Shown here: in pieces, positions 1 to 64,000 of the stretch
How positions within the stretch are numbered: the stretch's first letter is position 1
Layout: each line of letters begins with the position of its first letter
Assembly: GCA_041748075.1 (NCBI GenBank)
Contig: JBGTDX010000118.1
Coordinates: forward strand, 498-64,497
DNA: 64,000 bases
Direction: 5' to 3'
Source of the DNA: Thermoanaerobaculia bacterium
GTDB lineage: Bacteria; Acidobacteriota; Thermoanaerobaculia; Gp7-AA8
Translations under genes and position numbers: made by a program
The notes under the pieces: model-generated
The model's input: only the letters and a program-made list of their open reading frames with translations
Databases searched by the model: none
What the model was told of the DNA's origin: nothing

Positions 1-1137
1 TACGGCCTGGTGACCGAGCTGATGCCGCTTTACATGCGGATGCGCGGCGCGTCGCTGACCGAGATCGGATTCATCAGCGCGGTCAGTTTCGCCTGGACGA
101 TCAAGCTGCTCTGGGCACCTCTGATCGATACGACCGGAACCTACAGGCGATGGATCGGAGTCTCGCTCGCCACACTCTGCGGTGCTCTCGCTCTTCTGGC
201 CGGCGTCGATCCATACGGGACTCCCCTGTTCTGGGTTCTTCTCGTCGCTCTCGCCGTCGCCTCGGCAACCCAGGACATTGCGATCGACGCGTTCACCATC
301 ACCGTCACCCCGCGCGAGCTGGTGGGGACCATCAACGCAACGCGCGTGACGGCCTACCGCGTAGCGATCATTATCGCGGGCGGGGGCCTCGCGGCGCTTG
401 CGAGCCGCACCGGCTGGAATGCGGCGTTCGGAGCCGCCGCAGTGCTGTTGCTCTGCGTGCTCGTTCTGGTTCCCTTCATGCCCGAGAGACGCGGCTCGGG
501 AACCAGCGCCGCAGGACTGATCCGGGGATTGCGGGCCTGGATCGTCCGGCGCGATGCGCTCGCGCTTCTGGGACTCGTGCTGCTCTTCAGGCTCGGTGAC
601 GCCGCACTCGCTCCGATGGTGAAACCTTTCTGGGTCGACCTCGGATACAGCGCTGCCGAGATCGGCACGGTGACGACGGTGCTCGGGATCTCCTTCACCA
701 TCATCGGAGCACTCATCGGTGGGCTCTTCGTAAATCGCTATGGGATCTTCAAGGCGCTGGTGATATTCGGCATCGTTCAGACGTTGTCGAACGGCGGCTA
801 CGCGCTCGTCGCGTCACTGGGAGGCGGAAGGCCTGCCATCTACGCCGCCTCCATCGTGGAGAATCTGACCGGCGGTCTCGGTGTAGCGGCGTTCCTTTCG
901 TTCCTCATGGCGATCTGCGACAAACGCCTGGCAGCAACCGAGTACGCGATGCTGACTGCGATCTTCGGACTCTCCCGGTCGATGGCCGGGACCCTGAGCG
1001 GAGTCGCTGCGGATGCGATGGGTTACGCCGGCTTCTTCTGGCTGACGGTCGCGCTGGGAGTTCCGGGACTTCTACTTCTGCCCCACGTGCGGCGCGAACT
1101 GGCCAGCCTGCCGGAGCGGGGAAGTTCTGAGTTGTGA
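1..1137 (+). CDS. ampG: AmpG/PAT-family MFS permease (muropeptide transporter-like), 5' end cut by window edge
   Basis: The frame is open from base 1 (ORF track 10..1137). It is a polytopic hydrophobic protein with a KLLWAPLID motif after an early TM, typical of AmpG-type MFS. The stop TGA at 1135-1137 lies inside the heptamer array. Confidence 0.7.
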   Translation, partial: YGLVTELMPLYMRMRGASLTEIGFISAVSFAWTIKLLWAPLIDTTGTYRRWIGVSLATLCGALALLAGVDPYGTPLFWVLLVALAVASATQDIAIDAFTITVTPRELVGTINATRVTAYRVAIIIAGGGLAALASRTGWNAAFGAAAVLLLCVLVLVPFMPERRGSGTSAAGLIRGLRAWIVRRDALALLGLVLLFRLGDAALAPMVKPFWVDLGYSAAEIGTVTTVLGISFTIIGALIGGLFVNRYGIFKALVIFGIVQTLSNGGYALVASLGGGRPAIYAASIVENLTGGLGVAAFLSFLMAICDKRLAATEYAMLTAIFGLSRSMAGTLSGVAADAMGYAGFFWLTVALGVPGLLLLPHVRRELASLPERGSSEL

Positions 1138-1257
1138 GTGGACCGGGGGAGAGTACTGAGTTGTAAGTTCCGAGTTCTGAGTTCACGCCCGCCCTCGTCG
1201 GCGCAGCGAAATGGCGGGTCGCCACTCACAACTCAGAACTCACAACTCAGAACTCCT
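1121..1257. repeat. Heptamer-array hairpin, unit GTTCTGA/GTTGTGA (5' arms) versus ACTCAGA/ACTCACA (3' arm)
   Basis: On the + strand, TGA falls at 1128 and 1135 (the ampG stop). A second run has 1157, TAA at 1164, CGA at 1171 and TGA at 1178, all spaced 7 nt. The complementary TCA run sits at 1226, 1233, 1240 and 1247. A central GC hairpin is CCCGCC (1188-1193) / GGCGGG (1213-1218). Confidence 0.85.
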
Positions 1258-1273
1258 CCGGTATAGTCGCCCG

Positions 1274-1996
1274 GTGAGGAATCGCTTCCATCTGGCGGCT
1301 GCTTTCACGCCCGGAGAAACAGTGGTCCTCACGGGCGCAGAGTTTCATCACGCCGTCAGGGTTGCGCGCGTCGGGGCCGGTGAGGTGATCGAGCTCTTCG
1401 ATGGACAAGGCAGGGCTGCCGCCGCGCGAGTCGAGTCCATCAGTCAGTCTCGGGCAGAGCTTCTCATCACCGATGAAGCAGTCCCGTCACGAGAGCCGTC
1501 ATTCCGGATCGAACTGGCGATCTCCGTGATCCAGCTGGAACGATTCGAGCTCGTGCTTCAGAAGGCGACAGAGCTCGGCGCATGGCGTATCACACCGTTG
1601 CTGGCCGATCGCTCCGAGATCCGGGAGGAGCGGATACGGGGCAAGAGGGAGCGATGGCGCAAAATCATCTTCGAAGCGGTCAAACAGTCCGGGCGTTCCC
1701 ATATCCCCGATCTGGGCGAACCACAGAGCTTTGCAGAGGCGATTCGTTCCGATTCCGTCTCGATCATCTTCGATTCCGACGCCGCTCCTGACGAACTTCC
1801 CCCGGGCGGGGAAGCGACCGTGTTCATCGGACCGGAGGGAGGCTGGAGCGCCGGGGAGCTGGAACTGGCGAGGGAGCGGGGAGCGTATTTCCGAAGGCTG
1901 GGCCCGCGCCGGCTTCGCGCGGAGACCGCGGCCATCGCCGCCATGACCGCGATCGGCATTCACTTCGGGGACCTGGCTGAATCCTCGCCCGAATAA
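1274..1996 (+). CDS. rsmE: 16S rRNA (uracil1498-N3)-methyltransferase RsmE
   Basis: ORF track 1211..1996. Its first 21 codons translate the repeat (HSQLRTHNSEL), so the start was moved to the in-frame GTG at 1274 (MRNRFHL...). The FIGPEGGWS motif and overall length are typical of RsmE. Confidence 0.85.
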   Translation: MRNRFHLAAAFTPGETVVLTGAEFHHAVRVARVGAGEVIELFDGQGRAAAARVESISQSRAELLITDEAVPSREPSFRIELAISVIQLERFELVLQKATELGAWRITPLLADRSEIREERIRGKRERWRKIIFEAVKQSGRSHIPDLGEPQSFAEAIRSDSVSIIFDSDAAPDELPPGGEATVFIGPEGGWSAGELELARERGAYFRRLGPRRLRAETAAIAAMTAIGIHFGDLAESSPE

Positions 1997-2004
1997 ACAG
2001 ACTG

Positions 2005-2022
2005 ACGTGACATGCATCACGT
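2005..2022. promoter_or_regulatory. Perfect palindrome ACGTGA-N6-TCACGT (CRP/FNR-family-like operator geometry) upstream of gltA
   Basis: Read directly: acgtga catgca tcacgt. It lies about 110 nt upstream of the proposed gltA start. The GTGA-N6-TCAC core matches the spacing of CRP-type sites. Confidence 0.3.
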
Positions 2023-2130
2023 TCGTGCGGGATGTCTTATCTTGTCCGCCCGCGTCAAACTCCGTATACTCCGGTTCCCTTTTCTTACTCGGCCCGCGAG
2101 GGGACGACGGCAGATTCACAAGTCCATTCC

Positions 2131-3489
2131 ATGTCACTCGCAAGTGGTTCGGACCCCGCAGGCCGCAGGAACCAGAGCACTCGACTTGGAGGACTCCAGT
2201 TGGCGAAAGACACACTGACAATCACCGACAACCGCACTGGCAAGACGTACGAGCTCCCCATCACCGAAGAGACCATCAAAGCGATCGACCTCAGACAGAT
2301 ACGGGTCGAGGATGACGACTTCGGAATGATGACCTACGACCCGGCCTTCATGAATACAGCGGCGACCAGGAGCGCCATCACCTTCATCGATGGTGACAAG
2401 GGAATCCTCGAGTACCGTGGCTATCCGATCGAGCAGCTGGCAGAGAAGAGCACCTACCTGGAAACGGCTTTTTTGCTGATTCACGGCCATCTGCCTTCGG
2501 CCGACGAGCTTCAGCACTGGAATCACAACATCATTCATCACACGATCCTTCACGAGAACATCAAGAAGCTGCTGGACAGCTTCCGATACGACGCCCATCC
2601 GATGGGGATGCTGATCTCGACCGTAGCCGCGCTCAGCACGTTCTATCCCGATGCCAAGAAGATTGATCAGCCGGATGTGCGGCTCAAGCAGATGTATCGC
2701 CTGATTGCCAAGGTGACGACCCTCGCGGCGTTCGCTTACCGACACAACATCGGAATGCCTTATGCCTATCCCGACAACGATCTGTCGTACACGGGCAACT
2801 TCCTGAACATGATGTACAAGATGACGGAAGTCCGGCACGAGCCCGATCCTGTGCTCGAGCGGGCGCTCGACGTTCTGTTCATCCTGCATGCGGATCATGA
2901 GCAGAACTGTTCGACCAGCGCGATGCGTTCGATCGGAAGTTCTCACGTCGATCCCTATTCCGCCGTCGCAGGAGCCGCGGCCGCTCTCTACGGACCGCTG
3001 CACGGTGGTGCCAATGAGGCCGTGATCCGGATGCTCACTGAGATCGGGTCCGTCTCGAATGTCTCGTCCTTCATCAAGAGCGTGAAGGAAGGTGATCGGA
3101 AGCTCATGGGATTCGGTCACCGCGTATACAAAAACTACGATCCGCGGGCCAAGATCATCAAAGCAATCGCCGACCAGGTGTTCGAGTCGACAGGAAGGAA
3201 TCCGCTTCTCGAAATTGCGCTCGAGCTGGAAAAGATCGCGCTCGAGGACGATTACTTCATCAAGCGCAAGCTGTATCCGAATGTCGACTTCTACTCCGGA
3301 CTGATTTACCAGGCCATGCAGTTTCCGCTCGACATGTTCCCCGTGCTGTTCGCGATCCCGCGAGTCTCAGGCTGGCTGGCGCAATGGCAGGAGATGCTCG
3401 TCGATCCGGATCAGAAAATTGCCCGTCCGCGCCAGATCTTCATCGGGGACGAGCGCCGCGATTACGTTCCCATCGACCAGCGGTCCTGA
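2131..3489 (+). CDS. gltA: Citrate synthase
   Basis: It carries the GFGHRVYKNYDPR signature, the LHGGANE motif and HADHEQNCST. The start was set to ATG 2131 (MSLASG...); the ORF track start at 2032 is possible but adds a non-conserved extension. Confidence 0.92.
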   Translation: MSLASGSDPAGRRNQSTRLGGLQLAKDTLTITDNRTGKTYELPITEETIKAIDLRQIRVEDDDFGMMTYDPAFMNTAATRSAITFIDGDKGILEYRGYPIEQLAEKSTYLETAFLLIHGHLPSADELQHWNHNIIHHTILHENIKKLLDSFRYDAHPMGMLISTVAALSTFYPDAKKIDQPDVRLKQMYRLIAKVTTLAAFAYRHNIGMPYAYPDNDLSYTGNFLNMMYKMTEVRHEPDPVLERALDVLFILHADHEQNCSTSAMRSIGSSHVDPYSAVAGAAAALYGPLHGGANEAVIRMLTEIGSVSNVSSFIKSVKEGDRKLMGFGHRVYKNYDPRAKIIKAIADQVFESTGRNPLLEIALELEKIALEDDYFIKRKLYPNVDFYSGLIYQAMQFPLDMFPVLFAIPRVSGWLAQWQEMLVDPDQKIARPRQIFIGDERRDYVPIDQRS

Positions 3490-3530
3490 TTCTCATGAGG
3501 CAGGGGAATCCCAGCCTCGTGGTCCCGGAC

Positions 3531-4397
3531 TCAGGCCCGGCCCGCTTCGGGCACTCGTTTCAATTGTCCGCACCACCACTCTCCCCGAGACGCCTCCCGC
3601 TCCAGCTTCAGCCCATGCAGGCGCGCCGCCGCGACGACGTCCTCTCGTCTCGTGGTGAGAATTCCGCTGACGATGAGCGCCGCATCCTCTTCGAGAAGGC
3701 GAATCGCGTCCGGCAGCAGTGGGATGATCACCTCCGGGATGATGTTCATCGTAGCGAGCGAAAAGCGGGCACCGCGAATTGCCTCGAGACTACCGACGAA
3801 ATGCAGCAACCTGTCTGAGGAAATCGAATTCCTCTTCAGATTCCCGCTGACCAATCCGAGCGTGTCGACATCGTTGTCACAGGCGACGACACGCGCGGCT
3901 TCCAGGCGCACCATTGCGATCGCGAGAAGTGCGGATCCGGTCCCGATGTCCAGACAATTCCGTCCGGCCAGGTCCATCGCCTCGAGCATCTCCAGACACA
4001 GCGCGGTGGTCTCGTGCGATCCGGTACCAAAGGCGCGCTCCTGCGGGATTACGATCGGAATGCGGTCGCCAGGCTCACCCTCGAGCAACCGCCGCTCGGG
4101 TGCAACGATGAATCGCCTGCCGATGAGCATCGGCTCGAGCGTTTGCTGGTACAGCTCCAGCCAGTCCTGTCGCGGCTGATCCACTGACCGGGTCTCGAGC
4201 CCCTCTACAACCGCGATTTCCTCGAGGAACCTGGCTCTGTCTTCCGGCGAGTCGAAGAACGCCGAGATCACGTGAAACCAGTCGTCTTCGAGCAGGATGT
4301 CGCCCGTCGAAGCGGAAAGAAACAAGAGTCCACGGACATGCTCCTCGAGCGGAGGATTGCCCGTCGGAATCGTGATCTCGAGAATGTAATCAATCAT
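3531..4397 (-). CDS. prmA: Ribosomal protein L11 methyltransferase PrmA
   Basis: It has GTGSHETTALCLE and the SAM motif DIGTGSALLAIA. It sits immediately downstream of dnaJ, as in the Bacillus hrcA operon. Confidence 0.88.
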   Translation of the reverse strand: MIDYILEITIPTGNPPLEEHVRGLLFLSASTGDILLEDDWFHVISAFFDSPEDRARFLEEIAVVEGLETRSVDQPRQDWLELYQQTLEPMLIGRRFIVAPERRLLEGEPGDRIPIVIPQERAFGTGSHETTALCLEMLEAMDLAGRNCLDIGTGSALLAIAMVRLEAARVVACDNDVDTLGLVSGNLKRNSISSDRLLHFVGSLEAIRGARFSLATMNIIPEVIIPLLPDAIRLLEEDAALIVSGILTTRREDVVAAARLHGLKLEREASRGEWWCGQLKRVPEAGRA

Positions 4398-4400
4398 CTC

Positions 4401-4588
4401 AAATGACGAATGACGAATGACGAGTGACGAATAGGGACCGCTGACATCATCGTAATGAACGGAAGAGCCCTCGTGCCCTCACTCGTCATTCGTCATTCGT
4501 CATTCGTCATTCGCCATTCGTCATTCGTCATTCGTCATTCGCCATTCGTCATTCGCCATTCGTCATTCGTCATTCGTCATTCGTCTCA
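4401..4588. repeat. Heptamer-array hairpin, unit AATGACG (5' arm, 4 units) / TCATTCG (3' arm, 14 units)
   Basis: On the + strand, TGA falls at 4404, 4411, 4418 and 4425. TCA or CCA then recurs every 7 nt from 4486 to 4577 (11 TCA, 3 CCA). Region 4401-4426 is the near-perfect reverse complement of 4479-4504 (about 25 bp stem, about 52-nt loop). The dnaJ stop (4586-4588) lies 9 nt from the last unit. Confidence 0.9.
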
Positions 4589-5704
4589 TCCCCCGAAGAA
4601 ATCCTTCATCTTGTCGAACACTCCGCGGCGCTCGGGTGGCTCCTCTCCTTCGAGAGTGGCGAGTTGATCGAGCAGAGCCCGCTGCTCGTCGCTCAGCGAT
4701 GTCGGCACTCTCACTGCCACATGAACGAAATGATCGCCTTTGCCCGTTCCGTCGACGAACGGCACACCCTTCCCGCGCAAGCGAAAGATCTGGTTCGGCT
4801 GGGTTCCGGAAGGAATTCTGAGGGTCTCTTCGCCATGGATCGTTTCGGTCTTCAGCTCGGCGCCGAGCGCCGCTTGCGTAAAAGAGATCGGCCGCTCGAC
4901 GTGGATGTCGTAGTCTCGTCTGGTGAATTTCTCATGTTCCGCGACGGCTATGAAGACGTAGAGGTCTCCCGATGGACCGCCATTGACGCCTCCCTCGCCC
5001 TCCCCGGCAACGCGGAGGCGTGAGCCGTCGTCCACTCCCGCAGGTACCTTGACCGACAGGGTCTTGCGCTCGCGAACCCGTCCGGCTCCACCGCAGTCAG
5101 GACAGGGATCTTTGATCACCTTGCCCGCGCCACCGCACTGAGGGCAGGTCCGCGAGACGGAAAAGAAACCCTGGGAGTACCGCACCTGTCCCGCTCCACC
5201 ACAACCATCGCAGGTGGCTGGAGACGTGCCGGGCTTCGACCCCGATCCTGAACAGTTCTGGCAGGCGATCGAGCGGGGAATCTCAATCGTCGCTTCCTTC
5301 CCGAACACGGCCTCTTCGAACTCCAGGTCGAGGTCATAGCGTAGATCATTACCACGCATGGGCCGGTTCGCGCGGCGCTTGCCGCCGCCGAATGCTTCGC
5401 CGAATCCGAACAGATCACCGAGGATGTCCGCGAAGTCCGTGAACTGCCCGGCGTCGAAGCCTCCGCCGACGTTCACTCCCTGATGGCCGTAGCGGTCATA
5501 CCGTGCACGCTTGTCCTGATCGGACAGAACACTCCAAGCCTCCGCGGCTTCTTTGAACTTTGCTTCCGCTTCGGGATTATCGGGATTCTTGTCGGGGTGA
5601 AACTTCACCGCGGCCTTCCGGTAGGCTTTCTTGATCTCTTCTACCGAGGCTTCCCGGTGGACATCGAGAACTTCGTAGTAATCGCGTTTTTGTGTCGTTG
5701 CCAT
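4586..5704 (-). CDS. dnaJ: Molecular chaperone DnaJ
   Basis: It has a J domain with HPD (KFHPDKNP), a G/F region and four CxxCxGxG zinc motifs ([32 protein letters not shown]). Confidence 0.97.
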
Positions 5705-5766
5705 CAGTCTGCGTCGTCTCTTACGTTGATTGTGATGCGGTGATGAAATTGTCCGAGGGAAGGTGA

Positions 5767-7614
5767 TCAGCCGAGCTTGGGAGGACTGTCAGAACCGGGG
5801 CTCGGCTGCAGCGGGTTGTAGAGCATCACGCTGGTGAGAATGCGCGCGGCGCTCTGCAGTTCGAACAGAGCATCGCTGAGAACCTGCCGCTCGCCGGAGT
5901 TGATTGCCTCTTTTCCGCGGGATATCGAAGCCTGCACCCTGGCTCGGTCGTCATCGTTGAGTAGTCTTCCGAATTCCCGGAAAACCTTCTCGTTGGTGTA
6001 GACCATTCCCTCCAGCTTGTTCTGCATCATTCGCGTTTCGCGCCGACCCGCGTCCGATCGTGAATGCTCCTCGGCCTCGTGAATGATTGCGTCGATCTCC
6101 TCCGAAGTGAGACCGCCGGCTGGGTTGATCTGAACGCCTGTCGACTGGCCCGTGGCGTGATCGAGCGCAGTCACGCTCACGATACCGTTCGAGTCGATCG
6201 AAAAGGTCACCTCGATCTGCGGAACTCCCCTGGGAGCCGGACGAATGCCGGTGAGATCGAATTTTCCCAGCGATTTATTCTCCCTCGCGAACTCCCGCTC
6301 TCCCTGAAGCACATGGACCTGGACCTTGTCCTGGTTCTCCGTAACGGTCGTGAATATCAGAGAATTCTTTGTCGGAATCGTCGAATTTCTTTCGATGAGT
6401 CGCGTGAACAAACCGCCGTGAGTCTCGATACCGAGAGACAGCGGGTTCACGTCGAGGAGGATCATGTCCTTGATGTCACCGCGGAGAATTCCACCCTGGA
6501 TCGACGCACCCACCGCCACCACTTCGTCGGGATTGATGTTGCGATTCGGCTCCCTTCCAAAGACGTTCTGCACGGCCTCGATGACTTTGGGCATACGGGT
6601 CTGACCGCCTACCAGGACCACTTCGTCGATCTGAGAGGCGTCGAGTCCCGCCTGTGTGAGCGCGTCACGAACCGGGTCGATCGTCCGCTGAATCAGATCG
6701 TCGACCATCTGCTCGAACTCATCCCGGGTCAGGACCCGGTTCAGATGTTTGGGCCCGGCTGCGTCGGCCGAAATGAACGGAAGGGTGATCTTTGTCTCGG
6801 TCGAGAGCGAGAGCTCCTGCTTGGCTTTCTCAGACGCTTCTTTCAGGCGCTGCAGCGCCATTCGATCCTCGCTCAGATCAATCCCGGTCTCCGCGTTGAA
6901 TCCTTCGAGCAGCCAGTCCATGATCCGGCGATCGAAGTCTTCGCCCCCAAGATAAGTGTCGCCCGAGGTGGATAAGACTTCGAATAGTCCGTCCTCGATC
7001 TTGAGTATGGAAATATCGAAAGTGCCGCCACCCAGATCGTAGACCGCAATCCGCTGCGTTGCCCTGTTCTCGAGGCCGTAGGCAAGGGCAGCAGCCGTAG
7101 GCTCGTTGATGATGCGAAGCACTTCGAGACCGGCGATTCGCCCCGCATCGCGGGTGGCCTGTCTCTGAGAGTCGTTGAAATATGCCGGTACCGTGATGAC
7201 CGCTTCGGTGATCTCCTCGCCCAGAAACTCCTCGGCGAAGGTCTTGATCTCCTGAAGCACGAACGCCGAGATCTCCTCGGGGGAGTATTCGCGATCCCGA
7301 ATCCTGACCTTCATGTCGCCATTCGCCGCGGAGACGATCTGGTACGGTAGGATTTCTTTCGCGCGGCTCACCTCGTTCGAATCGTACTTGCGTCCAATCA
7401 GACGCTTGATCGCGAAAACCGTGTTGAAGGGATTGGTAATGCCCTGTCGTTTCGCGATCTGACCGACGAGCCGCTCACCATTCTCGGTGAACCCGACGAC
7501 CGAGGGTGTCGTTCTGCTTCCTTCGCGGTTCGAAATGACCTGGGGGCGGTCTACGTCGACTACTGCCACGCAGGAATTCGTCGTACCCAGGTCGATCCCG
7601 AGGATCCTCGACAT
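5767..7614 (-). CDS. dnaK: Molecular chaperone DnaK (Hsp70)
   Basis: It carries the Hsp70 signatures [21 protein letters not shown] and [10 protein letters not shown]. The start ATG at 7614 overlaps the grpE stop by 1 nt. Confidence 0.98.
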
Positions 7615-8231
7615 CAGTCCTCCTCGGGCGGATCGTCTGTAGAGCTCTCCGGTCCGCCGACAACGACCTTCACCATCGCAGGACGAAGCAGACGGTCATT
7701 CAGGTCATAGCCCTTCTGCAGGATCTCGACGGTATGCGAGGGTACCTCGGGATTCTCCTCGCGAATGACCGCTTCGTGGATCTGCGGATCGAACGCTACG
7801 CCGGACTCGTCAATGGCCGATAGGCCATACTTCTTTAGTACGTCACGAAACTGTTTGTGAATCAGCTCGACACCTTCCCGGATGTCGCTGTCCCCCTCGT
7901 CTAGGCTCTCGAGCGCCCTGTCGAAATTGTCCACGACGGGAAGCAGGTCCTTCATGATGTCGGCGAGGGCATAGCGGAAATACTCGTTCTTCTCCCGCTC
8001 CGTGCGCTTTCTGAAATTCTCGAATTCGGCGAGCTTCCGGATGTTCTGATCGCGCAACTTCGAATTCTCTGCGCGAAGGATTTCGAGCTCGTCCTGAGTG
8101 CCCGTATTCTCCTGGACGGCGTTCGGGTCGAAATCCGACAAGCTCTCGCCCGTATCCTCCAGAATGTAGCTATCATCATCGGTGTCGAAGTTCCCCGCTT
8201 CCTCTTCGACCTCTGTCTTTTTATCAGTCAA
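7614..8231 (-). CDS. grpE: Nucleotide exchange factor GrpE
   Basis: It has an acidic N-terminus, a coiled coil and a C-terminal GrpE fold sequence (FDPQIHEAV, GYDLNDRLLRPAMV). The start is TTG at 8231, in a TTGA overlap with the hrcA stop. Confidence 0.93.
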   Translation of the reverse strand: MTDKKTEVEEEAGNFDTDDDSYILEDTGESLSDFDPNAVQENTGTQDELEILRAENSKLRDQNIRKLAEFENFRKRTEREKNEYFRYALADIMKDLLPVVDNFDRALESLDEGDSDIREGVELIHKQFRDVLKKYGLSAIDESGVAFDPQIHEAVIREENPEVPSHTVEILQKGYDLNDRLLRPAMVKVVVGGPESSTDDPPEED

Positions 8232-9304
8232 CGATTCTGCTCCTGTTCTGACTCTTCGATTTTGCGGCTGAGAGCCCGTCCCAGATACTCGACCAGAGGC
8301 GCCACTCTCGCGTACTCCATTCGGGTAGGCCCGATGATGCCGACCATCCCGAGGGGACTGTTGCCTGAACCGTAACGGGCGGCTACCAGACTCAGATTAT
8401 AGTCTTGAGTGAAAGGGCTCTCCGATCCGATGAGGATCTGCACTCCCGCCTCGTTGACGCAGAGATTCAGAATGCGCACCAGCTTCTCTTTTTCCTCGAA
8501 CGCGAGGAACGCCTTTTTCATCGTCTCGGCGTCGGCGAACTCAGGTTTGTTGAGGATGGAGGTGGCGCCTTCCACGAAGAGCTCGCTGCCGTGCGGCATG
8601 ACTCCCTCGACAACTCCGACCCCCAACCGCATCGTCCTGTTGAAGATTTCATCGAAGCGGGCCCGTTCCTGATCGAGCTGCTGCAGCATGCTCGACCGGA
8701 TCGATTCGAGCTCCATCCCGCTGAACTCGGCAGTCAGATAAGCGCCCGCCGCGGAGAGCTCATCCCGTGTCCAGATCTGCTCGGTCTCGATGACCTTGTT
8801 GACCACAACGCCATTGGTCCCGACGACCACGCAGAGAATTCTCCGCTCCCCTACCATCACGAAGTCGATACTCCGCATGACGAGGTGATCGAGGGTCGGA
8901 AGGAACACCAGTCCGACCTGGTTCGTGAGCCTCGCGAGCACGCGAGAGCCCAGCTGCATCACCTCATCCAGCTCGTGACCCTCGGAAACTTTCGCATCGA
9001 TCGTCTCCCGCTCGTGCTGCGTGAGCCTGCGGGAGCGCATCAGATGGTTGATGAAGAATCGATACCCCCTGTCCGTGGGGATCCTTCCCGCCGAGGTGTG
9101 CGGTTGGTAGACGAACCCGAGATCCTCGAGGTCAGCCATCACGTTCCTGAGACTGGCCGGCGAGAGCGCGAATCGTCCACTCTTGGCGAGCGATCGTGAG
9201 CTGATAGGCTCTCCGTGGGCTACGTACTGAATTACGATCTCGCGCAGTACATCGCGCGAGCGTCCCTCGAGTTCGTCTTCCCGTATCTCGTGTCGATTAG
9301 CCAT
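8228..9304 (-). CDS. hrcA: Heat-inducible transcription repressor HrcA
   Basis: It has an N-terminal winged-helix (SSRSLAKS...), typical HrcA length, and a CIRCE operator 32 nt upstream. The start was set to ATG 9304 (MANRHEI...); the track start at 9325 is a TTG. Confidence 0.93.
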   Translation of the reverse strand: MANRHEIREDELEGRSRDVLREIVIQYVAHGEPISSRSLAKSGRFALSPASLRNVMADLEDLGFVYQPHTSAGRIPTDRGYRFFINHLMRSRRLTQHERETIDAKVSEGHELDEVMQLGSRVLARLTNQVGLVFLPTLDHLVMRSIDFVMVGERRILCVVVGTNGVVVNKVIETEQIWTRDELSAAGAYLTAEFSGMELESIRSSMLQQLDQERARFDEIFNRTMRLGVGVVEGVMPHGSELFVEGATSILNKPEFADAETMKKAFLAFEEKEKLVRILNLCVNEAGVQILIGSESPFTQDYNLSLVAARYGSGNSPLGMVGIIGPTRMEYARVAPLVEYLGRALSRKIEESEQEQNR

Positions 9305-9335
9305 CTCTGAACGTCCGAAGCCCAATTGCAGCTCT

Positions 9336-9362
9336 TTAGCACTCGACAGATCAGAGTGCTAA
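9336..9362 (-). promoter_or_regulatory. CIRCE operator (TTAGCACTC-N9-GAGTGCTAA), HrcA binding site
   Basis: This is an exact match to the CIRCE consensus: ttagcactc gacagatca gagtgctaa. It sits between the predicted -10 and the hrcA start. Confidence 0.93.
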
Positions 9363-9366
9363 AGGT

Positions 9367-9395
9367 ACTTTAGGCCGTATCTTCAATGGTGTCAA
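9367..9395 (-). promoter_or_regulatory. Sigma70-type promoter of the hrcA operon (TTGACA-N17-TAAAGT)
   Basis: On the minus strand the -35 TTGACA lies at 9395-9390, followed by a 17-nt spacer and the -10 TAAAGT at 9372-9367. CIRCE begins 4 nt downstream of the -10. Confidence 0.6.
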
Positions 9396-9599
9396 GAAGA
9401 AGGGTTCGGATAGATGACGGCCCAGCTGTCAGCCTCAGCGTGCGAAGGATCCTCTGCGCGAGGCGAGACCGCGCAAGTCCTCAGGTTGGCCCTGCCTCAT
9501 CTTCCTCCCAGGCCCTTCCGATTTCGGGTTCTCCGGATGACGCATGGCACGCCTCAGCGCGGAAGAGGCACGTGAGGTGCTATTGTTGGAAGTCTCTGA

Positions 9600-10238
9600 A
9601 TGAAGAAACTCGCTCTTGTTCTGTTTCTGTCGCTGATTTACCCGAATCCAGCGGAATCTGCCATCGTGGATCGGATCGCGGCCACCATCGATCGGGAAGT
9701 CATCACGCTGAGCCAGATCGACCAGATCGTCATCGTCCGTCTGATTGCACAGCGGCCGGACGAAAGTGAAGACGACTACCGCCGGCGCGTTCTCAACGCA
9801 CTGATCGCGCAGACACTCAGGTACCGGGATGTCCAGCGTTTCGGTGTCGAAGATGTTTCTCCCGACGCGATCGAGTCCCGACTTCGAGTCGTTATCAGCC
9901 GTTTCAGCTCCGAGGACGAGTTCGTCGCCGCACTCCGTCGCGCCGAGCAATCCCTTGAGGATGTCCGGGCCTCCATCAGGCGGCAACTTCAGGTCGAGAA
10001 TTACATCGATGAGCGTTTCTCTCCGACGATCTTCGTATCCCTCGAAGAGATCGAGACCTACTACCGCGACGTCTGGCTTGCCCAACGGGCGGATCGAGGG
10101 CTCCCGCCGGTTCCGCTCGCCCAGGTGCGGGAGGAGATCCGAACGCTCCTCCGCGCTGACCGGCTGAGGGACCAGGTCGAGGTCTGGACCAGCCAGCTCC
10201 GAGCGAGCGCCAACGTCGACATCTTTGCCTACCGATAG
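9600..10238 (+). CDS. SurA N-terminal-domain periplasmic chaperone-like protein (no PPIase domain)
   Basis: It has a signal peptide (MKKLALVLFLSLIY), and the IVDRIAATIDREVITLSQID opening is typical of the SurA_N domain. The short length implies a chaperone module only. Confidence 0.65.
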   Translation: MKKLALVLFLSLIYPNPAESAIVDRIAATIDREVITLSQIDQIVIVRLIAQRPDESEDDYRRRVLNALIAQTLRYRDVQRFGVEDVSPDAIESRLRVVISRFSSEDEFVAALRRAEQSLEDVRASIRRQLQVENYIDERFSPTIFVSLEEIETYYRDVWLAQRADRGLPPVPLAQVREEIRTLLRADRLRDQVEVWTSQLRASANVDIFAYR

Positions 10239-10240
10239 CA

Positions 10241-10283
10241 ACTGAAGAATTTAGAATGAAAAATTCAGAATTCAGAAGGCTCA
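10241..10283. repeat. Short AT-rich heptamer array (TGAAGAA/TTAGAAT/TCAGAAT) between convergent genes
   Basis: The sequence is actgaagaatttagaatgaaaaattcagaattcagaaggctca. TGA/TAG fall in the 5' part (10243, 10252, 10256) and TCA in the 3' part (10265, 10272). The ligA stop TCA at 10281 lies 9 nt after the last unit. Arm complementarity is weak. Confidence 0.45.
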
Positions 10284-12272
10284 GCTCTCAAGAAGCGTGA
10301 TGAGCTGCTCCTCGGTGAGAATCGAAACTTTGAGCTTCTGAGCCTTGTCCAGCTTCGATCCTGCGTCGGCTCCCGCGACCAGATAGCTCGTCTTCGAGGA
10401 CACCGAATTGGAAGTCTTTCCGCCCTCCGCCTCGATCCACGCATGAATCTCGTCGCGCGTGAACCTCTCGAGGCTCCCTGTTACGACCACGGTCTTACCC
10501 GCGAGCCGGGTTCCCCGCTCGGCAACATGATGAACCGGGGCGACGCCAAGCTCGAGAAGTCTTCCGATGCGGTCCCGATTCGCCTCCAGTGAAAAGAAGA
10601 AAAGGATCGAGTCGGCCACGCGTGGCCCGACCTCGGGTACTTCGGTCAGCTCTTCCGACGTGGCAGCCATGAGCCGTTCGATCGTGTGGAACCGGTCGGC
10701 GAGCAGTTTTCCGCTCCTCTCCCCGATGAAGCGGATGCCGATGGCGAAGATCAGCCTCGAGAGCTCCCGGGGCTTTGATCGCTCGATCTGCTCGACGAGC
10801 TTGGAGGCTTTCTTTTCTGCGAAGCCTTCGAGCCGAAGCAGGTCATCATCTCGAAGCTCATAGAGAGACGTGTAATCACGGACCAGACCGGCGGTGACTA
10901 GCGCATCGACAACCTTTTCTCCGAGCCCCTCGATGTCCATCGCCTTACGGCCCGCGAAATGGATCAGAGCCTCTCGAACGATGGCCGGACATCCTGCGTT
11001 ACTACATCGCACGGCAACCTCGGCATCAAACCGATGCACCGGCTCGCCGCAGACCGGACAGCATTCCGGCACCGCGAGAGGCGTCGAATCGTCAGGACGT
11101 TCCGACAGAATCACGCCCGTGACTTTCGGAATGACGTCGCCGCCTTTTTCGACCAGAACCGTATCTCCCACCCGAATGTCTTTTCGAGCAACCTCGTCGT
11201 AGTTGTGAAGCGTCGCTCGACGAACGGTCGATCCTCCGATGTGCACCGGATCGAATTCGGCCACCGGTGTGATCGCACCGGTGCGCCCTACTTGCGCTCC
11301 GATCGAACGAATCACGGTTTTCGCCGCTTCGGGCGGGTACTTGAACGCGACCGCCCACCTGGGAGACCTGGCAGTCTGGCCCAGTTCGCCCTGCAATTCG
11401 CGGTCATTGACCTTCACGACGATTCCGTCGATCTCAAAGGAGAGTTCGTGACGCTTTTCACGCCACTCATCGAGAAGGGCGACGACCTCGTCGAGGCCCG
11501 CACAGACTCTCCGTTCCGGGTTCACCGGGAAGTGGAGCTCCCGGAGCAGCTCATAGGCCGCCGCCTGCGACGGGATGCGCAATCCGTCCGCCCGTACGAC
11601 CTGGTAAATGATCGCCCGCAGCCTTCTCGCCGAAACCAGCTTCGAATCTTTCATCCGGATGGCGCCGGCCGCCGCGTTTCTCGGATTCGCCAGCAGAGGC
11701 TCCCCCTCTTCATCCCTGATCCGGTTGAGCTCAGCGAAATCTTCCTTGTCCATATAGATCTCGCCCCGCACCTCGAGCGTTTCGAACTGCGAGTCGACCT
11801 GCAACGGCAGCGACCGGACGGTCCGCACGTTCGCGGTCACGTCATCTCCACGGACGCCGTCGCCGCGCGTCGCCGCCCTCGAGAGCCGGCCCTTCGAGTA
11901 GAGCAGATCGATCGAAAGTCCATCGATCTTCAATTCGGCGAGGTATTCGACCCTCTCGAGGCCCAGACCATTGCGTACCCGCTGATCCCACTCGCGAAGC
12001 TCATCGAATGTGTACGCGTTGTCGATGGACAGCATTGGTGGATCATGGACTACCGTCTCGAACTCATCGACCGGCGCTCCCCCCACACGGGCCGACGGTG
12101 AATCTTCGGTGCGAAACTCAGGATGCTGGTCCTCCAGTTCGATCAACCTTCTCATCAGCAGGTCGAACTGGTAGTCGCTGATCTCCGGAGCGTGTTCGAG
12201 GTAATAGAGCCGCTCGTGACGAACCAGCTCTTTGCGCAGTTTCTCTAGTTCTTTTTTCGGAGATTGAGGCAT
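10281..12272 (-). CDS. ligA: NAD-dependent DNA ligase LigA
   Basis: It has the adenylation motif ELKIDGLSI, an OB fold, a Cys4 zinc finger (CPVCGEPV...CSNAGC), HhH repeats and a C-terminal BRCT (GKTVVVTGSL). Confidence 0.97.
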   Translation of the reverse strand: MPQSPKKELEKLRKELVRHERLYYLEHAPEISDYQFDLLMRRLIELEDQHPEFRTEDSPSARVGGAPVDEFETVVHDPPMLSIDNAYTFDELREWDQRVRNGLGLERVEYLAELKIDGLSIDLLYSKGRLSRAATRGDGVRGDDVTANVRTVRSLPLQVDSQFETLEVRGEIYMDKEDFAELNRIRDEEGEPLLANPRNAAAGAIRMKDSKLVSARRLRAIIYQVVRADGLRIPSQAAAYELLRELHFPVNPERRVCAGLDEVVALLDEWREKRHELSFEIDGIVVKVNDRELQGELGQTARSPRWAVAFKYPPEAAKTVIRSIGAQVGRTGAITPVAEFDPVHIGGSTVRRATLHNYDEVARKDIRVGDTVLVEKGGDVIPKVTGVILSERPDDSTPLAVPECCPVCGEPVHRFDAEVAVRCSNAGCPAIVREALIHFAGRKAMDIEGLGEKVVDALVTAGLVRDYTSLYELRDDDLLRLEGFAEKKASKLVEQIERSKPRELSRLIFAIGIRFIGERSGKLLADRFHTIERLMAATSEELTEVPEVGPRVADSILFFFSLEANRDRIGRLLELGVAPVHHVAERGTRLAGKTVVVTGSLERFTRDEIHAWIEAEGGKTSNSVSSKTSYLVAGADAGSKLDKAQKLKVSILTEEQLITLLES

Positions 12273-12324
12273 TTCCTGTCGAAGGGATCATCGCATGACC
12301 GCGGCCAGTCGTCAGCAGGCAGAA

Positions 12325-12390
12325 CTAGTGGCCTGTATTGGTGAAATCGGGACCAGCGCTGGTCCCGATTTCACCAATATAGGCCACTAG
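12325..12390. repeat. 66-bp palindrome built from two inverted copies of a 33-nt unit (CTAGTGGCCTRTATTGGTGAAATCGGGACCAGC)
   Basis: Region 12325-12357 is the reverse complement of 12358-12390 with one difference (G at 12335 versus the complement of T at 12380). That difference is a G.U pair on the + strand. The palindrome begins and ends with CTAG. Confidence 0.95.
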
Positions 12391-12929
12391 GCGTTCCCTT
12401 CGGGCTCCGGCCTCACCCTCGAGAGGTATCTCGACCTGTCGACGAGTTTCTCGGCGAACCCGCGGGCGATGAGCCGGCGGTCGAGCTCCCGGAGCAAGTC
12501 TCTCCGTCCCCGAACCAGATTCAGATTCAGTGCGACGAATCGCATTCCGCGCGGCCCCTCGAAATAGACGATGAGGCGGTCGCCCGGAACCATCTGCTCG
12601 GTCCCGGAGATTCGGTTCCAGGAAATCGAACGGCTTCGCAGCTGATGAAGCGGCCGTAGAACGAGTGTCGACTCCCGCAACTCGGCGATCGGGTGGAACG
12701 TTCCAACGTAGACGCGGAGCCCACCGGCCCAGAGCGCTCCGAGGTAAACCCACACGTAGGCTTCACCGATCCATCCGTAACGGGCTCGAGGGGAAAGCAG
12801 GAACGCAGCCGCCAGGACGGCAGTGACGGCAGCCGCCACGAGCACAATGGAAAGCCCGGCACGGCGGACCCAGGGACGGAAAAAGAACGTCAATTCCTGG
12901 TGTCCGGCGCTAAGGGTTTTCGTTTTCAT
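12387..12929 (-). CDS. Hypothetical membrane protein (two N-terminal TM helices, soluble C-terminal domain)
   Basis: It is a 180-aa ORF with hydrophobic stretches (LSIVLVAAAVTAVLAAAFLL, VWVYLGALWAGGL). I recognise no family signature. The stop TAG (12389-12387) lies inside the palindrome terminus. Confidence 0.55.
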   Translation of the reverse strand: MKTKTLSAGHQELTFFFRPWVRRAGLSIVLVAAAVTAVLAAAFLLSPRARYGWIGEAYVWVYLGALWAGGLRVYVGTFHPIAELRESTLVLRPLHQLRSRSISWNRISGTEQMVPGDRLIVYFEGPRGMRFVALNLNLVRGRRDLLRELDRRLIARGFAEKLVDRSRYLSRVRPEPEGNA

Positions 12930-13051
12930 TGCTATACGAAATCTCGTAGATTAGAATAACCCTGTTTTTGATGTGTCCGGATCGGCAGCACAGCGAAGAC
13001 CCTGACCCAGCCCCAACGGGCTTTACACTGTATCGCAGGAGGCGTGGGCCC

Positions 13052-13468
13052 TTGAACGTCAATGCCGGTGGCCGCCGGATTCTCGTAGTCGACGACGACC
13101 TCGCAATCCGCGTGTTGCTTCAGGCTGTACTGACCCGAATGGGGTTCGTGGCCGATCTCGCCGAAGATGGGGAAACGGGTCTGGGCGCACTTGAGAAGAA
13201 AGATCCATACGACCTCATCCTGCTCGACCTGATGATGCCCGGGATCAACGGCTACGAATTTCTGAAAAAGGTCGAATCCTCGCGCGCGGGAGAGCGTCCC
13301 CACATTATCGTCTTCACCGCAGCGGGTCAGCGCGGTGTGGAGAAGATTCCGGCCCACGCCGTGTGCAATTCGATATTGAAGCCGTTTGATCTGCACAAGT
13401 TCATCGAGTTGATCGGCGCCTGCATCGAGGAACGACATTCGCCGTGCAGCAACGGCGCTGCAGAGTAA
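13052..13468 (+). CDS. Single-domain response regulator (CheY-like receiver)
   Basis: Receiver-domain motifs are RRILVVDDD, the phospho-acceptor context DLILLDLMMPG, and a conserved K in ILKPF. The start was chosen as TTG 13052, 9 nt after AGGAGG (13037-13042). The ORF track start 12968/ATG 12971 would add about 28 non-conserved residues. There is no kinase nearby. Confidence 0.8.
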   Translation: MNVNAGGRRILVVDDDLAIRVLLQAVLTRMGFVADLAEDGETGLGALEKKDPYDLILLDLMMPGINGYEFLKKVESSRAGERPHIIVFTAAGQRGVEKIPAHAVCNSILKPFDLHKFIELIGACIEERHSPCSNGAAE

Positions 13469-13570
13469 AGGGGATTCGACTGGCACATGGTACCCGGGAT
13501 GACCAGGCGTCTCATCCTGAGCGGCGCGTGAAAACAGTGGTGCCGCGTGAGTCGCTTCTCGTCACGGCGA

Positions 13571-13596
13571 CCGATTTCACCAATACAGGCCACTAG
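13571..13596. repeat. Solo copy of the 12325-12390 palindrome half-unit (CCGATTTCACCAATACAGGCCACTAG)
   Basis: It is identical to the reverse complement of 12325-12350. As at the palindrome, the terminal CTAG supplies the TAG stop of the adjacent minus-strand gene (13593-13595). Confidence 0.85.
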
Positions 13597-14306
13597 GGCT
13601 CTCCCGACGGATGCCGCATACGCCATTCGAGCTGGCGGATCATCCCCAGCAGCAGCGTGACTTCGCGACGATCGAGCGCTATGCGACCCGCCAGCGAACG
13701 CAGCTCTTCGTAGATGTGATCGGGATTGTTCCCATGGAAGAATCCCGCCTCGACGAGCAATGACTGGAGTCTCTCGTGAAGTCTCTCGATCTCGCCTGCG
13801 ACCGCGAGATCGCGTGGACGCGGAAAGCCTGGCTCCACGTTCGCCAGTTCATAGCAGAAGAGCGATACAGACTGCGCGAGATTCATCGTCGGAAACGACT
13901 CCGAGGTCGGAATCGCTGCCGTGCGGTGACAATGCGCCGTCTCCTCCAGTGACAGGCCGCGATCCTCGCGGCCGAACACGAGCGCGAGCGTATGCTCCGG
14001 GGAAAGGCTGCCCAACAGGCTCGCGACGCCTCGCGGATCGAGATCGGGCTCGAGATTCCGGCCTCGGGCCGACGTCGTCGCTATGGTCACATGACAGTCG
14101 GACACGGCGGCAGCCAGAGTCGGAGCGAGATTCGCATCGCGTACCAGGTCGCCGGCCCCACTCGCCCACCATTCTGCAACGGGCTGGAGTTGCGGAACCT
14201 CTCCGACGATCGTCAGATCGTCAAAGCCGAAATTCTTCATCGCCCGGGCCGCAGCGCCGACATTGCCGGCCTCTCGCGGCTCGACCAGAACGATTCTCAA
14301 CGGCAT
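13593..14306 (-). CDS. trmJ: SpoU/TrmH-family RNA 2'-O-methyltransferase, TrmJ-like
   Basis: The N-terminus IVLVEPREAGNVGAAARAMKNFG closely resembles the TrmJ opening. It also has the SPOUT C-terminal knot motif (PTSESFPTMNLAQSV). Confidence 0.75.
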   Translation of the reverse strand: MPLRIVLVEPREAGNVGAAARAMKNFGFDDLTIVGEVPQLQPVAEWWASGAGDLVRDANLAPTLAAAVSDCHVTIATTSARGRNLEPDLDPRGVASLLGSLSPEHTLALVFGREDRGLSLEETAHCHRTAAIPTSESFPTMNLAQSVSLFCYELANVEPGFPRPRDLAVAGEIERLHERLQSLLVEAGFFHGNNPDHIYEELRSLAGRIALDRREVTLLLGMIRQLEWRMRHPSGEP

Positions 14307-14388
14307 CGATCAGGAGGGTACGACGAGGACGGACGAGAAGCCTCGCAAACGCATCGTGGAAGCGTCGCCGGCCGTAGCGTTTCCGTCA

Positions 14389-16053
<1,665 letters not shown>

Positions 16054-16068
16054 TCATACCCTCCCTGC

Positions 16069-17379
16069 TCAGGAAGACACCTCACGTGGCCTGGGTCCCC
16101 CCCGGAAATCGACCCGCCGGATAAAAGCGAAGGACGCCACCAGAAGAAGAAGCATGACGCCAACTCCCGCGCGGAACCGGATGGGACCAGCATCAGCAAG
16201 CAGAAACAAGGTCACGGCCCAGAGCTGCGGCCCGACGATTGAAGAAGCCTTGCCTGTGAGATTGAAAAAACCGAAATACCGACCACGCCGATCCTCGTCA
16301 ACGAGCCCGAGCAGGGCGACCCGCGTGACCACCTCGATCCCGCCGAGACCGATTCCGGCGACGATGGCAACCGGCAGATACGTTGAGAAGCTGGTTGCAA
16401 AGAGTGCGAGCGACAGCGCCACGACCCAGTTGCCGAGAACGACATAGAGCGAGGTCCTCAGCGGCAGCCGGTCTGTGATCATGCCGTAAACCGCGGAGCC
16501 CGCGATGGCCGCACCGAGAGCGATCATCATGACCAGAATGATCTGGTCGTCGCGCAGACCCGCGGCGAATTTCCCGTATGTCGCCATCACGATATAGACC
16601 GTGTGGATCGCATCGAGGTAAAGAAAGCTACCTATAAAAAAGTTCCGCAGATCCTTGTCGCGTACGATCTCGCGAAAGGTTTCTTTCACCGCAGCCAGCG
16701 TGCCGCTGAGCGAGGACTGCATTCCCACCGACGGCTGCTCGCGGACGCGGGCAAAGATGGGAATGGAGAAAACTGCGAAGAGAATGGCAGTGGGAATGAA
16801 TGCGTTTGCGCGAATCAGTCCGGCTTCCCCCGTCATCTCGAAAAGCGTGAAACGGTTTACGAGATCCTGAAGCGCCGCCGGCAGCTTCGCGAACCGCTCG
16901 CCGTCGACGAAAGGAAAGACCAGGGTCATTCCCAGGAACGAACCGACGTAACCCAGCGCCACGCCAATGCCTGAAGTCCTTCCACGGTCAGCCGGAGTCG
17001 ACACGGACGTCAGAAGCGAGTTGTAGCCCACGAGTCCGAGCTGGTAGCCGATGTTCGCAAAGGCAAAGATCATCAGCAGGGGTACGAGCCTGCTTCCCAT
17101 TCCGATGAAGAAGCAGAAAAAAATGGCGGCGGCCGTGCAGGCGAAGAGGATTCGCTTGTGACCGTATCGGTCACCGATCACGCCGGCAAGAGGTGAAAGC
17201 AGGGCCACCACCAGCATCGAGAGCGAGTAGGCAACGGCGTACCACACCTCTCCACCTGCGAAACTGGTTGCCACCCACAACGGCAGGTAGAGCGAGATGA
17301 CATTCATCGAAAAGATCGTATTCGCCAGGTCGTACAGACCCCAGGAGAGTCGCGCTCCCGATCCTCGATGCGGCCGCAC
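16069..17379 (-). CDS. MFS transporter (UMF1/Atg22-like family)
   Basis: It is a 12-TM-type hydrophobic protein. The N-terminal WGLYDLANTIFSMNVISLYLPLW resembles the UMF1 family. The substrate is unknown. Confidence 0.7.
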   Translation of the reverse strand: MRPHRGSGARLSWGLYDLANTIFSMNVISLYLPLWVATSFAGGEVWYAVAYSLSMLVVALLSPLAGVIGDRYGHKRILFACTAAAIFFCFFIGMGSRLVPLLMIFAFANIGYQLGLVGYNSLLTSVSTPADRGRTSGIGVALGYVGSFLGMTLVFPFVDGERFAKLPAALQDLVNRFTLFEMTGEAGLIRANAFIPTAILFAVFSIPIFARVREQPSVGMQSSLSGTLAAVKETFREIVRDKDLRNFFIGSFLYLDAIHTVYIVMATYGKFAAGLRDDQIILVMMIALGAAIAGSAVYGMITDRLPLRTSLYVVLGNWVVALSLALFATSFSTYLPVAIVAGIGLGGIEVVTRVALLGLVDEDRRGRYFGFFNLTGKASSIVGPQLWAVTLFLLADAGPIRFRAGVGVMLLLLVASFAFIRRVDFRGGPRPREVSS

Positions 17380-17447
17380 GACAGAAGTGTAGACGATTGC
17401 CCGAGCCGCGAGACATGAACCCGGCGTTTGATCTGGGCAATGGTCGT

Positions 17448-17528
17448 GTCATCCTGAGGCGCAGCGGATCCCCTGAAGACTTGCGGCATCGCCTCGAGGC
17501 GAGGGTCCCTTCGCTCCGCTAGAATGAC
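17448..17528. repeat. Imperfect inverted repeat GTCATCCTGAGGCGCAGCGGA ... TCCGCTAGAATGAC with central palindrome CGCCTCGAGGCG
   Basis: Read directly. A related half-motif, CTCATCCTGAGCGGCGCG, occurs at 13510-13527. Arm complementarity is about 70 percent. Confidence 0.5.
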
Positions 17529-17561
17529 GCGGGACTCTCGCGCGCCACTGGAGGCTTGCAG

Positions 17562-19037
17562 TCAGCCGTGGTCGATGATCGTCTTGAGAATATCGTCCTG
17601 AAGGTTGTATACGCCCCAGACGCCCGTCTTGTAACGGTTGAATAAAAACGAGAATGCATACACCTTTCCGCTCTTCGCGTGCACGTAGCCGGAAAGGCCG
17701 ATGGCTCCCGAAAGGTATCCCGTTTTCGCGTAGACCTGTCTTGCGTAAGGCTCGGTATTCAGCCTGCGCCGCAGTCGCGAGTCCCTTTCACCGCTATAGG
17801 GCATCGAGCTGACGAAGTCTCGGCGGTGTGGCGTGTCCCACATGTAATCCAGCACTCTCACGAACGAGCTTGCGGACGCACGGTTGAAACGCGACATGCC
17901 GGAGCCGTCGATCATCTGAAACTGCGAGGGCGGCACTCCGACTTTCGATTGCATCCACTCGGCGACCACCGCAGAACCCACAGGCCACGATCCGTTGCCT
18001 TTGACTTCGGCGCCCAGAGTCTTGAGCAATTGCTCTGCGTAGTGATTCTGGCTCACCTTGTTGATGACATACGTCACCGGTGCAAGTGGCGTCTGGTGGC
18101 GCGAGACGACCCGCCAGTCCGAATGTGGCGCGGTCTCGGCGAGCCGGACCGTACCGTTGATCCGAACACCGCTGTTCTGGAGAGTGTCGTGAGTGACGTT
18201 CGCGAAAAAATGCAGCGGGTTCATCACCGTGACGAAAACCTCGGTCGCACCGGACCGCGCAGGCACCTGACCCCGGACGATGATGTCGTTGGTTCCAGGT
18301 TTCCGCCCGATGAACGCCCCCCTGCCTCCACCGGTGGTCGCCGTGTTCACGATCCTCATGTAGCGGTTCGGCGGCTCCATCTCCACGATTGCGGGTCCCC
18401 CGGCGGATCCCGGCCGCACGCGGACCATCACGCACCCCTCCTGAATCGACAGCGCAGCCACCGGCGCTTCATACCAGTTCACCAGCTGATCCACGGGCCA
18501 GGTCGGGTGAACGTACTCGGTGTCGAAGTATCCGTGTTCGAGAATAACGTCGCCAGTGATCGTCCGGATGCCGGCGCGCTTGAGATCTTCTGCGAAATTC
18601 CGGATCACCGCGGTCGATTGCCCATCATGGAAACGCCCTCCGATGCTCGGATCGCCGCCGCCTGTGATCTTCACGTCGCCGTTGAGCACTCCGGTTGAAT
18701 CGACACTGCCTCGAATCGAAAGTACGGTCTTGAACTCGAAAGAGGGGCCGAGAAGATCGTACGCGGCCGCCGTTGTAAACAATTTCATATTCGAGGCGGG
18801 AATGACCGGCTGATCCGCATTCCGTTGTGCGACAACTCGCCCGGATGCCATTTCCATGACCTGGATGCTCGACTCCGAGCCCGCTGCGACCCCTCCGTTG
18901 ACGAGACTCGACAGCCGCGCCTCGAGAGAGGATCCGGCGTCCGGAGACGCCTGCGCGGTCACGAGCGGCTGCGAGCTGTATAGGAGAAGGAGGGCGGAGA
19001 GGAGAAGCAGGGCTTTTCTGGGGCTTCGAAGAGTCAT
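17562..19037 (-). CDS. dacB: D-alanyl-D-alanine carboxypeptidase/endopeptidase (PBP4, peptidase S13)
   Basis: It has SxxK (ASNMKLFT), KTG (AKTGYLSG) and S13 family length. The start was set to ATG 19037 (MTLRSPRKALLLL signal peptide); the track start is 19088. Confidence 0.88.
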   Translation of the reverse strand: MTLRSPRKALLLLSALLLLYSSQPLVTAQASPDAGSSLEARLSSLVNGGVAAGSESSIQVMEMASGRVVAQRNADQPVIPASNMKLFTTAAAYDLLGPSFEFKTVLSIRGSVDSTGVLNGDVKITGGGDPSIGGRFHDGQSTAVIRNFAEDLKRAGIRTITGDVILEHGYFDTEYVHPTWPVDQLVNWYEAPVAALSIQEGCVMVRVRPGSAGGPAIVEMEPPNRYMRIVNTATTGGGRGAFIGRKPGTNDIIVRGQVPARSGATEVFVTVMNPLHFFANVTHDTLQNSGVRINGTVRLAETAPHSDWRVVSRHQTPLAPVTYVINKVSQNHYAEQLLKTLGAEVKGNGSWPVGSAVVAEWMQSKVGVPPSQFQMIDGSGMSRFNRASASSFVRVLDYMWDTPHRRDFVSSMPYSGERDSRLRRRLNTEPYARQVYAKTGYLSGAIGLSGYVHAKSGKVYAFSFLFNRYKTGVWGVYNLQDDILKTIIDHG

Positions 19038-19127
19038 CAATCGATGGATACCTTTCCGGAAAATCTTCTCATGCGCTGCAATCAACATTCCAGACGTTCG
19101 AAACTGCGTTCAGGTTCTTTCGGCCGC

Positions 19128-19988
19128 TCATCCGATCCGGACGAAGGGCTCCGGCAGGGCAAGGCGGATGCGCTGCCTGAGTGTCGCCGGACACCGCGCC
19201 GACAACCGGGCATGAATCTCACTCGCGCTGTCCCGAAGACTGAAGTGCGTCAGCACGATCAGATCGTTCTCGAAGCGATCTGCGAAGTCATAGAGATCCT
19301 CGATGTGAATATGCCGGTACTTCACCGCTCTCTGACGATCCTCGGGGCCGGTGAATGAGCATTCGATCATGAGGACAGCCGAGCGAAATATCGCCTCGTT
19401 CGTCTGGAGAATCTCGCGATCCGTGTCTCCCGTATAGAAGACGAGCGAGGCTTCCTGCTCGCGGGTGACGACCTTTCCCCCGCTCCTGAGCTGCGCGATT
19501 TCCGCACCCGTGAGACCAGAGTACTGCGGCTCGAGCTTGCGACGTATTTCCACGACCTCGTACGCGTTGGACGGGATCCGATGACTCGCGGCGTGGGTAC
19601 GGACCTCCAGTCCGCCACGCAGAGTGACGACGGCTCCCGGCGAGAGACCTTCGATCCGGTACTCATAACGGAACCCCTCGAGACGCTCGTGTACCGTCAT
19701 GAGAGCGTCGAAGTCAGCGGCTGCGCCGGAGGGAACATAGACCATTCCGCACGGCAGTCCGAGAAGATTCCGCTGGGCGAAGTAAAACGGAATGCCGAGG
19801 GAGTGATCGAGATGAGCGTGCGTGACGAAGATGCGGGGGAGCCCCACGAGTAGATCCGGGCATCGTCCAATGTCGAACGCAAGCCCGAGCTCGCGAAGAA
19901 GAAACCATGTTTCGTTTCCAGCGCGAGACAGGCCTTCGATCGTGAATCTTCCGGCGTCGATCGCCACCCGGCCGTCTGAACGCCTCAT
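19128..19988 (-). CDS. MBL-fold metallo-hydrolase (RNase Z/BN-like)
   Basis: It has an HxHxDH motif (VTHAHLDHS). The ATGA overlap with the upstream HAD gene stop indicates operon membership. Confidence 0.75.
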   Translation of the reverse strand: MRRSDGRVAIDAGRFTIEGLSRAGNETWFLLRELGLAFDIGRCPDLLVGLPRIFVTHAHLDHSLGIPFYFAQRNLLGLPCGMVYVPSGAAADFDALMTVHERLEGFRYEYRIEGLSPGAVVTLRGGLEVRTHAASHRIPSNAYEVVEIRRKLEPQYSGLTGAEIAQLRSGGKVVTREQEASLVFYTGDTDREILQTNEAIFRSAVLMIECSFTGPEDRQRAVKYRHIHIEDLYDFADRFENDLIVLTHFSLRDSASEIHARLSARCPATLRQRIRLALPEPFVRIG

Positions 19989-20554
19989 TGCTTCATCTCC
20001 CCGAGAACCCGAGGCAGATCCGCGAGTGTATGGATCGTGGCATCAGGCACGATCTCGAGGCCGTGATCAAACTCCGGAGCAACCGCCTGGCCCCTCGATT
20101 CAGGCTTGAAGAGAATGGCCCGCATCCCCGCCGCGTGCGCGCCATGAACATCGGCGTAGAGGCTGTCCCCGACGAATACGGCTTCAGCGTGTTCGGCTCC
20201 CAGTCCCTCGCAAAGCTTGTCGAAGATGGACCGGCGAGGTTTGCATTCGCCGTGTTCATTCGAGAACACCATGACATCGATCAACGATGAGAGTCCGTGC
20301 GCCGAGAGCACCTCGCGCAGCACGCCTCCCGGAGTGCGCCCTGTGTTGCTGATCAGACCCACGCCCAGATTCATTGTCCTCGAGGCCTCGAGCGCCCCGT
20401 GCGCATGCTCGATCTGAAGTGCAGTGTGCAGATATCCGCGCGACGTCAGAATCGACTCGATCGAGTGCAGGCGGAGTCTCTCCTGGCGGGCCGCAACCTC
20501 CGGCGTGTCGGTCAGAAGTGTTTCCCAGAGATCGAAGGCGACAGCTCTCAGCAT
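19985..20554 (-). CDS. HAD-superfamily hydrolase
   Basis: It has HAD motif I (AVAFDLWETLL) and motifs III/IV (FVGDSLYADVHGA). The start was set to ATG 20554; the track start at 20575 is a TTG. Confidence 0.75.
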   Translation of the reverse strand: MLRAVAFDLWETLLTDTPEVAARQERLRLHSIESILTSRGYLHTALQIEHAHGALEASRTMNLGVGLISNTGRTPGGVLREVLSAHGLSSLIDVMVFSNEHGECKPRRSIFDKLCEGLGAEHAEAVFVGDSLYADVHGAHAAGMRAILFKPESRGQAVAPEFDHGLEIVPDATIHTLADLPRVLGEMKQ

Positions 20555-20571
20555 ACGGGTCCCGACGGCAC

Positions 20572-20895
20572 TCAATTGAGCTTTACCCGGCCGGAAAAGC
20601 CCTCCTCGTATCCGTGAAAGTACTGCAGGGAAGTCTCCGGATACTTCCAGCAGTAGTAGCCGCTGCCGTTATCGAAGTCGATCAGCCACAGCCCCTTGAC
20701 ATCGATACCGAGAGCCATGATGGATCGGGCCCAGCCGTCAACGATCCGTTCGAACTCGATTTCCGCTTCGATCGGGGTGTCCCCCTGGCCGCTGACGAGT
20801 GATCCGAGCGTCTCGACTGCAGTGTGGGTCAGCCTCTGAACTTCAGGGAGAAGTGCAATCGCGTCCTCGTAGGAGAAAATTTTTCTATCGGGCAT
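20572..20895 (-). CDS. DUF2203-family protein
   Basis: It is 107 aa. The pattern ...GLWLIDFDNGSGYYCWKYPE..YFHGYEEGFSGR matches my recollection of DUF2203. Its function is unknown. Confidence 0.6.
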   Translation of the reverse strand: MPDRKIFSYEDAIALLPEVQRLTHTAVETLGSLVSGQGDTPIEAEIEFERIVDGWARSIMALGIDVKGLWLIDFDNGSGYYCWKYPETSLQYFHGYEEGFSGRVKLN

Positions 20896-20904
20896 GGGCT
20901 GGGG

Positions 20905-20923
20905 TTAGGATAGACGATCCTAA
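20905..20923. promoter_or_regulatory. Perfect 7-5-7 palindrome TTAGGAT-AGACG-ATCCTAA in the divergent acpP / DUF2203-operon promoter region
   Basis: Read directly. It lies 59 nt upstream of the acpP ATG and 10 nt upstream of the DUF2203 ATG. The TTAG...CTAA ends are reminiscent of FapR- or CIRCE-type operators. Confidence 0.3.
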
Positions 20924-20981
20924 GCGCATGTGTTAAAAGGTCGAAGCTAAATTTCCACGGCGGAAACTGGAGGAAAGTTCC

Positions 20982-21221
20982 ATGTCGGTAGAGGAAAGAG
21001 TCAAATCAATCATCGTCGAGCAATTGGGCGTCGACGCGGACGATGTCGTGCCCGATGCATCGTTCATCGAGGACCTCGGCGCCGATTCTCTCGATACAGT
21101 CGAGTTGATCATGGCGTTCGAAGAGGAGTTCAGCCTCGAGATCTCAGACGAAGAGGCGGAGAAGATCCGCCGCGTCAAGGACGCAGTGGAGTATATCGAC
21201 ACCCGCGCCAAAGCACAGTAG
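20982..21221 (+). CDS. acpP: Acyl carrier protein
   Basis: It has the [20 protein letters not shown] phosphopantetheine-attachment motif and is 79 aa. Confidence 0.97.
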
Positions 21222-21249
21222 CTCCCCGCCCACGACGGCACCTTCTCCC

Positions 21250-21292
21250 GGAGAGGGGAAGCATCAAACTACTTCTGATGTTTTCCCTCTCC
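21250..21292 (+). other. 16-bp RNA stem-loop between acpP and fabF
   Basis: GGAGAGGGGAAGCATC (21250-21265) pairs with GATGTTTTCCCTCTCC (21277-21292). All 16 positions pair if two G.U pairs are allowed, which is valid only for the + strand transcript. No T-tract follows. Confidence 0.55.
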
Positions 21293-21306
21293 GCAACTAC
21301 ATCTGA

Positions 21307-22560
21307 ATGACTTTCTTGGAAAAACGACGCGTCGTAATCACCGGTATCGGCATGGTCTCGCCCCTCGGGATCGGAAACGAGGCGAACTGGAGTGGGCTGA
21401 TAGCCGGAAAGTCAGGCATCGGTAAGATCACCCGGTTCGACGCTTCGGACTACGCCTGCCGGATTGCCGGGGAGGTCGACGGATTCGAGCCCGAACTCTG
21501 GATCGAGAAGAAAGACGTCAAGAAATCCGATCTGTTCATTCACTATGCAATCGCGGCCGCGCAATTCGCCATGGACGACGCGGGCCTCACGATCGACGAA
21601 TCGAACCGTGACCGTGCCGGCGTGATCATCGGCTCCGGGATCGGTGGCCTTCCGTTGATCGAGGAGATGCACAAGAAACTGCTCGAGAGGGGTCCGTCGA
21701 GAGTTTCCCCGTTCTTCATTCCTGGCCTGATCGTGAACCTGGCTTCCGGTCAGGTATCGATCCGATTCGGCGCGCGAGGTCCGAACTCGGCACCTGCGAC
21801 GGCTTGTGCAACCGGGGCCCATGCGATCGGCGACGCCTTCAAGATCGTGCAACGGGATGACGCCGACATCATGATCGCCGGCGGTGCCGAAGCGGTGATC
21901 ACGCCTCTTGCACTCAGCGGATTCTCTGCGATGCGCGCGCTGTCGACCCGCAACGACGACCCCGCCGGGGCATCCCGACCCTGGGATCGCGATCGCGACG
22001 GATTCGTCATGGGCGAAGGTGCGGGTATCGTCATTCTGGAAGAGCGCGAGCGGGCTTTGTCCCGGGGCGCCAGCATCTATTGCGAGGTCACTGGTTACGC
22101 GATGTCGAGCGATGCCTATCACATCACAGCGCCGTCTGAGGATGGCTCCGGATCGAGCCGCGTGATGTCGCTCGCTCTACGAGACGCCGGGATCGAGCCG
22201 CATGAGATTGACTACATCAATGCGCACGGAACATCCACGCCACCCGGAGACAAATCCGAGACTCTCGCCATCAGGAGAGTGTTCGGAGACCATGCGGACA
22301 AGCTCGCAGTCAGCTCCACCAAATCGATGACCGGACATCTCCTCGGTGCCGCAGGAGGGCTCGAGTCCGCCATCTGCGCGATGGTCATTCGCGAAGGCGT
22401 CCTTCCTCCCACAATCAATTACGAGACTCCGGATCCCGAGTGCGACCTCGACTACGTGCCGAACAATGCGCGAACGACTCCCGTACGCAACGCCCTGTCG
22501 AACTCGTTCGGCTTCGGCGGCACGAACGCCTGCCTGGCATTCTCGAAACACGGAAACTGA
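21307..22560 (+). CDS. fabF: Beta-ketoacyl-ACP synthase II
   Basis: It has the active-site Cys context ([15 protein letters not shown]), the His motifs ([23 protein letters not shown]) and a C-terminal GFGGTNA. Confidence 0.96.
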
Positions 22561-22585
22561 GGCGCACCTCCCCCCCCGGAAGCTG

Positions 22586-25228
22586 CTACCCGTCGTCGGG
22601 AGGGGGATCGGGGCTGGGCGACGGACTCGGCGCCTCCCTCACGGGCGGAGGAGGCAGCGGCACGGGAAGCCTCTCCTGAGTTGCCGTCGGAGCCGGGCTG
22701 GGCACCGCTATCGGCGGCGGCGTGGACCGCGGCTGCTGCGTCATCCCTGCTGGAGGGAGTACGACTGTGCCTGTATCCGTCCGGAAGGTCCCACCGCCAA
22801 GAACAGGATCCGTCGTAGTGCCGTATGGATCCATTGGGGGATCGCCATACGGCGAAATCGCGTAGGGATCGAACGGTACTGGTTCCGGAGGCGGCACGTG
22901 AGTCTGACAGAGCGTCGCCGGCTGCGTGCCGGCCTTGAATGTCTGCGTGACCACAACGTTCGATGGACAGAGTGGCGTCGCCAACCCTCCGCTGATCTCG
23001 TCCATCTGAACGGCCACCAGGCCGGCCGGGGCAGGGAAATCCAGATCGGGCCGGCCGTTGGTGATCTCGTTCATGTACCGGGCCCAGATCGGAACCGCGC
23101 CTTCCGAAGCCGAGACCCCGACCGGAGCGTTGTCATCGAATCCGATCCACGTCAGCGCCAGGGTCTGTGGAGTGAAACCGATGAACCACGCGTCGCGACC
23201 GTCATTCGTCGTTCCCGTCTTCCCTGCCGCAATCTTGCGGAAGCCCAGGCTCCGGGCGCGACTCCCGGTTCCACCATTCAGGACACCCTTCATGATATCG
23301 ACCGTGAGATAGACGTTGCGTGCCGGAAAAACCTGAACTGCTTCCACGCCTTCGGAGCTTGCGATGACGTCACCGCCGTCGTCAGTGACGAACTTCACGG
23401 CCCTGAGCGGGGTTCGCGAGCCCATCCTGGCAATCGTCGCGTATGAATCAGCCATCTGAATCGGAGGAATCCCCGTCGAGCCCAGGATCACAGCTGGATT
23501 CGAATCGATTTCTTCCCGTACGCCGAGAACTCTGGCGGTCTGCAGAACCGCATCGACGCCCGCAGCGAGACCGAGCCGAACCATCGAGGAATTGAGTGAC
23601 CGCACGAGCGCGCGGCGAACCGTCACGACTCCCTCGTAATGGTTGTTATAGTTGCGCGGCGACCAGTCTTTGCTGAATCGTCGCTCGAGAACGAATCGCT
23701 CATCGTTGATGAGCGTGGCGGGCGTAATGTTCTGATTCGACAGACTCGGCTCGAACGCTGCGAGGACGACGAACGGTTTGAACAGAGAACCCACCTGCCT
23801 CTTTGCGTTGAGCGCCCTGTTGAACTGGCTGCGAGTATAATTGCGCCCGCCAACCAGCGCACGAATCTCTCCGGATGGAACGTCCACGGCGATGATCGCA
23901 CCTTCGATCGGAACCTCGCGGCGGAGGCGGCGGTTCGACTTCTCGAGGCGCCCGAGGCCTTCTTCGAGCTGCGTGGCGGCAGCGTTCTGCCAATCGAGAT
24001 CAATCGCAGTATAGATGGAGAGCCCGCGACCCTTCACGTCGTCGATCCCGTAATCGTCGCGCAGTTCCTGAGTGACTCGATCGACGTAGAACGGAATCGA
24101 GGCCAGCCCGCCCCGGCTTCTGGTCGGTTTCTCCGGCAGATCTTCGGCTATCGCCTCAGCATATTGCTCCTGAGTCAGTTTCCCGTTCGAAAGCATCGAC
24201 TTCAGCACCGTGTCGCGACGGGTTCTGGCTCGCTCGGGGTTTTCAAACGGCGAGAGGTTGTTCGGAGAGCGGATCATCCCCGCAAGCATTGCAGCTTCAC
24301 CAGGCGTCACCTCCGAGATCGGTTTGCCGAAGTAAAAATGGGCAGCCTCGCCGACACCAAGGATCGAGATCGAGCGGTTGCGGCCGAGGTAGATGTCGTT
24401 GAGATAAGCTTCGATGATCTCCCGTTTGGAATACTTCGCATCGAGGATCACAGACATGAATGCCTCGACTACTTTCCGGCGGAAGGTCCGCTCGTTCGTC
24501 AGGTAATAGTTCTTGACGAGCTGCTGGGTGAGAGTGGAGCCTCCCTCTTCGACCTCACCGGCACGAACATTTCGAAAGAGTGCTCGAACAATACCGACCG
24601 GGTCGACGCCGGGATGCTGAAAGAAGCGCACGTCCTCGGTAACTACGACCGCATCCACGACGTGTTGGGGAATCTGATCGAGCGTTGCCGGCCTGCGGTT
24701 CTCCAGCGTGTCGCCGAAGATCGAGGTCAGAAGTTCGGGTTCGAGCGCCGGCTCCCCTGCAGTCGCACCTCCGTCGGATCCTATCACCGACTGTATCCGC
24801 CCCTCATCGAAAGTAACCACGACCTTCTGCGCTTCGCGACGTCCTCCCCGGTACTGGAACGAGCGAAGAAAGATCGAGAGCCCTCCATCAACCGACGCAT
24901 AATCGCCTGCCCGTTGCGGATCGTCTGACTCACGGTAGCCGAGGCGCTGGAGTTTCTCGAGGACTCTATTGGCTGTCATCTCTGCGCCGGTCCTCAGAGG
25001 AACCGCATCGGTGAATACGCGAGTGGGCAGCGACACCCGCCGTACTTCAAACGTCTTGATCGCCTGATAGTAGACATAGCCGGCGATGAGAATCGTAAGC
25101 AGGCCGACAACAATTACGGCGACGGAGATACCGCGGACAATCTTTCCCCTGCGCGAGAGGCGAGGCGTCGGATTGGCTGGAGCTGGCTCGTGCTGTGGAG
25201 GTGGTTGCGGAACGTTCGGGCCGGCCAT
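22586..25228 (-). CDS. Class A penicillin-binding protein (PBP1A-type transglycosylase/transpeptidase) with Pro-rich C-terminal tail
   Basis: It has GT51 motifs (VTEDVRFFQHPGVD, GGSTLTQQLVKN) and transpeptidase motifs SxxK (GSLFKPF), SxN (SLNSS) and KTG (GKTGTT). An N-terminal TM anchor is present. Confidence 0.95.
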   Translation of the reverse strand: MAGPNVPQPPPQHEPAPANPTPRLSRRGKIVRGISVAVIVVGLLTILIAGYVYYQAIKTFEVRRVSLPTRVFTDAVPLRTGAEMTANRVLEKLQRLGYRESDDPQRAGDYASVDGGLSIFLRSFQYRGGRREAQKVVVTFDEGRIQSVIGSDGGATAGEPALEPELLTSIFGDTLENRRPATLDQIPQHVVDAVVVTEDVRFFQHPGVDPVGIVRALFRNVRAGEVEEGGSTLTQQLVKNYYLTNERTFRRKVVEAFMSVILDAKYSKREIIEAYLNDIYLGRNRSISILGVGEAAHFYFGKPISEVTPGEAAMLAGMIRSPNNLSPFENPERARTRRDTVLKSMLSNGKLTQEQYAEAIAEDLPEKPTRSRGGLASIPFYVDRVTQELRDDYGIDDVKGRGLSIYTAIDLDWQNAAATQLEEGLGRLEKSNRRLRREVPIEGAIIAVDVPSGEIRALVGGRNYTRSQFNRALNAKRQVGSLFKPFVVLAAFEPSLSNQNITPATLINDERFVLERRFSKDWSPRNYNNHYEGVVTVRRALVRSLNSSMVRLGLAAGVDAVLQTARVLGVREEIDSNPAVILGSTGIPPIQMADSYATIARMGSRTPLRAVKFVTDDGGDVIASSEGVEAVQVFPARNVYLTVDIMKGVLNGGTGSRARSLGFRKIAAGKTGTTNDGRDAWFIGFTPQTLALTWIGFDDNAPVGVSASEGAVPIWARYMNEITNGRPDLDFPAPAGLVAVQMDEISGGLATPLCPSNVVVTQTFKAGTQPATLCQTHVPPPEPVPFDPYAISPYGDPPMDPYGTTTDPVLGGGTFRTDTGTVVLPPAGMTQQPRSTPPPIAVPSPAPTATQERLPVPLPPPPVREAPSPSPSPDPPPDDG

Positions 25229-25234
25229 GGAACC

Positions 25235-25996
25235 CTACCGCGCCACGATGGCAAGGTTGCGGCCGGCCCTCGGCCCGTTTCGACGATAGGAATGAAAGAT
25301 CGAACCCTCACAACGTGTGCAGAGGCCGGAGTCATGGATTGCGTCTGATGGAAAACCTTCCTGCTCCAGCAGATCCCTGGTAAGGCCGGCCAGATCGACG
25401 TGGGGCCGGACACCGGACGAGCGGTCGACGAAACGGTCGACATTCCCGTACGCGTCCCCCAACTGTTCGACGACTTCTTCGCCTACTTCGAAGCAGCACG
25501 AACGGATCGAGGGCCCGAGCCACGCGCTGGACCGACCAGCGTCGAATGCTGCATCCGCACGGAGTGTCGCAACCGTCCGGTTGACGATTCGCGCTGCGGC
25601 GCCGCGCCATCCGGAGTGAATATTCGCGATGATGGAATGGACGGGATCGATCAGGGTCACGGGCAGACAATCTGCAACCTTAATGCCGAGGGCTACGGCT
25701 TCGCTGGTTGTGAATAATGCGTCGCATCCGGAATGCTCGCACCATACCTTCCCGGGCTCCGCCCTTACGACTTCGACACCGTGAACCTGGCTGCAGGAAG
25801 CGAGTTCCGCGTCGATGTGGAACCTGTCTCTGAGGATTCTCCGCAACTCATCGATTGATGCGTTGTCGAGTGTTCCGGCCGAATCCGCTGACGTGTAGAA
25901 AAGCACGAATCCCGGGGGCAGGTTCGGAGCGATCACAATGCGACCTACCGATTGCGCATGATCGATGACCCACTCACTCCCCATGAAACCCTCCAT
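25235..25996 (-). CDS. pgeF: Peptidoglycan editing factor PgeF (YfiH/DUF152, Cu-oxidase_4 family)
   Basis: It has the characteristic HSGWRG motif (IANIHSGWRGAA), a conserved Cys/His pattern and the C-terminal SYRR. Confidence 0.85.
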   Translation of the reverse strand: MEGFMGSEWVIDHAQSVGRIVIAPNLPPGFVLFYTSADSAGTLDNASIDELRRILRDRFHIDAELASCSQVHGVEVVRAEPGKVWCEHSGCDALFTTSEAVALGIKVADCLPVTLIDPVHSIIANIHSGWRGAAARIVNRTVATLRADAAFDAGRSSAWLGPSIRSCCFEVGEEVVEQLGDAYGNVDRFVDRSSGVRPHVDLAGLTRDLLEQEGFPSDAIHDSGLCTRCEGSIFHSYRRNGPRAGRNLAIVAR

Positions 25997-26026
25997 CGAG
26001 GCTTGCTCTGGTGTGTTTACGGAACA

Positions 26027-26587
26027 CTAATGCGGCGGTTCCGGCGCGCCCTGCTCTCGCAGAACCACCAGCTCCGAGGTCACCAGACCGTAGAGAACCT
26101 TCGCCACGTCGAAGGGCGAGACTCCGATCGCGCGTGCGAGCCCGGTGATCGTCCTGACGCCGTCGATCTTCGTGATCAGGACCCATTCCTGCGGGTTCAG
26201 AGTGATCTGTTCCTGCCGGTGCTCCCGCGTGCTGAGCTCGGGGACCATATCCACCGACGGAATCTTTCTGGAAAGAATCCTCCACTCATCGATACGCCGC
26301 GCAGCTTCCATGAGCAGGTTCGTGTTGGACTTGGTGATGGTCTGCCTCGGGGGCTCCACCGTAGGCGAGAATTGGAACTCCCCCTGATTCCAGATCGCGA
26401 GCGCATAGATCGCTTCCTCGCCGGTCAGCTCACCGACTTCGGCGTGGATGATCTGGCCGTTCTTGAGAAAAATGACGCCGGTCGACGATTCACGAGTGAG
26501 GGTGAACTGTCCGGTCTTGCCGGACACGCTCACGAGCTGGATGATGTCGGGCAGAGGAAGTTCTTTGAGTGAACCCTGAAAAGCCAA
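26027..26587 (-). CDS. DUF4388 domain-containing protein
   Basis: The N-terminal FQGSLKELPLPDIIQLVSVSGKTGQFTL is the typical DUF4388 opening. The start was chosen as TTG 26587, about 7 nt after AAGGTGGGG. The track start at 26680 adds a non-conserved extension. Confidence 0.7.
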   Translation of the reverse strand: MAFQGSLKELPLPDIIQLVSVSGKTGQFTLTRESSTGVIFLKNGQIIHAEVGELTGEEAIYALAIWNQGEFQFSPTVEPPRQTITKSNTNLLMEAARRIDEWRILSRKIPSVDMVPELSTREHRQEQITLNPQEWVLITKIDGVRTITGLARAIGVSPFDVAKVLYGLVTSELVVLREQGAPEPPH

Positions 26588-26705
26588 TCGCACCCCACCT
26601 TGTCGAAGTTGTCGAATGAAGCCGGCGGTGCCTCGCGACGGGCCTGGAAGCCGCATCCGGATGGAGCAAGCCGGGGGCAAAGCGTAGCGCAGGCGTCACC
26701 CCTCG

Positions 26706-27212
26706 TCAAGGCTCGGAGCGAGCGACGTGATCAGGCGTAAGCGTTTCGAATTTCAATATTTTCTGCCGCGCCCGGGCACTCGATTCGACTGCTCCGAGAC
26801 ACCAGACTGCAAAACCCCACCCAGCCAGAATTCCCGTCATCGTCCGCAGTTCGTTGAAACTCTCGCGCAGACCGGCCGCCTGCGAGACCCCGTCGAGCGC
26901 GAGGGGAACCGTCAGCGCAATCAGGCCAATCAGAGGCAGAGAATGGGAGCGGAGAACCGCTACCCCGGCGAAGGCGACCACTCCGAGCAGAAGCCCGGCA
27001 TAGATCGCGAAACAGCGAGAACAGATCGGCATGGGAGTATCCCAGAGAATCAGACACCGGCTCTCGAGCCCGTGACACATGACACGGAAGAGAATCCGCA
27101 ACTTCGGTGACGCGCCGGCCGCGATGATCCCCGTACAAGCCGTCACTGCCGCCAGGATACCCAGGGATACCAGCCCGAGCATCCCTCCGACGAGCCTGGT
27201 CTCCCGTGTCAT
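26706..27212 (-). CDS. DUF2085 family membrane protein
   Basis: It has the CH....C....P.CSRC.AIYAG pattern (MCHGLESRC...PICSRCFAIYAGLLLG) plus TM helices. It shares an ATGA overlap with the upstream gene. Confidence 0.7.
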   Translation of the reverse strand: MTRETRLVGGMLGLVSLGILAAVTACTGIIAAGASPKLRILFRVMCHGLESRCLILWDTPMPICSRCFAIYAGLLLGVVAFAGVAVLRSHSLPLIGLIALTVPLALDGVSQAAGLRESFNELRTMTGILAGWGFAVWCLGAVESSARARQKILKFETLTPDHVARSEP

Positions 27213-27916
27213 TTCACCGTAGAGAGGCGATGCGTCTCGGCGAACGCCCAGGTCGTCATCACCAGAGAGAGAAAATTAGTAAAGAAGATACCGATGCAGC
27301 ACAGCAGCAGCCCGAACTGGCTTGCAAAGTTGGCAACGATGTAAACGAGGATGGCGAGTACGTAATTGACGGCGTTCGCCTTGATGTACGTGAAAATCGT
27401 GCCTAGCTCGAAGGCAGCGCCTGCGCGGCCCAGCACAGCAGCGCGCGTGATCGCAGCCGGTACGATGACCATCAGCACGAGCAGAATCGGAAAAACCAGA
27501 CAGAGCAGAACTCCGCCCAGCATCTCGCTCGCCGTGTCTGCGCCCTGGCTCTCGAGGATCCCCGCCGGGATCGCCACCATGAAAACCAGAAGGATCAGCG
27601 GCAGGGAGTATGCCAGGCCAACCATAACGAGCTTGAACCCCTCGACGAAGTACTCGCCCAGATCATCCCAGTCGGGCAGAGGTCGCTCCATGCCGGCCGC
27701 GACGTTCCGGGCGAGTCGCGCCAGGTACCCCACAACGAAAAAGTGCCCCACGAGCAGCAGTCCGAGCAACGAGAAAAGCCCACCGATCAGCGTCTTGCTC
27801 AGCCAGTCCGGATCCTGGAACGGAAAGGTGAACGCTTTGCCGAAGTCCAGAGATGCCGCACTCGTGGAGCTCGGAGGCGGGGCGGGCGTCGGCGGAACTG
27901 GAGGATGACTCGTCAC
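27209..27916 (-). CDS. DUF4013 domain-containing membrane protein
   Basis: The N-terminal FTFPFQDPDWLSKTLIGGLF...VVGYLARLARNVA...PLPDW pattern is typical of DUF4013. Multiple TM helices are present. Confidence 0.7.
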   Translation of the reverse strand: MTSHPPVPPTPAPPPSSTSAASLDFGKAFTFPFQDPDWLSKTLIGGLFSLLGLLLVGHFFVVGYLARLARNVAAGMERPLPDWDDLGEYFVEGFKLVMVGLAYSLPLILLVFMVAIPAGILESQGADTASEMLGGVLLCLVFPILLVLMVIVPAAITRAAVLGRAGAAFELGTIFTYIKANAVNYVLAILVYIVANFASQFGLLLCCIGIFFTNFLSLVMTTWAFAETHRLSTVK

Positions 27917-28103
27917 GGATTCTCCTCAGCACATGAAGGATACAGTGGCAAGAACGTTGGAACCTCGGTGCAGTTCGAGAGTCTAACATGCAGAGTACAG
28001 GACCAGATGGTACGAACCGTAACCCGCAAGTTGCACGGGAGCTGGAAGAAACGGTGAACCCGTTTCCTTTTACGTCGAAGGCAGACTGCACTTGGAAAAG
28101 CAA

Positions 28104-29036
28104 ATGGATCTCATCGGCGAGCCGCCGAAAGGGCGGGGGATCGGCCCTGCAGTCTCGATCTCCCTGCTTCTGCACGCGAGCCTTCTTCTGCTATTCACCC
28201 TCAATCGCCCCGCAGAGGAAATCAAGGGAGGAGAGCAGGCCGCTCGCTTCGTCCAGATACTCCGGCAGGCGCCACAGTCGGCACCGCAGTTCGAGCAGGC
28301 ACCCGGGCCTGCGATCGAGCAGCAGGTCCCCCTCGATGCATCCTTTTCGAATGCAAACCGCCGGGCGAGTATGCCGAGCCCGACGGGAGACCAGCCCACG
28401 CGCAGACCCGGAGAGGGTGGGATCTATGTTCCAGGAGCGGCCCCAGTCCCTCCACAGGGCAGACCTGACGGGGAATCGCTCACAAGACCTCTCGATCCTG
28501 CTGCCACATCACGGAACGCGGAGCAACCGACAGCGGAAGCTGTACAGGCGTCGTCAGCCTTTCAGACTCCGGTGAACCGCGCAGCGGCAGAGTCCGCTCC
28601 CCGCGGGATCGACTGGAACTCGGCAATCCAGGAGGTTGGCAAGATCGCGTCGCTGGGCGGCGAAGGGGTTGGGGCTCCTGGAGGAGAACCAGGGTTCGCC
28701 GAGAGCGGCCCGATCTCATTCGAGACCCAGTGGTACGAATGGGGCGACTACGCCGATCACATGGTGAACAAGATTCGCCGGCACTGGTATGACAACATGC
28801 CGAGCCTGATCCGCATGGGGATGAAGGGCGTGGTGACGATTCAGTTCACGATCCAGCGCAGCGGAACGATCACTGACATCCGCATCCTGAAGAGCTCGGA
28901 GATTCCGCCATTCGACTTCGCGGCGAAGAAAGCGATCGAGCTCGCATCTCCTCTGCGTCCCTTGCCAGCCGATTTCCCCAACCGCAGCGAGCGCGTCACA
29001 GCGCAGTTCTACTACAACCTCACGCCGAAGAAATAG
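28104..29036 (+). CDS. TonB C-terminal domain protein (orphan TonB paralogue)
   Basis: It has an N-terminal anchor (GPAVSISLLLHASLLLLF), a Pro/Ala-rich linker and a C-terminal TonB_C-like fold (GVVTIQFTIQRSGTITDIRILKSS...AAKKAIE). The start was set to ATG 28104; TTG 28092 is also possible. Confidence 0.7.
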   Translation: MDLIGEPPKGRGIGPAVSISLLLHASLLLLFTLNRPAEEIKGGEQAARFVQILRQAPQSAPQFEQAPGPAIEQQVPLDASFSNANRRASMPSPTGDQPTRRPGEGGIYVPGAAPVPPQGRPDGESLTRPLDPAATSRNAEQPTAEAVQASSAFQTPVNRAAAESAPRGIDWNSAIQEVGKIASLGGEGVGAPGGEPGFAESGPISFETQWYEWGDYADHMVNKIRRHWYDNMPSLIRMGMKGVVTIQFTIQRSGTITDIRILKSSEIPPFDFAAKKAIELASPLRPLPADFPNRSERVTAQFYYNLTPKK

Positions 29037-29132
29037 CCCCTTCAGTCCACTTCCTCGAATCGAACCCTTCCCTCAGCGTGTACGATAAGTGCGTTCTGAT
29101 GGCCGCACGAAAGCCAGCCTCGGGACAGGAGA

Positions 29133-29516
29133 ATGGACAATATGAGCGATGAGCACTTCACCCCCAGGGATGTGGTTCGGGTTCCCAAACCGTGGGGCCA
29201 CGAACTGATCTGGGGCAAAACGGACCGCTACGTGGGCAAGGTGCTGCACGTGAACCGCGGCGAGAGTCTGAGCCGGCAGTACCACAATGTGAAGGATGAG
29301 ACGCTCTATCTGATCAGCGGAAAGATCCGGCTGACGTTGAAGTGGGAAGAGGAAGAGCGGACTGTCACGATGGAAGTCGGCGATTCGTACCACATCCCTC
29401 CCCGGCTGATTCACCAGATCGAAGCAATCGAGGATTCGGACATCGTCGAGGTGTCGACCCCGGAGCTGGACGATGTGGTGCGGCTGGCGGATCGGTACGG
29501 AAGAACGGGAACGTGA
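29133..29516 (+). CDS. Cupin-domain protein (mannose-6-phosphate isomerase type II C-terminal-like)
   Basis: PWGHELIW...GESLSRQYHNVKDETLYLISG matches the cupin_2/MPI-like motif. AGGAG lies 2-6 nt upstream of the ATG. Confidence 0.7.
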   Translation: MDNMSDEHFTPRDVVRVPKPWGHELIWGKTDRYVGKVLHVNRGESLSRQYHNVKDETLYLISGKIRLTLKWEEEERTVTMEVGDSYHIPPRLIHQIEAIEDSDIVEVSTPELDDVVRLADRYGRTGT

Positions 29517-29641
29517 CGTGACAGCCTCAGTGTCCAGGCAACGGGGACGGAATGGGTAGAGGGCTGACAATGTGAAAGCCCGCCACCCGGTCGCAACTCC
29601 GCCGGGCAGCGGGCCGCCTGTCTTCTGCGATCTTTCTTACT

Positions 29642-30421
29642 TCACTTCCGGTACGTGACCATCACAGCCACGTCATCCAGTTTTCCCGCCTTTTCCAGCT
29701 TCTTGAATGTCTCGAGGTCGAACACCCAGATCAGAGTGTTTCCGTCCACCTTCGTCGCATTGTGCGAAACGATTTCGAGCGGAGCGCTTATCCGATAGCT
29801 GACGCGAAGATTCTTGAACGCTTCTTCCATCATCTTTTCGGTCTCGGGATCGACTTCCGTGTTCTGCGACGCTTCTTCCCGAACCGACTCTGTCGGATTC
29901 TGCGGCCGGGTTCGGATCGTGAGCGTCTTTCCCTTGTCGATCACCTCGAGGCCCTCGAAAGGGGTGTCGAGCATATTCTTCCTGGTCGGATCGTCGCTCT
30001 CGGACGGCAGCTTCACATCCACGAGCCGGGCGAGTTTGTCGAACGAAAACTTGAACATCGACGTCATGCCGAGTTCTTTTTCCTCAACGTTCAGATCGAG
30101 CAGCTTCACGCCCTCGGGCAGTTTGCTCTCGATCTCGCTCCTGGCTTTCGTCGGGTCTTCCGCAGGCTGTTTTGTCGAATTCTTCGTGAACTCGGCACGC
30201 GCTTCCGCCAGCTCGGCTTTCGTGGGAGGGCCAGTCTTCCCCTGCATCTCCCTTCCGATCTGCGTCATGATCAGGACCATCGGCTCGAAGTCGATACCGA
30301 TCTTCACGCCGGCGGTGCCAGAGAGGTCCTTGTTCAGGTCGATCGTCTGTTCGATCTCGAAACATCCCGCTGTGGCGAAAACGAGAGTCAGCGCTGCAAG
30401 AGCTCCTGCGAGTCGTTTCAT
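29642..30421 (-). CDS. Hypothetical lipoprotein
   Basis: It has a signal peptide with a lipobox-like LVFATAGC. The rest is charged and coil-rich, with no family I recognise. Confidence 0.55.
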   Translation of the reverse strand: MKRLAGALAALTLVFATAGCFEIEQTIDLNKDLSGTAGVKIGIDFEPMVLIMTQIGREMQGKTGPPTKAELAEARAEFTKNSTKQPAEDPTKARSEIESKLPEGVKLLDLNVEEKELGMTSMFKFSFDKLARLVDVKLPSESDDPTRKNMLDTPFEGLEVIDKGKTLTIRTRPQNPTESVREEASQNTEVDPETEKMMEEAFKNLRVSYRISAPLEIVSHNATKVDGNTLIWVFDLETFKKLEKAGKLDDVAVMVTYRK

Positions 30422-30534
30422 CGGTACCCCCTACCTTCTCGATTGTGGTGGATATCGGCCGACTATACAGGCTTTCAGCTCGCAGGAGATGACCGGCATC
30501 ACATCGGCGTCCGCCGGCGAGAAAACACTTCCCC

Positions 30535-31617
30535 TCAAACCACGTCGTGATCCGACCAGCTGACGAACCATGACGAGGGGTCCGTGAGGGAGTCCTTTCG
30601 AGGGGTCAGGTCTTTGCTGATGAAGTGAATCGGATGAGGCATGAGGCGCCGGGGAAGTCGCCGGAAGCCGGCGCGCTCGAGAGCGTTGCGGATGGCAGGC
30701 GGCTCGAGCGCCATCGCCGTCACCATTCCGCACCCGGCTTCGCGCAGCACTTCGCGGGCCCGCGACAGCAGCGCGATTCCCGCTTCGTCCGCACCGGGCC
30801 GGAAGAAGAATTCGGCCATGTACCCGAAGCGCTGACCGAACTTCATGTCGACGCGCGTAACGACGATTCCAGAGAGCTGTCCCCGATCCTCGGCGATGTG
30901 GAGGACGTATTCACGCGGGCTTTCTGTGAACCGCCATCGAAGATAACGCCACGAACGATCCGTTGCCAGCTTCACGTCGGGTCGCACCGACTCCCAGAGC
31001 TCGTCGACCCGTTCGTCGAATTCATCGACTCGCGAGATGCGAACGGCAGCTCCCTGACTTCCGCGCTCACTTCGGAATACGAGTGACGTGAAGGGCCTGA
31101 TGATCGTTCCTGCGACTCTGGCGATTGCCGTGCTGCGAATGTATTTCCGTAACACTTGTGAAGGATCGAGAACTGCGAAGTAGACAGGCATCTCGCTCTG
31201 CAACTCGCTCCAGCCCATCTGCCTGGTGTAGACATGAATGGAGTTCTGATTCACGAAGGCAAACCCGGCACTTCCATTCGCCTCGGCGAACTGCGCCTCG
31301 GCGGCAGCGACCAGTTTCCTGAGGATGCCCTGCCGCTGGTAGTCGGGGTGAACCATACTGAGAATAGACCAGGCTCCGATACCGACCTTGCCGTCGCGCC
31401 AGAGGGGAACAGGGATCAGGCTGCAGTGACCGGTCATCGTCCCGTCGCGAGTCTCCGCAACCCAGATCACCGCCTGACGCGTAGGGTTCCCGAGCATCTG
31501 CCAGAGCCAGTGAGCGGCCGGCATCTCCGCGCCGAATACTTCGAGACAGAGGCGCAGGATCGCCGCCTGGTCTCCCTCTCGGTAGGGGCGAATTATCCAG
31601 GCAGAGTGCTCGGTCAT
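30535..31617 (-). CDS. GNAT-family N-acetyltransferase (two-domain, about 360 aa)
   Basis: It has the acetyl-CoA motif region VHPDYQRQGILRKLV. The start was set to ATG 31617 (MTEHSAWIIRPY); the track start is 31686. It is adjacent to the polysaccharide locus. Confidence 0.7.
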   Translation of the reverse strand: MTEHSAWIIRPYREGDQAAILRLCLEVFGAEMPAAHWLWQMLGNPTRQAVIWVAETRDGTMTGHCSLIPVPLWRDGKVGIGAWSILSMVHPDYQRQGILRKLVAAAEAQFAEANGSAGFAFVNQNSIHVYTRQMGWSELQSEMPVYFAVLDPSQVLRKYIRSTAIARVAGTIIRPFTSLVFRSERGSQGAAVRISRVDEFDERVDELWESVRPDVKLATDRSWRYLRWRFTESPREYVLHIAEDRGQLSGIVVTRVDMKFGQRFGYMAEFFFRPGADEAGIALLSRAREVLREAGCGMVTAMALEPPAIRNALERAGFRRLPRRLMPHPIHFISKDLTPRKDSLTDPSSWFVSWSDHDVV

Positions 31618-31642
31618 CGCTGTTCCATCCGCGGAAAAATCT

Positions 31643-32497
31643 TCACGCGAGTGCTGTCCGCGCCATCCATTCGCGGAAACTTGCAAGCGACTGCTCGCGC
31701 ATCAGCGAATCGAGTTTGTTCATGGTCGATGACAGATTCACATACGATTTGAAATGCCGCACGCGACTCATCGGCAGCCGTGGATGGTCGGGATCGATCT
31801 CGCGGGGATGAACGTAATAGATCACCGGAAGTCCCTCCCGGTTCACCTGTCGCGTCATGCTTCGAATCAGCGGGAGCGGAAAGAAACGAAGATATCCGCC
31901 ACCGAAAAAGCAGAGCCTTTTTCCCAGGACTCTTGCAACGGAAATGGGGAACTCGATCAGAGGGCCCGCAGGAGTCTCGATTGTATGGGGAGCGCGCTGC
32001 GCGCCGGCGAAGCCGCCATGGCCCCTGGACGCCGGAAACAACGACGAATCGTATCGATAGCCGGCCCTGACGAGTTGCTCGAATGCCCAGGGAGTCTCCT
32101 CGGTGATCGAGAAGCCGGGCGCTCGATAGCCGGCGACAGAGGTACCGCTGAGATCTTCGAGCAGCAGCCGGGAACGCTCGACGTCCTGGCGAAACTCATC
32201 CGGAGTCTGCGTGTAGACGAGCTGGTGGGCGAATCCATGCGAGGCGATCTCATGTCCCGCCTCCGCGGCTCGGCGTACGAGATGTGGAAATCGTTCGGCG
32301 ACCCATCCGAGAAAAAAGCATGTCACCGACACGTCATGAGCTGCGAATCGCTCGAGCAGTCGCTCGAAGTTTCGCTCGACCCGGGATTCGAGGGTCATCC
32401 AGCTCTCGATCGGAGGGGCACCCTCGATCTCCAGAATATGAAACCACTCCTCGACATCGACACTGAGAATGTTGAACGGCAGATCAGCGGTCGTCAT
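31643..32497 (-). CDS. Polysaccharide deacetylase, PEP-CTERM/XrtA-locus subfamily-like (CE4 + DUF3473)
   Basis: The N-terminal ILSVDVEEWFH, HGFAH, and the C-terminal GGGYLRFFP...YYVHPREID are typical of the exosortase-locus deacetylase family as I recall it. Confidence 0.8.
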   Translation of the reverse strand: MTTADLPFNILSVDVEEWFHILEIEGAPPIESWMTLESRVERNFERLLERFAAHDVSVTCFFLGWVAERFPHLVRRAAEAGHEIASHGFAHQLVYTQTPDEFRQDVERSRLLLEDLSGTSVAGYRAPGFSITEETPWAFEQLVRAGYRYDSSLFPASRGHGGFAGAQRAPHTIETPAGPLIEFPISVARVLGKRLCFFGGGYLRFFPLPLIRSMTRQVNREGLPVIYYVHPREIDPDHPRLPMSRVRHFKSYVNLSSTMNKLDSLMREQSLASFREWMARTALA

Positions 32498-34476
32498 CCC
32501 CGTCTCGTGGTCGCTTCACTCTCGGTCAGGAGAAGACCCGACCAGACCCCTTCTTCGCGGACGGCTCCCACCGCGACCTGCTCATCGAACGAACCGACTT
32601 CCATCGCGTCCCCTGCGTCCTGAAGCGGGTGGAGCGAGACTGGACTCTTCACGGGCACGAAGGAAATCTGGAAGTTTCTCATCCAGACCTGGTGCCTCGA
32701 GCAGAGCCGCACGATTTCCGCGAGCGAGTCCGGATCGATCTTGTCCGATGCGATGATCACCCCGTTGATGACGTGTTTCGCAAGCAGTTTGGGTAGACGT
32801 GTCGAGGTGCCCATCACGGGACAGCCGTTCACATACTTGCCTACCTTGTAGATGTCGTCATCGAGAAAACCGATTGGCCGCATACCCAGTAGCGGATTCG
32901 ACATCAACTCTCTCAGAGCGATACTGCCGGCCCGGCCTGCGCCGTAGATCACCACCGGATCGCCATCCGCGGACGCGCTGCGTGTCCAGTGAAACAAAAG
33001 ACGATAGGACGCGCGAGCTCCATTGATGAGCGCGAGCAGCACCAGAGCATAGATCACGAAGAAGGTCATCGGAGGCATCTGATCGAGTGAGATCCTGCAG
33101 AGGATCGCCCCTGCAATCACGGTCGTCAGCACGGCCCAGGACGATCGAAGCAGATCCTCCATGCTCGCCTGACGCCACGACTCCCGATACATCCGGAATG
33201 CGTAGAAAACCAGGAGCGTCAGAAGCGGAAAAACCGTCACCATGAAATCCGCGAGAGGCTTCTGCCGCGTCAGGCCCCAGTCGTCATACTTGACGACGAT
33301 CGCTCCGTAGACAGCGAGGATCACGAGAGCCATATCGACAAATACCGTGAAGAGCGCGGCTTTGAGCACCGGGGCGTCATAGACACGGAGAACGACTCCT
33401 CTCCTGAGAAACGCGAACTCGTCATACCCGAGCCGCTTAACGCCGATGAACGCAGCGATCAGCAGGGTGAGCAACAGAAGCGCCGCCCCTTCGTGATTCA
33501 CGTAGAGCGATGCGAATCCGCAGGCCGCAAGGGCCAGCCCCACGGCATACAGCGTGAGCACCGCCCGACGATGGTCCAGGCCGAGAGCGAGTAGCCGATG
33601 ATGAATATGCTCCTTGTCCGCTTCGAAAATCGACGCTGTCCCTCCGCGTCCCATCCTCCTCAGCGTGCGCCGCATCATCGAGATCAGGGTTTCGGCCAGG
33701 GGAAGACCGAGAACCACCATCGGGAGCAGCACCGCAAGACCCGCGGTCATCACCGAGCTTCCCTGCAGCGTCAGGCACGCAAGGTAGAAACCGACCGTGC
33801 AGGAGCCCGTATCGCCCAGAAAAATGCGCGCGGGATACATGTTGTACCGCAGAAAACCGAGCAATGCGCCGGCGAGAATGATTGCGGCCGATGCAAGGCC
33901 GTCCATCCCCACCAGAGCCGACACTCCGGCGAGTGAAATCGCCGAGATCATTGCCAGACCCGCCGATAGCCCATCAAGTCCATCGACGAGGTTGAATGCG
34001 TTGGTCACTCCGACGATCCACAGGATCGAGATCGGAATCGCGATCCAGCCAAGCTCGATCGCCGCTCCGAACAGGTGAACGTCCGAGCCCAGGCGAACCC
34101 CCATAGCGATCGCGATCGATGCGCCGAGGAACTGCGCGATGAACTTTGGTGCGGGCCGAAGCGGCCGGATGTCGTCCCAGATGGAAATCAGAAAGACTGG
34201 AATCGCGCCCAGCGCCACCGCAAGAAAAAATTCGCTTCCCTCGAGAGGAGTCTCGACCCCCGCCCTCTCAATGAGCCGTACCACTCCCAGCACCACCAGT
34301 ACCGACACGACGACCGCCAGCCCGCCGAGACGAGGAACCGGTGTGCTGTGGATTTTGCGGGGATCAGGCCGGTCGATGGCGCCGACGCGAAGCGCCAGCC
34401 GGCGGGCAACCGGAGTCAACAGCGCGCTGATCGCAGCAGCGATCAATGCAGGAAGCAAAAAGAAGAGCAGAGTCAC
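32494..34476 (-). CDS. WecA/MraY-family polyprenyl-phosphate N-acetylhexosamine-1-phosphate transferase fused to a C-terminal 4-5 TM + Rossmann-like (CoA_binding_3/WbaP-CapD N-terminal type) module
   Basis: The N-terminal half has DRPDPRKIHSTPVPRLGG and NAFNLVDGLDGLSAG (GT4 PNPT motifs). The C-terminal half has extra TM helices, then VVIYGAGRAGSIALREL...IGFLDDD..K.G. It shares an ATGA overlap with the downstream gene. Confidence 0.8.
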   Translation of the reverse strand: MTLLFFLLPALIAAAISALLTPVARRLALRVGAIDRPDPRKIHSTPVPRLGGLAVVVSVLVVLGVVRLIERAGVETPLEGSEFFLAVALGAIPVFLISIWDDIRPLRPAPKFIAQFLGASIAIAMGVRLGSDVHLFGAAIELGWIAIPISILWIVGVTNAFNLVDGLDGLSAGLAMISAISLAGVSALVGMDGLASAAIILAGALLGFLRYNMYPARIFLGDTGSCTVGFYLACLTLQGSSVMTAGLAVLLPMVVLGLPLAETLISMMRRTLRRMGRGGTASIFEADKEHIHHRLLALGLDHRRAVLTLYAVGLALAACGFASLYVNHEGAALLLLTLLIAAFIGVKRLGYDEFAFLRRGVVLRVYDAPVLKAALFTVFVDMALVILAVYGAIVVKYDDWGLTRQKPLADFMVTVFPLLTLLVFYAFRMYRESWRQASMEDLLRSSWAVLTTVIAGAILCRISLDQMPPMTFFVIYALVLLALINGARASYRLLFHWTRSASADGDPVVIYGAGRAGSIALRELMSNPLLGMRPIGFLDDDIYKVGKYVNGCPVMGTSTRLPKLLAKHVINGVIIASDKIDPDSLAEIVRLCSRHQVWMRNFQISFVPVKSPVSLHPLQDAGDAMEVGSFDEQVAVGAVREEGVWSGLLLTESEATTRRG

Positions 34477-34578
34477 GAAAGTTCAAGTCTTTAAATGATA
34501 GAGGGCGCAAGTATATACGGGATCAAGCACAGCCGCTATTGGAGCGTTATTCAAGAGCCGGGCCCGTCCCCCCGCCCA

Positions 34579-34647
34579 CCCGGTTCTGGGTTGTGCCCTC
34601 CCACCCCTTCCGCCGGTTCTGGGCGGGTGTGCAGAACTCAGAACCGG
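34579..34647. repeat. Degenerate member of the GTTCTGA/GTTGTGA family with a 9-bp hairpin
   Basis: cccggttctgggttgtg lies at 34579-34595. CCGGTTCTG (34613-34621) pairs with CAGAACCGG (34639-47). On the minus strand the sequence after the TAG stop (34652-34650) reads ggcccggttcTGAgttctg. Confidence 0.6.
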
Positions 34648-34649
34648 GC

Positions 34650-35750
34650 CTACGGGGGTCGGGAAAGCACCTTCCCGTACACTTCGAGAGTTCTTTCGAC
34701 CATCGCTCCGGTGGTGAATCCCTTTCGCACCCGCTCGTATCCGGCCTCCCCGAACTCTCGCCGCGACGGCTCGTCGTCGAGAAGCCGCGAGATTGCAGCG
34801 GCCAGCGCATCCGGATCGCTCGGCGGAACCGTATGTCCCGTTTCTCCGTCGAGGGAGACCAGCGGCACTCCGGAAGGCAGCGACGTGTTGATGACCGGAG
34901 TCCGGGCTGCCATCGCTTCGAGCTGCACGATTCCGAAAGCCTCGCTCTTCGCGATCGACGGGAGGACGAAAACATCAGCGGCGTGATACCAGGCGGGTAT
35001 GTCGTCTACTGCCCCGAGAATCGTGATCTTTTCCTGCTGGCCCGTCTCGCGCACGAGCTGCTCGAGCTCAGACTGAAGCGGACCCTCGCCGATGATAACG
35101 AGCTTTCCCTCAACTTCTCTCATCGCGCGTACGAGGAACTCGAATCCCTTGTAGTAGACGAGGCGGCCAAGAGCCAATACGAGCCGCGGTCCGTACTTGT
35201 TGCGAATCGCCTCCACGTCAGTCTGTCCGGCAGATGAAAAGGTCTCCAGATCGATTCCGTACGGCACGATATGACACCGCTCCGCGTATTGCGAAAGGAT
35301 GGGCGACATCTCGACATGATTCCGGGTCGCCGCGATCACGGCGCTCGCACGCCCCAGCGCCCGATGAAGAACAGGCAGAAAGAGCGGTCCCAGAAGCTTC
35401 TGCCGGACCGTGTCGCCGTGGTAGCTGATTACCAGCTTCCCGACCGGCCGGGTCAGCCATGCAAGGGTGGCGAATGGATTCGGATGATGGAGATGCACGA
35501 TGTCCGGCCTGGCCATCTGCAGTTCCCGTCGGATCCCGCGGACAAGCGGAGCGGAAGCGACCTGCAGCATCTGTCCCAGCCGGACGAGATCGACTCCTTC
35601 GGGCCGTTCCCGCACGGTTTCGCGTCCCGAGCTGGCGACGAGCACTGTAAGGTCCACGCGATCCTTCAGGCCGACGGCCAGATTCCTCAGGTGCGTTTCG
35701 ATGCCGCCGAGAACGGGAGGATAGAACTTCCCAATATGAACGACGCGCAT
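34650..35750 (-). CDS. Glycosyltransferase family 4 (GT-B, group 1)
   Basis: It has the N-terminal MRVVHIGKFYPPVLGGIE and an EX7E motif (EAFGIVQLEAMAARTPV). Confidence 0.85.
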   Translation of the reverse strand: MRVVHIGKFYPPVLGGIETHLRNLAVGLKDRVDLTVLVASSGRETVRERPEGVDLVRLGQMLQVASAPLVRGIRRELQMARPDIVHLHHPNPFATLAWLTRPVGKLVISYHGDTVRQKLLGPLFLPVLHRALGRASAVIAATRNHVEMSPILSQYAERCHIVPYGIDLETFSSAGQTDVEAIRNKYGPRLVLALGRLVYYKGFEFLVRAMREVEGKLVIIGEGPLQSELEQLVRETGQQEKITILGAVDDIPAWYHAADVFVLPSIAKSEAFGIVQLEAMAARTPVINTSLPSGVPLVSLDGETGHTVPPSDPDALAAAISRLLDDEPSRREFGEAGYERVRKGFTTGAMVERTLEVYGKVLSRPP

Positions 35751-35757
35751 CGTAAAT

Positions 35758-35866
35758 CAAAGATGAAGGATGAAAGATGAAGGATGAAGCCCCCACACGA
35801 CAGACGGGGTCAGAGGCCGGGCTTCATCGTTCATCGTTCATCTTTCATCTTTGTCTTTTCATCCTT
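35758..35866. repeat. Heptamer-array hairpin, unit AGGATGA/AAGATGA (5' arm) / TTCATCG-type (3' arm)
   Basis: On the + strand, TGA falls at 35764, 35771, 35778 and 35785. TCA falls at 35824, 35831, 35838, 35845, (TGT at 35852) and 35859, the last being the gmd stop codon, exactly in phase. The stem is about 28 bp with 3 mismatches and the loop is about 30 nt. Confidence 0.9.
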
Positions 35867-36863
35867 GAATCGGCGCGGCGGCTCGCTCGGCCCGTTCCGC
35901 CTGCTCGAGGTCGGACTGGACCATCTCGGTCACCAGTTCACGGAAGGTATATCGAGGTTGCCATCCGAGAAGTTTGCGCGCCTTGGCTGCGTTTCCGGCG
36001 AGTATCTCGACCTCAGCCGGACGGTAATAGCGTTCGTCCACTTTCACGTACTGCTGGTAGTCCAGACCCAGTTCACCGAACGCGAGCTCGCAGAATTCAC
36101 GGACGCTGTGAGTCTCCCCCATCGCGATGACGAAGTCATCCGGCTCCGAATGCTGGAGCATCAGGTGCATGGCCCGGACGTAATCCGAGGCATGTCCCCA
36201 GTCCCTCATCGCGTCGAGGTTGCCGATGCGCAGCTCGGAGGCGACACCCAGCTTGATTCTCGCGGCGGTGCTCGTGATTTTTCGCGTCACGAACTCGTGC
36301 CCCCTGCGGGGCCCTTCGTGATTGAACAGAATGCCGCTCGAGCAGAACATCCCGTAGGCTTCGCGGTAGTTCCGGGTCAGCTCGAAGCCCGCTACCTTGC
36401 TGATTCCGTACGGGCTGCGCGGATGAAACGGTGTACTTTCACTCTGAGGAGTCTCCCGGACCTTTCCGAACATCTCACTCGAGCCGGCGAAATAGAACCG
36501 GCACGCGGGCCTCAGCTCGCGGAGGGCAGCCAGCATGTAGTGGGTGCCGTTGATGTTCGTATTCATCGTCGAGAAGCCGTCGGCAAAGCTCTCCGCCACG
36601 AAACTCTGCGCCGCCAGGTGGTAGCACTCGTCGAACTCGTTGCGGCTCATCACGTTGAAGATGCTTGGATAGCTCTCGAGGCTCGCGCCGTGAAGTGTCA
36701 CGCGATCCATCAGATGGTTAATCCGTCCGAATCTCTGGGTCGGCGCTTCGAGAGCGACCCGTCGAACGAGGCCGTGAACTTCGTATCCGAACTCCAGCAG
36801 GTGTTCGGCCAGGTAACTCCCGTCCTGTCCCGTGATACCCGTGATGAGTGCTTTCCTGGTCAC
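35859..36863 (-). CDS. gmd: GDP-mannose 4,6-dehydratase
   Basis: It has ALITGITGQDGSYLAEHLL, SSEMFG and a YxxxK context (SPYGISKV), with typical length. Confidence 0.95.
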   Translation of the reverse strand: MTRKALITGITGQDGSYLAEHLLEFGYEVHGLVRRVALEAPTQRFGRINHLMDRVTLHGASLESYPSIFNVMSRNEFDECYHLAAQSFVAESFADGFSTMNTNINGTHYMLAALRELRPACRFYFAGSSEMFGKVRETPQSESTPFHPRSPYGISKVAGFELTRNYREAYGMFCSSGILFNHEGPRRGHEFVTRKITSTAARIKLGVASELRIGNLDAMRDWGHASDYVRAMHLMLQHSEPDDFVIAMGETHSVREFCELAFGELGLDYQQYVKVDERYYRPAEVEILAGNAAKARKLLGWQPRYTFRELVTEMVQSDLEQAERAERAAAPIQG

Positions 36864-36942
36864 CGAGTCTCCATCCGAGGAGGACGCCCGAGTGTCTCGT
36901 TCCCTGACAGGGCGTCATGCTTCCTCACTCCATTTGTTTCGT

Positions 36943-38094
36943 TCATCTTAACGCCATCTCTCGATAGATCTCTGCGAACTTCCCTGCGGTGGCTGTCCAG
37001 CGGAACTCCGACGCCTGATGAAGGCCTTCTGCACGCCGGGCACTCAGCGCCTGGGGATCTTCGATCAAAGCGCACGCCCGTTTCGCAAAGCCGGCGACAT
37101 CCTCGGGCTCAAAGTAACTCGCCGCGTCGCCGCCCACTTCCCGGAGGACTGCAAGATCGCTGCAAAGCACCGGAGTTCCGCACGCCAGCGCCTCCACCAC
37201 CGGCAGACCGAAGCCTTCGGCGCTCGATGGCAGAAGCAGCGCGAGGGCGCGACGATACACGGCAGCGAGCGTTTCCCTGTCGATGAAAGGCAGCACCTCG
37301 ATCGCACGTTCGACGCCCAGCCGCTTAGCCAGCGCCACCTGATCCTCGGTAAACGGGCCGCCCACCCTCAACAGCCGCGCGGTGGGATGAGTCTCGCGGA
37401 TCGCTGCGAAAATCTCCAGAAGCACATCAATGCGCTTGCGTGGGATCGTGCTCCCGACATGAAGCAGTTCGGGGACGGTTTCAGCCGGACCCAGTCGAAG
37501 CGCCAGTGCTGCGTCCGCCTCCGTTCGGTCAGGCGAGCAGGCCGGGTGCACCCCGAGTGGTACGACGACGAGTTTTTCTTCCGGTATGAGCCCATACCTC
37601 AGCAGATCATCGCGCGTTGCTCTGCTGTCACAGCTCACGACTGCCGCGCGCTGCAACCCTTCGAGCGCACGCCGGGAGATCCGCCGGATCCACCATGGAC
37701 GCGGATGCTCTTCGGGCTCGAGCACCGCGCGGAAGGCGTCGATGTCGTGACACGTCACGATCGTGCGTCCGGGCGGAGTGGCAAGAGCGAGATGGGCATA
37801 ACTGTGATCCGTGATGTGAAACAGATCAAAGTGCGGAACCTGCGATCGAAGAGTGCGCGGATAGTCGAACATCCGGCCCGTCAGGCGATCGAGGTTGTAC
37901 CCGGCGGTGTCGAAGTCCTCGCCTCTGCTGAACCGGCGTTTCATCGAAGGCCGGACGAGCTCCGCTCGGATGTCAGGAAACTGCCCGAGCTCGACTGCGA
38001 GCATCTCGCCCACCAGATCCATGCTCGGCCACCGCTCTTCCGGCATGTCGGCCAGCAGCGCGACGCGAGTGCTCATCAAAGGGTGACCGGACAT
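36943..38094 (-). CDS. Glycosyltransferase family 4 (GT-B, group 1)
   Basis: It has the EX7E motif [17 protein letters not shown]. The start was set to ATG 38094 ([14 protein letters not shown]), because the track start at 38376 would overlap the upstream methyltransferase gene. Confidence 0.82.
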
Positions 38095-38197
38095 TGCATG
38101 CTCGGTCCTCGCCCGGTTGGATGGAAAATTTCTCTGAGCAGCGTAAATGACAGAACATGCAAGGCCCGGCCACATGGTTTTGCACTTCGCGTTCTGT

Positions 38198-38992
38198 TCA
38201 CGATCGCGCACCCGGTCCCTGTTTCTTCCGCGCGATGAACCAGGCCTGACTTCCGAGATGCGGCGGCAGCCACGATAGAGGAGAACCCAGCACCTGTTCG
38301 ACCTCGAATCGTTCTCGCAGCTTTTCCCGGAGGAGCATCCAGTTGAAGCCCTTGTGATCATGCGACTCGAAACCATTCTCGTCGCTGTGTACTGGCCGCA
38401 CGATGTGCTGCTCGCTTCCCGCGAATACAGTCGCCCACAACTCTCGCATCGTGTACGGCTGCATTCCAGAGTAATCAGCGATTTTCCGCCAGCTCGCGAG
38501 ACGCCGGGCGGACTGCTTTACGAGAACCGGAAGGCCGGTCTCGACCGGCACGCTCAGCAGCAGGTAACCACCCGGTGCGAGCAGACGTTCAAAGAGCTCG
38601 AGCAACGGGCGATCGTCGATGACATGCTCGAGCACTTCCATGCAGACCACCCCGTCGTACGCCTCGCGATGCTGCTCTTCGTGCAACTCCGAGGTGAGAA
38701 CGAAGTGAAGCTTCCCGCTATCGAGCCTCTCCTGGCAGTCTCGAACCAGTTCGGAAGTCAACTCCGCCCCAACGCCATCCGCCGGAGCAGCGCGCCCGGC
38801 CATCAGCATGGTCAGAAACGTGCCGTCACCGCAGCCGTAATCGAGCAGACGTTTGCCGGCAAACCGTTCCGCGAGACGCACTCCGGTCGCGAAACGCCGG
38901 CTATGACTCCATGAAATCAGCCGGCTTCGGCAGAAAATCTGCTTCTTCGCGTAGTGACCTTCGCGCAACGTTTCATTGACTTCCTGCTGCAA
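38198..38992 (-). CDS. Class I SAM-dependent methyltransferase
   Basis: It has SAM motif I ([11 protein letters not shown]) and an acidic loop (VVCMEVLEH). The start was chosen as TTG 38992, 6 nt after GGAGGA; the track start at 39013 is also TTG. Confidence 0.8.
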
Positions 38993-40142
38993 GACTGTTC
39001 CTCCTGCTCTCAACGATAGACCTTACGAGCAGCTCGAATCTGTCGAACAACTTCGTTCGTTCGTACCGATCCGTCACGAGTTGCCGCCCCGCTTCTGCGC
39101 GACGAAGCGCTTCCTCGGGCCGCCTCAATACGTCTTCGATCGCTGAAGCCAGTGCAGAAGCGTCGCCAACCGGATACGTCCACCCGGTCTGTCCGTCGAG
39201 AATCGTCTCCCGGAGTCCTCCCACCGCCGCGGCCACCACTGGCACTCCGCATGCCAGCGCTTCGAGCGGCGAGAAGCCGAGTCCCTCCGCTCTGCTCGCC
39301 TGAACACAGACGTCCGACGCCTGATAGTCGAGTGGGAGCTCGAGCTCAGGATGCACGGCGTCCGTCGCAATCACCTCTTCTCCGATTCCGGCACGCTCAG
39401 CAAGACGCGCGAAAGTACGATAGCCCCCACTTCGATGAAGAATGCGCACTTCGAGGCGTCGTTCAAGCAGAATCCGCACTGCCTCGACCAGAGTCTCCGC
39501 ATCTTTCTCGGGAGCGATTCTACTGCTGAAGAAAATGATGGATCCGCCATCCGGAAGTCCGCGACTGAGTCGTAAACTTTTCTTAGGCTGGTCTGAAGGG
39601 CGGAAGATGGTGGTATCAACACCGTAAATAGGGATGACCTCGATGTTCCGTCCGCCGTGCCCCTCCACGACCGACGCCAGATACCTGCTCAGAACGAAAT
39701 AGCGTCGTCCGGCTATGGCGTTCATTTTTCCAAGCAGCCCGAGCAGTCGATACTCGTGCTTTCGGAACGGCTTGTCATCTCCCGTTTCGTGAAGACGGCA
39801 GCGGTAGTACTCCTCGGTTGGACTGCAGACGAACATCGCCACCGGGATACCCGTGAGACGTCCGCCCATGTTCGCCGCCAACGCAGCGAGGCTGTATCCC
39901 TGCACGAGGATGAATTCAGGCCGTACTCGCCGCAGTACGATTCGAGCGAAGACAGACAGGGCAAATCGAACGCGCGACGCCGGTCCTGTTTCGAGCGCCA
40001 ACCGTTCCGAGGACTCCTGGCTGACCTCGCGCCCTCCGGCATTCCGCGCGTAGATCGAGAGATCGAATCGCCGGTGCAGCCCCTCAACGATCCGCACATC
40101 GGTGCCGCTTTCCACGACGAACCAGAGGGAAATCTGGTTCAC
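38973..40142 (-). CDS. Glycosyltransferase family 4 (GT-B, group 1)
   Basis: It has the EX7E motif EGLGFSPLEALACGVPV. The GTG start is in a GTGA overlap with the upstream gene stop. Confidence 0.82.
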   Translation of the reverse strand: MNQISLWFVVESGTDVRIVEGLHRRFDLSIYARNAGGREVSQESSERLALETGPASRVRFALSVFARIVLRRVRPEFILVQGYSLAALAANMGGRLTGIPVAMFVCSPTEEYYRCRLHETGDDKPFRKHEYRLLGLLGKMNAIAGRRYFVLSRYLASVVEGHGGRNIEVIPIYGVDTTIFRPSDQPKKSLRLSRGLPDGGSIIFFSSRIAPEKDAETLVEAVRILLERRLEVRILHRSGGYRTFARLAERAGIGEEVIATDAVHPELELPLDYQASDVCVQASRAEGLGFSPLEALACGVPVVAAAVGGLRETILDGQTGWTYPVGDASALASAIEDVLRRPEEALRRAEAGRQLVTDRYERTKLFDRFELLVRSIVESRRNSLAAGSQ

Positions 40143-41362
40143 GAAGCCTCCCGGGCGGCTGAGCCGGCGGCCTGCTCGAGAACTCCGCAGAGAGCCCCGA
40201 GATGCTTGTCCATCGAAAACCGCTCCGCCAGGCGCAGCGCGTTGGCGCTCATCGTGGCATAAAGCTCGGGATCGGTCATCAGCCGGTGCAAACCATCCGC
40301 AAGATTGCGCGCACTGTCTCCATGGAGATCAGCGAGCACTCCGTTCACCCCGTCTTCGAGCCATTCCGGAATGGCACCAACGGCGAAAGCCGCAACGGGC
40401 AGTCGTCTCCTGCCCGCTTCGATTCCCACGAGCCCGAAGGGTTCCGGCCAGATGCTCGGCATGACCAGCGTGTGGGTGCGCTCCCATTCACGCTCGAGCG
40501 CATCGCCGGTGAGCCAGCCCGTGATCTCGATCTGAACGTTCTCCTTCGCTGTCGTGATCGAGACCGCTTTCCGTTCGACGCGGCTCCGTTCACTCCCATC
40601 TCCGACCAGCGTGAGAATCATCTCCCGACGGATCTCTCCTGCGAGGATCGACACTGCTTCGAGCAGTACATCGATCCCCTTGAGGAATTCGAAGCGTCCC
40701 AGAAACATGAAGCGCCAGGGCTCAGCAGGTGCAGCGGCAACGCGGCCATGGACTGGGTCGCCAATCAGCCGGTCGTCTTCACTCCAGAGCCTTGTCGCCC
40801 GGATTCCGTGGTTCTCGTACTCGCGGGCCATGTGATCGGAGAACGTGACGATCCTGAAGTAGCGGCGCATCAGTGCGAGCCGGGAAGTCTGATGCTGGTA
40901 AAGCCGCATCATGGTAATTGGATTGAGGCCGCCGCAGCGATTCGGGAAGTAGCGGACGAGACAGCCGGGACCGATCTGCCTGCCGCAGGGATGAACCGAT
41001 GGCAGGCGATGAGTCTTCGTTCCACTGATGCAAGTGCCGAAGTAGGCATGGCCGAAAGCCACCACCGGCGCGATCTCCGGCAGGCTTCGCTCGAGCACGA
41101 GGTCCTGCATCTGGTGGGCATAGATCACGTCGGGCTTCCAGCCCGCCAGCGATTGAACCGTAGCCGCAAGTCCCAGCTGTTGGGCACACACATCGAGCGA
41201 AAGATTTTCGTGGGCGATGGGCTCACGATCCACAGGCTCGTCGATCTCGCTGATCAGGCCGATTTCATGGCCGAGCCGCAAGAGTGCAGGCATCACCTCG
41301 GCGAGGTAGGTCTCCACGCCCCCTGCCCTGCGTCTGCTCCAGTTCGCAATCGCGATTTTCAT
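40139..41362 (-). CDS. Glycosyltransferase family 4 (GT-B, group 1)
   Basis: It has the N-terminal MKIAIANWSRRRAGGVETY and the motif EPFGLVGIEAGRRRLPV. Confidence 0.8.
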   Translation of the reverse strand: MKIAIANWSRRRAGGVETYLAEVMPALLRLGHEIGLISEIDEPVDREPIAHENLSLDVCAQQLGLAATVQSLAGWKPDVIYAHQMQDLVLERSLPEIAPVVAFGHAYFGTCISGTKTHRLPSVHPCGRQIGPGCLVRYFPNRCGGLNPITMMRLYQHQTSRLALMRRYFRIVTFSDHMAREYENHGIRATRLWSEDDRLIGDPVHGRVAAAPAEPWRFMFLGRFEFLKGIDVLLEAVSILAGEIRREMILTLVGDGSERSRVERKAVSITTAKENVQIEITGWLTGDALEREWERTHTLVMPSIWPEPFGLVGIEAGRRRLPVAAFAVGAIPEWLEDGVNGVLADLHGDSARNLADGLHRLMTDPELYATMSANALRLAERFSMDKHLGALCGVLEQAAGSAAREAS

Positions 41363-41365
41363 CCG

Positions 41366-42505
41366 TCATCCATTTCGCACACGATCGATGACATGCGACA
41401 ACTGGAACTCCTTCCTGAACAGCGCCCTGGCTCTCTCAGCGAGACGCTTGCGCTCATCGACGTCGGCCAGGAGCGCGTCGACTGCGCGGCCAACCGCATC
41501 CGAGTCACCGTCCTTCACGAGCACGACTGCTCCACTCTCCCGCCACATCGCCTCGGTATGTTCACCTTCATTCGTGACGATCGCGGCGCCGTGTGCGAGC
41601 GACGACAGAAGCGAGCTTCTTCTGGCATTCACGCCGTCAGGATAGAGCTGCAGCATCACGTCGCATGCCTGGATCGTAAGCGAAACCTCCCGGCTCGAGA
41701 GCACTCCCGTCGCATGGATGCGCCCGGCGAGGTCGCGATGTCTAACGCGAAGATCGGCGGCGGCTTCCTGACTTCCGGAGCCCATCAGAACGAGCGCCGC
41801 ATCCGCTCGCCGCTCGAGAATCTCAACGGCGGTTCGCTCGAACGCACGATCGGCCGCAGGCCGCTTTCCGAAGATCCCGATCAGTCTCGCCGCTTGCGGA
41901 AACTGCTCTCGAATGGCCAGCACCCGGCGAGGATCGTCTGTCACCGGAACCGGGCTGGTGGCCGGCAGCCACTTGATCGGGAGCCCTCTTCGAGCGTAAG
42001 GCCGCACGCGCTCGCTCCACGCCGGGATCGTCACCCAAGCCCTCCGCGCTCCCCGAAGTGCGAGTGCGAGCATCAGCCGGTGAACGAGCGCCGCCAGCAG
42101 ATGCAGACCGTCCCGACTTCTCCATCCGAGCCCGGGCTCATGCACGATCAGCTCGAGCGCATCGTCGCCTCTTCGACCGCGACGGAAAAGCCAGAACGCA
42201 AGGGCTAGATTGAGAGAACGAAAACCGTATCCATGTGGCACCCATTGGACGAGCAGTCGCCGCGGCACCGAGCGATGATCGAGATGCTCGCCAAGCCTCC
42301 GCAGATCCCGCGGGCCGTAAGTCGTAAAAACCTGGTGCACCTGAACGCCGGGGATTTCCGGCGGGTCACCTTCGGTCGTTCTCGTGTAGACATGGACTTC
42401 GTCGCCCGCTTCGGCCAGGCCGTTTGCGAGAAGATACGACTGGTCCCCCACTCCGCACACATCGGGAGGGAACTCGCTGGTCACCAGGTGCCACTCAATC
42501 CCCAT
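41366..42505 (-). CDS. Glycosyltransferase, GT-B fold (divergent, no clean EX7E)
   Basis: The N-terminal HLVTSEFPPDVCGVGDQSY is typical of the GT4 N-domain. The C-domain has RRSSLLSSLAHGAAIVT in place of EX7E. Confidence 0.7.
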   Translation of the reverse strand: MGIEWHLVTSEFPPDVCGVGDQSYLLANGLAEAGDEVHVYTRTTEGDPPEIPGVQVHQVFTTYGPRDLRRLGEHLDHRSVPRRLLVQWVPHGYGFRSLNLALAFWLFRRGRRGDDALELIVHEPGLGWRSRDGLHLLAALVHRLMLALALRGARRAWVTIPAWSERVRPYARRGLPIKWLPATSPVPVTDDPRRVLAIREQFPQAARLIGIFGKRPAADRAFERTAVEILERRADAALVLMGSGSQEAAADLRVRHRDLAGRIHATGVLSSREVSLTIQACDVMLQLYPDGVNARRSSLLSSLAHGAAIVTNEGEHTEAMWRESGAVVLVKDGDSDAVGRAVDALLADVDERKRLAERARALFRKEFQLSHVIDRVRNG

Positions 42506-42508
42506 TCG

Positions 42509-43615
42509 TCACGTCATCCGTGAGAATACTTCATGAACACGGGAAGCCTGGGCAACGGGGTCGCAGAGTAAGGCAGCACGCGCGGGTCCGTTCGCTGCCA
42601 GCGACTCTCTCACCTCCCTACGCTCGATGAGACGCCGGAGGACGGCGGAAAGCTCCGCTGCGTCGGGATGTTCAATGAGAACTCCACACGACGAATCGAC
42701 GATCTCTAGAGGGCCACCCATTCGAGTGGTGACGACCGGCAGGCCCCGGTAGAGAGCTTCGACGAATGTGATCCCGAAAGACTCCGGCCTGAGATTCGGC
42801 TGACAGTGAAGGTTCGCCGATGCGAGGAGCCGGGCCACGTCGTGACGATGGCCGGCGAACCTTACACGGTTCTCGATCCCCAGCGATACGACTCGCTCGC
42901 GCAATCGGTTTTCGTATTGCCGTTCACTGTTCCTCTGAGCCCCGCCTACCAGCCAGCAGGTCCAGCCGGGGACGTTCGCAAGGTCGCCCAGTGCTTCAGC
43001 GAGAAGCAACTGACCCTTCCACTCCTCCATCCGGCTGACCTGGATGATCACGACGTCGTCGGGCGATGTGGAGAGCTCATCCCGCACGCTCTCACCAGTC
43101 TCTGATGACTCCTCCTGCGGGCGTTCGACTGGGTAGTAAACGACTTCATGATGGACTCCACGAAATACTCGCGAGAGCGTTCCAGCGCTGTATTGACTGT
43201 TGCTGATCACGAGATCGGGAGGCGCCGCAGCCGCCAGCCGCTCGATCCAGTGACGATCCTCGAATGCATTGTGCTGCCAGAACAGTAGCGGGACTCCGGC
43301 GCGCCGGACGGTCGAACCGAAGATCGCCTGAGTCCAGGTCGAATGACTTACGACCAGATCGAATTTCTCTCTGACGAGCAACTCTCCGAGCGCCCGCCTC
43401 GCGCGAAGAGTGTCGAGCGGACTGCGCAGTCTCGCCGGCGGAAGCATCACGACTTGCCCTCCGGCCTCCCGCAGATCGCGTGCAAGCTTGCCTTCCTCCA
43501 TGAGTGCGAACGTCATGCGGCAGCCCGGCATCGCATCGACATGGCGCTCGAGGCAGGTCAGCATGGTTTCCACGCCGCCGTATAGACCGCCCGTATGTAT
43601 ATGGAGAACACGCAT
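42509..43615 (-). CDS. Glycosyltransferase family 4 (GT-B, group 1)
   Basis: It has MRVLHIHTGGLYGGVE and the motif ESFGITFVEALYRGLPV. The start is ATG 43615; GTG 43618 is also in frame. Confidence 0.82.
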   Translation of the reverse strand: MRVLHIHTGGLYGGVETMLTCLERHVDAMPGCRMTFALMEEGKLARDLREAGGQVVMLPPARLRSPLDTLRARRALGELLVREKFDLVVSHSTWTQAIFGSTVRRAGVPLLFWQHNAFEDRHWIERLAAAAPPDLVISNSQYSAGTLSRVFRGVHHEVVYYPVERPQEESSETGESVRDELSTSPDDVVIIQVSRMEEWKGQLLLAEALGDLANVPGWTCWLVGGAQRNSERQYENRLRERVVSLGIENRVRFAGHRHDVARLLASANLHCQPNLRPESFGITFVEALYRGLPVVTTRMGGPLEIVDSSCGVLIEHPDAAELSAVLRRLIERREVRESLAANGPARAALLCDPVAQASRVHEVFSRMT

Positions 43616-43819
43616 CACAGTTGACGGTTGAGAAGAACGGCGGAGGGGAGATTTCTATTCGGGTGAATCATCGAGTAGACAGTACACCGGAGACAGGAGC
43701 TCCCCTTCCAACGGCTACCGGTGGAAGTGAACCAGCAGATGAAAAGAGCACTCCGTGATCATTCACCACCCGCCCATTGTAGCCACCGGAGGGGGTGGGT
43801 TACTGGCTACTGGTACTTC

Positions 43820-44917
43820 TCACTCCCCGTACGCCTCGAGACAGCGCTCGACGACTGATTGCCAGCAGAACTGCTCGAGAACCCGCGCGCGCGCCGCGTC
43901 ACCCATCGAGCGACGCAATGCCGCATCCGTGGCCAGGAGCTGCAACTTGCCGCGCAGCGCTCCGACATCGTTCGGGGGAACGATGAATCCGCTGATGCCA
44001 TTCTTAATGATCTCCGGCAGGCTCGCCACATCCGTCGCGATCGCCGGCGCGCCACAGGCCATTCCTTCAAGCAGGCTCTGGCCGAGAAGCTCCGGGACCT
44101 TCGTGGACGCGCCGTAGAGATCGGTGTAGACGCTCGGGAGCACCACGCAGCTGGCGCCGCGATACGCTTCGATCAACTCCGCGTCACCGCACTCATAGCG
44201 AAAGACGACTGCTTTTGACTCCGCCAGCTTCCTGAGATCTTCGTGATAGCGCTCGTCGTATGGCTTACCGATGATCTCGAGGTTGATGCCGGCGGGAAGT
44301 GCTCGAATGAGGATGTCGATCCCTTTGTGTGGAAGCAGCCTTCCAACGAAGAGCACCCGATTGCCGCGTTCCCTGCCATCCGGAGAAAACCGATCGGCGT
44401 CGACCCCACCTCCGATCACGCGCGCACGCCGGTTCTGTTCGTGACCAAACACCTTGCGGCTGTATTCGCTGATGTGAAGATGTCCCGTGAACAGGCGATC
44501 GGTGTTCACGTAGGACGAGATGTCCCACCCGCCTCCACCGAGGTCCGTGACGAACACAGGCTTGCGAAGAAAGCGTCCGGACATCGCGAGAAACGTCGAC
44601 ATCGTGATGTGCTTCTGGTGACAATGAACCACATCGGCGCCTCGAAGCTCGGAAGTGATCGCGAGCGAAAACGGATTCGCTCGCTGGCCACGAATGTATC
44701 GTGTTCTTCCAATGACTCGCAGAGCAAGACTCCCGTCATTGATCAGCCGATCCTCGGCACCGAACGTGACGAGCCGTGTGGGCACCACTCCCGACATCGT
44801 CCGCGCGAGCTCGAGCACATATCGCTCGGCACCACCCGTGACTCCATCCTTCCCGAACATGGCCGGCACTACATGCAGAACTCGCGGACCTTCAGCAGGC
44901 GATGGGGGGCTCCTCAT
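43820..44917 (-). CDS. Glycosyltransferase family 4 (GT-B, group 1)
   Basis: It has VLHVVPAMFGKDGVTGGAERY and a C-domain ending in LLEGMACGAPAIAT. The start was set to ATG 44917, forming an ATGA overlap with the upstream gene stop; the track start is 45103. Confidence 0.8.
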   Translation of the reverse strand: MRSPPSPAEGPRVLHVVPAMFGKDGVTGGAERYVLELARTMSGVVPTRLVTFGAEDRLINDGSLALRVIGRTRYIRGQRANPFSLAITSELRGADVVHCHQKHITMSTFLAMSGRFLRKPVFVTDLGGGGWDISSYVNTDRLFTGHLHISEYSRKVFGHEQNRRARVIGGGVDADRFSPDGRERGNRVLFVGRLLPHKGIDILIRALPAGINLEIIGKPYDERYHEDLRKLAESKAVVFRYECGDAELIEAYRGASCVVLPSVYTDLYGASTKVPELLGQSLLEGMACGAPAIATDVASLPEIIKNGISGFIVPPNDVGALRGKLQLLATDAALRRSMGDAARARVLEQFCWQSVVERCLEAYGE

Positions 44918-46095
44918 CGAAATCTCTCGTTCACCATGCGAACGAGCTCCGCGGCCATCCCGTCCCACGTGTAGCGGCGCAAGTCTTCGCCGAGCGTCGC
45001 GAATCTCGAACGCCAGAAAGGCATCGACGCCCGCCAGCTGCGGATCACTCCAGCAAGAGCGCCTGTGTCGTCCGGATCCGCAAGCAACAGAGGACGAGCC
45101 CACTCCGGGTACTTCTCCGCTACACCGGACGAGCAGGTGACGATCGAGGGAACGCCGCGGCAGATCGCCTCCTGCACGTTCAGACCATAGGGCTCATATC
45201 GAGCGGGACTTACGAGCAGATCAGCGGCTGCAAGAAGCTCGTCGACGTTCCGGATGAAACCGAGAAAGCGAATCCGTTCACCGATGCCGGCCCGGACGGA
45301 CTTCTCGCGCCAGGCGTCGATCGTTCTGCCTCCTCCAGCAACGAGCAACTCGCCGTCCCATTGTGGATCTTCGCAGAGAAGCCGCCATGCCTGCCAGAGC
45401 GAGTCGAACCCCTTCCTGCCGTCGCTCGAAATGGCTCCGACGAACACGACCGCCGGGCGATCGCCCGGGATGTCGAACGCGCGACGCGCCCTCGCACGAT
45501 CCGCAGGCCCGGGTACGTTCCACGACGGATCACTGCCCAGGTAGAGGGTCTCCACCCGATCCTTCACATTCACCGGCAGAGCGATCAAATCAGCGCGGGT
45601 CTTCTCGGAGTTTGCCAGAATCAGTTCAGCTTTGCTGAGAGCGCGAAGTTCGCTACGCCGGAAGTAACGGCCGCTGATCCGGTTCTTTAATCCTTCGACG
45701 CCGAGACCGGGCGGAGGATGCCAGGCATGGTGAACGTAATGCACCCAGTTGATGCCAGGCCATCCGCAGTTCCCGCCGTTGACGACGATTCGCGCGCGGG
45801 GATCGTTCCGTCGGACCGCTTCGGCAACGGCGCTTCCCTTCCGGTCCAGCAACCGCTCGCCCAGAAGAAACGATCCGCGGGGTCGCGTCACGAGATGGGT
45901 GCTCACCAGCGGGTGCGCCGCCAGTTCGCTTTCGAGTGAGTGCCCGACGAGCTGAACTCGCGCCCCATGGGATACGAGGTGCCAGGCCAGCGCCGCATTG
46001 GCCTTGTCCATTCCGCCTTCGCGATGAAACCCTCCCGCCACGATGATCCAGGGCGGCGATTCCCCGTAGATGACATCGGACACGCTAGGATCCAT
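44914..46095 (-). CDS. Glycosyltransferase family 4 (GT-B, group 1)
   Basis: It has IIVAGGFHREGGMDKAN and the motif EPYGLNVQEAICRGVPS. Confidence 0.8.
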   Translation of the reverse strand: MDPSVSDVIYGESPPWIIVAGGFHREGGMDKANAALAWHLVSHGARVQLVGHSLESELAAHPLVSTHLVTRPRGSFLLGERLLDRKGSAVAEAVRRNDPRARIVVNGGNCGWPGINWVHYVHHAWHPPPGLGVEGLKNRISGRYFRRSELRALSKAELILANSEKTRADLIALPVNVKDRVETLYLGSDPSWNVPGPADRARARRAFDIPGDRPAVVFVGAISSDGRKGFDSLWQAWRLLCEDPQWDGELLVAGGGRTIDAWREKSVRAGIGERIRFLGFIRNVDELLAAADLLVSPARYEPYGLNVQEAICRGVPSIVTCSSGVAEKYPEWARPLLLADPDDTGALAGVIRSWRASMPFWRSRFATLGEDLRRYTWDGMAAELVRMVNERFR

Positions 46096-47428
46096 AGGCG
46101 CGTCCGATGATCGGTTCGGGCGGTGGAAGCTGCCTCGCCCTGACCCGCTGCGGCTTGAGCGACTTCTGCGGTATGACCAGCCAGCCGGCGAAAAGAAAAA
46201 GCAGTGCCGACTGAGGAATCGCGGTGAAAATCCCGATGCCGATCAGCCCGGTAAAGAACTGCGCAGCGACCATGAATCGGAAGAGTCTCCGGCTCAGCTC
46301 CCACGGCTCTCCCGGCTGCGGCCGGCTCCGCACCAGCAACCATCCGAGGAACGTTCCCCACAGCATGAGTCCGACCACACCCTGCTCGAGCATGATGCGG
46401 GCGTACTCATTCTCCATGATGACTCGATCGCGGATGCGGTCCTCGAGAAAGTGAGGAACACTCGTGCCGCCCGCGCCCAGTCCGTTACCCAATGGATACC
46501 TGTATGCGAGATCGAAAAACGTCTGGTTCACGCTCCAGCTGAGCCGCTCAGTCAGAAACACGGTATCGAACAACGTCGTGAACCGCTGCAACCTCTCCTG
46601 CGACGCGACGACCAGGGCGATGAGTGCGAGTCCGATCAACCACCGCGCCCTGTACCGCCGGAAAATACCACCGGCAACCATGAGGAAGACGAACATCGCT
46701 GCGAGGATTCCGACGTAGAGTCGCGTGCTGGCCATGAAAACTCCCATGACGGAGCAGAGGATCGCGACCGAAAAAAACAACCTCACGGGTTTCCGCCGGG
46801 AAGCCAGCAGACCTCCGATCAAAAGCGGCAACGTAATCACCATTGTCGCGGCAAATGCGTGGGCACTCGGAAATGACGCCGGGATTCTCAATTGACCGGC
46901 AGGACCCGCGTCATTGCTCCGATAGATCAGCTCGGTGACGGGGCTGAATGGAAAGAAGCGCTCCACGCCCACCATGAACTGCGCCGCCGCCAGAGCAACG
47001 ACCAGAATGTTTGCCACACCGAGAATCACGCCCAGTTTCTCGATGTGATTCGAGCGGAGGCGAGCACCCAGAAGCAGAAACGGTACGACGAATACATTGC
47101 CGCGCAAACCGACAAGTTGCACGAGGGGATCCTGCCCGGGAACCAGCAACAGCAACGCGGGCCAGACCAGGAGAATCGCCACCCACAGGCTCAGCCGGGC
47201 TGCCTCGGCCGGACCTGACTTCTGTCTGACCAGCACGAACTGGCTGAGGTAGAGTGCAATCACCGCTGCATCGAAGAGGAAATGGGACAGAAGCCCGGGC
47301 ACGTTCGCCCGCACGATTCCGTATGCGTAGCCGACCACACAGACCGCCGCCAGTCCCGCGACGAGACTTCTTCGAGAGGCGATGAATGTGCCCAGAAATG
47401 CTAGAGCGAGTAGAACTATCGGAAGCAT
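46085..47428 (-). CDS. O-antigen polymerase/ligase-family membrane protein (Wzy_C-type)
   Basis: It has about 11-12 TM helices and a periplasmic loop, YPLGNGLGAGGTS...ENEYARIMLEQG, resembling the Wzy_C motif. Confidence 0.7.
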   Translation of the reverse strand: MLPIVLLALAFLGTFIASRRSLVAGLAAVCVVGYAYGIVRANVPGLLSHFLFDAAVIALYLSQFVLVRQKSGPAEAARLSLWVAILLVWPALLLLVPGQDPLVQLVGLRGNVFVVPFLLLGARLRSNHIEKLGVILGVANILVVALAAAQFMVGVERFFPFSPVTELIYRSNDAGPAGQLRIPASFPSAHAFAATMVITLPLLIGGLLASRRKPVRLFFSVAILCSVMGVFMASTRLYVGILAAMFVFLMVAGGIFRRYRARWLIGLALIALVVASQERLQRFTTLFDTVFLTERLSWSVNQTFFDLAYRYPLGNGLGAGGTSVPHFLEDRIRDRVIMENEYARIMLEQGVVGLMLWGTFLGWLLVRSRPQPGEPWELSRRLFRFMVAAQFFTGLIGIGIFTAIPQSALLFLFAGWLVIPQKSLKPQRVRARQLPPPEPIIGRAYGS

Positions 47429-47446
47429 GCGGTTTTGGTGGGCATT

Positions 47447-48676
47447 CTAGCCCTCATTCCTCACCGAGCCGACCCGCGCGTACAGCTCGCAGAACTCTCT
47501 CCCGAGCCTCTCTGTCGTGAACTGGGTTTCGGCGCAACGGCGGCCATCCTTCCCTGCCTTCTCGCGAAGAACTCCGTTCTCGATGAGTCGCGACAGGATC
47601 TCTGCGAGTGCTTCGACATCACCGGGGGGAAAGTGAAGCGTGGACCCGCACGCCTCGACAATTTCCGCCGCACCCCCCGCGGCACTCACCACCACCGGGC
47701 GGCCGCTCGCCATCGCCTCGGCGATCACCAGACCGAACGGCTCCGGAAGTGTGCTCGCATGGACGACCACATCGAGCGCGCGCATCACCGGAGCCGAATC
47801 ATCGATGAATCCCGTGAAGCCCACCCGCTCCTCCAGCCCCAGCTCCGCAGCGATTCGTTTCAACGACGCTATCGAAATCTGGCTGCCGCGCGTTTGATAA
47901 ACCTCTCCTCCGATCACATATCCCCGGAACGGAAGGTCGTCGGCGATCAGGGCGAGTGCTCTGAGAAAGATCTCATGTCCCTTCCATTTCGCCATCGTAG
48001 CCACCAGACCGATGCGGATCACACCTTCCGCCGCCCGAGTCATTCCCGAGAGGCCATCGAGATCGACCGACTCGCCTTCCGGATTGAAGCGACGGACATC
48101 GACTGCGTTGCGCACGGTCACGACATCGAGATCCGGACAGAGCTTTGAAATGTCGTCGCCCACGCTGCTCGAGTTCGCAGCAGCCACCGTGCAGAAACGC
48201 GCAGCGAACCGCAGCAGCCGCGACATGACGGGCCGCACCGACACGTAATCATGAATATGCCAGACGAGAGGGACTCCCGCGGGCCTTCCGAGCACCCCCA
48301 GCAGGTGCATCTTGAATCCGTTGGAATGAACCAGGTCCGGCTTCGCACGCCGGAGCGTCTTCCTCAGGCGAAGCATATACAGCGCCAGAGAGGGCCCTCC
48401 CAGCACGAGCCTTCCAATCACCGACGTGATGCGAACTGCGTCGCCGGCTGGACCACCAGCTTCCGAATCCCCGACCGCTGATACCGCGCGCGGAATCGGA
48501 AGGATATGCACCGGCATCCCAAGCTCCCTGAGTTGTCCGACAAGTGGCCCGTCCTCGGTTACGATCAGTTCGAGCTCCCAATCCGGCCGGGCTTCCCGAA
48601 TCGTGGAAAGCAGCGTGCGCAACGCCGCCTCAGCACCCCCGAGCTGGGCACTCGGATTGAGGTAAACGACCTTCAC
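47447..48676 (-). CDS. Glycosyltransferase family 4 (GT-B, group 1)
   Basis: It has VKVVYLNPSAQLGGAE and the motif EPFGLVIAEAMASGRPV. The start is GTG 48676, 5 nt after GGAG; the track start at 48841 adds an implausible extension. Confidence 0.82.
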   Translation of the reverse strand: MKVVYLNPSAQLGGAEAALRTLLSTIREARPDWELELIVTEDGPLVGQLRELGMPVHILPIPRAVSAVGDSEAGGPAGDAVRITSVIGRLVLGGPSLALYMLRLRKTLRRAKPDLVHSNGFKMHLLGVLGRPAGVPLVWHIHDYVSVRPVMSRLLRFAARFCTVAAANSSSVGDDISKLCPDLDVVTVRNAVDVRRFNPEGESVDLDGLSGMTRAAEGVIRIGLVATMAKWKGHEIFLRALALIADDLPFRGYVIGGEVYQTRGSQISIASLKRIAAELGLEERVGFTGFIDDSAPVMRALDVVVHASTLPEPFGLVIAEAMASGRPVVVSAAGGAAEIVEACGSTLHFPPGDVEALAEILSRLIENGVLREKAGKDGRRCAETQFTTERLGREFCELYARVGSVRNEG

Positions 48677-48722
48677 GAGTGAACTCCAACGCCAGCCGCA
48701 CAACTGCCCAGGCCCGGGCTGC

Positions 48723-49244
48723 TCACGACGAGTTCTTGCTCCCTGAAGCTTCGAGCATCTGAAGGGTGAAATGATGATCCGCGAATTGCGGACGCACGGC
48801 GAGACCGTCGAGTGCGAGCTTCTTCGCCAGCTCCCGCGCACGCTGCAGTTGCGTCACCGTAAGGGAACTCCGCTCGTCCGGTCCGCGAGCGAGGAGCTCC
48901 TGATTTGCCAGGAGTTCCGCGCCGTAGTTGCCCCCCGGAAAGCGATCGGGAGGTAGGTAGGCCACAAACGATCGCAGCAGCACGAGACGGTTCGCGAGTT
49001 CGCTTGCGGCCGTGTCACTGCTCGTCAGCGACTCGACAACGACCGCCCGGGCGAAACTCGCGGCCGCGTGATCGGGATCCCGGGCGAGCCTCGCGGCTTC
49101 CGCAGCCACCGGATTCCGTTCTGAAAAATTAGTCTCCACGACCGCCGACAGCACTTCCGAATGCCGTCCTTTTTCGACTTGATACACGGCCACGGATGCG
49201 ATCGACATCGCAAGCCAGAACAGCGCCACCACCCCACGTCTCAT
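48723..49244 (-). CDS. Hypothetical exported/anchored protein, translationally coupled to the tyrosine phosphatase gene
   Basis: ATG 49244 forms an ATGA overlap with the upstream stop. It has an N-terminal hydrophobic helix (RRGVVALFWLAMSIASVAVY). I recognise no family signature. Confidence 0.5.
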   Translation of the reverse strand: MRRGVVALFWLAMSIASVAVYQVEKGRHSEVLSAVVETNFSERNPVAAEAARLARDPDHAAASFARAVVVESLTSSDTAASELANRLVLLRSFVAYLPPDRFPGGNYGAELLANQELLARGPDERSSLTVTQLQRARELAKKLALDGLAVRPQFADHHFTLQMLEASGSKNSS

Positions 49245-49975
49245 CGCGAAGACCACGGCAGCGGTTGCGAATTAATGATCGCTCGCGGATTCGATTCGAA
49301 AATCCCCACCGCCGTTTCCTCGCCCCACTGCTCGGTCACCATCCTGCGCGCCTCGGTGAGCACCGGAGGTCTTCGTTCCAGCGAATGCGCGTCGGATGCG
49401 ATCACATCGACCAGCCCGAGGCGGAAGAATTCCAGCGATGCAATGAGCGCCGGCCTGCCGAAGTGCCCGAGCAGACTCCCCGCCGTAATCTGAACCACCC
49501 CGCCTTTTTCGACCAGAGAACGAAGTCGCGCGGGATTGCGGGCCAGGTCCAGGTTTCGCTCGGGGTGTGCAATCACAGGCTCTATACCGAGCAACGACAG
49601 CTCGAAGAATACTGCCTCGGCATTCGGAGGAACCCAGCCGGCAGGAAATTCAATCAGTAGATATCGAGAACGGTTCAGGCCTGTCAGTGGCCCGGCAGCT
49701 CCGCGTTCGAGGAGCTCGATCACATCAGCCGAGTAAAAGAACTCACATCCCGGCAGCACAGCCGGGTGTCCCCCCAGCTTTGCATTGAGCTTCAGAACCA
49801 GCTCGTCCCGGACGGCGACGTCATCGTTCAGCCAGCGGTCCCGCAGCACATGGGGCGTGGCAACGATGGTCGCCGTTCCTTCATCCGCAGCCGCTCGGCA
49901 GAGTGCTACCGCTTCGTCCCAGTCCGCCGGTCCGTCATCCAGCCCGGGCAGGCAATGGAAGTGGAGATCGATCAT
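49241..49975 (-). CDS. PHP-family protein-tyrosine phosphatase (CpsB/YwqE type)
   Basis: It has MIDLHFHCLPGLDDGP, TPH, AHPER and the IASDAH metal-ligand motifs typical of CpsB. Confidence 0.88.
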   Translation of the reverse strand: MIDLHFHCLPGLDDGPADWDEAVALCRAAADEGTATIVATPHVLRDRWLNDDVAVRDELVLKLNAKLGGHPAVLPGCEFFYSADVIELLERGAAGPLTGLNRSRYLLIEFPAGWVPPNAEAVFFELSLLGIEPVIAHPERNLDLARNPARLRSLVEKGGVVQITAGSLLGHFGRPALIASLEFFRLGLVDVIASDAHSLERRPPVLTEARRMVTEQWGEETAVGIFESNPRAIINSQPLPWSSR

Positions 49976-49989
49976 GCGGAAGCGAGGAT

Positions 49990-50067
49990 CAAAGATGAAG
50001 GATGAAGGATGAAAAAACCGCCCAGCCGTATGGAGACAGGGCGTGCTTCATCGCTCATCTTCGTCAT
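49990..50067. repeat. Heptamer-array hairpin, GATGAAG family (second locus)
   Basis: On the + strand, TGA falls at 49996, 50003 and 50010, and TCA at 50048 and 50055. The BY-kinase stop TCA lies at 50064, 9 nt later. AAGATGAAGGATGAAG (49992-50007) pairs with CTTCATCGCTCATCTT (50046-50061) at 14 of 16 positions. Confidence 0.8.
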
Positions 50068-52241
50068 GCGATTCCCGACTCGGGACTCGAGGAGGTCGCC
50101 CCCTGCTCGCTGTAGTAGTGGTAATACCTGCCCCCGTAAGCAGTCGGATCGTCTTCGAGGTTGTTGATCAGGACGCCGAGAATGCGGACGTTGCTTCGGA
50201 GCATCTTGTCGCGAACCCTGGCAACGTGCTCGCGCGGCGTATCTCCACCCTTGACGCAGAGAACAGCACCATCTGCGCGATACCCGAGGAGAATCGCATC
50301 GGAGACCATGGAGATCGGTGGCGTGTCGATCACGACAAAGTCGTAATTCGAGGCAGAGCTCTTCAAGAGATCCGCCATCGCATCGGAGGCGAGCAGCCCG
50401 GAGGGGTTCGGCGAGAGCGGTCCTGCCGGAATGACAGACAACCCCGGGAACGACGTCTTCACAGTGATATCAGCGGGCCTGGCGTTCTCGGCGAGGATCG
50501 TTACGAGGCCGGCGCGGTTCGAGATCCGGAGCACCTCGTGGGTGCGCGGCTTGTGAAGGTCCGCATCGATGAGCAGAACGTTCTTGCCGAGCTGACCGAG
50601 AACGATTGAGAGATTGAGCGCGGTGGACGTCTTGCCTTCGGCCGGAACGCTCGATGTGATCACGATCGACTTCACCCCTCCGGCACGTGAGAGCAGAAGA
50701 GCGGTCCGGAATGCGCGATAGGCCTCGGCAGCCGTGGTCCGTGGGTGCTCGTGAGGAAGCAGCTCAACGGATTGCTTCGCTGCCTTCTCGCCGTCGTCCT
50801 GGAACTGTTTCCTCCGTTTTTTCAGTACGTAGGGATAGCTGTACCGGCGATGTGACGGTGCCCCGACGGCCGGAATCACGCCGAGTGCGGGCAGCTGCAG
50901 ATACTGCTCGACCTGCTCGGGCGAGCGGAGGCTGCGGTCGAGGTATTCCCGAAGGAACGCGAGTCCGAGACCGATTGCAGCACCGAACAGCAGCGCATTG
51001 AGTGCGTTGCGGCTGTAGGAGGGCCGAAAGCGGGCTCCCGGAGGAAGCGCGTCGTCGACGACTCGAACATTCGATACACCCTGCCCCCGCAGGCGCGAAG
51101 TCACTTCCGTTTCGGCCTGCTGCTCGAGCAGATTGTCATGCAGCGCTCTCTTGGTTTTTACCTCGACGGCCAGAGTGTTGTACTGCACGGCGTCGCTGTT
51201 GAGCGCCATCGCCTCGCCCTTCTGGCCCTGCATCACGGCGCGGAGGCTGTCCTCGCGCCGCCGGGCGGTGAGATACTCGCTCCGGGCCACTTCTCTGGCA
51301 CGAGCGGCGGTTTCCCGGGTGAATGTCCGCAAATGCTGGCTTCCCTTGTCGATCTGCGCCTTGAGCTGCTGCATCGCAGGCCACTCCGGCTTATAGAGGT
51401 TCAGCTTCTCGGCATACTCCCGCTCGAGGCGAGCCTGCTCGGTACGAAGCTGCGCGGTCTCTCCGTCGGAGAGCGTGTCGGCAATCGCATCCGGAGAGGC
51501 GTTCTGGAGCTCCCTGAAACGGGCCTCCCTCGCGACACGGTCCGCCACCGCCGCCGAATAATCGGAGTTCAGCGATTCGAGGTTCTGAAGTGTGACGTTC
51601 GTCTGCGGATTGTCGGAGATGATGCCCTTCTCCCGCCCGTACGCCTGAAGCTCCAGTTCCTTCGCATCGATCTCGTTCTTCAGCTGCGCGATCTGCGTTG
51701 CGATGAACGACGAGGTCTGGTCGACCGCCTGCAACTTCGATTCGATGTTCCACTGAATATATTCGTCTGCCGTCAGGTTCGCGATCTGCGCGGCCTGCTC
51801 GGGCGAGTCCCCGACGTACGACAACTCGATCAGACTGGTCCCGCGGATCGGATTCGCCTCCAGATTTGCCTGAATCTCAGCGGCCGAAACTTCGCTGGCT
51901 GCCTCAGGCTCCAATCGTGACAGCACCCGTTCCGCGACCCCGCGGCTCTTCATCAGACGAGTCTGCGTCGGAAGAAATTCGGGATCCAGCGCGCTGAATG
52001 GACGCTGCGTGCCGATCTCGAGCAGACTGGCCGTGTCCCTTTCGACATTCAGCACGGCTGTCGCACGGTAGCTTCGCTCCGAGAGGACCGAAATGAGGAG
52101 ACCCACCAGGAGCGCGATACCGATGGAGACCAGGATCAGCCTCTGGTGCTTGAGAATTACAGCCCAATAGTGCGCCAGATGGACATCCTGCTGCGGCTCA
52201 TCGGCACGGAATTCGTAGGGGGCTTCGTTCTGATTCGACAT
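50064..52241 (-). CDS. Polysaccharide co-polymerase / BY-kinase (Wzc/GumC-EpsG type, fused Wzz domain + CpsD-like ATPase)
   Basis: It has an N-terminal Wzz domain with two TM helices, a long coiled coil, Walker A (SSVPAEGKTSTALNLS), Walker A'/B (LLIDADL, VVIDTPP) and a C-terminal Tyr cluster (YGGRYYHYY). Confidence 0.92.
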   Translation of the reverse strand: MSNQNEAPYEFRADEPQQDVHLAHYWAVILKHQRLILVSIGIALLVGLLISVLSERSYRATAVLNVERDTASLLEIGTQRPFSALDPEFLPTQTRLMKSRGVAERVLSRLEPEAASEVSAAEIQANLEANPIRGTSLIELSYVGDSPEQAAQIANLTADEYIQWNIESKLQAVDQTSSFIATQIAQLKNEIDAKELELQAYGREKGIISDNPQTNVTLQNLESLNSDYSAAVADRVAREARFRELQNASPDAIADTLSDGETAQLRTEQARLEREYAEKLNLYKPEWPAMQQLKAQIDKGSQHLRTFTRETAARAREVARSEYLTARRREDSLRAVMQGQKGEAMALNSDAVQYNTLAVEVKTKRALHDNLLEQQAETEVTSRLRGQGVSNVRVVDDALPPGARFRPSYSRNALNALLFGAAIGLGLAFLREYLDRSLRSPEQVEQYLQLPALGVIPAVGAPSHRRYSYPYVLKKRRKQFQDDGEKAAKQSVELLPHEHPRTTAAEAYRAFRTALLLSRAGGVKSIVITSSVPAEGKTSTALNLSIVLGQLGKNVLLIDADLHKPRTHEVLRISNRAGLVTILAENARPADITVKTSFPGLSVIPAGPLSPNPSGLLASDAMADLLKSSASNYDFVVIDTPPISMVSDAILLGYRADGAVLCVKGGDTPREHVARVRDKMLRSNVRILGVLINNLEDDPTAYGGRYYHYYSEQGATSSSPESGIA

Positions 52242-52277
52242 GTGCGTGATCGGCCGGGAAGCGGCCGGAACTCCGTG

Positions 52278-53117
52278 TTAGAAAAATGACAGTAGCACGA
52301 CCAGAACGTCATCGGCCATAAGCTGCAGATCCGGATCCTTTCCGGATACGATCCTCTTGAAATTCACCTCGGTCTCCGTATCCTGCCCGCTGGCGTCCCT
52401 CCGCTTGATCACGATGCGGTTCGAAGCGCGATCACCCATCCCGCCGGCCTTTGCAATCGCGGAAAGCACCGTCACGCGATCATCGAGATCGAACTCCAGA
52501 GCTCCCGGCTGCAGCACCTCACCCAGAGTGTAGATCTTGATAAACGACTTCGCAGGGATGTTGATGACGTCGGATGGGTAAATCGGAATATCCCACACCG
52601 GTGACGACACTTTGAAAAGCTCGTCGGCATCGACCTCGATCACGTTCGCGCCGTTGGGCTCTCCCCTTCGGAGTATGAAGATCGTCTTTCCGGCCCGCTC
52701 GGTCATGCCCCCTGCAGCCGAAACTGCCTGCAGCAGCGTCCAGTTCCCCGACACATTGAGCGTTCCAGGCCGGTGCACCGCGCCGACGACTGAAATCGGC
52801 CGATTCGAATATTCTTTGATGATCACCGAGGCATTTGCCCGGTTCACGTACCGAGCGCGAAGAAGCTCTTCAATCCTTCTCGCAACCTCTCCCGCCGTCA
52901 GCCCGGTCACCTGCAGATCGCCGATGAGTGGGAGCGCAATGACCCCCGAATCCGACACGCGACGCTCCAGATTGAAATCGGGAAGCTCCATGACTCGGAT
53001 TTCCAGCAGATCTTTGGGGCCGAGCCTGTATTCTCCCGCCGGGTCCTGGGCGGCCGCGGACAGCGACACGAACGCCATGACGACCAGCAACGCAGCTGCT
53101 GAATATGCTTTACTCAA
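52278..53117 (-). CDS. Polysaccharide export protein (Wza-like: Poly_export + SLBB domains)
   Basis: It has a signal peptide, a YRLGPKDLLEIRV opening and SLBB-like repeats. The TTG start at 53117 is in a TTGA overlap with the upstream gene. Confidence 0.85.
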   Translation of the reverse strand: MSKAYSAAALLVVMAFVSLSAAAQDPAGEYRLGPKDLLEIRVMELPDFNLERRVSDSGVIALPLIGDLQVTGLTAGEVARRIEELLRARYVNRANASVIIKEYSNRPISVVGAVHRPGTLNVSGNWTLLQAVSAAGGMTERAGKTIFILRRGEPNGANVIEVDADELFKVSSPVWDIPIYPSDVINIPAKSFIKIYTLGEVLQPGALEFDLDDRVTVLSAIAKAGGMGDRASNRIVIKRRDASGQDTETEVNFKRIVSGKDPDLQLMADDVLVVLLSFF

Positions 53118-54373
53118 AAACGATCTCCTCTGAACGTGATACCGGACGTCACGCGAAAAACCGACCGGTCGAAGCCTTCTATGTTTGAGTTGAAGTCCGT
53201 ATCCGAAACCTGGATGGTGAGCTCGGCGGAGCGGAACAGAAGCAATGAGAGCGAGCCACCCACGGTTCTCACGCGGTCGAAACGCCCTGCAGACTCCGGT
53301 CCTCCAGTCGAAACCCCTGCCGGATAGTCGTTGTTCCCGGCCTCCACGAAGGCCCGAACCCGGGTTCTCCTTCCCATCCGGACCGCGCTGGCCACTCCAT
53401 TCCGGGTCTCGACGAAGAATGGTGTGTCGGCGAACAAGCCATAAGAGATGTTTCTCCTGCCGAAGGCTTCGGCATCGATTCGTCTCGCGAAATTCCTCGA
53501 AGCAAAGTACGAGCCTGTCAGCGCGGAGTAGTCGACGGGACTCGCGATCAGCTCGATACTCCGATAGCCGCCTGAAACGTTCAGGAAATAGAGCGGCCGG
53601 GAGATCCGGATTCCGGCGAGGAACGCGACGCCTTCGTTGTCGAGCTCCCGCTCTTCTCGATCAAAGCGCGTCCGGGTCCACTCCGAAGCGACCGATACAT
53701 CGACCGAGTTCGACCAGGCGTACCTCGCGCCCACTCTCCATCCCGCGTCCGCGCGATCGAGCAGTTCGACTTCCGGAAACGAATCCGGATCTTTCACACG
53801 CAACGAATTCTCATGATCGCGCGCCTCTGCCTCCGCGAAGAACGATGTCCGGGGAAGCATGTGAAGCTCGGTGCGTCCGAGCACGCTCGATATGTTGCGC
53901 ACCACCGGAAGATCGAGCTCGCTGTTCACCGAACCGACCGTCTCCGAGATCCGTCCGGACACTTCCGCCGACATCCGGTTGAACAGGCCCAGAACCGAGG
54001 CGCCGGCATCCCAGCCGAGGTTGCGCTGAAGCGTCTGTTCTTCGTACCAGGCGTATTCGGCGACACCGTCTCCGCGAATGAAGACTTTGCGTCCGGCCGG
54101 AACGATCGCCCGCGCACCTGCGGCGACGGTTGCCGTCCAGTCGCCGGTCTCCTCACCGTCGAACGATGAAAAGACGTTGCTGTCGTAACCGAGACTTCGT
54201 AGGGCGAAAAGCGGCTGTACCCGAACTGATCCCAGCCGGATGCGGCTTTGCTCGAGCTGGCTCTCCAGCAGCTCCCTTTCGGAAATGATCCGTTGCTGCG
54301 GTACGGCGTCGGATCCGATCTGAGCGTGTAGCGGAACCACGGGACTGCTCAACCCGGCCACCAGAAGAAGCAC
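53114..54373 (-). CDS. Outer-membrane beta-barrel protein of the polysaccharide locus (EpsL-like, putative)
   Basis: It shows an alternating beta-strand pattern, aromatic-rich strands and a C-terminal ...ITFRGDRF ending in Phe. The signal-like segment is LLLVAGLSSPVVPLHAQ. The start is uncertain: GTG 54373 was chosen and ATG 54523 is the alternative. The track ORF running to 55051 overlaps the divergent gene. Confidence 0.6.
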   Translation of the reverse strand: MLLLVAGLSSPVVPLHAQIGSDAVPQQRIISERELLESQLEQSRIRLGSVRVQPLFALRSLGYDSNVFSSFDGEETGDWTATVAAGARAIVPAGRKVFIRGDGVAEYAWYEEQTLQRNLGWDAGASVLGLFNRMSAEVSGRISETVGSVNSELDLPVVRNISSVLGRTELHMLPRTSFFAEAEARDHENSLRVKDPDSFPEVELLDRADAGWRVGARYAWSNSVDVSVASEWTRTRFDREERELDNEGVAFLAGIRISRPLYFLNVSGGYRSIELIASPVDYSALTGSYFASRNFARRIDAEAFGRRNISYGLFADTPFFVETRNGVASAVRMGRRTRVRAFVEAGNNDYPAGVSTGGPESAGRFDRVRTVGGSLSLLLFRSAELTIQVSDTDFNSNIEGFDRSVFRVTSGITFRGDRF

Positions 54374-54463
54374 GGCGAGTCGTATGATGTCCGGGCTTCC
54401 GGCAGGGTCGCACGAGTTTCCGCGGGTGTCGGATATCGGCGACAGGGCCCGGACGATCAAGCG

Positions 54464-55807
54464 ATGCAGAGCGAACCGGCCGAGATCCAGAGCGAACGCG
54501 ACAGAAGATCGCACTCCAGGCATCCGTCTGCGCTCATCGAGCGTGGCGCCTTCGGAGTGCTGGTCGCCTTCATTTTTCTGGCCTGCATCCCTCATGGTCT
54601 GGTCGCGCCCGCGGGACGCTTCGGTCTGCAGTGGTTTTCCTTCGGGCTCGCCGTCATCGTTGCATTGACCGCGAGAAATCGGGTGAGCGGGCCTGCACGG
54701 CGGCTCATCGGCTGCCTGGCTCTTCTCGCGGGTATAGGATTCGTGCAAATTCTGCCCCTCCCCCTGAGTGTCGTCGAGGCGGTTTCCCCCGCGAGCGCTC
54801 GTATGTACCACGAATCCTCCACCGTGTTGAAGAGTTCCGGTAGGAATCCGGTCGATCCTCGCATCTCGATCGCACCGCGCCGCACAGCCAGCGCCGCCCT
54901 CGAGCTTCTCGCGTTCGCTGCGCTCGTCTTCGCCGCGGCGAGCCTCACCCGCAACCCGCTCCGGCGGCGCATCCTCGCCCTGGCGGTCCTCCTGGGTGCC
55001 ATGCTCCAGGTCCTTCATGTCGTAGTCACAGGTCAATCCGGCAGGGTTCACGGAACATTCGTCGTGAGCAACAACTTTGCCGCCTTTCTCGCCATCGCCT
55101 TTGCGACCGCGGCTGCATATTCGCTCGGTGAGCGGCGCCGCAGCCTTCGACTGACCGCCTTTTTTGTCGTCTCACTGCTGATCGTCGGCATGACGCTCGT
55201 CCGGACAGGTTCGACCGGCGGTCTTGCTGCAGCGATCTACGGCACGGCGCTGCTGTTCCTGCTCGAGCGGGCTGGCGGAAGGATGCACCATGGAGTCCGG
55301 ATGCTGGTGACCCTCGCGGGCCCCGTGGCAGGCGTTGCGATCACCCTTGCCTTCGCCGCGAAGGGAACCGCCCTCCTCGCGGCGTTGGCTCCGAGTCCCC
55401 TGGCGCGGGAAACGATGCGCGTTTCCATGTGGTCGGGTGCCCTGGATATCTGGCGCCAGTTTCCCGTTTTCGGGTCCGGACTCGGCGCGTTCGAGGATGC
55501 GTTCCGCTCGCCATCGATTCTCAGGTCAGTCGCCAATCCCCACAATGAGTTTCTCAACGTGGCCGCAACCGCGGGCTTCGCCGGAGTCGCCGTTGCGCTG
55601 GTCGCGCTGCTCTCGACATGGAGCGCACTCGTCCGGACTGCGTCCGGGAGCCGATCCACCGACAGCCGGTCCATCGCGCTTGCCGCCTTCGGCGCGCTCT
55701 GCGCAATCACGATCCACGGATTCGTCGACTTCCCACTTGCCGTCCCGGCCATCGGCGCCGTGCTGGCCTGCGTAGTGGGAGCCGGGCTCGGAGGAGACGA
55801 AGGCTGA
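54464..55807 (+). CDS. O-antigen ligase-family membrane protein (Wzy_C-type, second copy)
   Basis: It has about 10-12 TM helices and the loop motif FGSGLGAFEDAF...ANPHNEFLNVAATAGF, typical of the O-antigen ligase/Wzy_C domain. Confidence 0.75.
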   Translation: MQSEPAEIQSERDRRSHSRHPSALIERGAFGVLVAFIFLACIPHGLVAPAGRFGLQWFSFGLAVIVALTARNRVSGPARRLIGCLALLAGIGFVQILPLPLSVVEAVSPASARMYHESSTVLKSSGRNPVDPRISIAPRRTASAALELLAFAALVFAAASLTRNPLRRRILALAVLLGAMLQVLHVVVTGQSGRVHGTFVVSNNFAAFLAIAFATAAAYSLGERRRSLRLTAFFVVSLLIVGMTLVRTGSTGGLAAAIYGTALLFLLERAGGRMHHGVRMLVTLAGPVAGVAITLAFAAKGTALLAALAPSPLARETMRVSMWSGALDIWRQFPVFGSGLGAFEDAFRSPSILRSVANPHNEFLNVAATAGFAGVAVALVALLSTWSALVRTASGSRSTDSRSIALAAFGALCAITIHGFVDFPLAVPAIGAVLACVVGAGLGGDEG

Positions 55808-55913
55808 CTCAGGCGCTCGTTCCGACGTACGACGTACGACGGAAACAGAAACGGGGACACGCTGGACCCGATCCCCGCTGGCATTTCCGCAAACCACCAG
55901 CGAGAATGAACTC

Positions 55914-57287
55914 ATGGAATTCAGACAGTTCTACCTCGGATGTCTTGCCCACGCTTCCTACATGGTTGCTTCCAACGGTCAGGCGGCGGTGATCGATCCG
56001 CAGCGCGATGTCGATCAGTACATCGAGCAGGCAGACGCATGGGGAGCGACGATCCGCTATGTCATCGAGACGCATCTCCATGCCGATTTCGTCAGTGGTC
56101 ATCAGGAGCTGGCGCGCCGCACCGGTGCCGAGATCGTCTTCGGTGCCTCAGCAGCAGCGGAGATTCCGCATCGCGCCGTTCACGAGGGTGATGAGCTCCA
56201 GATCGGCGAGGTGGTTCTGCGCGCCATCGAAACGCCGGGGCACACGCCTGAAGGAATTTCCTGGCTCATCGTCTCGGACACTCCCGGCGTCCCGGACAAG
56301 GTCCTGACCGGCGACACGCTCTTCATCGGAGACGTCGGCCGGCCGGACCTCGCGGGTGGGCGCGGCTACAGTCCCGAAGACATGGCCGGTCTGCTTTACG
56401 ACTCGCTCCATAAGAAGCTGCTCACACTTGCCGACGAGGTGGAGGTCTATCCCGCGCACGGCGCCGGATCGGCATGCGGGCGCAATATCTCGAGAGAAAC
56501 GTCGTCGACCATCGGAGATCAGCGGCGGATGAACTATGCGCTCCAACCGATGTCACGCGAAGACTTCATCCGGATGATGACGGCGGATCTGCCCGAACCG
56601 CCGAAATACTTTCCAATGGATGTCGAGATCAACCGGAAGGGCGCGGGATCGCTCGAAGCGCTAAGAGCAACACCGCTGAGCGCGGAGGAGATAAAGCGGG
56701 GAATGGACGAGGGTTGCACCATTCTCGATGTTCGCGACGTGCAAGCCTTCGGCGCAGGGCACATTCCCGGATCGCTCAACATCGGGCTGGGGGGGCAGTA
56801 CGCTTCCTGGTCGGGATGTCTTCTCTCACCGCGCGACCGGGTGCTCGTCGTGTGCGAGAGCGCGGATCAGGCTGACGAAGCGGTGACGCGACTGGCCCGC
56901 GTCGGCCTGGAGAACGTCGAAGGCTATCTCGACGGAGGGATCGAACGCTGGGAGGCGGCAGGTTATCCGCTAGCCGGACTCTCACAGATTGATGTCGGCG
57001 AATTGAAGTCGGACCTCGAGTCTGCCCGCGAGCTGCAGGTCGTCGACGTGCGAGCACGCACTGAGTTCGAGTCCGGCCACGTTCCGCGGGCGATCAACCT
57101 TCCGCTCTCAGAGCTGGATCGGAAGCTGGATACTCTGGATCGCGAGACGCCCCTGGCGGTCATATGCGCGGGCGGATATCGTTCCTCGGCTGCGGCGAGC
57201 CTGCTCGAACGAAGCGGCTTCGCCGATCTGCGCAATGTCGTCGGAGGCACCGCAGCCTGGGTCAGAGCTGGCTTTCCGACCGAGTAG
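55914..57287 (+). CDS. MBL-fold persulfide dioxygenase-like hydrolase fused to two rhodanese domains
   Basis: It has HxHxDH (ETHLHADFVSGH) and two rhodanese-like segments. The second has the active-site loop CAGGYRSS. Confidence 0.85.
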   Translation: MEFRQFYLGCLAHASYMVASNGQAAVIDPQRDVDQYIEQADAWGATIRYVIETHLHADFVSGHQELARRTGAEIVFGASAAAEIPHRAVHEGDELQIGEVVLRAIETPGHTPEGISWLIVSDTPGVPDKVLTGDTLFIGDVGRPDLAGGRGYSPEDMAGLLYDSLHKKLLTLADEVEVYPAHGAGSACGRNISRETSSTIGDQRRMNYALQPMSREDFIRMMTADLPEPPKYFPMDVEINRKGAGSLEALRATPLSAEEIKRGMDEGCTILDVRDVQAFGAGHIPGSLNIGLGGQYASWSGCLLSPRDRVLVVCESADQADEAVTRLARVGLENVEGYLDGGIERWEAAGYPLAGLSQIDVGELKSDLESARELQVVDVRARTEFESGHVPRAINLPLSELDRKLDTLDRETPLAVICAGGYRSSAAASLLERSGFADLRNVVGGTAAWVRAGFPTE

Positions 57288-57377
57288 CACCTCTTCCTGA
57301 AGGACTCCCGTGGCATGGCTCATGAACCGGGATTCCATCTTCGGACTCTGTACGGGTCTGATTTCAGAGGAGGCGAC

Positions 57378-57836
57378 ATGAGAATCTCATCTCTCGTTCC
57401 ACTGCTGCTCTGCTGCGCAATACTGACGGCAGCGGCATGCGCCCGGGACGAAACGGCAAGCGTTGACACGACAGCTCCAACAGGCACGGCAACAGGCGCC
57501 GGCGCATGGGACCCGGTGACCACCGGGACGGAAGACGCGGTGGCCCGCGCGCTCGACCCTGGATCGGTGAGTGTGCGACTTGTCGACTATCGCATCGAGA
57601 TGCGCAACACGATCCCGGCCGGCGAGACGACCTTCCACATCACAAATACGGGCAAGGAGCGGCACAATTTCGAGATCGAAGGCCAGGGTATCGAGGAGGA
57701 ACTGGAGAACGATCTGGCGCCCGGCGAGAGCGGAACCCTCCGCGTGAAGCTCGAGCCCGGCATCTACAGGATTTACTGCCCGGTCGCGAACCATGATGAA
57801 GAGCACGGCATGACCATGCAGCTCACGGTGCAGTAG
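57378..57836 (+). CDS. Cupredoxin-like (plastocyanin/azurin family) copper-binding protein, secreted
   Basis: It has a signal peptide (MRISSLVPLLLCCAILTAAAC), and His...Cys-x4-His...Met ligand-like spacing (ERHNFEI; YCPVANHDEEHGM). GAGGAGG lies upstream of ATG 57378. Confidence 0.7.
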   Translation: MRISSLVPLLLCCAILTAAACARDETASVDTTAPTGTATGAGAWDPVTTGTEDAVARALDPGSVSVRLVDYRIEMRNTIPAGETTFHITNTGKERHNFEIEGQGIEEELENDLAPGESGTLRVKLEPGIYRIYCPVANHDEEHGMTMQLTVQ

Positions 57837-57915
57837 GGATCGACGTCTGAGGCGCCGCCTCCATCATGGACGTTGCCACGGAGAATCTCTCCCGGTCGTT
57901 GCGGATCGTGAACGA

Positions 57916-57991
57916 TGGTGGAGCCGATCGGGATCGAACCGACGACCTCCTGAATGCCATTCAGGCGCTCTCCCAATTGAGCTACGGCCCC
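57916..57991 (-). tRNA. tRNA-Ala (anticodon GGC)
   Basis: It is 76 nt. The acceptor GGGGCCG/CGGCTCC has the G3:U70 identity pair, and the D-arm is GCTCAATTGGGAGAGC. The anticodon stem is CCTGA/TCAGG with loop ATGGCAT. The T-loop is TTCGATC, the discriminator is A, and CCA is encoded. Confidence 0.93.
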
Positions 57992-58394
57992 ACAACAGGT
58001 AGGAAACTTCGAGGGGAGCGAAGCTAACACTCCGCCTTGGCAGCGTCAAGAACCGGGCAGACCCGCACTCTATTTCGACCGGTCCAATCAGGAACAGTTC
58101 TTGCCTTGGTCAGACCCGACAGGCAGCTACCTCGCGCTTCCTGACATCGCATGAACGCCGTATTTGCAGAACCTTCACCTCGACCGACCCGTCGAAGCAA
58201 CCCGCCTCACCGCGGGCCCGCTGCAGTCTCCCCTCTCAGAACCGCGGCCACGCAACCCAACCCCGTAAGCATGGTGAGGATTTTTTTTCGCCGGCATTCA
58301 CTTTTATCAGCCACAGGCCCTCTAATAACCAGACGCTCATTGATGGGAATGGCGACCCGGAGCCAACCGCCCGGCCGGGAATGCGAGGTTGACC

Positions 58395-59174
58395 ATGTTT
58401 GACGACGTTCTGATCGAATCATCGAACAAGCAACAGGCGCGCGGCGGGTGGAAAACGACTTTGATATCGGTGGCACTTCACGCGGCCGCTATCGGGGGAG
58501 TCATCGCAGCAGGCTACTACGTCAAAGAGAATCCCGAGGTCATTGAGCGGCCGATTCAGGCTTTCATCGCCCAGGCTGCACCGCCTCCTCCACCGCCGCC
58601 TCCTCCACCTCCGGCATCGAGTGCCCAGCAGCAGACGCCGGCCACAACCGAGGTCCAGCCGACCACTCCCCGTGAGTCGTTCGTCACTCCTCAGGAGGTT
58701 CCGCGAGAGATTCCCCAGGCTTCAGTCCAGACTTCTGCGAGCGATGGAGCCGTCGAAGGCGGCGTAGTCGGCGGTGTGGAGGGAGGCGTCGTAGGCGGAG
58801 TGGTGGGCGGGGTCGTCGGTGGTGTCATCGGCGGAACACTCGGAGGTGTGCTGGGCGGGGAGCTTGGCGGAACAGGCGATCGTCCCGTGCGCGTCGGCGG
58901 CAACGTCAGGGCGCCGGTGGTCACCACCCGAGTCGAGCCTGTATACACGGAAATTGCAAGGAAGGCCCGCGTTCAGGGCGTGGTGATTCTCGAAGCGATC
59001 ATCGACCGGGAGGGGCGGGTGACCGACGTTCGCGTTCTCAAGCCGCTTGCCATGGGGCTCGATCAGGCGGCCATGGACGCGGTCAAGCAGTGGCGATTCA
59101 GACCGGGAACGATGGAAGGAAAACCCGTTCCGGTCATCTTCAACCTGACTGTCAATTTCAGACTGCAATCATAA
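58395..59174 (+). CDS. tonB: Energy transducer TonB
   Basis: It has an N-terminal anchor and a poly-Pro tract (PPPPPPPPPPP). A GGVVGG-type glycine repeat block follows, then the C-terminal TonB_C (VEPVYTEIARKARVQGVVILEAIIDREGRV...WRFRPG). The ATG at 58395 follows GAGG, and exbB/exbD lie downstream. Confidence 0.9.
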   Translation: MFDDVLIESSNKQQARGGWKTTLISVALHAAAIGGVIAAGYYVKENPEVIERPIQAFIAQAAPPPPPPPPPPPASSAQQQTPATTEVQPTTPRESFVTPQEVPREIPQASVQTSASDGAVEGGVVGGVEGGVVGGVVGGVVGGVIGGTLGGVLGGELGGTGDRPVRVGGNVRAPVVTTRVEPVYTEIARKARVQGVVILEAIIDREGRVTDVRVLKPLAMGLDQAAMDAVKQWRFRPGTMEGKPVPVIFNLTVNFRLQS

Positions 59175-59213
59175 AGACGCCGCTCAACGAGCAAGCGAGA
59201 GGAGATTCAACAA

Positions 59214-59906
59214 ATGGACGCTAGTCATTTCACAATGATGGGGATGTGGGCGCAGATGGGGTTCATCGCCAAGTCAGTCGTTTTCATTCTGGCGGCGATG
59301 TCCATCTGGTCTACGGGATTTGCGATCGAGCGCCTCTGGCGCTTTCACAAAGCGAAGAAGGAATCCCTCCAGGTGGCCCTCGGTGTGACGCCGCTGCTCA
59401 AACAGCACAAGCTCGCCGAAGCGATCACGTTCGCCAAGGACAAAAAGTTCAAGCACAGTCATCTCGCGCGGGTGCTCTCCGCCGGTCTCACGGAGTTTCA
59501 GTACGAAACCTCTCAGGATCAGCCCGCGGAATTTGACGTGGTCGAAGCGGGCAAACGGGCCATCGAGCGGGAGACCCTCATGACGACAGCAGAGATGAAA
59601 AAAGGCCTGGGCAACCTGGCGACGATCTCCACGACGGCGCCGTTCATCGGACTGTTCGGAACCGTGGTCGGCATCATCAACTCCTTCCGCGGCATGGCGG
59701 CGTCGGGATCGGGCGGTCTGGGAGCGGTCTCGGCAGGAATCGCCGAAGCGCTCGCAGCGACCGCGCTCGGTCTGGCTGTGGCCATTCCTGCCGTCTGGCT
59801 TTACAACTATTTCTCAGGCAAGGTCGAGCGTTTCCACGTCGAGATGTCGAACGCATCCTCGGAGCTGGTCGACTACTTCATCAAGAACGCCGCTCGCGGC
59901 CGTTGA
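59214..59906 (+). CDS. exbB: MotA/TolQ/ExbB proton-channel protein
   Basis: It has three TM helices and the conserved LATISTTAPFIGLFGTVVGII...GIAEALAATALGL motif. Confidence 0.9.
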   Translation: MDASHFTMMGMWAQMGFIAKSVVFILAAMSIWSTGFAIERLWRFHKAKKESLQVALGVTPLLKQHKLAEAITFAKDKKFKHSHLARVLSAGLTEFQYETSQDQPAEFDVVEAGKRAIERETLMTTAEMKKGLGNLATISTTAPFIGLFGTVVGIINSFRGMAASGSGGLGAVSAGIAEALAATALGLAVAIPAVWLYNYFSGKVERFHVEMSNASSELVDYFIKNAARGR

Positions 59907-59919
59907 ATCGAGGCTAAAG

Positions 59920-60360
59920 ATGGCATTCGGCTTAGGTGGTGGTAGTCCCGACGAAGTCAAAGGCGACATCAACGTCACGCCTCTTGTCGACGTCTGTCTC
60001 GTTCTGCTGATCATCTTCATGGTCGTTACGCCCATGCTGCAGGCGGGCATGGACGTGATGCTTCCGGAGGGACCTCACGCGGAAAAGAAACCGGGCGAAG
60101 AGGAAGATCTGGTCATCTCGATCAAGAATGACGGAACGGTTTTCGTGGGGCAGGACTGGATTCCCGATCGCGATCTCACGACCTACCTCACGGCCGAGTA
60201 TCAGAAGAATCCCGCCAGGACCGTGATGCTCAAAGCAGACCGCAGGCTGAACTTCGGAAAGATTCGAACAGTCATGCAGGCGGCCAACGACGCGCAATTC
60301 ACTCAGGTTGCCATCCTCACCGAGAACAAGCAGGCCGGTGCCGAGATGGCGAAGTTCTAG
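59920..60360 (+). CDS. exbD: Biopolymer transport protein ExbD/TolR
   Basis: It has an INVTPLVDVCLVLLIIFMV TM segment with a conserved Asp, and a periplasmic domain. Confidence 0.9.
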   Translation: MAFGLGGGSPDEVKGDINVTPLVDVCLVLLIIFMVVTPMLQAGMDVMLPEGPHAEKKPGEEEDLVISIKNDGTVFVGQDWIPDRDLTTYLTAEYQKNPARTVMLKADRRLNFGKIRTVMQAANDAQFTQVAILTENKQAGAEMAKF

Positions 60361-60371
60361 GGGACGAAATC

Positions 60372-60860
60372 ATGGGAATGAGCGTAGGCGGAAGCGGCGG
60401 TCTTTCTTCGGAGATCAACATCACACCACTGGTCGACGTCGTGCTGGTGCTGCTGATCATCTTCATGGTGGCCACGCCGATCCTCCAGATGGGACTCGAC
60501 GTCGAAGTCCCTCCGAAAGTCGAAACCACGGCAGCTCCGCCGCCGGACGCCCTGACCCAGCTCGTCGTCACGGTCAAACATGACGGCGTCTATCTGAACG
60601 CCGACAAGATGGCCGACCTCAACATGCTTCGCGACAGGATCGCTCCCATCATGCTCGGACGAGCCGTAAAGGATCGAGTGGTCTTCATCAATTCCGAAGA
60701 TCAGATTCCGTTCGATACCGCCGTTCAGGCAATGGATACCGTGCATCAGGCGGGAGCGGCCAAGGTGGGCTTTCTGACCGATCCTCCGAAACCGGGCGAT
60801 GCCGGCGGTGCGACTCAGGCGGCCCCGGAAGCAGTCCCCGCCCCCGCGGTCGCGCAATAG
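60372..60860 (+). CDS. exbD: Biopolymer transport protein ExbD/TolR (second copy)
   Basis: It has an INITPLVDVVLVLLIIFMV TM segment and a Pro/Ala-rich C-terminal tail. Confidence 0.88.
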   Translation: MGMSVGGSGGLSSEINITPLVDVVLVLLIIFMVATPILQMGLDVEVPPKVETTAAPPPDALTQLVVTVKHDGVYLNADKMADLNMLRDRIAPIMLGRAVKDRVVFINSEDQIPFDTAVQAMDTVHQAGAAKVGFLTDPPKPGDAGGATQAAPEAVPAPAVAQ

Positions 60861-60882
60861 CTTCAAGCATCACTCACCATCC

Positions 60883-60980
60883 GGAGGCGAACGAGGTCTG
60901 GTGGCCTCCGCGGTCTTCAAAACCGTTGTTTCGGCGCGGAAGCGTCGAAGGGTCGGTTCGATTCCGACCCGCCTCCGCCA
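60883..60980 (+). tRNA. selC: tRNA-Sec (selenocysteine tRNA, anticodon UCA)
   Basis: It is 98 nt. The 6-bp D-stem GAGGTC/GGCCTC has a 4-nt loop TGGT. The anticodon loop is CTTCAAA (TCA). The long variable arm is TTCGGCG-cggaag-CGTCGAA (7 bp). The T-arm is GGTCGG-TTCGATT-CCGACC. The acceptor plus T helices total 13 bp, the discriminator is G, and CCA is encoded. Confidence 0.85.
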
Positions 60981-60984
60981 TTTC

Positions 60985-61018
60985 GAAGTTGTGAGTTCTG
61001 AGTTGTGAGTTCAGAGTG
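60985..61018. repeat. One-armed GTTGTGA/GTTCTGA heptamer array directly 3' of tRNA-Sec
   Basis: The sequence is gaagttgTGAgttcTGAgttgTGAgttcagagtg, with TGA at 60992, 60999 and 61006. It uses the same unit as 1121-1185. No complementary arm lies nearby. Confidence 0.8.
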
Positions 61019-61032
61019 CCCAATCGCCCGCG

Positions 61033-61111
61033 CGCCGTTGCCGTTCGCCGTTGCCGTTCGCGTTGCCGTAGCCGTACGCCGTAGCCGTTGCCGTTGCCGT
61101 ACGCCGTTGCC
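61033..61111. repeat. Tandem 6-7-nt array GCCGTTG/CCGTTC/CCGTAG/CCGTAC (about 12 units)
   Basis: Read directly: gccgttgccgttcgccgttgccgttcgcgttgccgtagccgtacgccgtagccgttgccgttgccgtacgccgttgcc. It has no TGA and no complementary arm in the window. Confidence 0.8.
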
Positions 61112-61158
61112 AGGCGAGTATTCGACTCCAACGCACCGCGCCGGTAGGCGCGGCAGAC

Positions 61159-61311
61159 GGTAGCCGGTGGCAAGCGAAGCGCAGCCACCGGATCGTTACC
61201 GCGATGCTACCTTTCCCGCCCCGTCGGAGTTTTCTTCTGTCACCCCTCCGGGGTGAATGAAAATTTTCGTCCCTCGATCCGGTGGCTGCGCTTCGCTTGG
61301 CACCGGCTACC
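61159..61311. repeat. 37-bp inverted repeat (one mismatch) flanking a 79-nt spacer; MITE-like element or structured RNA
   Basis: GGTAGCCGGTGGCAAGCGAAGCGCAGCCACCGGATCG (61159-61195) faces its reverse complement at 61275-61311 (GGC versus GCC at one site). Each arm is itself a hairpin (CCGGTGGC...GCCACCGG). The spacer contains CACCCC-tcc-GGGGTG. Confidence 0.8.
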
Positions 61312-61362
61312 CTCTGTTGCGCCTCCGGCGCATGGCATTACTTTGTTGCGCGCTCCACTCCC

Positions 61363-63282
61363 CTAATCCCGCCTCATAGACAACACGGTCGCGCCTCCCG
61401 AATCGGGCCAGGGCCAGACCGGATGGTTGCAGACTCGGATATGGCGCGAATTGGCTGAAATGTGGAGAGCCGCATTGCCGAGGACAGCGGAGGGAAGGGA
61501 GCGGAAACCGCCCGTGGTGCGATCGCGGTCGAGATCGATCGCGTTCTCTGCAATCACGACACCCAGCAGCGCCGCCCCACCCGCGATCAGAATCTGTTCG
61601 TGCGCCGCGATCACGCCCGACGCTGCAGCGACGACGCCATCGGGCGGAGGCGTGACAAACCGGGGCGCGACACTGCAACAGTCTTCGTACAGATCTCCGT
61701 TGAATGAACCATCGATATGGATGTCACGTCCGGAGATGAGCAGCACGCGGTTTGGGAGCGCAGGATCCACCGTCAGATTTCCCGAGATGTAGACGGATCC
61801 CACCGCGATGATCGACGCCTTCCATGCCGCATCACCGGACAGCCGGTTTCCGCCGACCGGAGCGTCGATCCACAGCGCACCATCGACGAGCAGCGTCACT
61901 CCCTGCCAGTCCTCCCCGCTCACCGGAAAGATCGGATCCTCCAGACGAAAGAACGTGATCGGCAACCGCTCCGTATCGAACGGCAACTCCGCATCGTCGC
62001 CGACGCCCGGCAGCAGTTGATCGTCGAACGGCCACACCTCGAAGCGCGGTCGCTCGCCGGTCGTTCCGAGCTCGAGCTTCGCAGTTCGCGGAACCTCTGT
62101 GTCCGATGTTTCCTGCACGAGGTCCCAGTTCTGATTCGATTCATTCCAGCGGTAAAGCCTCCCCTGCCCCGTCGCACTGCGCGGGGGTCGCGAGGCTCCC
62201 GCCTCCGAGAACTCGAGCCCGTAGTCCTGACAGAGGGATCTGCCACAGGGCCGCGGCGGCGAACCGGTATCAGGATCGTTGTCCGTCCATTCGTTAGCGG
62301 GCGTCCGCGTAGTCAGAAGGAAATACTTCGACAGGCTCTCCGGCGAGACGGGGCGGTAGAGCAGATCCCACGGATTGATTGCCGGGGGCTCGATACGCCG
62401 AACACGTTCCCGCGGTGGCGGATCGACTGATGACGATCCCGCGGCAATCGTGCCCGTCGCAGAAAGAGGCGGTGAGCCGCCGCGAAATGAGGATCCGGAA
62501 ATCGCATCGATGTTTCCATTCGCATGAACCCTTTCACATGTTCCGCAGAACCTCGAGGTTTCGACCGTGAGGTTTCCGTTACTGAGGATCGATGGCTGCG
62601 GAGCGTTTTCGCCGATGATGGCCTCGAGCGTTTCGGATGCTGCGAGTCGATTGCGGGCGTCGAGCTTCTGTGCAGTCACACGTACCGTCGCGTAGCCATA
62701 CCGCCGGCCATCCACGATCGGTGGCCCGTAGAACGAAATTTCGGTAATCCGTCCCCGCGGAACTCTCATCGCTTCCGTCACGAGAGGGTTGAGGTTCGTC
62801 TCCAGCCAGCAATCGTTCGGAGGGACGGGAGTACCATCCGGTCTGCTGCAGGAGAATCGGAGATCGTACTGATCGGATCCCGGCTCCCGTGTGCCGCCGA
62901 AGACGCGGTTCCATTCACTCCGGAACGGCCCGCGAAACAACCTGTCATCCGTGCCGGTGTAGTGCGATCCGATGTCTCCCCGCATCGTCCTGAAGACACC
63001 GATACCGTTCAGCTCACTCTCGGACGTGAAGTGACCACCGAATACCGGAACGAGCTCCGCGTCCTCCGGCGTCAGGAACATCTGTTGTGCGATGCGAACA
63101 CCGGCCTCGGCGATCTGGCTCACCTCGATCCGATCCCGCCACGAAACTGCAATCTCTTCTTCGATCGCCGAATAGCTCACGACCGCCATACCGAGCATGC
63201 TGAGAATCAGTGTGAGCATCATCGTGATCACGAGCGCGGCACCGCGACTGCGACACCGCCACTTTGTGTGGTACATGCTCAT
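61363..63282 (-). CDS. Large PilX N-terminal-domain protein (type IV pilus-associated, putative tip/adhesin-like)
   Basis: The N-terminal RGAALVITMMLTLILSMLGMAVVSYSAIEEEIA matches the PilX_N hydrophobic segment. The start ATG 63282 forms an ATGA overlap with the upstream gene stop; the track ORF extends to 63558. The remainder is about 600 aa without motifs I recognise. Confidence 0.6.
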   Translation of the reverse strand: MSMYHTKWRCRSRGAALVITMMLTLILSMLGMAVVSYSAIEEEIAVSWRDRIEVSQIAEAGVRIAQQMFLTPEDAELVPVFGGHFTSESELNGIGVFRTMRGDIGSHYTGTDDRLFRGPFRSEWNRVFGGTREPGSDQYDLRFSCSRPDGTPVPPNDCWLETNLNPLVTEAMRVPRGRITEISFYGPPIVDGRRYGYATVRVTAQKLDARNRLAASETLEAIIGENAPQPSILSNGNLTVETSRFCGTCERVHANGNIDAISGSSFRGGSPPLSATGTIAAGSSSVDPPPRERVRRIEPPAINPWDLLYRPVSPESLSKYFLLTTRTPANEWTDNDPDTGSPPRPCGRSLCQDYGLEFSEAGASRPPRSATGQGRLYRWNESNQNWDLVQETSDTEVPRTAKLELGTTGERPRFEVWPFDDQLLPGVGDDAELPFDTERLPITFFRLEDPIFPVSGEDWQGVTLLVDGALWIDAPVGGNRLSGDAAWKASIIAVGSVYISGNLTVDPALPNRVLLISGRDIHIDGSFNGDLYEDCCSVAPRFVTPPPDGVVAAASGVIAAHEQILIAGGAALLGVVIAENAIDLDRDRTTGGFRSLPSAVLGNAALHISANSRHIRVCNHPVWPWPDSGGATVLSMRRD

Positions 63283-64000
63283 GACGGTGGGACCTCGAAC
63301 GACGGTGACGGCTCGCTCGTGCGGAGTCCCGACGTCGTGCAGTCGACTTGCGCGAACACGACATAGCGATACGAAGCGGCGCGTGCCGAAACGACCTTCG
63401 GCACCATGTCGACCACCCGATTCGTCTCGTAGACATCGATCCGGCCGTCGTAAACGAAGCCCGGAGCTCCATCCAGCTTTCTCGAGCGCTCCACGATGTA
63501 GTGAGCAACGGCGACCTGCTTCGCATCGGGCGGAGCGGTCGAAGTCACCTCGGGCCACTCGAGATTCACGACGTAGACTTCTGCCCCGCCGACGACTGAC
63601 TCCTCGATCGGCGGATTCGACCGCAGGGCGGAGGGAGCCTCCGGTACGATGCCGTACGGAAGATCGAACTGCACCGCGAGCGACATCGGGGGTGAGCCGG
63701 CACCGGTGACTTCACAGGCGTCGCGCGCGCGAATCCGATAAAAGTATGGCTGGCACGGACTTGCCAGGTGGTCGGTGAAACGCAGGGACGCCATCGGGCT
63801 CGAGTTGGGCTCGACATCATCCACCCTCGTCGTGGATGTCAACTCGAATGACCCGCCCTCTCCGGCACGCGACCTGTGGACTTCGTACGTCTCGAGATCG
63901 ACGAGTTTCCGGTCGAACGGCGGAACCGGGTCTTCGACGAATCCGTCGGAGCGGATGCAGGTGCCCGGCGGCAGCGGCTCGACGTTCTCCCCCGCCCGAT
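63279..64000 (-). CDS. Hypothetical protein with FN3/Ig-like beta-sandwich features, 5' end beyond window
   Basis: I checked codon by codon that the frame stays open from 63842 to base 64000, so the gene is truncated by the window. Motifs such as YEVHRS and YFYRIRARD resemble FN3-type strands. It is coupled to the PilX-N gene. Confidence 0.5.
   Translation of the reverse strand, partial: RAGENVEPLPPGTCIRSDGFVEDPVPPFDRKLVDLETYEVHRSRAGEGGSFELTSTTRVDDVEPNSSPMASLRFTDHLASPCQPYFYRIRARDACEVTGAGSPPMSLAVQFDLPYGIVPEAPSALRSNPPIEESVVGGAEVYVVNLEWPEVTSTAPPDAKQVAVAHYIVERSRKLDGAPGFVYDGRIDVYETNRVVDMVPKVVSARAASYRYVVFAQVDCTTSGLRTSEPSPSFEVPPS

Follow-up and report, generated by a model that had tools for sequence, protein, structure and literature searches.

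Heptameric simple sequence repeats (SSRs) have been known since 2007 as the commonest long SSR in prokaryotes (Mrazek 2007, as cited in later work), and they are attributed to slippage. Individual cases have been reported from cyanobacteria, Xanthomonas, Geobacter and Beggiatoaceae, with no accepted origin or function. The GGGAATC repeats of Xanthomonas have 2–26 copies in about 185 arrays per genome, of which some 90% are intergenic, with a mean distance of 28 nt to the preceding ORF as against 160 nt to the next one. Each genome holds 70–75 pairs, all convergent with the G-rich arm first, and length and sequence vary among close species (Rehm et al. 2015; PMC4692102). For the hairpins of cyanobacterial STRR sequences, roles in transcript stability or translational coupling have been proposed. 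In Geobacter metallireducens, a 'class 3' site consists of five tandem MTYCTGA heptamers (N4TGA), and eight opposite-strand pairs with variable spacing were found, one of them between proB and proA (Aklujkar et al. 2009; PMC2700814). Direct repeats of TAACTGA in Beggiatoaceae, Cyanobacteria and Bacteroidetes are mostly intergenic and common to distant lineages, and the stops that they place in all frames were noted to limit their overlap with gene ends (MacGregor 2015; PMC4679880). The (ATCTTTC)n repeat in the 5'-UTR of H. influenzae hmw is transcribed and folds into a long RNA hairpin. Experiments have shown that RNase III cleaves it and that it undergoes phase variation, and expression is tuned by the number of units (Rapun-Araiz et al. 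2025; PMC12721329).

The arrays described here, from a Thermoanaerobaculia bacterium (Acidobacteriota), belong to this class of heptamer repeats, which is described but little understood, and are not a new kind of element. A sequence-only reading knew of no described repeat class with these properties, but there are precedents in Xanthomonas, cyanobacteria, Geobacter and the TAACTGA repeats; even the three-frame stop property had already been noted for TAACTGA. The arrays show the features of heptanucleotide LSSR or STRR repeats, with at least three head-to-tail 7-nt units, an excess of period 7, a mainly intergenic position and, among relatives, variation in unit number.

Heptamer elements of the window

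The window, i.e. the whole stretch of 64,000 nt that was analysed, contains six arrays with period 7 and none with periods 4–6 or 8–12 in a lag scan. At equal stringency, period 7 and the best other period gave 6 and 0 arrays in the window, 12 and at most 3 in loci of the same class, and 37 and at most 10 in other Acidobacteriota, so the excess also exists in related loci of the phylum. Most of the length lies outside predicted genes in 67 of the 78 arrays, in surveyed sequence that is about 82% coding. The general layout consists of two inverted arrays of 7-nt units on either side of a GC-rich core hairpin. Such elements occupy short spacers between mostly co-directional genes, and extend from the stop codon of the upstream gene, which may be overlapped, to 4–20 nt before the next start codon. 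Gene assignments are supported by Pfam for DnaJ, PrmA, LigA, GMD, BY-kinase and CpsB among the ten window proteins scanned, and the gene labelled 'ampG' encodes an MFS transporter. Counts of convergent and divergent gene contexts were set aside, the ORF-based gene calls being crude (the dnaJ–prmA spacer of relative L014 was miscalled divergent). At the gathering score, Rfam recognized a tRNA-Sec and one tRNA in the whole window and gave no match for the arrays; below threshold, positions 4300–4700 attracted only plant miRNA-precursor hairpins, which were judged meaningless.

The element between dnaJ and prmA is encoded on the minus strand. The dnaJ stop codon TGA (4586–4588, TCA on the plus strand) is followed 9 nt later, in frame, by the first TGA of the long arm (4479–4585, minus strand). 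This arm comprises 15.3 units (TRF score 186), reading TCATTCG on the plus strand and GACGAAT/GGCGAAT on the sense strand, and is purine-rich and TGA-bearing on the transcript side; about 11 of its units are without a partner. An inter-arm core with short inner pairings (4433–4478, minus strand) leads to the short arm (4402–4432, minus strand; 4.4 units by TRF, AATGACG on the plus strand and CGTCATT on the sense strand), whose end is 4 nt away from the prmA start codon (4395–4397). The sequence-only reading was accurate base for base in placing TGA at 4404, 4411, 4418 and 4425 of the plus strand, TCA or CCA at each 7 nt from 4486 to 4577 (14 units), and the stop codon at 9 nt. The long stem that it proposed is confirmed: the two 26-nt stretches 4402–4427 and 4479–4504 are 100% complementary and lie 51 nt apart. 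By TRF, copy numbers are 4.4 + 15.3 at 4402–4585 and 4–4.6 at the remaining window loci. Short-read assemblies are broken by such arrays, and one Logan contig ends within the dnaJ array. The region downstream of dnaJ was also considered as a strong hot spot, which was rejected at about two-fold over background.

The same architecture had been claimed for six other loci, and four of these (1121, 34579, 35758 and 49990) do fold stably. The GAGTTCT/GAGTTGT element has a 5' arm at 1121–1184 (plus strand; blocks 1123–1141 and 1158–1184), a GC-rich core hairpin (GCCCGCC...GGCGGGT; 1185–1221, plus strand) and a 3' arm of 4.6 ACTCACA/ACTCAGA units with a 14-nt super-period (1222–1255, plus strand). 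Its units form the final codons and the stop (1135–1137) of the MFS transporter gene, and the predicted RNA fold of 1118–1262 (plus strand) has a dG of −69.4 kcal/mol (z −5.3). A small GAGTTCT-family element between GT1 and a GT4-family gene (34569–34658, minus strand) carries two-unit arms (34579–34593 and 34632–34647) around a GC core (fold 34572–34655, minus strand; −47.9 kcal/mol, z −3.5). The first GATGAAR element (35756–35868, minus strand; arms 35758–35792 and 35819–35868, core 35793–35818) fills the gmd–GT1 spacer, the gmd stop (35859–35861) being an in-phase array unit and GT1 starting at 35750 (fold 35752–35870, minus strand; −51.3 kcal/mol, z −7.8). The second (49985–50067, minus strand; arms 49985–50014 and 50046–50067) lies in the BY-kinase/CpsB spacer, with the BY-kinase stop at 50064–50066 (fold 49978–50072, minus strand; −33.7 kcal/mol, z −4.2), and in its core (50015–50045) the sense strand has a GC stem with U6 directly behind it, the layout of a canonical intrinsic terminator. 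The two GATGAAR elements have the arm ends ATCAAAGATGAAGGATGAA and GCTTCATCGYTCATC in common and unrelated cores. The two other claimed loci held up less well. The AGAATTC/GAATTCT array that follows ligA, ahead of the neighbouring gene (10243–10277, minus strand; claimed from 10241), is weak and is predicted to fold no better than shuffles (10236–10290, z −0.4), and the GAGTTCT/GAGTTGT array 11 nt past the tRNA-Sec gene (60987–61017, plus strand, claimed from 60985; tRNA-Sec 60883–60976) is one-armed, with no partner and a fold z of +1.0 in 60977–61035.

Together with the dnaJ–prmA element (fold 4390–4600, minus strand; −77.5 kcal/mol, z −3.9), five window loci thus have stable predicted hairpins of −34 to −78 kcal/mol, with z from −3.5 to −7.8, and no shuffle equalled any of them. 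The predicted stems are 25–45 bp long and end 4–20 nt ahead of the downstream start codon. As in hmw, a heptamer SSR stem of at least 20 bp is thus predicted just upstream of a gene, transcription being assumed from the operon context.

Variation, stop codons and arm polarity

Among relatives, array length rises and falls by 7 or 14 nt at a time, and a 13-nt indel in a TAGGGAC arm distinguishes L166 from L167–170 in samples with identical flanks. These observations agree with the slippage-like growth suggested earlier. In the near-identical genomes L171 and L173 the unit numbers are unchanged from the window. The gmd–GT1 arms are conserved in L171 and L172, and between window and L172 they are identical at 65 of 69 positions (94%; four-fold sites 42%), with an unalignable core; the GT1–GT4 site in L172 has five units and retains the GAGTTCT family. 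The dnaJ–prmA array is absent in the nearest DnaJ relative (26-nt spacer) and in relatives of 77–78% (1–13 nt), so that this particular array is dispensable. The DnaJ protein of the nearest relative is 92% identical and its four-fold sites are saturated (43%), and the absence of the array there is thus no proof of its youth. The matches listed in the DnaJ metagenome scan were nearly all distant Acidobacteriota. At dnaJ–prmA, L014 and the window differ by unit turnover. A terminator-like core at 29517–29641 is conserved at 16272–16431 of L172, with heptamer arms around it in L172 only, and plain hairpins occupy orthologous sites at window positions 12325–12390 (a heptamer hairpin in L014) and at 14420–14560 of L014.

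An association of the arrays with stop codons, as the sequence-only reading had proposed, is well supported by the numbers. Unit families bearing TGA make up 25 of 54 (46%) against 20% expected (p 1e-5), families with any stop 36 of 54 against 35.5% (p 3e-6), and array and real stop share a phase in 8 of the 13 cases examined, where 1 in 7 would be expected. Arrays that overlap gene ends supply the stop at 1135–1137 and 35859–35861 of the window and for gmd and GT1 of L172; further cases are found in L175, L166 (dnaK) and L014. The ORF of GT1 in L172 ends only at the second TGA of the array, the first one lying in another frame. The stop triplet of the unit equals the real stop, being TGA in the window and TAG in L166 and L014. 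Of the stop placement claimed for the window, the in-phase cases (the MFS transporter gene and gmd) were found, and so was the spacing of 9 nt at dnaJ, the BY-kinase gene and ligA, which gives these genes a second in-frame TGA two codons past the stop; the 9-nt spacing was not seen in relatives. Nor does TGA define the elements, as had been thought: families of the same lineage such as GGCAGAA, GAGAGGC and GGTTGTC lack a stop on either strand, and TAGGGAC carries TAG. TGA is enriched in the units, but it is neither universal nor their defining feature. Mini-ORFs of 5 codons are present in each frame of the GACGAAT and GATGAAR arrays. A 'ribosome relay' via ATGA start–stop overlaps was rejected as a general rule, CTGA being as common as ATGA across families. 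A census of long-ORF ends at IMG/VR arrays was discarded as confounded, since all-frame stops end spurious long ORFs in a GC-rich genome. Gene callers may be misled by arrays at gene ends.

The order of the arms is a purine- or G-rich-first polarity rather than a TGA rule, and it does not extend to other Acidobacteriota. The earlier observation that the TGA arm is always 5' holds in all six two-armed cases of the window. In loci of the class, the purine-rich arm comes first in a ratio of 13:2, on both strands; IMG/VR contigs with the same units gave 52:0 (22:0 by family), which makes 65:2 for the two sets pooled. In other Acidobacteriota both polarities are present (6:8). Purine content predicts polarity even when stops are absent or located on the second arm. 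Moreover, a paired array provides a stop-bearing arm on every transcript in either order, and arm order is therefore uninformative on stop function. In a tblastn search, window proteins had no match at the IMG/VR array loci.

Role and origin of the elements

The most likely reading, to which we give about an even chance, is that the elements are RNA hairpins between cistrons that have grown by slippage and serve as terminators, stabilisers or sites of processing. In its favour are the excess of period 7, the mainly intergenic position, the stable predicted folds, the terminator-like cores, the copy-number polymorphism, the stop enrichment and phasing, the constraint on the gmd–GT1 arms, the polarity, and the precedents from Xanthomonas, the STRR hairpins and hmw, the last of them experimental. 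The arrays would grow by replication slippage, and template switching over the palindrome would maintain the complementarity of the two arms. Stop-bearing units may be favoured because only these can spread over a gene end without lengthening the protein. Within operon mRNAs, transcribed elements would fold to hairpins of 25–45 bp, which could act as REP/BIME-like elements or as U-tract-poor bidirectional terminators, attenuating read-through and shielding the 3' end of the upstream cistron. REP and BIME sequences stabilise upstream mRNA and can reduce translation if located within about 15 nt of the stop. The downstream start region may be occluded or gated by the hairpin, via RNase III or the terminating ribosome, with unit number serving as a tuning knob. 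The polarity could be accounted for by the pyrimidine-rich 3' arm, which would form a weak RNA:DNA hybrid by the same physical logic as the U-tract of a terminator. If the elements are indeed tunable intercistronic hairpins, they would offer a cheap way to set expression ratios within operons and a source of rapid variation.

Several observations count against an RNA role. A U-run follows the stem in only two elements (U6 in 49985–50067, and the L082 hairpin), the other window loci being without one, and a scan of the window for canonical promoter and terminator consensus sequences gave no excess over shuffles. Sense and antisense folds compare as 6:4 in stability, G–U pairs are few, and the transcribed strand is not singled out; a role at the DNA level fits this lack of asymmetry equally well. 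The dispensability of the dnaJ–prmA array and the mixed polarity elsewhere have to be added.

Slippage and template switching leave two details unexplained, namely the conservation of unit sequence beyond pairing needs and the unit variants of the two L014 arms, which occur in the same order and are not mirrored.

A different origin, which we consider rather unlikely, is that the elements are REP- or MITE-like and non-autonomous. A trans-acting enzyme (RAYT-like or other) would recognise the arms and copy them to other places, in many cases around terminator hairpins already there, and slippage would only modulate arm length. Such copying would fit the recurrence of unit families at different sites in different genomes, with GAATGTT in L003, L082 and L174, GGCAGAA-like units in L003, L014, L018 and L172, GATGAAR together with GAGTTCT in the window and L172, and GATGAAR and TGACGAA arrays in more than 150 IMG/VR contigs. 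It would also fit the replacement of GATGAAR by GAATGTT at one site in the 81% relative L174, the shared arm ends around unrelated cores, presence and absence at dnaJ–prmA, and arms that stay conserved when neutral sites are saturated. However, a mobile element is expected to bring its own core, and neither target-site duplications or flanking direct repeats nor a conserved element boundary were seen at the two GATGAAR elements. With internal sequences that cannot be aligned between copies, the elements do not resemble MITEs, and variable heptamer numbers and unrelated cores within a family take the place of the shared 20–40 nt imperfect-palindrome consensus of REP/BIME sequences. The frequent phasing with the upstream stop and the agreement between unit and real stop triplets also speak against copying, and the ten window proteins scanned against Pfam included no candidate enzyme or RAYT link. 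TTGAT at the element end was considered as an IS200/IS605-type target and rejected, as it is not conserved in L172.

More generally, we would suggest only tentatively that the arms are more than slippage products and are recognised by a trans-acting factor of their own. This could be a nuclease or transposase that spreads them, or a protein that binds RNA or DNA with a reading step of one 7-nt unit. Such a factor would explain why the unit families are few and conserved across saturated divergence, why the purine-first polarity is strict, and why arms surround unrelated terminator cores. It would amount to a REP-like system with tandem-heptamer arms and could also explain the long-noted heptamer excess in many bacterial phyla.

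It is improbable that the elements are functionless microsatellites, by-products of neutral slippage and palindrome template switching that are tolerated in spacers. Copy-number polymorphism, the missing dnaJ–prmA array in relatives, unit turnover at orthologous sites (dnaJ–prmA in L014; L174), the absence of strand asymmetry in RNA stability and the general prevalence of slippage-derived heptamers are all as would be expected of such by-products. Nevertheless, neutrality would not keep the gmd–GT1 arms at 94% identity at saturated synonymous divergence next to a free core, nor the GAGTTCT family at the GT1–GT4 site, and neither the strict purine-first polarity (65:2) nor the limited, recurrent unit repertoire is expected from it.

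A dedicated three-frame translational stop, which the sequence-only reading had offered as one explanation and which would act as a barrier to read-through or frameshifted ribosomes before the next gene, appears quite improbable. The enrichment of TGA and of stops in general, the in-phase stops supplied by arrays, the termination of GT1 in L172 by the second array TGA and the second in-frame TGA of three window genes speak for it, but several families of the lineage are stop-free on both strands, and the enrichment is equally explained by a filter for tolerance at gene ends, as argued for TAACTGA (PMC4679880). In addition, three units would be enough for a barrier, yet arrays reach 15–29 units and are accompanied by a stop-free complementary arm, and polarity tracks purine content also in pairs that have no stop or have it on the second arm.

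The omega repressor of inc18 plasmids recognises contiguous WATCACW heptads, with a preference for direct or converging arrangements over diverging ones. It is very improbable that the elements are double-stranded DNA sites, read either by a multimerising protein that places a dimer on each heptad, as omega does, or by nucleoid proteins (IHF/HU), as proposed for Geobacter, with protein geometry setting the convergent arm order. In favour are the strictness of the convergent order, the unit AA[A/G/C]GATG with six fixed positions and position 3 mismatched between arms, i.e. conservation beyond pairing needs, and the annotation of the MTYCTGA pairs in Geobacter as putative sites of global regulators (PMC2700814). 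Against it, the many unit families per genome would call for a large number of proteins or a specificity that is very loose, the arrays lie between stop and start codons and not at promoters, variable GC hairpin cores of 25–50 nt set the arms apart, and there is no known candidate protein.

Comparison with described repeat systems

To the cases described so far, the present elements add a soil phylum, the Acidobacteriota. They also show three regularities, expressed in numbers, with which any explanation has to agree: an arm order that in one lineage almost always puts the purine-rich arm first and in its sister lineages does not; overlap with gene ends in which the array supplies the stop codon in phase; and arm sequences that are constant at saturated synonymous divergence, yet vary in unit number between strains.

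With the Xanthomonas pairs the elements share the convergent arrangement close behind an ORF, the arm with G>C coming first in 15 of 15 class pairs. The Xanthomonas repeats are a single G-tract family, studied as a G-quadruplex former, whereas here several families occur, most of which lack G-tracts while TGA or TAG is present in many, and their arms enclose a GC core hairpin and in many cases extend over the stop codon. Cyanobacterial STRR sequences are similar in having several 7-nt families per genome and intergenic, hairpin-forming arrays in operons (hupS–hupL); they belong to another phylum and have other units, and polarity or a relation to stop codons goes unreported in the parts of the STRR descriptions compared. 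The MTYCTGA heptamers of Geobacter are one family, read as DNA sites of global regulators (IHF/HU), and their stops and hairpins were left unanalysed (PMC2700814). TAACTGA is an N4TGA heptamer like the window units; in contrast to the elements described here, it forms 169 direct sets against one inverted set, located just upstream of start codons, and it is not predicted to fold.

REP/BIME sequences of enterobacteria and pseudomonads are likewise dispersed intergenic palindromes, often within operons just past stops, with a conserved family consensus and site-dependent presence. REPs are single imperfect palindromes of 20–40 nt with a conserved head, mobilised by RAYTs, whereas the arms found here are tandem heptamers of variable number. 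Bidirectional intrinsic terminators resemble the elements in having a GC core hairpin with pairable flanks, purine- or A-rich on the 5' side and pyrimidine- or U-rich on the 3' side, in a layout that reads alike on both strands, and one window element has a true U6; their flanks are A and U runs, whereas here the flanks are long heptamer arrays, mostly without a U-run, inside operons. As for hmw, its ATCTTTC unit is the complement of the AAAGATG unit of the window; the right arm of the hmw hairpin is a G-rich non-repeat region.

Inverted heptamer arrays around GC-rich cores

Rereading of the plus strand at the dnaJ-prmA locus reproduced the positions of the sequence-only reading exactly: TGA stands at 4404, 4411, 4418 and 4425, TCA or CCA follows at 7-nt intervals between 4486 and 4577, and the dnaJ stop (TCA on this strand, 4586-4588) lies 9 nt past the last array unit. 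Tandem Repeats Finder reports AATGACG x4.4 at 4402-4432 and TCATTCG x15.3 at 4479-4585 (score 186), both on the plus strand, with other period-7 arrays at 1158-1255, 10243-10277, 35759-35849, 49985-50013 and 60987-61017. Since a lag-autocorrelation scan of the window gave six arrays of period 7 and none of periods 4-6 or 8-12, the excess is far beyond chance. In many arrays two unit variants alternate, giving a 14-nt super-period.

Segments 4402-4427 and 4479-4504 are 100% complementary, and at five of the loci proposed as hairpins the RNA folds are much more stable than dinucleotide shuffles: 4390-4600 (minus strand, dG -77.5 kcal/mol, z -3.9), 1118-1262 (plus, -69.4, z -5.3), 35752-35870 (minus, -51.3, z -7.8), 49978-50072 (minus, -33.7, z -4.2) and 34572-34655 (minus, -47.9, z -3.5). 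The fold at 10241-10283 is not significant (z -0.4), and 60985-61018 is indeed one-armed, its partner being absent. The flanking genes, named broadly correctly before, encode DnaJ, PrmA, LigA and GMD, as well as a BY-kinase with a CpsB phosphatase behind it; the gene previously called ampG encodes an MFS transporter.

In a full element a self-folding GC-rich core lies between a 5' array and a 3' one whose unit is complementary. Such elements occupy short spacers separating co-directional genes; they overlap the upstream stop or start at or a few nt past it, and end 4-20 nt 5' of the next start codon. The core at 50015-50045 has the form of a canonical intrinsic terminator, with U6 on the sense strand after a GC stem. 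Between convergent genes, a terminator-like core (GC hairpin, then TTTC) is kept at 29517-29641 and at 16272-16431 of L172 (an 82% relative); AGTAGAC arms around it are complete only in L172, the window having a degenerate 5' remnant (AGTAAGA AAGATCG CAGAAGA). Orthologous spacers may differ between genomes, one with a heptamer hairpin and its counterpart with a plain one. Thus the spacer upstream of ligA holds a non-heptamer palindrome in the window (12325-12390, 35-nt arms, 97% complementary) and a large heptamer hairpin in L014, the locus syntenic with the window (3262-3499), whereas the heptamer element at 1121-1257 is replaced in L014 by a plain GC hairpin.

In L014 3262-3499 the variants TAGAGGC, TGGAGGC, GAGAGGC and GAGAGAC follow the same left-to-right order in both arms; the units are reverse-complemented and their order is not mirrored, which simple inverted duplication would not produce. 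Locus L175 contains a heptamer palindrome of about 200 nt with a 5-nt loop (14666-14869), in which the outer units pair (GTGGCAA/TTGCCAC) and the inner runs differ (ATGACAA vs TCACTAG), which suggests independent expansion of the arms beside the loop.

Other repeats also occur in the window. The non-coding stretch 60977-61330, 3' of tRNA-Sec (60883-60976), combines a one-armed GAGTTCT array (60987-61017), GCCGTT, 13-nt and 25-nt tandem repeats (61033-61111) and a pair of inverted 50-nt arms, 92% complementary (61146-61195/61275-61324). A perfect (CGACGTA) x2.7 array at 55821-55843 lies about 70 nt 5' of the plus-strand gene starting at 55914, within a doubtful predicted ORF. Repeats of 12, 15 and 24 nt at 58579-58613 and 58761-58825 (CCT-rich, and GGCGTCGTCGGCGGTGTGGAGGGA x2.7) are probably within a coding region.

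Stop codons and arm order

The TGA that had been taken as constant in the unit is enriched, although not universal. Among unit families of the Acidobacteriota loci, 25 of 54 carry it on one strand (46% vs 20% under the null, p 1.4e-5) and 36 of 54 carry some stop (67% vs 35.5%, p 3e-6), CTGA/TCAG being the most enriched tetramer; GGCAGAA, GAGAGGC and GGTTGTC are stop-free, and TAGGGAC and TAGAGGC use TAG. When arrays lie within 25 nt of an upstream stop (n=28), 16 have a stop triplet in sense and 9 a triplet identical to the real stop; of 13 such cases read directly, 8 have array and real stop in the same phase, vs 1/7 expected. The postulated relation to stops holds as regards phase; the exact 9-nt spacing, found solely in the three window cases, may be due to chance.

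Several genes end in array units, which make up their last codons and stop. Array-supplied stops are found in the MFS gene (1135-1137) and gmd (35859-35861) of the window, in gmd of L172 (with a different unit), in GT1 of L172 (which ends at the second array TGA, the first being out of frame), in a glycosyltransferase of L175 (first array TGA of 14666-14869) and, as TAG, in dnaK of metagenome sample L166 and the L014 homologue of window 12387-12929. The GACGAAT and GATGAAR arrays (4479-4585, 35758-35792) have ATGA every 7 nt, so that each of the three frames contains a chain of mini-ORFs five codons long (MTNDE, MKDEG); as a general family property such chains were discarded, CTGA being as common as ATGA.

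The arm order described earlier, TGA arm first, persists in Thermoanaerobaculia-like loci, but what underlies it in general is base composition, the arm rich in G and purines lying 5' (G>C-first 15:0, purine-first 13:2). Other Acidobacteriota are split 6:8. As an independent check, IMG/VR was scanned for GATGAAR and TGACGAA arrays; among 52 paired elements, 24 of them of families outside this search, 50 were G-first and 52 purine-first (22:0 by family). As each transcript receives one stop-bearing arm in either order, arm order says nothing on stop function.

Spread, turnover and arm conservation

In the species-representative genome set, DnaJ is matched best by Thermoanaerobaculia MAGs (65-76% identity), followed by other Acidobacteriota (51-59%). 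Loci of the former (249 kb) hold 12 period-7 arrays vs at most 3 of any other period, those of the latter (1.17 Mb) 37 vs at most 10; the arrays are overwhelmingly intergenic, and their units vary from genome to genome. GATGAAR or TGACGAA arrays, in some cases both, are present in more than 150 IMG/VR contigs that are classed as viral (median GC 60.7%). In one (L303), two successive genes take their stop and their ATG, respectively, from a 3-unit TGACGAA array, the second gene being a DNA methyltransferase-like ORF. An Acidobacterium MAG has a (CCCTAAA)n array directly 3' of dnaJ (L075, 11233-11264), whose unit equals the plant-type telomere repeat, presumably by coincidence.

Unit-number variation, for which a comparison had been proposed, does occur: a TAGGGAC hairpin separates dnaK from dnaJ in five metagenome samples that share one DnaJ protein, and one of them, with identical flanks, departs from the rest by a 13-nt indel in its 3' arm and a single substitution in its 5' arm. 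A Logan short-read contig with the exact DnaJ of the window (L001, 3901-3925) ends 24 nt into the array, a typical assembly break; such arrays probably fragment MAG assemblies of this lineage. The dnaJ-prmA array is missing in the nearest DnaJ relative (92% protein identity, spacer 26 nt), where four-fold sites are already saturated (43% identical), and in the 77-78% relatives (spacer 1-13 nt); L014, syntenic over 16 kb, has a hairpin of other units there (AGATGGC, GGCAGAA).

The gmd-GT1 element differs by one base in L171 (a 96% relative). Its arms are 65/69 identical to those of L172, with equal unit count, against 42% identity at four-fold sites in the genes on either side and a core that is unalignable; since concerted evolution ties the units together, the 69 positions count as about 7 independent ones (p ~0.002). 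The adjacent GT1-GT4 spacer has likewise retained its GAGTTCT family. At the BY-kinase/CpsB spacer, L174 (an 81% relative) instead has a hairpin of the GAATGTT family, which occurs at other sites in L003 and L082, and the two GATGAAR elements of the window share arm ends but not cores. The arrays are thus labile in length and site, drawing on a small unit repertoire that is conserved over long times.

Possible function and known heptamer repeats

The earlier suggestion of slippage at stop codons is partly right. Arrays would grow by slippage, and arm complementarity may be maintained via template switching across the palindrome, an established mutational route for quasipalindromes. Stop-bearing units would be favoured because only these can cross a gene end without lengthening the protein. 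In operon transcripts, the elements are predicted to fold to 25-45 bp stems, similar to REP/BIME or to U-tract-poor bidirectional terminators, which could weaken read-through, shield the upstream cistron and keep the downstream start region closed until RNase III or a terminating ribosome opens the stem. A pyrimidine-rich RNA 3' arm gives the weakest class of RNA:DNA hybrid, following U-tract logic, and purine-first polarity fits this terminator-like reading. A need for graded expression within operons likewise fits the sites dnaK-dnaJ, dnaJ-prmA, gmd-glycosyltransferase and BY-kinase-phosphatase.

That the elements work as RNA hairpins is nevertheless tentative, somewhat short of an even chance. 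Predicted RNA stability has no strand asymmetry (6:4), canonical terminators are not in excess in the window, and unit sequence is conserved beyond pairing needs: in AA[A/G/C]GATG, position 3 is mismatched between arms and the other six are fixed. With the unmirrored order in L014 and the mixed polarity in other Acidobacteriota, these misfits leave some room for a REP-like mobile system that works through a trans-acting factor, which we consider unlikely. They do the same for a DNA-binding protein reading the heptads, which is very improbable.

An RNA-hairpin function and membership of a known repeat class, taken jointly, stand at even odds; membership by itself, in a new phylum and of a class lacking a mechanistic explanation, is highly probable. 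The view that no such class had been described must be abandoned, although the literature searched yielded no description of heptamer arrays in Acidobacteriota. Worth carrying forward are the polarity, the in-phase supply of stops and the conservation of arms across saturated divergence. Of the long simple repeats in prokaryotes, heptanucleotides are in most genomes the most abundant, which was ascribed to polymerase slippage (Mrazek et al. 2007, as represented in a citing paper). Xanthomonas genomes contain about 185 GGGAATC arrays each, about 90% of them intergenic and on average 28 nt behind the upstream ORF vs 160 nt to the next, with 70-75 pairs that are always convergent (PMC4692102), and Geobacter metallireducens has sites of five tandem MTYCTGA heptamers, arranged as eight opposite-strand pairs (PMC2700814). 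Cyanobacterial STRR heptamers form hairpins within operons, for which transcript stability or translational coupling was proposed, and TAACTGA repeats of Beggiatoaceae, Cyanobacteria and Bacteroidetes place stops in all frames, limiting gene-end overlap (PMC4679880). In H. influenzae, (ATCTTTC)n upstream of hmw1A is transcribed into a long hairpin cleaved by RNase III, and its unit number sets hmw1A expression (PMC12721329); this unit is the complement of the AAAGATG of the window.
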